20,000 bases of DNA, taken from a bacterium. GTDB taxonomy: Bacteria; Fibrobacterota; Chitinivibrionia; Chitinivibrionales; Chitinivibrionaceae. This document shows positions 1 to 20,000 of this stretch, in pieces. The notes below the pieces were generated by a model, which worked only from the letters and a program-made list of their open reading frames with translations, made no database searches and was not told where the DNA came from. How positions within the stretch are numbered: the stretch's first letter is position 1; every line of letters starts with the position of its first letter. A program made the position numbers and the translations under genes. The stretch lies in assembly GCA_020048285.1 (NCBI GenBank), contig JAIFMU010000119.1, positions 1 to 20,000 of the forward strand, given 5' to 3'.

Positions 1-656
1 TTCGCATGGACAAACCCGTCGAAGTGGCCGGTGCTCTCTTTGAATATTTCGAAGAGCGTCTGAAAATCACCAAGGATGAAAATGCGTGGGCGGTGGCTCA
101 AGGACTTGCGGCTCAGGCAGAATATCTTGAAACTCAGCGGAAATCCTTTACCGAAGCGATGAACAATCTGATCGACAACGATAAAATCGGGCTTCTTTTG
201 GTGGGCCACCCCTATCACCACGATCCGGGCCTAAACCATGGAATCCCCGAAGAGTTCCGCAAGCTCGGCTATCCGGTCTTTACGGTGGAATCTCTTCCGG
301 TGAGCGATGAGTTTCTTGCTCCGCTCTTTCCAGAACTGACGGAAAAGCATGGCTACTTTGATATCAGTGATGTGTGGCAGCGAAATTTCAATCGAAACAC
401 GAACCACAAGATTTGGGCAGCAAAGATTGCGGCTCGCCATCCGAATCTCGCCGTGATCGACCTGAGCAGTTTCAAGTGCGGCCACGATGCTCCGACCTAC
501 GCCTATGTGGATCAGATTCTCGATTCGACGGAAACGGCTCACTTTATGTTCCACGATATCGATCAGAACCGCCCCGGTGCATCGTTCAAGATCCGTATCC
601 AGACCATCGACTACTTCCTGAAACAGGAAGAGGAGAAGCTTCGGTCTAAATCGTGA
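1..656 (+). CDS. 3' part of a gene running in from upstream of the window (in-frame ATG at 6 is probably internal). It resembles the C-terminal domain found in CoA-substrate-specific enzyme activase / acyl-CoA dehydratase partner proteins (DUF2229-like).
   Basis: The ORF is open from the window edge to TGA at 654-656. It has conserved-looking motifs (VGHPYHHDPGLNHGIPEEFRKLGYPVFTVESLP, DLSSFKCGHDAPTYAYVDQIL). Its neighbour at 1790 is an HGD-D-like gene, with which this family is typically partnered. Family call is from memory, not from a search. Confidence 0.45.
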   Translation, partial: RMDKPVEVAGALFEYFEERLKITKDENAWAVAQGLAAQAEYLETQRKSFTEAMNNLIDNDKIGLLLVGHPYHHDPGLNHGIPEEFRKLGYPVFTVESLPVSDEFLAPLFPELTEKHGYFDISDVWQRNFNRNTNHKIWAAKIAARHPNLAVIDLSSFKCGHDAPTYAYVDQILDSTETAHFMFHDIDQNRPGASFKIRIQTIDYFLKQEEEKLRSKS

Positions 657-660
657 TATA

Positions 661-684
661 TTCCCGGGGATGAATCCCCGGGCT
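661..684 (+). terminator. GC-rich hairpin CCCGGGGA-TGAA-TCCCCGGG directly after the stop codon of the upstream gene. No U-tract follows, so it is terminator-like at best.
   Basis: Perfect 8-bp inverted repeat with a 4-nt loop, read directly from the sequence. The downstream flank (cttcgat) is not T-rich. Confidence 0.35.
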
Positions 685-748
685 TCGATAGAATGTCACC
701 CTTGGGGTTTGGGCTCAATCCGGTAGGATTCAACTGTATTGTAGACCC

Positions 749-766
749 GGAATTTATTCCGGGGAA
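749..766. repeat. Copy 1 of an 18-bp perfect direct repeat, cggaatttattccgggga. It contains the palindrome CGGAAT-TT-ATTCCG.
   Basis: The identical 18-mer recurs at 1758-1775, about 1 kb downstream. The internal inverted repeat (6-7 bp arms, 2-bp spacer) has operator-like symmetry. Confidence 0.6.
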
Positions 767-804
767 TGGATATTTGTAATACAATTTGAAATTCGAATTC
801 GGAT

Positions 805-820
805 CTTTTGAGGACAAAAG
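805..820 (+). other. Hairpin CTTTTG-AGGA-CAAAAG (6-bp stem, AGGA tetraloop).
   Basis: Perfect inverted repeat. The loop sequence is the same as in the two hairpins at 1673-1686 and 1699-1716. Confidence 0.4.
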
Positions 821-946
821 GTGTCCGGCAGATTGTTTTGGTCGGCCGGAATACAGCCGAGCCAAAACGCCGGCACCTTTCGTAACGCAATCCTTCGGAT
901 TCCCCCCAAACCCCCGGCGGGGGCTTAAATCGGGAATCCGAAAACC

Positions 947-1027
947 GATTTTCTGGATCTGACGGGGATTTTCTGGATCTGACGAGGATTTTCGGGATCT
1001 GACGAGGATTTTCGGGATCGGATAAGG
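947..1027. repeat. Tandem array of four 20-21-bp units, consensus GATTTTCKGGATCTGACGRG. Each unit carries one GATC. A T9 homopolymer follows at 1029-1037.
   Basis: Units at 947-967, 968-987, 988-1007 and 1008-1027 are read directly from the sequence, giving GATC sites phased at 20 bp. The array ends about 90 bp upstream of the small AT-rich ORF. Confidence 0.7.
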
Positions 1028-1115
1028 ATTTTTTTTTGCCTGATCGGAAGAAAATGCGGTGTCTATATTTTTAATAGAACTATCCCAACGATTCCAATTT
1101 TTATTGAAAGATGTT

Positions 1116-1484
1116 ATGAAAACTTTAATATTAATCTTAATGTTGCTTTGTATTTCATGCAAGAATGAAATCAAAACGGGAAATTATTTAAATGATATTT
1201 ATTCATCAACAAAAAGTTTAAATCTTTGCAATCTAACTCAATTTAAATGGGACAGTGTCAATATTAATTATGTTGAAAACTCAACAGCGCGAGACCGAAA
1301 ATTCTCTACAGATTTTCATTTTTATCATGAAAAGAAAATCGTGTACCAAGAGTCTATTGACATGCTCGCAATTACCTCAAGAATCAAAAAGATATCCTAT
1401 CTCAGATCAGAAACAAATTTTAAAATATTATGGGATAAGTCATATACAATTGGTGCAATAATTAAATGCGATACTTGTGACTAA
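1116..1484 (+). CDS. Small (122 aa), very AT-rich ORF for a secreted or lipoprotein-like protein of unknown function.
   Basis: The N-terminus MKTLILILMLLCISCKN has a signal-peptide character with Cys residues at positions 12 and 15 (non-canonical lipobox). GC content is far below the flanking DNA. The six-frame ORF (1059-1484) is trimmed here to the internal ATG that precedes the hydrophobic segment. The ribosome-binding site is weak. Confidence 0.4.
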   Translation: MKTLILILMLLCISCKNEIKTGNYLNDIYSSTKSLNLCNLTQFKWDSVNINYVENSTARDRKFSTDFHFYHEKKIVYQESIDMLAITSRIKKISYLRSETNFKILWDKSYTIGAIIKCDTCD

Positions 1485-1504
1485 TTTGAGATTTCGGGGG
1501 CGTT

Positions 1505-1521
1505 GCGGGGGTGTCCCCCGC
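1505..1521 (+). terminator. Hairpin GCGGGGG-TGT-CCCCCGC, about 20 bp after the stop of the small ORF. No U-tract follows. It lies inside a G-tract-rich stretch (1495-1600).
   Basis: Perfect 7-bp inverted repeat with a 3-nt loop. The surrounding sequence has runs GGGGG, GGGGG, GGGTGGGG, GGCGGG, GGGGGG and GGGG on the + strand. Confidence 0.35.
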
Positions 1522-1672
1522 TTGGGTGGGGAAGCAAAGACCGACTTTGTGAGGAACAAACAAAGGCGGGCTGAAGCGGGGGGAGGGGCGAAGCATCCCT
1601 ACCCCGAAAGAGAAAAACAATGAAGGTTGTGGTAAGCAATCGGATTGATATAAATACAACTAAAAACCAAAT

Positions 1673-1716
1673 TGAGGCAGGAGCCTCACGATGGGCATTC
1701 CAAGGCAGGAGCCTTG
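1673..1716 (+). ncRNA. Two adjacent hairpins with identical AGGA loops: GAGGC-AGGA-GCCTC (1673-1686) and CCAAGGC-AGGA-GCCTTGG (1699-1716). A third small hairpin, CATCC-GCAT-GGATG, lies just downstream. This is a candidate structured RNA element or regulatory site.
   Basis: Perfect inverted repeats were read directly. The GGA-in-loop hairpin architecture is what CsrA/RsmA-type proteins recognise. This is a structural observation only; expression is unknown. Confidence 0.3.
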
Positions 1717-1757
1717 GAACGAGATTCATCCGCATGGATGTAATTAACTATTAGCCT

Positions 1758-1775
1758 CGGAATTTATTCCGGGGA
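1758..1775. repeat. Copy 2 of the 18-bp direct repeat cggaatttattccgggga, ending 14 bp upstream of the ATG at 1790.
   Basis: Identical to 749-766. It sits immediately 5' of the RBS-like aacagggaac. Confidence 0.6.
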
Positions 1776-1789
1776 AACAGGGAACAAAC

Positions 1790-3217
1790 ATGACTATAAA
1801 AGCACCAAAGACCGTCCAAACAGAGAACTGGCAGGGATACAAAAATCCCGTTTGGCACAAAAAAGACAAAAAGAACGTTACCATTCTCTACAACATGATC
1901 GAACGACGGAAATCGTTTTTCCTTCGTGCCTACATGGAACGCAACGGCTACAACTATGTGGATCTTGGCGATCACGTCAAAGAGGATGTGCAGTTCGGGC
2001 GGGAATGGGGAACGCGGATGCAGTGCAATCCGATCTATTTCACTGCCGGTGCGATTATCCGCAATCTCCTTCGGATCGAAAAAGAGACAGGTCTTTCCAA
2101 AGAGAAGATCGTAAACGACTATGTGTTCCTCGGCGGAGGCGGTCAGTGCGGCCCCTGCCGCTACGGCATGTATCCTCAGGAGTATATGAAAGTTGCCAAT
2201 TCGGCGGGATTCAAAGATTTCCGATTCCTGATTTTCAACTCGGACATTATTCAGGATCCACCGATCCCCAAGGAAGCGGCGTTTCAGTTCGATGTGGGCT
2301 TTAAAGTCAACTTTATGCTGAGCTTTATTCTCGCGGACTTTATGCATATCGCCGAATGTGCACTTCGCCCCTATGCGATGGACAAAGAAGCGGCTTTGAA
2401 AACAATCACTCAGTGCGAAGAGATGATTCTCGAAACATTCAAGAGCAAACTCTATCTCTTTAAACTTCCCGGAGTGTTGCGGAAAGTCGGTAAGATTCTC
2501 GCGGCGGTTCCTCGCAAGGATATCAAGCTTCCGCAGATCTTTATCACCGGCGAAATCTTCGCAAATATGGCTCACAACGATGGAAACTACAACCTTCGCC
2601 GGTTCATCATGGACGAAGGTGGTGAAGTTCTTCCGGGGATCTTTTCCCAGCGAGGTTCTTACGAAGGGTGGCGTCGTATCAAGGAAGCGGAACGGAAAAT
2701 CCAGTACGCCGCTTCGCCAAAAGAGAAACGATACTGGCAGATCTATTCGTTCCGCCAGAAGATCTCCTACAATCTGGTGAAAAAGGCGTACGCGTGGCTT
2801 GAAAAAGCAATTGATCCGAAACAGTTCGGCGGAAAATCGGAGATGCACGATGTGGCGGAGCTGGCGAAAATCGGCGATGAACACTACAACACGCTCATTT
2901 TCGGCGGTGAAGGAAACATCGAGATCGGTGAAGCGATCTACTATCAGGACAAAATCGATGGATTTGTTTCGGTTAAACCGTTCGGCTGTATGCCTTCAAG
3001 CGGCGTGAGCGATGGTGTTCAGTCGAAAATTATCGGCATGTATCCGCATCTCAATTTCCTCTCGATCGAAACCTCCGGCGACAATGAAGTGAACATTCTT
3101 TCGCGCGTTTCCATGATGCTGTTCAAAGCAAAACAGCGGATGAAAGAGCGTGAGATGGGAGTTAAACCGGTGGTGGATGCTTCGAATCTGGATATCATAA
3201 CGACCTGTCGGGAGTAG
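1790..3217 (+). CDS. Protein of the 2-hydroxyacyl-CoA dehydratase (HGD-D / HgdB-like) family.
   Basis: 475-aa ORF preceded by agggaacaaacATG. It has a Cys-rich motif, GGGGQCGPCRYGMY, and further conserved cysteines typical of Fe-S dehydratase components. The family call is from memory. Confidence 0.55.
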   Translation: MTIKAPKTVQTENWQGYKNPVWHKKDKKNVTILYNMIERRKSFFLRAYMERNGYNYVDLGDHVKEDVQFGREWGTRMQCNPIYFTAGAIIRNLLRIEKETGLSKEKIVNDYVFLGGGGQCGPCRYGMYPQEYMKVANSAGFKDFRFLIFNSDIIQDPPIPKEAAFQFDVGFKVNFMLSFILADFMHIAECALRPYAMDKEAALKTITQCEEMILETFKSKLYLFKLPGVLRKVGKILAAVPRKDIKLPQIFITGEIFANMAHNDGNYNLRRFIMDEGGEVLPGIFSQRGSYEGWRRIKEAERKIQYAASPKEKRYWQIYSFRQKISYNLVKKAYAWLEKAIDPKQFGGKSEMHDVAELAKIGDEHYNTLIFGGEGNIEIGEAIYYQDKIDGFVSVKPFGCMPSSGVSDGVQSKIIGMYPHLNFLSIETSGDNEVNILSRVSMMLFKAKQRMKEREMGVKPVVDASNLDIITTCRE

Positions 3218-3360
3218 ATCGCTCCCTGAGCTTGTCGAAGGGAGTTCATTTCGACAGGCTCAACGACCATAAATCGGTTGGGAGAAATCCCCGCCGATTT
3301 TCTTTACAAACAACAGCCAAAGTCGTACTATTTCAGATAAACCAGTTTTAAGGAGAACCA

Positions 3361-3747
3361 ATGTACTATATCAAAGAATCCGCAAAATCGTTTGAAATCA
3401 CCGCAGAAGATCTTGCAACTGCCGTCCCGGAACAGGGATTCGGTGTACTTCACATTCACGATCTTGGAAATACCCTTCGAAATAAAGGGCAGAGTTTCAG
3501 CGAAGAGTGCCGCGTGTTCGAAGTGTGCAATCCAGTCTATGCATCAAAAGTTCTTGCGCAGGATATTCGCCTAAACATGGCTCTCCCCTGCCGTATTTCG
3601 GTCTACACAGAACTGGGATCGGTAAAAGTAGCCATGATCCTACCGCAGGAGATGCTCACCGCGCTTTCCAATGATCCAATAATTCAATCTGCCGCGGCAG
3701 AAGTTCAGACTAAACTTAAAACGATTATTGATAAGGCAATTCAGTAA
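3361..3747 (+). CDS. Protein of the DUF302 family.
   Basis: 128-aa ORF with RBS aaggagaaccaATG. Motifs GFGVLHIHDLGNTLRNKG and CNPVYASKVL...PCRISVYTE match my memory of the DUF302 family. Confidence 0.6.
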   Translation: MYYIKESAKSFEITAEDLATAVPEQGFGVLHIHDLGNTLRNKGQSFSEECRVFEVCNPVYASKVLAQDIRLNMALPCRISVYTELGSVKVAMILPQEMLTALSNDPIIQSAAAEVQTKLKTIIDKAIQ

Positions 3748-3770
3748 AATCAAATATTTAAGGAGTTATA

Positions 3771-5195
3771 ATGCGTTCACTCTCCCTTTTAGCAATTATC
3801 ACCATGTCAACCATGGCTCAAATTACCCCACAGGTAATCGTGGGTACCGATGCAGCCAAAGAGTACCGGATCAACACCGCCGATGACAATTCACTTCGCA
3901 CGAGAACAGCAATTATTCCGTTCACTCACATTAAAGTCGCTGAGATTTCCGGTCTGATCCGCAAGCAACTTTCCGTCTATGGGAATGTGACGCTCAATAC
4001 GGTATCAAACGAACTGATTGTCACCGATGAAGTTCGCAAACTGGAAAATATCGTTGCGGTCTGCAAATCTCTCGACAAAAAAGAGATGGAGAACTATCAG
4101 GCACGCCGTTCTGAACGAATCGCGGTTCAGTACGGGAAAGCATCTGAACTGGCGGGAGTCCTTGCAAACTTTCTCACGTCCGAAGGTTCAATCTCCGTTG
4201 ACAACAATTTTAATGCGCTGATCGTCACTGACCATCCCGAAGGAATCGCCAAGGTTCAAGATCAGCTGAAAAAGTTCGATGCTCCACAAAAACAGGTGGT
4301 GATCGATGTAGAAATCGTTGAAGTGGAATGGGGAAAACTGGAAGAAAATGGCATCGACTGGGATAAACTTCTCTCTTCGACATGGATAAATGCATCGACC
4401 CACAAGAGCGGCGCCGAAGCAATCTCAAATATTCTCGTTGAAAAAGAGGGCTCAACCTCTCAGAAAATTGCGGGGATCGAAGCGGGAATTTCTGTAGACA
4501 ATCTTTCGTCAGTCATCAAATTTATGCAGGAAAAAGGTGGCGCGAAGATTCTTGCCACTCCAAAACTGGTGACTGTTACCGGCAAACAGGCTTCGCTCTG
4601 GTATGGTGAAGATATTCGGGAACGCGGGATTATTCCGATAAATAGTTCACGTCAGAAAATCGAACCAAGTGGTACCTACGGAGTTGTAAGCCGTGTTCAA
4701 AATCATGCCGATTCTGCTAATTCTCCTTATTCAGGATCTTATAGCTATAATGCGAATACAACGAACTATCCTGCTAACTACAGCGGAAGTAGTTTGAGTA
4801 ACGTCACTCTTCAACGCACTGCCGGCCTTGATCTGCGAATCACCCCAACTCTTGGCGAAAGCGATCTGGTGAGTCTCGATTTCAACTGTGAACTGACCTC
4901 AATTCGCAGCTGGACACCTCAGGGAAATCCTCTCGTCACCGGTCAGGAGATCAACTCTTCGCTGATCGGAAAGATCGGTAAACCACTGCTGATTGGCGGA
5001 CTGAAACGAACAACCACGGTGGAAAAGAAAAAGCGCATTCCCGGACTCGGCCATATTCTTCCATTCCTTTTCTCGCGTACCGTGAGCGAAACAAAGGAAA
5101 CAGAACTAGCGATCCTGTTGACACCAAAAGTGGTTGATCTATCTACCGTAGTTCCCCGCCCTCAAGTGTTTGAAGAAACTGCAGAATTGAATTAA
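3771..5195 (+). CDS. Secretin-family outer-membrane channel (GspD/PilQ-like) with an N-terminal signal peptide.
   Basis: RBS aaggagttataATG and signal peptide MRSLSLLAIITMSTMAQ. The C-terminal secretin signature includes ILATPKLVTVTGKQA, GGLKRTTTVEKKKRIPGLGHILPFLFSRTVSETKETELAILLTPKVV and the N-domain segment NALIVTD. No other type II secretion or pilus genes are in the window. Confidence 0.7.
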   Translation: MRSLSLLAIITMSTMAQITPQVIVGTDAAKEYRINTADDNSLRTRTAIIPFTHIKVAEISGLIRKQLSVYGNVTLNTVSNELIVTDEVRKLENIVAVCKSLDKKEMENYQARRSERIAVQYGKASELAGVLANFLTSEGSISVDNNFNALIVTDHPEGIAKVQDQLKKFDAPQKQVVIDVEIVEVEWGKLEENGIDWDKLLSSTWINASTHKSGAEAISNILVEKEGSTSQKIAGIEAGISVDNLSSVIKFMQEKGGAKILATPKLVTVTGKQASLWYGEDIRERGIIPINSSRQKIEPSGTYGVVSRVQNHADSANSPYSGSYSYNANTTNYPANYSGSSLSNVTLQRTAGLDLRITPTLGESDLVSLDFNCELTSIRSWTPQGNPLVTGQEINSSLIGKIGKPLLIGGLKRTTTVEKKKRIPGLGHILPFLFSRTVSETKETELAILLTPKVVDLSTVVPRPQVFEETAELN

Positions 5196-5222
5196 TACCA
5201 ATAGCTAATTGTAACGATTCAT

Positions 5223-5867
5223 ATGGGCATTTCAAACGGAATGCCTGTTTTATTAAAGACTAACGGGAATGGAATGAACAGAGAAGAACGGCGAGCAATA
5301 CGCAACTATCACACTAGTCGTCAGGGAGATGATGCACATCAGCAGGGGTGGCGTTCACAATTTCATCAGACGATACGATTTGAACAGTTTTGCAACTCTA
5401 CAGATTTTTCTAACTGTTCGATACTCGATCTAAGTTGTGGCAAAGGCGACTTTTATCAGTATGTGCGAAAACGGTTTGCGGGTATCTGCTACACGGGAAT
5501 CGATCTGATCGGATCATTTGTGAACGAAGCCATTGCGCGATATGCAAACCATTCGCAGGCAACATTCATTCACGGCGATTTTCTCATGGGATCACTCCCT
5601 TCGGCGGACTGGATAATCGCTTCGGGAAGTCTCAACTACGCCACTGAAGATCGCAATCATCCGTATGAAATTATTCGCGCCATGTGGGATTCCTCGAATA
5701 AAGGAGTGATGTGTAATCTTTTGGATTCACAAACATTCACCGGAACGAGAATTCTTACTAGCTTCTCCCCAACTATTCTGAACGACTATTGCAAAACATT
5801 TGCCCGATCAGTTCAGTGCATTGAAGGCTATCTTCAAGATGATTTCACGATCATATTGCGGAAATAA
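5223..5867 (+). CDS. Class I SAM-dependent methyltransferase. The true start may be the internal ATG at 5274 (MNREERRAI...).
   Basis: It has motif I ILDLSCGKGDF, the post-I acidic GIDL, motif II FIHGDF and motif III ADWIIASGSLNY. The substrate cannot be inferred. Confidence 0.55.
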   Translation: MGISNGMPVLLKTNGNGMNREERRAIRNYHTSRQGDDAHQQGWRSQFHQTIRFEQFCNSTDFSNCSILDLSCGKGDFYQYVRKRFAGICYTGIDLIGSFVNEAIARYANHSQATFIHGDFLMGSLPSADWIIASGSLNYATEDRNHPYEIIRAMWDSSNKGVMCNLLDSQTFTGTRILTSFSPTILNDYCKTFARSVQCIEGYLQDDFTIILRK

Positions 5868-5962
5868 ACTGCGATTATGAAATCACCAACATTTTGAAAT
5901 CAATTTTTTGATCTCATACGAAAGTCTGAAAACTCTTCCATGCACATTCCGGAAATTGGTAT

Positions 5963-8900
5963 CTATACTTCACTCAGTTTTTGTTCCAAAGCGATCTTAT
6001 CCGCCTCAGACATCAACTGTTTCAGCGCACTCAATGATACAAACACCGCCTTTTGAAGCTTTTTCAGTTTGTCTTGTTGCTCAGTCATCGCTTTAAGCAC
6101 CGGCGCCACAGAAGCCTGAACTTCGCGGTTGTGCGATTCCACAAGCGCGGAAATCGATGCATCAGACGTGGCATTCCCCTGAACCGCCACAGGTGACGAG
6201 GCTTTCAACAATGCTGTGATCTGTTTAATTGTATCATCGGTGAATGAAATTTTCGAAAGATCATCGCCAGATTTTGCGGCGTTGATTGTGGCAATCAGTT
6301 CGCGGATTCCCTTGAGCGAATCGCCGAATCCCGCCATCTGAAGAACCATTTGGCCAACCATGTCATCTTCCTGAAGGAGCTTGTTTTTCCCATAGGTATC
6401 CTTGATTGCATTCCAGCGAATCAGATCGTCGCCAGCAAGTTTCCCCACAATCTCTTTCCACTTGAGAAGGTTCGCTTCGGCACCGGAAGTGAGTGTTTGC
6501 GAATCATTTTCGTAACTCTGCTGAATCAACAAATCCAGTTCCGCATCGTTCATTACGGGAAGTACTTTTTCCGCAATTTTGTTCATGTTTCGGTACGACC
6601 CCTGCAGCTTGAACGATGGCTCTGTTCTAAACTCATCGGCCTGCGCTGCAGAATAGATGTACTGCATGTTCACGCTGAGCACTACATCGCGCACTTTCAA
6701 CATTTTTTTCAAAACCGTTAGATACTCCTGAACCTCGATTGGCGAGTAATTTCCTTCGAGATCGATCCCATCGGTTCGTCCATCCACAGCCGAATCAATT
6801 AACGTATACACGTCTTTCTGACTGCGGGTCATAAGTGAATTCATAATCGGATTTGAGGTTAGGGCATTTTCGAGATACGACAGTTTGAACGCCGATTCAT
6901 TTGCGCTGAGCATGTCACCCAAGTTGTACGTGTCAGCGCGGTTAGCCAGCATATCTGGAATCTGAAACTTCTCACCACTTTCAGTGTAGGGGTTTCCGGC
7001 CATGACAACAGCGACTTTTTTCCCGCGAAGATCATAGGTTCGGCTGATCCCGTTGTACACACCTTCAATTCGACGCTGACCGTCACAGAGAGATATGAAT
7101 TTCTGCAGGAACTCAGGATTACAGTGTTGAATATCATCAACATAGATCATCACATTATTACCCATTTCAAGGGCGAGGTTGAGTTTTTTCACCTCTTCAC
7201 GCGCTCCCGCATTGGGTGCCGATGTGGGATCGAGAGAGGTAACTTCGTGCCCCAATGCCGGACCGTTGATTTTCATGAAAATCAATCCCAATCGGCTGGC
7301 GATGTACTCCATAATCGTTGTTTTACCGTAACCGGGAGGTGAAATCAAAAGCAGCATCCCCATGAGGTCGGTGCGCTTGTTTTCGCCCACGGTTCCGATC
7401 TGTTTGGCGAAATTATCGCCGATAAGCGGAAGGTATACTTCGTTGATCAACCGATTGCGCACAAAGGAAGTAAGTACACGAGGCCGAAACTCTTCGAGGC
7501 GAAGTTCTTTGCGGAATGCATCAACCACCGCTTTTTTCGTCTCCTGATAGGTGTACCAAAGTGTAACCGTAACCGCGCTAAATGCACTCAGTTTCTCCAT
7601 GAATCCGGTGTAGGAAATAGCGTAGTTCCCTCCAGAGACCACCGTGTGATTTCCAATCAATCCAGTCACTGATATTTTCGTAGGAACTTCGATCACATTG
7701 CGAATATTGTACGAATCAGCCAAAAGAAGCTGAGCTGTTTCGGGGATAAACTCGGCGCGGTCCACAATGTTTGACTCAGCCGTATACGCTTCGAGCCATT
7801 CGAGGATCAATCCAAATTTCGCGGAAATTGAAGTTTCCAATTCAGCAAGCGACTCTTTGAAAACCGATTCGCCCCGCTTCTGCTTGAGCACTTCGCTGAA
7901 CCCCTTGTAGAGTTCTGAAGCCTCCGAAGAGATCACAAAGGTTTCACCGCGCATCTGTTCGCGACAGAGATAGTGCGCCGCTTCCAATGAAGTAGCACTT
8001 TCAAAATGACCGAATTCTGCGAGGAATGCCGCGAGAGCCGGTTTGATCTGCTGCGCATAACTGAGGATTGTCTTTTTAGTGCTGAACAACTGAGAAACTT
8101 TGTGGACACCGCGTAGGCGTGCGGCGAACAGTTTTTTGTCGGCGTCGCTGATCCCGAAATCCCAAAAAAGTTGAGCTGCAGTACGCGCGGTAGCCGGGAA
8201 CGTCAGTAGATCCAACGATGTATGAAGTTTGATCAGTTCCGTCAGGATTTTCGCCGTATCGCCATCGTGAATCCCCTTGATGTACCCTTCCTGAAGGCGC
8301 GTGGACATAAATTTCTGCACGTAATCCGCCAACTCTTCGCCGGTGAGATTCGCTAGTTCGGACAGTTCTCCCGATTTTTCAGCCGATTCAAGGATCGTGA
8401 AGGCCAAATATTCAGAACGATAGATTTGGTCGTTCTCCGAAGGCATTTCCTGTTTCCACACTGCTTTGAGCGAATCAAGCGCAGGACTTTCAACCTTTTG
8501 TTTGAAATCAGTGCCAGTGAGAAGGAACCAGTGGCCATCGTCGCGCTGAACCATGGTGAGATCAAGTTCTTGTGCATTCACTGAGAATTTATGTTTGCCA
8601 AACTTGACGACATTCGTTCCCTCTTCGAACAGCTCCTGCTTGTCCTTCAGTTGACGAACAGCTTCCTCTTTTGAGCTCTTTATCTGACTCTGAAGGTCAT
8701 CGGCTTTCACCGAATCACCCAGTTTGTTCAGCTCTTCCACGTTGTCGCGAACCTTTTCAATCATAAGATCCGTGGCGAAATATCCGTTGATTTCGTTAAT
8801 CGTGGTGAAATTTTTCAGGCGATTCTTAATCCCGGCGATAATCCGTTCCGAAGCCTGCATGATTGCGCCGGCACGCTTGTTCCGTTTTTCCACCAAGGAG

Positions 8901-11182
8901 AGTTTTTTCGTTTCAAAGGCACTGAACAACTCTTCTCGTTTTTCTGCAAGTTGAGGAATAAACTGATCGAAATCGGCAAACTTGCCTTCCAACTCTTCAA
9001 CCTGAACCATCAGTTTGGTCAGATATTCATCGCATTTTTCTGGCGTGTCAGCCACATCGAGATAGTTGATCACCGCTTGATTAAGCAGTTTCAGTTGTGA
9101 ATTAAACTCCGCAGTGCCTTCAAATGAAGAGAGTTCCGTGATTCGATTCTGAAGTTTTGCCTTTACCGCATTGAGCGATGAAAAAATCACCGAAATGGTG
9201 TCAATAATCGCCGTGGTCTGTGTGGGATCATCAATTTTCAGATTTGACACAATCTCAATAAGCAGTTCGAGATCACGCCCGGTCTTGCGAATCTCCTCTT
9301 CCAACGATTTGCCTTCGGCGGTCTTTTCGATTGAAGGAACGCGACTGCTCTGTGCTTCAACGCGAACTCTATACGGATCAAGTCCTTCAGGTTTGAGAAG
9401 ATATTCGATACACCCTTGTGAAAGTTCGTCAGATTTTGTGCGAACGTCAGTTTCCAGTGTTTCGATCAGCGGAAGATTTGTATAGCGCAACTCTTTGAGT
9501 GAAATGATCTCCCCGCGAAGAACTCGCAGTTCAGAAAGAGCCGTCACATAGAGATCCACGGAGTCAAACGTGGTACTGCGAATTTTCCGCATTCCGATTT
9601 CAACTTTTTCTGAAACCCGCGCAATTTCCTCTTCAGTAGATTTGCGGATTCGCACCACTTTTTCAAACTCGTCAATGGCAGTAATGGCGGCTTGACGAAT
9701 CTCAATAAGTACCGATTTCAGATCCGATGCGTCCTCTTTTTCAATCCAGAAATAGGTGTCGATAATTTCGGTACACTGTTTATTAATATCGACATAGAGA
9801 TTAGCGTAGCTATCTTCTTTGCGGATCAGGTTGATCACATTTTGGCACTCCGCCATGGTCTGAACAACCTGCTTGTTCCCCACTTTCACCAAGAATGAAT
9901 CACTAGTCACTTCAGCTTGGAAATCGGCGCTGGTAAAGGGCGTCTGCCAGATTTGCAGTTGGTGATTTTTCTTTGGCTCTTCGTCAGCGCGGAAGAGGAT
10001 CAGTTCACCGTTTTCGAAATGGGTGTAACCGTTGACAACAATTGGTGCTTCAATAGTTTGATTAATAAGATTATAGGTGAGTATTGCGTAGATTCCCGAT
10101 TCGCGATTAAAAAAGATATACTGAAAATCTTCGCCATTGGGTGAGACTTTTTTCTGAACAAACAGCATATCTTTCAGGCCCGTGTCGAACGTTTTGTATT
10201 CGCCAGACTGAAGATAATAGCCATTTGAAAAGACCAATCCCTGTTGATCGGGAAGAATTATACAGGCATCGGCTATCGCATCGATACGCGTGACACTCTG
10301 AATTTTTTCATTGAACACGAGATAACGGAATGTTTTTTCTTGGTATGGCTTGATTTTTATGAGAATGATATTGCCAATTATAGCGTAGTAAATCTCCGCA
10401 TCATCAAGTTTTTGATCTTTGCTCTCCACGTCTTCTGAGTAAATTCCGCGACCTGATTTTGTGTTGTTTTCAACTTTGATTGTGAGATCACCGCCCACGG
10501 TTTCCACAAACACTCGATCGTTGATCGAGATGTGAGGAAATTCGCCGTCACAGTGCATATCACGCGTCGTGCGTTTCCATTCAAATTCAAACTGAAGCGG
10601 AAACTGGTATTCATGATCACTGCGATTGTCCATATAGGTGAGTGCATTATCTTGAATCAACCACTTGAATGTCTTTATATCTGTGACACTATTGCCCGTT
10701 CTGAAAACCATAAATAAGTGGGGACCAATGATCGAAAACCGTGTAAAGAATGTGCTTTTGTAGTATTTATAGAGATCTTCGAAATCTTTAAGAAAGGTTT
10801 CGTTGTTGATCAGTGCCAGTGTTGTTTCGGTGAATTTTCGGTTTTGATACTCAAAGATCGCGAATACATCGGCCAGTTCGATCTTCGATTTCATTCCCAT
10901 CATCACGTTGAACCCGAAAATCGATTTGTTGCCAATCTGAACGAGATCGCGCGGTGTGCAATTGTTGACGGTCATGATTCGTTCATTGCTAACAATAGAC
11001 ATTTCTATCGATCCGAAAATCTCCTTTCGCGTGCAGTTGAGTCTCTCGAGTCGAGTCTGCAGTTCCGCACTGTGCGTTTTCAGTCGCCCGCGAATCACTT
11101 CGTATGTACCACTTTCCATTGTAGGAACTTCGTGAATTGTCAGTTCTTGGTCAGCCACAGAATCTCCTTGAATGATTGCCAT
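5963..11182 (-). CDS. Giant (1739 aa) multidomain protein. It has an N-terminal beta-rich domain of about 480 aa, a long coiled-coil/alpha region, and a single MoxR/AAA_5 (dynein-related)-type AAA+ ATPase module near residues 1250-1420, followed by a C-terminal alpha-helical tail of about 320 aa.
   Basis: One uninterrupted 5.2-kb ORF. The Walker A motif LLLISPPGYGKTT is encoded at about 7317-7340. The Walker B and arginine-finger region VMIYVDDIQHCNPEFLQKFISLCDGQRRIEG parallels the MoxR pattern DEINRA..Q.ALLEAM.E..V. A sensor-1-like motif VAVVMAGNPY parallels AxxNP of AAA_5. Heptad-rich segments lie between residues about 480 and 1000. It is last in the operon with the NfeD-like and flotillin genes. 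The family assignment is by motif only. Confidence 0.6.
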   Translation of the reverse strand: MAIIQGDSVADQELTIHEVPTMESGTYEVIRGRLKTHSAELQTRLERLNCTRKEIFGSIEMSIVSNERIMTVNNCTPRDLVQIGNKSIFGFNVMMGMKSKIELADVFAIFEYQNRKFTETTLALINNETFLKDFEDLYKYYKSTFFTRFSIIGPHLFMVFRTGNSVTDIKTFKWLIQDNALTYMDNRSDHEYQFPLQFEFEWKRTTRDMHCDGEFPHISINDRVFVETVGGDLTIKVENNTKSGRGIYSEDVESKDQKLDDAEIYYAIIGNIILIKIKPYQEKTFRYLVFNEKIQSVTRIDAIADACIILPDQQGLVFSNGYYLQSGEYKTFDTGLKDMLFVQKKVSPNGEDFQYIFFNRESGIYAILTYNLINQTIEAPIVVNGYTHFENGELILFRADEEPKKNHQLQIWQTPFTSADFQAEVTSDSFLVKVGNKQVVQTMAECQNVINLIRKEDSYANLYVDINKQCTEIIDTYFWIEKEDASDLKSVLIEIRQAAITAIDEFEKVVRIRKSTEEEIARVSEKVEIGMRKIRSTTFDSVDLYVTALSELRVLRGEIISLKELRYTNLPLIETLETDVRTKSDELSQGCIEYLLKPEGLDPYRVRVEAQSSRVPSIEKTAEGKSLEEEIRKTGRDLELLIEIVSNLKIDDPTQTTAIIDTISVIFSSLNAVKAKLQNRITELSSFEGTAEFNSQLKLLNQAVINYLDVADTPEKCDEYLTKLMVQVEELEGKFADFDQFIPQLAEKREELFSAFETKKLSLVEKRNKRAGAIMQASERIIAGIKNRLKNFTTINEINGYFATDLMIEKVRDNVEELNKLGDSVKADDLQSQIKSSKEEAVRQLKDKQELFEEGTNVVKFGKHKFSVNAQELDLTMVQRDDGHWFLLTGTDFKQKVESPALDSLKAVWKQEMPSENDQIYRSEYLAFTILESAEKSGELSELANLTGEELADYVQKFMSTRLQEGYIKGIHDGDTAKILTELIKLHTSLDLLTFPATARTAAQLFWDFGISDADKKLFAARLRGVHKVSQLFSTKKTILSYAQQIKPALAAFLAEFGHFESATSLEAAHYLCREQMRGETFVISSEASELYKGFSEVLKQKRGESVFKESLAELETSISAKFGLILEWLEAYTAESNIVDRAEFIPETAQLLLADSYNIRNVIEVPTKISVTGLIGNHTVVSGGNYAISYTGFMEKLSAFSAVTVTLWYTYQETKKAVVDAFRKELRLEEFRPRVLTSFVRNRLINEVYLPLIGDNFAKQIGTVGENKRTDLMGMLLLISPPGYGKTTIMEYIASRLGLIFMKINGPALGHEVTSLDPTSAPNAGAREEVKKLNLALEMGNNVMIYVDDIQHCNPEFLQKFISLCDGQRRIEGVYNGISRTYDLRGKKVAVVMAGNPYTESGEKFQIPDMLANRADTYNLGDMLSANESAFKLSYLENALTSNPIMNSLMTRSQKDVYTLIDSAVDGRTDGIDLEGNYSPIEVQEYLTVLKKMLKVRDVVLSVNMQYIYSAAQADEFRTEPSFKLQGSYRNMNKIAEKVLPVMNDAELDLLIQQSYENDSQTLTSGAEANLLKWKEIVGKLAGDDLIRWNAIKDTYGKNKLLQEDDMVGQMVLQMAGFGDSLKGIRELIATINAAKSGDDLSKISFTDDTIKQITALLKASSPVAVQGNATSDASISALVESHNREVQASVAPVLKAMTEQQDKLKKLQKAVFVSLSALKQLMSEADKIALEQKLSEV

Positions 11183-11262
11183 GATTTTATGTGTTGTAAT
11201 GGAATTATAGGTTAGATATCAATCTCAACTTTGTCCGGCTATGGCGAACTGAGTTGCAACAG

Positions 11263-11299
11263 ATAGAGTGAGGTTGCCCAAACGACAACCTCACTCTAT
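11263..11299 (-). other. Strong stem-loop, 14-bp perfect stem ATAGAGTGAGGTTG / CAACCTCACTCTAT with a 9-nt loop, placed between the flotillin stop and the giant ATPase start. No U-tract follows on the transcribed strand.
   Basis: Perfect 14-bp inverted repeat read directly. It begins 5 nt after the flotillin stop codon on the - strand and lies about 80 nt before the ATG at 11182. This is a candidate attenuator, processing site or partial terminator that could set relative expression of the flotillin and the giant gene. Confidence 0.5.
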
Positions 11300-11303
11300 A
11301 CTA

Positions 11304-13460
11304 CTACGAGTTCAGGATCTTTGCAGGAAGGTCGCCGAAACCGGCTTTCTTTACAGAATCGAGAAGCGAATCGAGCGACTCTTTGTCACCTGTTTCAGCT
11401 CCGCGAGACATTTTTAGCAAAAGCCCGCTCAGTGTCAAGTTTTTCAGATCTTCCGAACCAATTCCGAACTGATTGATAAACTTGTTGATCTGCGCTTTGA
11501 AATAAGCCTGATCACCGGTGATAAAGGTTCTTTTCACATCGGTCAGCACTTCCGAGTTGTCCACCATGCGATCAATAGCCTTACCCTGAGTAATCGCTCC
11601 AACGATCTTGTCGAAGAACATTGTCTCCCCGCCGACGATATCGATTTTCGCTGAACGAAGTGCTTCGTTGATAACCGATGCCTGAGCTGCGGCGATATCG
11701 CGCTGAACAGCAATTTGAGCGAGATCGATCTCTTTCTCCTTGTCCAGTCTGAGTTTGAACTCTTCGTGTTCTCTGCCCACGCCGTCGAGAAGTTTCATCG
11801 CATTAGCTTTTTCTTCAATACCAACAGCTTCAGCGGTGAACTTTTTCGACATAACTGCCGCTTCCGCTTCGCCCTCTTTCTGTTTTGCGATAGCATTTGC
11901 TTCGCGTCCTTTCGCTTCCGATTCTGCGGTTGCCTGAAGAACACCAGCTTTTGCCGATCCCTCTTTTTCAAGAGCTGCCGCTTTGATCTCGATACCCTTT
12001 GCTTCCGCGTTGGCTGTAGCTTCGAGGACTCGCGCTTTCGCAATTCCCTCTTTTTCGTACGCAATTGCTTTGGATTCAATAACGCGCGCTTCAGACAATC
12101 CTACAACCGCTTCCTCTTCAGATTTCGCAGCAGCCATGATTTTAACTGCTTCAGCCTGTTTTTCCGCCGCTTTGAGATTTGCATCCGCTTCGATTACGTG
12201 TTGTTCGGACAAGAGAACCGCAGAAATCTTCGCCGACTCCGCCGCTTTCGTTTCGCGAATCAGCGACTCTTCGGCAAGGCGCTGAGCGTCAGTAACGGCC
12301 ACTTTTTTCGCACGATCAGCCCCGGCAAATGCTTCAGTGTCCTTGATTCGCTCTTGTTCGACCACTACCTCTTTTTCCACCATCACACGAGCGCGAATAA
12401 CATCCTGAATATTCTTGCGCTGCTCTTCAACGGCTTTCTCTTTTTCAATTTGAGCGAGCTGAACGATTTTCTCTTTTTCTGTTTGTTCGAGAAGGCGCTC
12501 TTTGTCGACCCGTTCTGTTTCAATCGCTTCGGTGCGCTCTTTCGCTTTCTGAGCTACAATGATCTGACGGTTCTTGTTCTCTTCCTGAACAGCAATCTCT
12601 TCATCTGTGGTGATTCTCGCTTTTTCTGATTTCAGACGCTCTTCCTGAGCGATCTTTTCAGCTTCTGCTTCTTCTCGTGAAGTGATCGATGCAATTTCGC
12701 GTTTCTGTTTCTCTTCTGCTTCGCGTTGTTGTTTTTCAAGAAGAAGAATTGCTTCGCGAGCTTTCACGTCTTGCTGTTTGATTGTTTTCTCTTTTTCGCG
12801 CATTATTTCATTGGCGCGAATTGCCTGTGTAGCGGTGCGATCGTGAATTTTTTTGATACCTTCAGCATCGAGAATATTATCAGCGTTAAGTGCATTTACA
12901 TCAGTCTGCTCGAGATAGTCAATCGCACAATCCTCGAGAACATACCCGTTGAGATCTTTGCCAATAATCTGGATAATCTCTTTTTTGAATTCGAGTCGAT
13001 CGGTGTAGAGCTGTTCAAAATCGAACTTCTTACCTACGGTTTTGAGTGCTTCCGAGAACTTCGCATCAAAAAAATCTTTCAATCCTGCTTCAGATGAAGC
13101 CTTTACAGTCCCTAATGATTTTGCGACAAGAAGAACATCTGCGTGATTATCTTGATTCACTTTTACAAAAAATGCCACTTTAATATCTGCGCGCATGTTG
13201 TCTTTACAGATCAATCCATCTTTTCCGGTGCGCTCAATTTCGACCCGTTTCACAGAAATGTCCATCAGTTCTGCTTTGTGAATCACCGGAAGGACAATCA
13301 TACCACTTAAGGAAACTTTTGATCCGCCGAGGCCGTTGCGAATGATCGCTTCACCCTGAATCACTTTTCTAAAACTGCGGATAATGAGAATCGCCGTTCC
13401 CACAACAAAAAATACACCTAATCCGATCAGCGTCATGGTAACCGTTGATAATTCTGGCAT
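11304..13460 (-). CDS. Flotillin-family SPFH/band-7 protein (YqiK/FloT-like) with an N-terminal membrane anchor and a long Glu/Ala/Lys-rich coiled-coil tail.
   Basis: The N-terminus has a transmembrane segment followed by IIRSFRKVIQGEAIIRNGLGGSKVSLSGMIVLPVIHKAELMDISVKRVEIER, a typical YqiK/flotillin SPFH start. It is followed by EA-repeat coiled coil. The start codon lies 3 nt after the upstream NfeD-like stop, suggesting translational coupling. Confidence 0.75.
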   Translation of the reverse strand: MPELSTVTMTLIGLGVFFVVGTAILIIRSFRKVIQGEAIIRNGLGGSKVSLSGMIVLPVIHKAELMDISVKRVEIERTGKDGLICKDNMRADIKVAFFVKVNQDNHADVLLVAKSLGTVKASSEAGLKDFFDAKFSEALKTVGKKFDFEQLYTDRLEFKKEIIQIIGKDLNGYVLEDCAIDYLEQTDVNALNADNILDAEGIKKIHDRTATQAIRANEIMREKEKTIKQQDVKAREAILLLEKQQREAEEKQKREIASITSREEAEAEKIAQEERLKSEKARITTDEEIAVQEENKNRQIIVAQKAKERTEAIETERVDKERLLEQTEKEKIVQLAQIEKEKAVEEQRKNIQDVIRARVMVEKEVVVEQERIKDTEAFAGADRAKKVAVTDAQRLAEESLIRETKAAESAKISAVLLSEQHVIEADANLKAAEKQAEAVKIMAAAKSEEEAVVGLSEARVIESKAIAYEKEGIAKARVLEATANAEAKGIEIKAAALEKEGSAKAGVLQATAESEAKGREANAIAKQKEGEAEAAVMSKKFTAEAVGIEEKANAMKLLDGVGREHEEFKLRLDKEKEIDLAQIAVQRDIAAAQASVINEALRSAKIDIVGGETMFFDKIVGAITQGKAIDRMVDNSEVLTDVKRTFITGDQAYFKAQINKFINQFGIGSEDLKNLTLSGLLLKMSRGAETGDKESLDSLLDSVKKAGFGDLPAKILNS

Positions 13461-13463
13461 AAA

Positions 13464-14111
13464 CTACTCCAACTCTCCTCGAAAGGGTTCAATACTGTAG
13501 ACATTCTCTTCTTCACTTTTAGATACAATTTTAACTGAAGCTCCGGCGGGAAGTTTCATTCCCGTTTTCCCCTGACAATTGACAAGAAACGAACCATTGT
13601 CAATAACTACTTGCCCCATTTCTCCATCATTGAGATCAAACCGAAGTGTTCCCACTGATCCGATAATCTCTTTGGACAACTCAGCTTTTCCGTTGATCCC
13701 GAGAAATAGTTTTTTCAGTGGAATAGTGATTATGCGTGTAATCAATGCCGCTAGGACAAAGGATGGAATCATACCTATAATATTCGGGATTCCTCCCCAA
13801 GAGTTTGTAGCAAGTGAAATTAGAATTGTATACAACCAAAACAGAGTGAACAGAATGGTCAAATAAATTGATACAGGAATATCGCCGATTTTTAGAAATA
13901 GAAGTAGATCAGTGCCAAATCCGTCGGATTCGAGATCGACGTCAATGTCTAATCCTTCGACCTGAAAGAGTCCCAGAATAACGGTAATCCAATAGATCAC
14001 CACAAGAATGAGGAAAAAAGTGGGAATAGCATTTGCGCCGGCAATGGAAAGTTTCAGCAGAGAGAGAAATTCAGTCAAGTGAACCTCAGCAGAGTTGAAT
14101 GTACAGACCAA
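13464..14111 (-). CDS. NfeD-like/YqiJ-like inner-membrane protein that partners SPFH proteins.
   Basis: It has several hydrophobic helices followed by a C-terminal soluble beta-domain (GEMGQVVIDNGSFLVNCQGKTGMKLPAGASVKIVSKSEEENVYSIEP) of OB-fold NfeD type. Its position directly upstream of the flotillin gene mirrors the yqiJ-yqiK and yuaF-floT arrangements. Confidence 0.6.
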   Translation of the reverse strand: MVCTFNSAEVHLTEFLSLLKLSIAGANAIPTFFLILVVIYWITVILGLFQVEGLDIDVDLESDGFGTDLLLFLKIGDIPVSIYLTILFTLFWLYTILISLATNSWGGIPNIIGMIPSFVLAALITRIITIPLKKLFLGINGKAELSKEIIGSVGTLRFDLNDGEMGQVVIDNGSFLVNCQGKTGMKLPAGASVKIVSKSEEENVYSIEPFRGELE

Positions 14112-14256
14112 CAGAGAGACAATTGATTACAAGTATATTTTACTAACTGATATAGTGCAATAAGTTTCTCTTAACAGTAATCTTCCAAACCAATATCGCC
14201 CAATATGTACAAGCGGATACTATTTTCATCTTCTCTTATCGAAACAGGGAGACTCC

Positions 14257-14886
14257 GTGAAAACGATCGCCGTATGTATTTCTCTTTTTCTTGGTGCTAC
14301 CACTACACTTCTACTCTCAACTGTAGGTGAATTGACCTTCGCAATCTCGGGACTGATAGGATTACTCACTACCGGTGTAGCCTTTATCGCAATCCCTTCG
14401 CCGAGTAAACCAGATTCACCCAAGACAACTCGAGCAGCTAATCAATCCGCAATTCCACAGATTGTTCATACTGCAGAAAAAGATATTGCACAGCTCGAAC
14501 TCATTCTGTCCCAGCTCATAGAATCACCAAGCAGATCGAGGCTCCTATCGATTATCCAAGTGGCAAAGCAGTTACAGCAGGCACCGTTGCAAGATCCACG
14601 TACCAACATTGATCTACACAGTTTTTTTAACCACTATCTTCCCGCCACCGCTGCGATTTGTACACATTATATAGAACTGACTCAACACCCTTTTCAAACT
14701 GAAGAAGTAGCGGAAACTCTCGCCAAAACAGAACAAGCACTTGAACAGATAGAGGTGGCCTTTAAAAAACAACGATCGAATCTTCTGGCTCATGATTTAC
14801 TCGATCTCAATGTTGAACTCACGGTGATAGAATCGTCGCTTCGCCTTGAAGGATTGGTTGAAAAAGCAGACTCACGCAGAGGATAA
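14257..14886 (+). CDS. XpaC-like membrane protein (5-bromo-4-chloroindolyl phosphate hydrolysis protein family) with a GTG start.
   Basis: It has two N-terminal TM helices followed by a helical domain. It lies immediately upstream (3-nt gap) of a TelA-like gene, the same pairing as Bacillus xpaC-yaaN. The family call is from memory. Confidence 0.5.
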   Translation: MKTIAVCISLFLGATTTLLLSTVGELTFAISGLIGLLTTGVAFIAIPSPSKPDSPKTTRAANQSAIPQIVHTAEKDIAQLELILSQLIESPSRSRLLSIIQVAKQLQQAPLQDPRTNIDLHSFFNHYLPATAAICTHYIELTQHPFQTEEVAETLAKTEQALEQIEVAFKKQRSNLLAHDLLDLNVELTVIESSLRLEGLVEKADSRRG

Positions 14887-14889
14887 TCG

Positions 14890-15963
14890 ATGATCAAGGA
14901 ACATACACTCCCAAAAGATCACTCACCAATCGACAACTCCCTTTTTTCTGATGAACAGCAGCAACGCATTGCCGAACTTGCAGCATCCCTATCTATCGAA
15001 AACTCTCTGGAGATGGCGCAATATGGCACTTCTGCTCAGCGTGCAATCGCGCGACAGGCCAATGCAATGCTTCTCGCCATTCGTGAACGCGAAGGCAGCG
15101 AAATAGGTTCAACTCTGTCACAACTCAAACTCACAATAGAAAAGGTTGATCTCTCAAACGATGAAGGCTCCCGTTCTCGTTTATCCAAAATCCCATTTTT
15201 CGGAAATTTTTTCAATTCGACAAAGCAATACCATATCAAATTTGAAACGATAGTCACGCAGATTGACTCAATACTTACCGCTTTAGACACACATCGCGTA
15301 GCTCTTCTCAAAGATAACGAACGACTTAACTACCAATTTTCCCAGAATGAAAATGCTATTATCGATCTGACGATGTTTATCTCAGCCGGTGAAATGAGAC
15401 TCGATGAAATCAGAACAATTCACCACAAACAGCTTAATGAAGGAGCTCTAAAATCACAAGATTCTCTCATGTCACAAGAAATCGCAGACAAAGAACACCT
15501 GATGGCACGATTTGAAAAACGTCTCTTCGACCTATCGATCAGTCGGACCCTTGCCCTGCAAATAGCTCCTCAAATTCGACTTATTCAGAGTACGAACAAT
15601 AGGCTTGTCGAAAAAATAAATGGTGTGATTATCTCGACAATACCGATTTGGAAACAGCAAGTTGCCCTAGCTCTTTCACTGAGTAATTATCAAAAGGGGA
15701 TTGAACAAAAGCGAGCTTTCACGAAAGCAACAATTGATCAGTTCACCGTTCAGGCACAACTTATCAAGGAGGGAACAGCCGCAGTGAACCTGAACTCGCA
15801 GGACATGAGCATTGAAAAGGAAAAAGTGAAAATAGTTCAGGAAAATCTCATTGCCACAATCACAGAGACGATTCTCCTTCAAGAAAAATGTCTGGAAAAT
15901 CGCCAGTCGATTGAAAGAGAGTTGGTTGCCATGGAACAGGAGTTACAGGCGGCTCGGATCTGA
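14890..15963 (+). CDS. TelA-like (toxic anion resistance / KlaB / YaaN family) protein.
   Basis: 357 aa. The N-terminal region DEQQQRIAELAASLSIENSLEMAQYGTSAQRAIARQANAML and the overall helical architecture match the TelA family. It is tightly coupled to the XpaC-like gene. Confidence 0.6.
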   Translation: MIKEHTLPKDHSPIDNSLFSDEQQQRIAELAASLSIENSLEMAQYGTSAQRAIARQANAMLLAIREREGSEIGSTLSQLKLTIEKVDLSNDEGSRSRLSKIPFFGNFFNSTKQYHIKFETIVTQIDSILTALDTHRVALLKDNERLNYQFSQNENAIIDLTMFISAGEMRLDEIRTIHHKQLNEGALKSQDSLMSQEIADKEHLMARFEKRLFDLSISRTLALQIAPQIRLIQSTNNRLVEKINGVIISTIPIWKQQVALALSLSNYQKGIEQKRAFTKATIDQFTVQAQLIKEGTAAVNLNSQDMSIEKEKVKIVQENLIATITETILLQEKCLENRQSIERELVAMEQELQAARI

Positions 15964-16040
15964 TACTTTCTGTTACATCGACAAAGCGATTGCTATGTAA
16001 CGAAAGAGAATTGCGATTTGTCGATTAATCAATACCGATG

Positions 16041-16733
16041 TCAATATTCGAGGGGTGTTTTGAAAATTAGTCCCGATGCAAGCATGCTCACCGGAGCAGC
16101 TATTCCTACACCCAAATGAGCAATTCCCGTATAGCGAGCCATTTCGTGTTTTCCTTCGCTGAGCGCGTAGGACTGAACAAATCCAAGTGCAATTGTTGAA
16201 ACCATCAGCCCCGCATGAACATAAAAAGCTTTCCGATGCAGTGCCGTTTTTGATCGTTTCGATTGACTGTTACGAATATTGGGCAATGCAAGTTCGATCG
16301 ATGCGGTTGCCGTGTAGGCGATTGTTCCAAGAGCAACTAATCCTCCGTGAATAACCCGTTCTGATTGCGACTGAGAACTTTGCCACACGTTCTGTGTTCC
16401 ATTTTGTTGATTAGTTTCAGACATACCGACTTCATTGCGATAGGTATGGCCCTGATTTTTCATGGAAAGGAAATGGTATAATCCCATTCCATTTGCAGCG
16501 AGCAGAATTCCTCCTGTGGTATAGGCAAGTCTTCTATGAACTCGCATTGCATTGGTTTGTCGAACCGTGAAAAGACGATTTTCATCCGTCAAAAACTGGA
16601 CCGCTGAATCGAGCAATCGCGTTTGTTCCATGAGAGAGTCAGAAATTGGCGCCGTTGACAACGGGGTAATCGTTTGCCCCTGCAGTGGAAAGAGAATCAC
16701 AAAGAACAGAATCAGAAAAATGTAATTGCGCAT
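16041..16733 (-). CDS. Hypothetical membrane protein with a signal peptide and about four hydrophobic segments.
   Basis: The ORF track gives 16041-16865. A start at 16733 (MRNYIFLILFFVILFPLQGQT) is preferred because of the RBS aaggaaaacaatATG and the signal-peptide-like N-terminus. There is an internal approximate duplication (AYTTGGILLAANGMGLYHF / ARYTGIAHLGVGIAAPVSML). Confidence 0.5.
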   Translation of the reverse strand: MRNYIFLILFFVILFPLQGQTITPLSTAPISDSLMEQTRLLDSAVQFLTDENRLFTVRQTNAMRVHRRLAYTTGGILLAANGMGLYHFLSMKNQGHTYRNEVGMSETNQQNGTQNVWQSSQSQSERVIHGGLVALGTIAYTATASIELALPNIRNSQSKRSKTALHRKAFYVHAGLMVSTIALGFVQSYALSEGKHEMARYTGIAHLGVGIAAPVSMLASGLIFKTPLEY

Positions 16734-16997
16734 ATTGTTTTCCTTTGCATATCGCTTTGCCGCCTTTGCCACATTCACGAGATTCACCGTGAACCCGACA
16801 ATAATACCATTTGGGGATCTAAGATACGAGGTAAAAGAGAAGAAGATGCCAATCGCTAATTGCACAGAATTATCGCAAGCATAATATTCACTCTAGAATC
16901 TGAAATATCTACAACACACTAATATTATAAATCTTATATTTCTAGTATCGTCACGTTCAATCCGAATGTGACACATCAATAACAAGAAGGAGAACGT

Positions 16998-17777
16998 ATG
17001 AGTCCTGAAGATTCGTACAACAAGATCAAAAAGCAAGCGGCTCAGATTGAGTCTGAACAGTGGCGCCGTCCTTCGGGGACCAGTTCGCAGATTATCAAAG
17101 ATGGCCACGACCAGATTCTTGTGGCTCGCGAAGACAAAACCAAACTGGTGGAAGCGGGAATGGCGGAGACGCTGATCGACACGGCAGAAACAGCTCTTCT
17201 CGGGTATAGCTGGGTGGATGGTCTCTATGCCACAACGCTTTGCAGCGACAGTGTCCTTCGCACTGCATGGGAATCAGGATTGGAAAATGGGTTCAACCTT
17301 CGCGGGGAACTGTTCAAATTCGGGGATTTCGGGATTCGCCGGAATCGACTCACGGCAGTGAAAGCGATGTTCACGGAGATCAAAAAGGGGATCGGCCCCG
17401 ATGATATGATCATGGATCTCAAGGAGCTGAATCAGTTTTTTGTTTCCAACCCCACCGTGACAGCGGGACTGAAACAGTTTGTTCCGGGCTGGGTTGAAGA
17501 GGCACTGATGATTCACAACGAACTGACGGATCTTAGAACAAAACTTTGCGCCACCGCAGACAACACCAATCTCGACAAATTCTACAGTGAAAAGCGCGGT
17601 GCTTTCACGCTGTATCAGAACGCGATCGATGAGGTTCGCGAATGGGGACAGTTTGTGTTTGATGGAACTGAACGGGCGGAGAAATATCGCGCACAGTACC
17701 TTGTGGGTCGCGGCGGGCGGCCTTCAAAGAAAGATGAAAACAAACCTGCTACAGAGGTCGTAAACCCTCAGATGTAG
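16998..17777 (+). CDS. Hypothetical soluble protein (259 aa). No family recognised.
   Basis: Good RBS (aaggagaacgtATG) and a clean ORF followed by a strong intrinsic terminator. Confidence 0.5.
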   Translation: MSPEDSYNKIKKQAAQIESEQWRRPSGTSSQIIKDGHDQILVAREDKTKLVEAGMAETLIDTAETALLGYSWVDGLYATTLCSDSVLRTAWESGLENGFNLRGELFKFGDFGIRRNRLTAVKAMFTEIKKGIGPDDMIMDLKELNQFFVSNPTVTAGLKQFVPGWVEEALMIHNELTDLRTKLCATADNTNLDKFYSEKRGAFTLYQNAIDEVREWGQFVFDGTERAEKYRAQYLVGRGGRPSKKDENKPATEVVNPQM

Positions 17778-17802
17778 TTTGATACTTCTAACTTGCTGTA
17801 AG

Positions 17803-17848
17803 GGGATGATTCTATCTGAATTGTCCCCTTTTTTTTTGTCAAAAAAAA
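17803..17848. terminator. Intrinsic terminator AAGGGGA-(17 nt)-TCCCCTT followed by T9, then GTC and A9, which makes a T9-GTC-A9 palindromic homopolymer pair and is potentially bidirectional.
   Basis: 7-bp GC-rich stem with an inner ATTC/GAAT pairing and a T-run immediately 3', read directly from the sequence. Confidence 0.65.
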
Positions 17849-17851
17849 ATA

Positions 17852-18130
17852 GTTTCTGCTGGAAAACGGTCAGTTTCTGCTGGGTGAATCTCGGTTTCTG
17901 CAGGAGGGATGGTGTGTTTCTGCAGGTGGGATGGTGAGTTTTTGCTGGATGAATCTCAGTTTCTGCTGGTGGGATGGTGAGTTTCTGAAGGAGGCATGGT
18001 GAGTTTTTGCAGGGGGAAGTTCAGTTTCTGCAAGTGGAAATTCAATTTCTGCGGAGGAGATCTCAACTGTGTACGGGAGCGGGTTCAATTTCTGCGGGGA
18101 ATGGTTTGATTGCCTGCATCTGAACGGCAA
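17852..18130. repeat. Non-coding tandem array of about 11 units with a 21-22-bp period. Each unit has a conserved 5' core GTTTCTGC (later units ATTTCTGCGG). Two 3' half-types alternate: GGDGGGATGGTGA versus GGRTGAATCTCR / AAGTTCA.
   Basis: Units begin at 17852, 17873, 17894, 17916, 17938, 17959, 17981, 18003, 18024, 18045 and 18088. The period is not a multiple of 3, and unit lengths of 21 and 22 are mixed, which argues against a coding repeat. The array ends about 85 bp upstream of the vsr start. Confidence 0.75.
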
Positions 18131-18213
18131 TTTTGGCGAGATATTTACCGGTGATTCGCCGGTGAAGAGCGATTTCGCGGATGGTATATTACACTGGTCA
18201 AAGGCAGGGAGAT

Positions 18214-18648
18214 ATGACGGAGTCGAAGGATCATCTGACGCCGGAGAGGCGAAGCTGGAATATGAGCCGGATTCGGTCGAAGGATACTAAGCCGGAGATA
18301 GTTGTCCGAAAGGCTCTCTTTGCCGCCGGTTTCCGATATCGCCTCCATGTGAAAGATCTTCCCGGGAAGCCGGATATTGTTCTTCCGAAGTATAAAACGG
18401 CAATTTTCGTTCACGGCTGTTTCTGGCACCGCCACGAGGGATGCAAACGGTGTACAACTCCTACGAAAGATCGGGAGTTCTGGGAGAAGAAGTTCCAGAG
18501 AACGGTGGAACGGGATCAGCAGGAAAGAATCGCTCTTGAACACGCAGGATGGAGAGTTCTGACTGTGTGGGAGTGTGAGATCGGGACTGCCAAAATCGAA
18601 AAAACGGTACTGCTTCTGAAATCTAAAATTCTGAGCGGGGGGAGTTAA
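18214..18648 (+). CDS. vsr: Very-short-patch repair endonuclease (Vsr family).
   Basis: SWNMSRIRSKDTKPEIVVRKALFAAGFRYRLHVKDLPGKPDIVLPKYKTAIFVHGCFWHRHEGC is a classic Vsr N-terminus and active-site region. The start at 18214 (MTESKD...) is preferred over the upstream ATG at 18181. Confidence 0.8.
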   Translation: MTESKDHLTPERRSWNMSRIRSKDTKPEIVVRKALFAAGFRYRLHVKDLPGKPDIVLPKYKTAIFVHGCFWHRHEGCKRCTTPTKDREFWEKKFQRTVERDQQERIALEHAGWRVLTVWECEIGTAKIEKTVLLLKSKILSGGS

Positions 18649-18800
18649 GCGCTTTTTGTTCAGGATGACTGATAATAAAACAAATACTTGTGAGTTTAAT
18701 TGCTAAAGCATGTGAAAATTTCGGACGGTACAGAAACAGTGTGAATGTTTGAATGTGTTGAATTTAAGAGATATTGTGAATGTATATTTGCCGTTAGTTT

Positions 18801-18809
18801 TGCTATAAT
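18801..18809 (+). promoter_or_regulatory. Extended -10 promoter element TGCTATAAT upstream of the C5-methyltransferase gene. No well-spaced -35 was found. A triple direct repeat of TGAATGT lies at 18742-18769.
   Basis: A consensus TATAAT hexamer with TG at -14/-15 was read directly. The repeat gtgaatgtttgaatgtgttgaattt lies 30-60 bp upstream. Confidence 0.5.
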
Positions 18810-18829
18810 GTTAGTGAGTATTGATTGCA

Positions 18830-19903
18830 ATGAATACAAAATTTAAAGCGATAGATTTTTTCTGCGGAGCGGGGGGAATTACCTGTGGTTTTCAGCAGGC
18901 GGGAATACCAGTTCTTGCAGGTGTCGACATTGATACAAGCTGTAAAGACACCTACGAAATTAATAATCGTTACGGCAATTATGAAAGCCTAATCGGTTTA
19001 ACCGGTGGGCCTCAGTTTATTTCAAAAGATATCAATGAACTGCCCTTCGAGGAGCTTTCTGAGATTACGGGCATTCGACAGAATGACGATAATCTGATCC
19101 TTGTGGGCTGCAGTCCCTGCCAGTTCTGGAGCCAGATAAACACCACTCGCGACAAAGCTCAAAAAACAATGAATCTGCTTTCACGCTTTCAGGAGTTCGT
19201 TGAACATTTCAAGCCGGGGTATGTGGTTATTGAAAATGTACCGGGGCTTGAAAAACGAAAAGATGAAAGCAAGCTAGATCTGTTCCTCTCGATGCTGGAA
19301 AAGAACGGGTATGTGTTTGACGGCAAAGTCATGAGAACCGAACAACACGAGATACCTCAAACCCGCAAACGATATGTTCTTTTAGCGACACGGGTGAAAG
19401 ATGCAATCACACTTCCCGAAGCTTCTGACTACAAACCGGTACTGAAAGATTTTATTGGCGATACTAAACGCTTCCCTGTTTTACCTGCCGGGTATGAAGA
19501 TTCCGGTAATCTTCAACACATAACGGCAGGACTCAGCGACCTGAATCTTCGCCGCCTTCAGAAAACACCCATGGGCGGTGACCGTCTGAACTGGGCAGAT
19601 GATCCGGAGCTGCAGATTCCGTGCTATCAGGACAAGCCAAATATTTTCAGAACTATCTATGGACGACTTCATTGGGACAAAATTGGTCCCACTATTACGA
19701 CAAAATTTCTACGGATTTCCAACGGACGCTACGGTCATCCTGAACAGGATCGGGGCCTTTCTCTTCGTGAAGGTGCGACACTACAGACCTTCCCTTACGG
19801 GTATGTATTCTACGCAGGAAGTATGGATGCGAAAGCACGGCAGATCGGAAATGCGGTTCCACCAAAACTGGCAGAAAAAATTGCACAACAAATTCTTAAA
19901 TAG
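18830..19903 (+). CDS. DNA (cytosine-5)-methyltransferase.
   Basis: It has motif I FFCGAGG, motif IV GCSPCQFWS (the catalytic PCQ), motif VI ENV, QTRKR and motif X RQIGNAVPP. ATG 18830 is preferred over the TTG at 18821 used by the ORF track. Confidence 0.85.
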   Translation: MNTKFKAIDFFCGAGGITCGFQQAGIPVLAGVDIDTSCKDTYEINNRYGNYESLIGLTGGPQFISKDINELPFEELSEITGIRQNDDNLILVGCSPCQFWSQINTTRDKAQKTMNLLSRFQEFVEHFKPGYVVIENVPGLEKRKDESKLDLFLSMLEKNGYVFDGKVMRTEQHEIPQTRKRYVLLATRVKDAITLPEASDYKPVLKDFIGDTKRFPVLPAGYEDSGNLQHITAGLSDLNLRRLQKTPMGGDRLNWADDPELQIPCYQDKPNIFRTIYGRLHWDKIGPTITTKFLRISNGRYGHPEQDRGLSLREGATLQTFPYGYVFYAGSMDAKARQIGNAVPPKLAEKIAQQILK

Positions 19904-19955
19904 ATGGAGTATTAAGCAGACTGCCAAATATGGATCTGCATGATGTATTTTAAAG

Positions 19956-20000
19956 CATGAAAAAAACAATGCTAAAATCGGTTTCGTCAGATATTCGAAA
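19956..20000 (+). CDS. Possible 5' end of the next gene (MKKTMLKSVSSDIR...), truncated by the window end. Given the Vsr/MTase context it could be a restriction endonuclease.
   Basis: There is an ATG 50 bp after the MTase stop and an open frame to the window end. Only 15 codons are visible. Confidence 0.2.

Follow-up and report, generated by a model that had tools for sequence, protein, structure and literature searches.

An insertion with three IS200/IS605-like hairpin modules at the stop/start junction of a coupled gene pair

Insertion sequences of the IS200/IS605 family move as single-stranded DNA by means of a Y1 (HUH) transposase, which binds the folded hairpin; a tetranucleotide that lies 5′ of the hairpin foot guides cleavage. 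Palindrome-associated transposable elements (PATEs) are short, ORF-less, non-autonomous derivatives of the same family. In IS608, the published values are GAAT for GR and TCAA for CR, 10 nt 3′ of the foot (PMC3201880, PMC5934647). The REP/BIME repeats associated with RAYT (TnpA-REP) have GTAG, or a near-GTAG, directly 5′ of a GC-rich palindrome; they are intergenic, form tandem and inverted clusters with many copies per genome, and are usually lineage-specific. REP families with GTAG have mostly been reported in Proteobacteria and Cyanobacteria (PMC3733652), and terminator/attenuator, mRNA-stabilising or protein-binding roles are known for REPs in E. coli (PMC3733652; bioRxiv 10.64898/2026.03.23.713779). 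Finally, the Y1 proteins of subclass 1.2 of TnpA-Y1 have been described from Bacteroidetes and Cyanobacteria, where their copy number is low and the end structures typical of IS200 are generally missing (Quentin et al. 2018, PMC6006769).

The locus described here lies in a 20-kb stretch of DNA (the window, 20,000 nucleotides) from a bacterium of the Chitinivibrionaceae, between two genes read on the plus strand. The upstream gene, of which the 3′ part (6–656) is present, encodes a large protein of the BcrAD_BadFG/DUF2229 'CoA enzyme activase' type (Pfam DUF2229, E 1.2e-16); its full-length orthologues have 1100–1116 aa and comprise BcrAD_BadFG and DUF2229. The downstream partner gene (1790–3217, 475 aa) has kept the start codon of its orthologues. 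The N-terminus of its product, M-T/S-I-K-A-P-K, is common to eight aligned orthologues, and the closest of its 3081 homologues at E <= 1e-10 come from Chitinivibrio/Fibrobacterota. An earlier note on this DNA labelled this gene HGD-D-like, a label without support, as the gene has no match to any Pfam family even at E = 10. The same note took the two genes to be normally linked and proposed an alignment with orthologous loci, which bears this out: the genes overlap or are at most 2 nt apart in 15 of 27 such loci. Among these are relatives with 85%, 81% and 69% identity, where the overlap is 1, 8 and 4 nt, respectively. In general, the overlaps span 1–13 nt, and 4 nt is the most frequent state of the pair.

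In the window, the two genes are separated by an insertion of 1137 nt (653–1789). When it is deleted, the junction reads AAA TCA TGA CTA and the 4-nt ATGA stop/start overlap is regained. Because the deletion gives back the overlap that is common in relatives, 653–1789 is a real, apparently clean, lineage-specific insertion at the ATGA overlap of a coupled gene pair; that the stretch is an insertion had been proposed in the earlier note. The present stop codon of the upstream gene (TGA, 654–656) falls within the first four bases of the insertion. TGA is found at both junctions (654–656 and 1791–1793), so the limits can be moved by up to 4 nt, or a 3-bp duplication can be read instead. All the features that had been listed for 657–1789 are present. 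Neither the insert nor the whole window encodes a Y1_Tnp or OrfB_IS605 domain, and no tnpB or tnpA remnants were detected in the insert (tblastn for tnpB) or the window. No integrase was found in the insert, and no tRNA or tmRNA was found. In plasmid and phage collections, BLAST detected no match to the insert, none of the fetched loci resembles its internal parts, and a second copy of its cargo is absent from every collection searched.

The same junction is occupied in other genomes as well. A closer relative (L083) carries an unrelated 3.7-kb insert, with AbiEii and methyltransferase genes, at the same bond, with AAATC on its left and ATGAC on its right, as in the window. It has no copy of the hairpin discussed below and no module, and the similarity between its ends and those of the insert in the window is not above shuffled background. 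Since an unrelated insert devoid of modules sits at the same bond, the stop/start junction is a recurrent insertion hotspot regardless of modules. In other clades, further unrelated genes are found at this gene junction.

The insertion contains two exact copies of an 18-mer, CGGAATTTATTCCGGGGA, at 748–765 and 1758–1775. The right copy is where it had been reported before, while the left one is at 748–765 and not at 749–766. No further copy with up to three mismatches exists in the 20 kb, and two copies were obtained in none of 200 shuffles. Identity between the copies in fact extends to 19 nt (one extra A), and the 18-mer terminates, on the 3′ side, an imperfect direct repeat of 49 nt (718–766 and 1728–1776, 73% identical). 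This repeat is part of a 61-nt module, which runs from a variable small hairpin through a spacer (about 14 nt) and a tetranucleotide tag to a conserved hairpin, CCCCGGAATTTATTCCGGGG. This two-hairpin architecture is common to 26 sequences. Double (compensatory) changes are seen in all five pairs of the small hairpin, and no shuffle reached the observed covariation. With a covariance model of the module, cmsearch finds three copies in the window, all of them inside the 1.1-kb insertion. In Rfam, a permissive search of 400–2100 yielded nothing near threshold (the best hit was Acido-Lenti-1 on the M1 hairpin, 22 bits against 37), and 18 module-bearing loci gave no match at the gathering threshold.

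M1 (655–715, minus strand) is an inverted, degenerate copy of the module (24.2 bits, E 2.7e-5; supported by folding). Its small hairpin is at 698–708 and its main hairpin, at 663–682, is CCCGGGGATTCATCCCCGGG on the minus strand. The tag, GAAG, is followed by AATATATCAC, and its geometry is that of the IS608 right end. As a guide, GAAG predicts TCAC, a compensatory change of guide and cleavage site relative to GAAT/TCAA. TCAC is found exactly at +7..+10, which is GTGA at 653–656 on the plus strand and falls on the left boundary of the insertion. M2 (712–772) and M3 (1722–1782) are both on the plus strand, that is, in direct orientation, and have no terminal inverted repeats, as in IS200/IS605 elements. 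M2 holds the left 18-mer (59.6 bits, E 2.6e-17; fold z = -3.1), with a small hairpin at 717–730 (AATCC GGTA GGATT), a spacer, the tag GTAG at 741–744 and the main hairpin at 746–763. M3 holds the right 18-mer (48.4 bits, E 1.6e-13; fold z = -3.1), with a small hairpin at 1727–1740 (CATCC GCAT GGATG), the tag TTAG at 1751–1754 and the main hairpin at 1755–1774. Under the guide rule, TTAG predicts AAxC, and AAAC occurs at +1..+4 and +12..+15 of M3, a weak correspondence in an A-rich context where +7..+10 is expected; AAAC at 1786–1789 adjoins the downstream ATG. Read as an IS608-type left end, M2 lacks a matching site: neither GTAG nor TAGA predicts a tetranucleotide that is present 17–19 nt 5′ of its foot. 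The IS608 guide rule was also tried on the whole insert on the minus strand and on GTAG-tagged modules generally, and did not fit.

The only other strain contig available (L082), 98.8% identical to the window, has the same insertion. The two differ at 6 of 77 third codon positions and at 5 of 61 positions in 657–717, but at only 2 of 826 in 718–1543 (Fisher p = 2.5e-5). Divergence thus falls about 30-fold from about 718 onward, i.e., at the M1/M2 boundary, which suggests that the DNA from there on has a younger or shared history. Alternatively, this step could mark a tract of recombination or result from chimeric assembly of the metagenome.

The cargo between M2 and M3 is mosaic in composition, with GC-normal structured DNA and a low-GC cassette made of a tandem array, a promoter-like stretch and an ORF. 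It includes a 70-nt, near-perfect inverted repeat (814–883; DNA fold -23 kcal/mol, z = -6.3), which has no match in Rfam and nothing similar in any fetched locus. A nested hairpin (894–942) follows on its 3′ side, and then the tandem array (947–1032), with 4.3 copies of the 20-nt unit GATTTTCGGGATCTGACGAG (TRF score 130, 92% matches), which runs into a T9 tract (1029–1037). A kinship between the tandem units of this array and those of L083 was considered; they share only TTCGGGAT, too weak to claim. The AT-rich, promoter-like stretch (1033–1115) has a GC content of 0.31, and TTGAAA-16/17-TAATAT at 1104–1132 resembles a promoter by consensus match only. The ORF (1116–1484, plus strand) has 122 codons, and its start, MKTLILILMLLCISCKNE, resembles a signal peptide with a lipobox-like cysteine after it. 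It is identical in L082. Its only match among 1.84 billion representatives (phmmer) is itself, it belongs to no Pfam or NCBIfam family, and its AF2 model is uninformative (pLDDT 34.5). The earlier note had remarked on its low GC content, and indeed its GC is 0.28 and its GC3 0.27, against a GC3 of 0.60 in both flanking genes. Given this difference and the lack of homologues among those representatives, this orphan ORF is probably the foreign core of the insertion. The remainder (1485–1721) is GC-normal, G- and A-rich and structured (fold z = -5.2), with a hairpin near 1507–1523 and an AGGC-AGGA-GCCT core in two hairpins, at 1673–1688 and 1700–1717. These AGGA-loop hairpins and the GC-rich hairpin at 663–682 fold as had been described.

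The conserved hairpin is not restricted to this locus. The exact 18-mer is found in 78 genome stretches, which are unrelated and belong to many phyla, compared with about 17 expected from 4^-18; viral contigs gave only three matches. Elsewhere, IS200/IS605 elements with tnpB have the hairpin at their right or left end, and it also brackets Y1 genes or makes up REP-like arrays. For instance, in L064, L011/L052 and L060, it lies 20–70 nt downstream of tnpB (OrfB_IS605 plus Cas12f1-like_TNB). The tag is GAAT in L004, L011/L052 and L060. In the first two of these, TCAA occupies +7..+10, in L060 +5..+8; L064 has a different tag and lacks TCAA. At left ends tagged with AAAA (L046, L052, L009), the predicted TTAT lies 17–19 nt 5′ of the foot. 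The ORF-less element L046, 330 nt long, carries the hairpin at either end in the same orientation. An IS200-type gene for a Y1 transposase (Pfam Y1_Tnp, E 4e-28; NCBIfam IS200, 69 bits where the cutoff is 55) lies between two direct modules in both L062 and L078. In all, direct pairs bracket tnpA, tnpB or nothing in four independent loci. Dozens of unrelated genomes of many phyla share the 18-mer, and its identity in the two copies therefore reflects constraint on a recognition hairpin rather than recent duplication. This is the subterminal recognition hairpin of a widespread IS200/IS605-family lineage. The dispersal of the motif between genes, which the earlier note had regarded as incompatible with its reading, is seen in genomes other than the source. 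Its other suggestion, of one palindromic operator used twice, holds in that one functional palindrome is used at two (in fact three) places; this palindrome, nevertheless, is not a local operator but a REP-like element or the substrate of a transposase.

The module model finds 137 copies elsewhere, including arrays with a period of 75 nt; a Dyadobacter locus (L026) has about 28 tandem copies. GTAG is directly 5′ of the full stem in 15 of 80 genomic matches. In most genomes, GTAG-tagged modules are arranged in tandem between housekeeping genes, without cargo and without a nearby transposase, and a Pfam tally of 99 ORFs beside 26 modules showed no enrichment of recombinases among the top 25 families. 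Modules of the type seen in the window (ATCC....GGAT plus hairpin) gave no match in a metagenome collection that includes neither the source nor L082, and nothing relevant to the exact sequence was found in the literature.

The insertion resembles IS608 and its relatives in several ways. Near both of its ends it has a hairpin, the two being in direct orientation and subterminal, each with a guide-like tetranucleotide 5′ of its foot; the predicted right-end cleavage site is placed 10 nt 3′ of the foot, with GAAG/TCAC in M1 in place of GAAT/TCAA; its removal restores the original junction, although TGA at both junctions also allows the 3-bp duplication mentioned above; and the same hairpin ends elements with tnpB or tnpA in other genomes. 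By contrast, element and window have neither gene, and the cargo is an orphan ORF with structured and tandem-repeat DNA. The M2 and M3 tags (GTAG and TTAG) and the additional, covarying hairpin upstream of them are also unlike IS608, and M2 breaks both the distance and the guide rule of a left end. As in PATEs, the transposase is missing and two hairpins of the family form the boundaries. L046/L037, of about 330 nt, is a clear example of a PATE with this very hairpin; the M2...M3 unit, however, is about 1.07 kb long and includes a passenger ORF and a tandem array. The REP/BIME repeats are similar in tag, palindrome and, in other genomes, clustering and copy number, and the inverted M1/M2 pair resembles their 'tail-to-tail' dimer (PMC3733652). 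REPs are palindromes of 20–40 nt with a 5′ GT[AG]G tag; M2, with GTAG, agrees with this pattern, from which M3 (TTAG) and M1 (GAAG) deviate. Unlike REPs, the module has a second, covarying hairpin and a main hairpin that is identical across phyla, and the module-linked Y1 protein of L062, with its 69 bits against IS200, scores 25.9 against RayT (cutoff 80). No RAYT gene was found beside the modules examined or in the window. The Y1 proteins of L062 and L078 carry the Y---Q--HH signature of subclass 1.2 (YIKNQQEHH and YIFNQEEHH), yet these two members, unlike those described, are flanked by modules.

The best explanation, with a probability of about 0.55, is that 653–1789 is a transposase-less element of the IS200/IS605 type, built on three module copies, in a recurrent insertion hotspot. 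M1 would be an old, decaying right end, whose predicted cleavage site is the left edge of the insertion and would have given the upstream gene its present stop codon. M2 and M3 would bracket about 950 bp of transposase-less cargo as a non-autonomous element or a REP-like doublet, dependent on a Y1 enzyme encoded elsewhere. Only a non-autonomous derivative of IS200/IS605 is possible, because no Y1_Tnp or OrfB_IS605 is encoded in the insert or the 20 kb. M2...M3 may have been mobilised as one unit, a Y1 enzyme of the source genome may act on it, and the insertion may affect expression of the downstream gene. M2 and M3 could also be independent REP-like copies, which is conceivable because GTAG modules are mostly cargo-less arrays with no transposase nearby.

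A related account is possible, although somewhat unlikely: the permissive hotspot acquired foreign DNA by unrelated means, such as recombination between the conserved flanking genes or illegitimate recombination, and the three modules are separate REP-like settlers in the new non-coding DNA, with M2 and M3 not the ends of one mobile unit. It agrees with the prevalence elsewhere of cargo-less arrays between ordinary genes without recombinase enrichment, with the module-less 3.7-kb insert at the same bond in L083, with the other unrelated genes found at this junction in other clades, with the mosaic cargo and with a similarity of only 73% between M2 and M3 outside the hairpin. Nevertheless, the drop in divergence begins at the M1/M2 boundary, the predicted cleavage site of M1 is the insertion edge, the same direct-pair arrangement recurs at four independent loci, and all three modules of the 20 kb lie within one 1.1-kb stretch; each of these observations speaks against this account.

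It has less chance that the palindrome and its companion hairpin act mainly on RNA or duplex DNA, as a terminator/attenuator, an mRNA stabiliser or a site for a host protein, and thereby set the expression of the orphan ORF and the downstream gene. In its favour, the hairpins fold stably (z about -3), M3 stops 15 nt short of the downstream ATG, the M1 hairpin starts 7 nt past the upstream stop, and the secondary roles of REPs cited above offer precedents. However, no hairpin is trailed by a T-run, a terminator scan finds a single, unrelated site, and no Rfam family matches. Moreover, the exact conservation of stem and loop across phyla and the linkage to tnpA/tnpB ends indicate that the primary constraint is recognition by a transposase. 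A regulatory role is, in any case, compatible with the IS200/IS605-type element and does not exclude it. Finally, the proposal of the earlier note that an 18-bp site was duplicated when a transposon or a site-specific integrative element inserted, with the 18-mers as attL/attR cores or a target-site duplication, is very improbable: the two exact copies are non-random, direct and near both ends of the foreign stretch, as that note had seen, but the left one is about 95 nt inside the insertion, the modules differ by 27% outside the hairpin, the insert has no integrase, the 18-mer is absent from the junctions of L001–L003 and 23 further loci, uninterrupted ones included, and its identity need not mean recent duplication because it is conserved in unrelated phyla as an IS-end/REP-like hairpin. 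Integron attC and dif modules were also considered and set aside; of their consensus features, neither GTTRRRY nor the 28-bp XerC/D site is in the repeat.

A more far-reaching proposal is put forward only tentatively, and is rather doubtful. In it, the two-hairpin module (the covarying small hairpin plus CCCCGGAATTTATTCCGGGG) would be the missing substrate of subclass 1.2 Y1 enzymes and a cross-phylum REP-like system absent from Rfam, whose direct pairs could mobilise arbitrary passenger DNA, in this case an orphan lipoprotein cassette, and whose units would land at an ATGA site recurrent for accessory or defence genes in this lineage. The association in L062 and L078 suggests DNA partners for this subclass, described as it is without end structures. 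If module pairs do carry passenger genes, this simplest of transposon families, which attracts interest as a programmable tool for DNA insertion, would have a larger cargo capacity than is known. At this locus, a translationally coupled operon appears to have been split cleanly by an element of the single-strand transposon type, with both genes kept and a new stop supplied. Across phyla, one exact hairpin joins tnpB insertion sequences, IS200-type genes, ORF-less mini-elements and large REP-like arrays, and it offers a concrete handle on the origin of REP-like repeats from IS200/IS605 ends. The bond itself, recurrently filled by unrelated cargo that includes the AbiEii/methyltransferase set, is a small and well-defined hotspot to study. 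Within the downstream gene, codons 2–4 contain TTTATAG, a sequence common to the left-end boundaries of L046, which was judged to be coincidental.

The genes on either side of the spacer, which encode a BcrAD_BadFG/DUF2229 protein (3′ part at 6-656) and a 475-aa partner (1790-3217), are closely coupled in other genomes. In relatives that are 85%, 81% and 69% identical (L001, L002 and L003), they overlap by 1, 8 and 4 nt, respectively, and the pair overlaps or lies no more than 2 nt apart in 15 of 27 surveyed loci, a 4-nt overlap being the commonest state. The orthologous start of the downstream gene is the ATG at 1790, and removal of 653-1789 (1137 nt) gives ...AAA TCA TGA CTA..., in which the genes overlap by ATGA and the C-terminal Lys-Ser is unchanged. 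Thus, the overlap in relatives and its restoration upon deletion bear out the proposal of the earlier note that the spacer is an insertion. Both junctions contain a TGA (654-656 and 1791-1793), so the limits may be displaced by a few bases, or the arrangement may be taken for a 3-bp duplication. For the downstream protein, 3081 homologues reach E <= 1e-10, the closest named sequences coming from Chitinivibrio and Fibrobacterota; the label "HGD-D-like" that it had received finds no Pfam support, even at E = 10.

The features previously listed within the spacer are all real, namely a 20-nt tandem array (947-1032, 4.3 copies), a T9 tract (1029-1037), a 122-codon ORF (1116-1484), hairpins and a drop in GC to 0.23-0.33. 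Low GC is confined to 1033-1484 (0.28-0.31), the remaining spacer being neighbourhood-like at 0.45-0.54, and GC3 of the ORF is 0.27 versus 0.60 in both flanking genes. The 18-mer CGGAATTTATTCCGGGGA has two exact copies in the 20 kb and no others with up to three mismatches; two copies were obtained in 0 of 200 shuffles. Of the positions first reported, that of the second copy (1758-1775) was right, while the first lies one base further left, at 748-765. Identity between the copies extends to 19 nt, which lie at the 3′ end of a longer, imperfect direct repeat of 49 nt (718-766 versus 1728-1776, 73% identical).

When one genome per species was scanned, the exact 18-mer was found in 78 genome stretches, against about 17 expected from 4^-18. 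In this collection none of the 78 belongs to Fibrobacterota, so the source genome lies outside it. Inspection of the flanks, together with counts of the tetranucleotide 5′ of the full stem (the tag), tells three classes apart. Copies tagged GAAT are located 20-70 nt downstream of tnpB (OrfB_IS605 and Cas12f1-like_TNB) in Firmicutes loci and carry TCAA at +7 to +10. In tag and distance they equal the published right end of IS608, where GR is GAAT and CR is TCAA, 10 nt 3′ of the hairpin foot (PMC3201880, PMC5934647). Copies tagged AAAA or GAAA behave as left ends, with TTAT 17-19 nt 5′ of the foot in L046, L037, L016, L042, L061, L052 and L009. The IS608 guide/cleavage-site rule, C = comp(G2) comp(G1) A comp(G4), which is consistent with both published pairs, predicts from AAAA the very TTAT that is found there. 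Both kinds of end bound a PATE-like, ORF-less element of ~330 nt (L046:6271-6594, minus strand; L037:4957-5177; also L016, L042 and L061). In L046 and L037 it has a conserved hairpin at each end in direct orientation, the left end consisting of TTAT, 17 nt and the AAAA tag, and the right end of the GAAT tag with TCAA at +7 to +10. An Acidobacteriota MAG and a Clostridia MAG carry the element at 97% identity, which suggests that it has recently spread horizontally. Finally, about 25 copies, near variants included, are tagged GTAG and come from Cytophagales, Chitinophagales, Balneolales, Acidobacteriota, Armatimonadota, Marinimicrobia and others. All have a 5′ small hairpin of variable sequence and a ~14-nt spacer, an architecture shared by both 18-mer copies of the window.

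In an alignment of 26 sequences of this 61-nt, two-hairpin module, 5 of 5 pairs of the small hairpin are changed on both sides, a covariation reached by no shuffle. A covariance model made from this alignment detects 137 copies in the 78 loci, among them mixed-orientation clusters and tandem arrays in which the unit recurs about every 75 nt. For instance, arrays with a period of ~75-80 nt in Cytophagales such as Dyadobacter sp. 3J3 (L026:1900-3900, L006:141-880, L014:2480-3606 and L036:7684-7974) alternate two hairpin variants with loops TTTA and TTCA, and the Dyadobacter locus L026 has about 28 copies in one intergenic region. No Rfam family matched the module, and the arrays are likewise uncovered. 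The genes adjoining modules are ordinary housekeeping genes. Two loci hold a Y1 transposase gene that is bracketed by direct modules lying on the other strand. The one in Rhodohalobacter (L062:5000-7100), inside a 365-nt repeat cluster, encodes a 153-aa protein that matches Pfam Y1_Tnp (E 4e-28) and NCBIfam IS200 (69 bits, cutoff 55) and falls below the RayT cutoff (25.9 versus 80 bits); the other, of IS200 type, is in a Bacteroidota MAG (L078:4800-5350). Both proteins have the Y---Q--HH signature of Y1 subclass 1.2, which has been described as generally lacking typical IS200 end structures (Quentin et al. 2018, PMC6006769), whereas these genes are flanked by modules. Judging from the tnpB-associated ends and the Y1 genes between modules, the hairpin is of the substrate type for Y1 enzymes of the IS200/IS605 superfamily.

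All three modules that the model detects in the window are inside the insertion: M1 (655-715, minus strand; 24.2 bits, E 2.7e-5; hairpin variant CCCGGGGATTCATCCCCGGG), M2 (712-772, plus; 59.6 bits) and M3 (1722-1782, plus; 48.4 bits). Each folds into both expected hairpins, and the model finds none in 67 kb from the closest relatives' loci or in 177 kb from more distant ones. M1 has the tag GAAG followed by AATATATCAC, with TCAC at +7 to +10, the exact tetranucleotide that the rule predicts from GAAG; compared with GAAT/TCAA in IS608, a change in the guide is matched by a change in the cleavage site. This TCAC is the reverse complement of GTGA at 653-656, and the predicted right-end terminus of M1 thus coincides with the left edge of the insertion and contains the present stop codon of the upstream gene. 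For M3, the tag TTAG predicts AAxC, and AAAC occurs at +1 to +4 and at +12 to +15 (1786-1789), the latter abutting the ATG. Given the A-rich context and the atypical distance, this match is weak. The left-end rule does not fit M2. The best Rfam match of the region is the M1 hairpin (663-694) to Acido-Lenti-1, sub-threshold at 22 bits (gathering score 37) and probably reflecting a common GC-rich hairpin shape.

The interval from M2 to M3 comprises, in order, a 70-nt hairpin (z = -6.3), a separate nested hairpin, the array of 20-nt units, AT-rich sequence that resembles a promoter, the orphan ORF and G/A-rich sequence that includes two AGGA-loop hairpins. Remnants of tnpB or tnpA are not detectable in it. 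The N-terminus of the ORF, MKTLILILMLLCISCK, looks like a lipoprotein signal. The predicted protein has no family and no homologue but itself among 1.84 billion representatives, and its structure prediction is uninformative (pLDDT 34.5). Three small hairpins (1673-1688, 1700-1717 and 1727-1740), spaced by ~27 nt, lie just upstream of the M3 main hairpin, the first two with a common core AGGC-AGGA-GCCT; these may represent additional copies of the small hairpin of the module.

The reading that we favor, with a probability of roughly 0.55, is that M1 would be an old IS608-type right end that marks the original insertion point, while the direct modules M2 and M3 would bound a transposase-less unit with mosaic cargo, served by a putative Y1 enzyme coded elsewhere. 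GTAG-tagged modules also resemble REP elements (PMC3733652), and the main rival, in which each module settled in a hotspot independently as a REP-like repeat, is possible but distinctly less probable. The kind of element is already known, from IS200/IS605 derivatives and REP-like repeats. The variant combines a two-hairpin module whose hairpin is invariant across phyla with a passenger ORF and a position at an ATGA overlap; neither Rfam nor the searchable literature appears to describe it.

A 1119-bp JGI metagenome contig (L082) corresponds to window 425-1543 at 98.8% identity without gaps, and its 13 differences are very unevenly spread. They affect 6 of 77 third codon positions in the upstream gene, 5 of 61 positions in M1 (657-717) and 2 of 826 in 718-1543, with none in 1001-1543 (M1 versus the remainder, Fisher p = 2.5e-5). 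Consequently, M1 diverges like neutral DNA, and the sequence from the start of M2 onward points to a more recent common history in both strains. Later arrival or exchange of the DNA from M2 onward, relative to M1, would produce this pattern, but so could a recombination tract or a chimeric assembly.

Unrelated accessory DNA occupies the gene-pair junction in several lineages. In a closer relative (L083, GCA_020726425.1), whose flanking proteins are 97% and 95% identical to those of the window, an unrelated 3.7-kb insert (L083:2968-6685) lies at the same bond, with AAATC before and ATGAC after. It contains an AbiEii-like gene, a 21-nt tandem array, an N6/N4 methyltransferase gene and a 373-aa ORF, and no module; its ends have no significant similarity to those of the window insertion past the first seven bases ([G/A]T[G/A]ATAT). 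In a more distant clade, the pair is separated by an AAA_14/DUF4143 ATPase, a DUF1016 fragment and an Lcl_C-like (lectin-like) ORF; besides the window and L083, the loci with an occupied junction are L102:2471-4976, L104, L105, L088:4218-4976 and L084. Judging from these inserts, accessory DNA recurs at this junction. In the case of the window and L083, an ancestral insertion common to both, whose content was later replaced, is a more economical reading than repeated targeting, which may nevertheless have occurred. The suggestion that the 18-mer is a duplicated attachment or target site does not hold, as it corresponds to a conserved transposase-recognition hairpin present in three modules.

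Tandem arrays with units of 20-22 nt may be a feature of this lineage upstream of accessory genes. The 20-nt array of the window lies about 85 nt upstream of the orphan ORF, and in L083 some 110 nt separate the array, in which there is an assembly gap, from the methyltransferase downstream. A second window array (17851-18039), with about 6-8 copies of the 22-nt unit AGTTTCTGCAGGAGGGATGGTG, precedes a vsr (18181-18648) and C5 cytosine methylase (18821-19903) pair by about 140 nt. Elsewhere in the window, a 1739-aa DUF3686/DUF7902/AAA protein, an "ATPase involved in DNA repair", is encoded at 5963-11182 (minus strand); its gene adjoins two unannotated ORFs of 717 and 214 aa, and TelA-like and Halogen_Hydrol (XpaC-like) proteins are encoded nearby, the coordinates for the group as a whole being 5963-11182 and 14257-15963.

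Follow-up and report, generated by a model that had tools for sequence, protein, structure and literature searches.

A giant MoxR-class AAA+ protein encoded in a flotillin operon, a possible remodeler of membrane assemblies

The role of bacterial flotillins remains a matter of debate, and none of their characterized partners consumes energy. The 20,000-nt stretch of DNA analyzed here (the window) raises the question of what a very large ATPase might do when its gene lies behind those of a flotillin and a second membrane protein. ORF calls reveal three minus-strand genes running in one direction, which encode a YqiJ/NfeD-like small membrane protein (13464-14111; 215 aa, TTG start), a YqiK-type flotillin (11304-13460; 718 aa), and a giant soluble AAA+ protein (5963-11182; maximal ORF of 1739 aa). 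The first two genes are separated by 3 nt, and the flotillin gene and the maximal giant ORF by 121 nt. An earlier, sequence-only reading had proposed this three-gene operon with the same gene identities, coordinates, and spacers, all of which are borne out by the ORFs, Pfam searches, and BLASTP. The giant gene likely begins at a GTG at 11158 rather than at the maximal ORF start: GGAGA precedes this codon, and gene callers choose it both here and in an 85%-identical relative (locus L089). Translation from this position would yield a protein of 1731 aa and leave a spacer of 145 nt.

The product of the first gene contains three hydrophobic segments resembling transmembrane helices in a Kyte-Doolittle scan (residues 31-49, ~75-98, and ~106-129), along with a beta-rich C-terminal domain. 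Its Pfam similarities lie below threshold (YqiJ_N, E = 0.002-0.007; NfeD, PF01957, E = 0.02), and its resemblance to E. coli YqiJ is collinear and non-significant (BLASTP E = 0.58). Among 27 orthologues, seven match YqiJ_N (best E = 3.6e-8) and one matches NfeD PF01957 at E <= 0.01. The flotillin comprises an N-terminal transmembrane anchor (residues 9-27), an SPFH/Band_7 domain (~33-176), a long coiled coil rich in Glu, Ala, and Lys (19% E, 19% A, and 12% K over residues 211-560), and a conserved C-terminal segment, and it is clearly homologous to E. coli YqiK, with which it aligns at 27% identity over 457 aa (BLASTP E = 6e-37). When queried at full length it returns no Pfam match, probably because of the bias filter, whereas residues 1-222 alone match Band_7 (PF01145) with E = 4.9e-12 and 46.7 bits against a cutoff of 23.6. 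The flotillins that accompany the giant ATPase are mostly overlooked by automated Pfam annotation.

The sequence-only reading regarded a single AAA+ cassette as the sole recognizable catalytic part of the giant protein. Pfam searches match not only AAA and AAA_5, the latter as had been anticipated, but also DUF3686 and DUF7902; a vWA/MIDAS domain, for which the same reading had advised a check, has no Pfam match and is not detectable in the predicted model either. The coordinates of all its domains refer to the minus strand. DUF3686 (residues 40-478; 9749-11065) is a beta-rich domain that matches PF12458 over its full length (E = 8e-181) and has 65-79% column identity across phyla. This region has been termed 'beta-propeller repeats' (Ravi et al., 2024; PMC11237479). 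When four N-terminal segments were compared profile against profile, neither internal sequence repeats nor propeller blades emerged. A long helical, coiled-coil or spectrin-like region follows (residues 542-851; 8630-9559), which includes DUF7902 (residues 600-682). The secondary structure of the predicted model then places a small five-stranded beta domain (858-896) and an all-alpha domain (922-1155) within residues 858-1155 (7718-8611), and conservation is lower over residues 1001-1200 (~47% column identity). The AAA+ module, including its lid, occupies residues 1244-1513 (6644-7453), and it therefore sits beyond the beta-rich DUF3686 domain and ~700 residues of helical spacer. At the C terminus is a variable tail (residues 1640-1739; 5966-6265) with a long terminal helix, ~25% column identity, and pLDDT <65. 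No transmembrane segment occurs in the giant protein (maximum KD19 1.25).

Within the AAA+ module, the motifs singled out by the sequence-only reading are all present, namely Walker A (PPGYGKTT, 1282-1289, with K1287), Walker B (IYVDDIQH, 1346-1353, with D1349-D1350), and the sensor-1 segment (MAGNPY, 1394-1399, with N1397). In the predicted model, the module has a helix 2 insert (1311-1324) and a pre-sensor-1 hairpin (1371-1384) and is MoxR-class by fold, with CbbQ, NorQ, and midasin as its nearest AAA+ relatives; PDB sequence searches, whether run with the giant protein itself or with a profile of its family, return P-loop matches only. The core is conserved at 87-90% column identity, and K1287, D1349-D1350, N1397, and R1415 are invariant in alignments of 18-109 homologues. 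An arginine finger had been suspected around DGQRRIEG, which is probably wrong, as this segment is modeled as the two strands (1371-1376 and 1379-1384) of the pre-sensor-1 beta-hairpin. The invariant R1415, just before strand 5, is a better candidate for this role. In all aligned members the Walker B motif reads DD in place of DE, and robust hydrolysis by the giant ATPase is therefore an assumption.

More than 5,400 homologues share the architecture of the giant protein, and the family numbers 380 clusters at 50% identity at E <= 1e-30. The homologues range from 1590 to 1930 aa and include full-length members down to ~26% identity, so the giant protein is not a fusion artifact of several genes, an outcome that the sequence-only reading had allowed for. 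That reading also asked whether such homologues consistently adjoin flotillin and NfeD-like genes, and they do. Among related loci with enough upstream DNA for the respective test, a flotillin gene lies directly upstream on the same strand in 64 of 67, and a YqiJ-like gene lies upstream in 56 of 62. These loci come from at least eight phyla, with the conserved operon occurring in Bacteroidota, Planctomycetota, Verrucomicrobiota, Desulfobacterota, Clostridia, Acidobacteriota, Omnitrophota, Kiritimatiellota, and Fibrobacterota. The pairwise-identity matrices of giant protein and flotillin correlate (r = 0.77), and mean identities across phyla are 50% and 55%, respectively. Judged from these comparisons, the three genes have been passed on as a unit in many phyla.

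No further gene family is conserved over the whole set. Small ORFs that occur between the flotillin and ATPase genes in other loci were considered as a fourth component and rejected, because they are mutually unrelated. Nor is there a conserved VWA neighbor in 83 loci; a VIT-VWA gene near locus L087 is a single case and is encoded on the opposite strand. A more restricted linkage is found in 17-19 Bacteroidota loci, in which the three genes are directly preceded by a membrane-stress dyad, whose products match CesT_Tir_1 (E = 5e-56) and PspA_IM30 (E = 9e-41). Within our sample, the PspA linkage is seen in this one phylum, and the scanned ORFs of the window include no match to PspA or CesT.

The spacer between the flotillin and ATPase genes contains another conserved element. 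The sequence-only reading noted a strong hairpin here, and folding of the 128-nt spacer confirms it (-40.9 kcal/mol, z = -5.6 relative to shuffled sequences). The RNA hairpin (11263-11299, minus strand) lies directly after the flotillin stop codon; its 16-bp stem is perfectly paired and capped by a 5-nt loop. It lacks a U-tract, and a consensus scan does not call it as an intrinsic terminator. The stem is maintained in L089 via two compensatory pair changes. It is guesswork that a hairpin at the 3′ side of the flotillin gene might hold the ATPase substoichiometric to the scaffold.

We infer, with moderate confidence, that the giant protein serves as an ATP-driven remodeler or chaperone of flotillin/PspA membrane assemblies under envelope stress. 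Flotillin and the YqiJ-like protein would form an SPFH cage or microdomain at the cytoplasmic face of the membrane. The giant ATPase would hexamerize via its AAA+ ring and contact this scaffold or its clients through the long helical arms and the N-terminal beta-domain, and ATP hydrolysis would then power the remodeling of the scaffold, be it assembly, disassembly, or the extraction of clients, in a step that might resemble the action of MoxR ATPases on partner complexes, of Vps4 on ESCRT-III, or of FtsH inside HflK/C. The physiological setting would be the repair of envelope or membrane stress.

Several lines of evidence point to this remodeling role. The flotillin gene (64/67) and the YqiJ-like gene (56/62) are conserved upstream while no other family is, and the giant protein and flotillin, both very conserved, are co-inherited (r = 0.77). 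The AAA+ module is predicted to be MoxR-class by fold, and the ATPase lacks a transmembrane segment while both partners are membrane proteins. The CesT/Tir-PspA genes upstream in 17-19 loci match published observations (PMC11237479), and the xpaC-telA pair, which is reported to be upregulated with daptomycin resistance (PMC6811118), is a divergent neighbor in the window and in its closest relative. The pairing of HflK/C with FtsH offers a precedent for an SPFH scaffold that operates with an AAA+ machine, and the hairpin is conserved with compensatory changes. Counted against the remodeling role are the lack of a vWA/MIDAS partner, the DD form of Walker B, the confinement of PspA to one phylum of our sample and of TelA/XpaC to one narrow lineage, and the missing U-tract of the hairpin.

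A more specific form of this proposal, which we put forward tentatively, is that the giant protein might be a dedicated hexameric 'flotillin remodelase', a vWA-independent relative of the MoxR/midasin type whose six arms and beta-domains would grip the flotillin cage or recruited PspA polymers, and whose ATP turnover would open, disassemble, or reposition the cage. If this is correct, then bacterial flotillin microdomains would undergo an energy-dependent assembly cycle, comparable to those of Vps4/ESCRT-III or NSF/SNARE. In hundreds of species of many phyla, the operon links flotillin with an ATPase of the MoxR class that is both very large and extremely conserved, and in a single phylum this link extends to PspA. 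It thus offers a testable idea, the active remodeling of flotillin or PspA assemblies.

An alternative that we regard as unlikely, though deserving consideration, is membrane-protein quality control, in which the ATPase would unfold or extract damaged membrane proteins within the flotillin cage, analogous to an FtsH-HflK/C complex without the protease. Partnerships between SPFH scaffolds and AAA+ proteases are established (HflK/C-FtsH and prohibitin-m-AAA), yet the conserved operon includes no protease domain or gene. A soluble ATPase with long arms and a core conserved to such an extreme degree would suit the task, and FloA-NfeD of S. aureus is reported to stabilize unfolded proteins (PMC11222466). 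CbbQ, NorQ, and midasin, the nearest AAA+ relatives by fold, are better known for remodeling folded partner complexes than for processive unfolding, and likeness to them therefore counts against an unfoldase.

The neighborhood of the operon bears on a second alternative, anti-phage defense, in which the flotillin scaffold would sense or position the system at the membrane and the giant ATPase would trigger an abortive or blocking response. Divergent to the operon, on the plus strand, are an xpaC-like gene (14257-14886; Pfam Halogen_Hydrol, E = 3e-25) and telA (14890-15963; Pfam TelA, E = 1.9e-68). The sequence-only reading took TelA/XpaC, together with a restriction-modification/Vsr module, as the context of a defense or stress island. 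The Vsr-Dcm module is real, 3-6 kb away in the window, and could be cited in favor of defense, but it is not a conserved neighbor. The xpaC-telA arrangement recurs in the 85%-identical L089 but in neither L087 nor L088, nor in any of the 80 genome loci; TelA/XpaC was rejected as a system component, since the adjacency extends to this one related locus, and the pair is a lineage-specific neighbor outside the conserved system. In E. faecium, the pair is reported to be upregulated with daptomycin resistance (PMC6811118). None of the three operon proteins, nor TelA, XpaC, or ORF274, matches PADLOC-DB v2 at E <= 0.01, and the proposed island context is thus unsupported.

Beyond the window, the family is distributed over many phyla but was recovered from a minority of species (at least 589 confirmed stretches among 185,579 species genomes scanned), a pattern typical of accessory gene sets and compatible with defense, as is the employment of MoxR ATPases by some conflict systems (PMC7159879). 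Also compatible with defense, in about one third of the related loci unrelated small genes, including an AbiEii toxin and a DMP19-like protein, lie between the flotillin and ATPase genes. A few neighbors match PADLOC models, such as SspH, MzaA, and mad8, but among the 126 nearest-neighbor proteins of 38 loci such matches are all singletons and no defense family recurs; the neighbors are mostly housekeeping or unrelated genes (aconitase, shikimate pathway genes, sulfatases, two-component systems), and where further partners are conserved, these are PspA and CesT rather than defense genes. Moreover, nuclease, toxin, or other effector domains are absent from Pfam matches and from the predicted model, and for a defense gene the conservation is very high, with mean identities of 50-55% between phyla and column identities of 87-90% within the AAA+ core. 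We consequently view a defense function as improbable.

Finally, a role as a DNA repair or recombination ATPase is very improbable. Pfam and NCBI names convey it ('ATPase involved in DNA repair', 'DNA repair ATPase', 'Holliday junction resolvasome helicase subunit'), and weak RuvB_N/RuvB matches might seem to support it (Pfam E = 8e-6; NCBIfam 23 bits, where the cutoff is 282; PDB profile E ~1e-3). The RuvB similarity, however, spans only the ~45 residues that surround the P-loop (1267-1312). A DNA-binding domain is lacking, the conserved neighbors include no repair genes, and both proteins that constantly accompany the ATPase are membrane proteins. In the databases, 'DNA repair ATPase' is a name that derives from P-loop similarity only and is probably misleading.

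How, then, does the locus relate to known systems? Although the sequence-only reading knew of no described giant AAA+ partner of flotillin, Ravi et al. (2024, mSystems; PMC11237479) had already reported operons combining band-7/flotillin, AAA+, and YqiJ/YuaF genes, often extended by a CesT/Tir-PspA dyad but also found without it, and had named those without PspA 'abbreviated'. Their account consists of a few sentences of comparative genomics, assigns no AAA+ clade, and includes no experiments. Orthology in the 17-19 Bacteroidota loci identifies the family of the window genes with the family inside these PspA operons, and by gene content the window locus is the abbreviated, PspA-less form of this widespread bacterial operon. 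It thus joins a combination known from comparative genomics since 2024 and of an experimentally untouched kind: as far as the searchable literature shows, no member of the family has been the subject of experiments, and no ATPase partner is mentioned in Hinderhofer 2009, in a 2026 paper on SPFH in P. aeruginosa, or in one on SO1377 of S. oneidensis. The published system and the window share a co-directional flotillin, a YqiJ-like protein with three transmembrane segments, and an AAA+ protein that contains coiled coil and, at its N terminus, a beta-rich domain. Some versions of the published system include the CesT/Tir-PspA dyad, an XRE-type regulator, and phospholipase D, whereas the window has none of these and instead carries the divergent xpaC-telA pair common only to its closest relative.

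The YqiJ-YqiK pair of E. coli and the YuaF-FloT pair of B. subtilis likewise place a small membrane protein before a flotillin, and in the window this coupling is tight (3 nt). The E. coli yqiJ-yqiK operon has no third gene and is followed by sRNA/toxin loci, unlike the window, whose flotillin is ~165 aa longer and whose YqiJ-like protein is very divergent (E = 0.58). MoxR-clade ATPases are normally paired with a vWA/MIDAS co-chaperone (PMC7159879). Relative to the MoxR chaperones (CbbQ-CbbO, NorQ-NorD, RavA-ViaA) and midasin, the giant protein and its operon are without such a partner; the protein is ~6x the typical MoxR length, possesses helical arms as well as an N-terminal domain rich in beta structure, and differs further in its DD Walker B and its membrane-scaffold partners. 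FtsH is a membrane-anchored, classical-clade AAA+ protein fused to a protease, whereas the window protein is soluble, belongs by predicted fold to the MoxR clade, and has no protease domain. What the window shares with HflK/C-FtsH and prohibitin-m-AAA is the association of an SPFH-family membrane scaffold with an AAA+ machine, a coupling that is reported to be functional in those two systems.

The operon occupies the minus strand and comprises ORFs of 215 aa (gene 1, YqiJ/NfeD-like; 13464-14111), 718 aa (gene 2, flotillin; 11304-13460) and at most 1739 aa (gene 3, giant AAA+ ATPase; 5963-11182), separated by gaps of 3 nt and 121 nt, respectively. These co-directional ORFs and both spacers had been described in an earlier, sequence-only reading, and their coordinates match exactly. 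For gene 3, the ATG at 11182 lacks a Shine-Dalgarno ribosome-binding site. Because a GTG at 11158 is preceded by GGAGA, and because both the deposited protein (1731 aa) and its counterpart in L089, a relative locus of 85% identity, start at this codon, the giant protein is probably 8 residues shorter than its maximal ORF. The 121-nt spacer begins with a hairpin (11263-11299, minus strand) consisting of a perfect 16-bp stem and a 5-nt loop. The spacer fold has a free energy of -40.9 kcal/mol (z = -5.6 relative to dinucleotide shuffles), and the stem is kept in L089 through two compensatory pair changes. The hairpin carries no U-tract, and a scan for intrinsic terminators gives no call; we speculate that such a structure 3' of the flotillin gene would suit a system requiring far more scaffold than ATPase.

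The giant protein is soluble, and the AAA+ cassette is not its sole recognisable part: Pfam matches also include DUF3686 at residues 40-478 (E = 8e-181) and DUF7902 at residues 600-682. Over 5,400 homologues came from a word-indexed search. The top 120 measure 1600-2000 aa, are 50-85% identical and share its Pfam set; they are named in the sources, where a name is given, as 'DNA repair ATPase', 'AAA family ATPase' or 'MoxR-like ATPase'. Exhaustive searching with the first 900 residues yielded 380 50%-identity clusters at E <= 1e-30, and full-length members as distant as ~26% identity still measure ~1600 aa. The giant protein thus belongs to a real family of fixed architecture and size, which rules out a fusion artefact of several genes. 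Conservation peaks in the AAA+ core, where column identity across phyla is 87-90%, and is high in DUF3686 (65-79%); it is low in residues 1001-1200 and in the C-terminal tail.

Linkage of this family to the other two genes is conserved, as the sequence-only reading would predict. Scanning one genome per species gave at least 589 confirmed matches, and neighbourhoods were compiled from the best 80 of these loci, which derive from Bacteroidota, Planctomycetota, Verrucomicrobiota, Desulfobacterota, Clostridia/Halanaerobiales, Omnitrophota, Kiritimatiellota and Fibrobacterota; additional loci come from a Ruminiclostridium-type genome and from Sulfidibacter (Acidobacteriota). A flotillin orthologue lies upstream on the same strand in 64 of the 67 loci with at least 2.5 kb of upstream sequence, and a YqiJ-like gene precedes it in 56 of the 62 with at least 4.5 kb. 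Sequence divergence runs in parallel across the three genes: their pairwise-identity matrices correlate at 0.68-0.77, and identity averages 50% for the ATPase, 55% for the flotillin and 29% for the YqiJ-like protein. All-against-all clustering of every ORF from the related loci revealed no further family conserved throughout the set. About one third of loci carry one to three small same-strand genes between flotillin and ATPase (for example, L008:6609-7695, L026:7228-7896, L064:2478-3347 and L066:5835-7735), among them DMP19-like, DUF3997, AbiEii toxin, esterase and DUF3592 genes. As these are unrelated to one another, we rejected them as a fourth component; they look like opportunistic insertions, and the gap resembles a hotspot for such events within the operon. 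One relative, at 66% identity, shows another membrane module adjoining the operon, a single occurrence: past the ATPase gene come genes for a GntR regulator, a second short Band_7 protein and a MacB/FtsX-type ABC transporter (L087:15493-20107).

At 17-19 loci, all of Bacteroidota type, genes for CesT_Tir_1 (E = 5e-56) and PspA_IM30 (E = 9e-41) proteins lie directly upstream of the YqiJ-like gene. Beyond them, at L015:1906-4109 and at 16 to 18 other Bacteroidota loci, stands a divergent gene for an XRE-family HTH protein of ~250 aa, a candidate dedicated regulator of the CesT-PspA-YqiJ-flotillin-ATPase operon. The 57%-identical relative likewise has an HTH-cupin regulator upstream. Full-text literature searches on the Pfam names of the family found nothing, and searches on the family, flotillin/SPFH and ATPase found no experimental work on any member. 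The operon has nevertheless been reported, contrary to the view that no flotillin-associated giant AAA+ partner had been described, and abbreviated operons without PspA have a wider distribution (Ravi et al., 2024; PMC11237479). Since the same family occurs in the CesT/PspA loci, the operon in the window is an instance of this abbreviated form: a further case of a system already noted by comparative genomics rather than a new kind, and of interest for what it may reveal about the role of bacterial flotillins.

The gene 1 protein contains three hydrophobic stretches, is beta-rich at its C-terminus, and matches Pfam YqiJ_N and NfeD below threshold only; YqiJ_N is matched by 7 of its 27 orthologues (best E = 3.6e-8). 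Together, these sequence features identify it as a putative divergent YqiJ/NfeD-type partner. The flotillin has a single N-terminal TM anchor and is similar to YqiK of E. coli (alignment E = 6e-37). Its full-length sequence gives no match in a Pfam scan, whereas residues 1-222 alone match Band_7 (E = 4.9e-12), probably because the Glu/Ala/Lys-rich composition of its long coiled coil sets off the HMMER bias filter. Most of the flotillin homologues P0122-P0241 have no precomputed Pfam domain, and the subfamily is probably under-annotated systematically through the same compositional bias.

In an AlphaFold model of giant-protein residues 540-1739 (109-sequence alignment, mean pLDDT 84.6), long helices of up to 58 residues make up the first ~300 residues. 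A small beta domain of five strands (858-896) comes next, then an all-alpha domain (922-1155), then the AAA+ module (1244-1513) and finally a helical C-terminal region with a poorly predicted tail. The ATPase motifs recognised earlier lie at residues 1282-1289, 1346-1353 and 1394-1399. Two hallmarks of this AAA+ branch (PMC7159879) appear in the model, a pre-sensor-1 beta-hairpin (1371-1384) and a break in helix 2 (1311-1324), and they support the MoxR/dynein-type assignment. The proposed arginine finger at DGQRRIEG falls in the modelled pre-sensor-1 hairpin; the invariant R1415, directly ahead of strand 5, is a better candidate. Walker B reads DD in all aligned members. Similarity to RuvB, from which the 'DNA repair' name probably derives, is confined to ~45 residues around the P-loop; the name is probably misleading.

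The surrounding genes had suggested a defence or stress island. The TelA and XpaC-like genes, divergent from the operon, are real Pfam matches, and the Vsr (18181-18648, plus strand; E = 6e-35) and Dcm-type C5 methyltransferase (18821-19903, plus strand) genes are genuine, but the island reading is not supported: the xpaC/telA arrangement recurs in L089 yet occurs neither in the two relatives of 66% and 57% identity nor in any of the best 80 genome loci, and neither Vsr nor Dcm is a conserved neighbour. Upstream of Vsr, an ORF of 259 aa that matches no family (16998-17777, plus strand) could be the cognate restriction endonuclease; between telA and this putative R-M module, a 274-aa ORF (16041-16865, minus strand) has no significant family match, only weak matches to membrane-protein DUFs. 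The remaining flanking genes are housekeeping or unrelated. Positions 1-5867 contain a DUF2229 CoA-enzyme-activase fragment (6-656), a 475-aa ORF without a match (1790-3217) and, overlapping it on the opposite strand, a 377-aa ORF, and also DUF302 (3361-3747), secretin (3771-5195) and small SAM methyltransferase (5223-5867) genes, the last convergent with the ATPase gene; G+C falls to 0.39 around 500-2000. That the operon is itself a defence system would accord with its patchy phyletic distribution and the conflict-type genes occasionally inserted in it, but we consider this improbable given such flanks, very high sequence conservation, the absence of an effector domain from the operon proteins, and the PADLOC results, which comprise no match for the three proteins and singletons only, several of them generic enzyme families, among 126 nearest-neighbour proteins from 38 loci.

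Two flotillin/NfeD-type membrane proteins and a soluble MoxR-class AAA+ protein are inherited as a unit, which in one phylum is fused to a PspA membrane-stress module; we hold the family and operon assignment with high confidence. The architecture, AAA+ type and conserved linkage of the sequence-only reading stand, and its novelty claim, defence island and one motif do not. We propose that the flotillin and YqiJ-like protein would build an SPFH cage or microdomain at the inner membrane face, and that the ATPase, with its long helical arms and beta-rich head, would assemble as a hexamer whose arms and head contact the scaffold or its clients. ATP hydrolysis might then remodel the flotillin assembly. 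We place this remodeller mechanism at even odds or slightly below, and the explanation as a whole at slightly better than even. The weak points of a remodeller are its DD Walker B and its lack of the vWA co-chaperone that is usual in the MoxR clade (PMC7159879). The analogies are with MoxR chaperones, which act on partner complexes, with Vps4, which acts on ESCRT-III polymers, and with FtsH, an AAA+ machine inside HflK/C.
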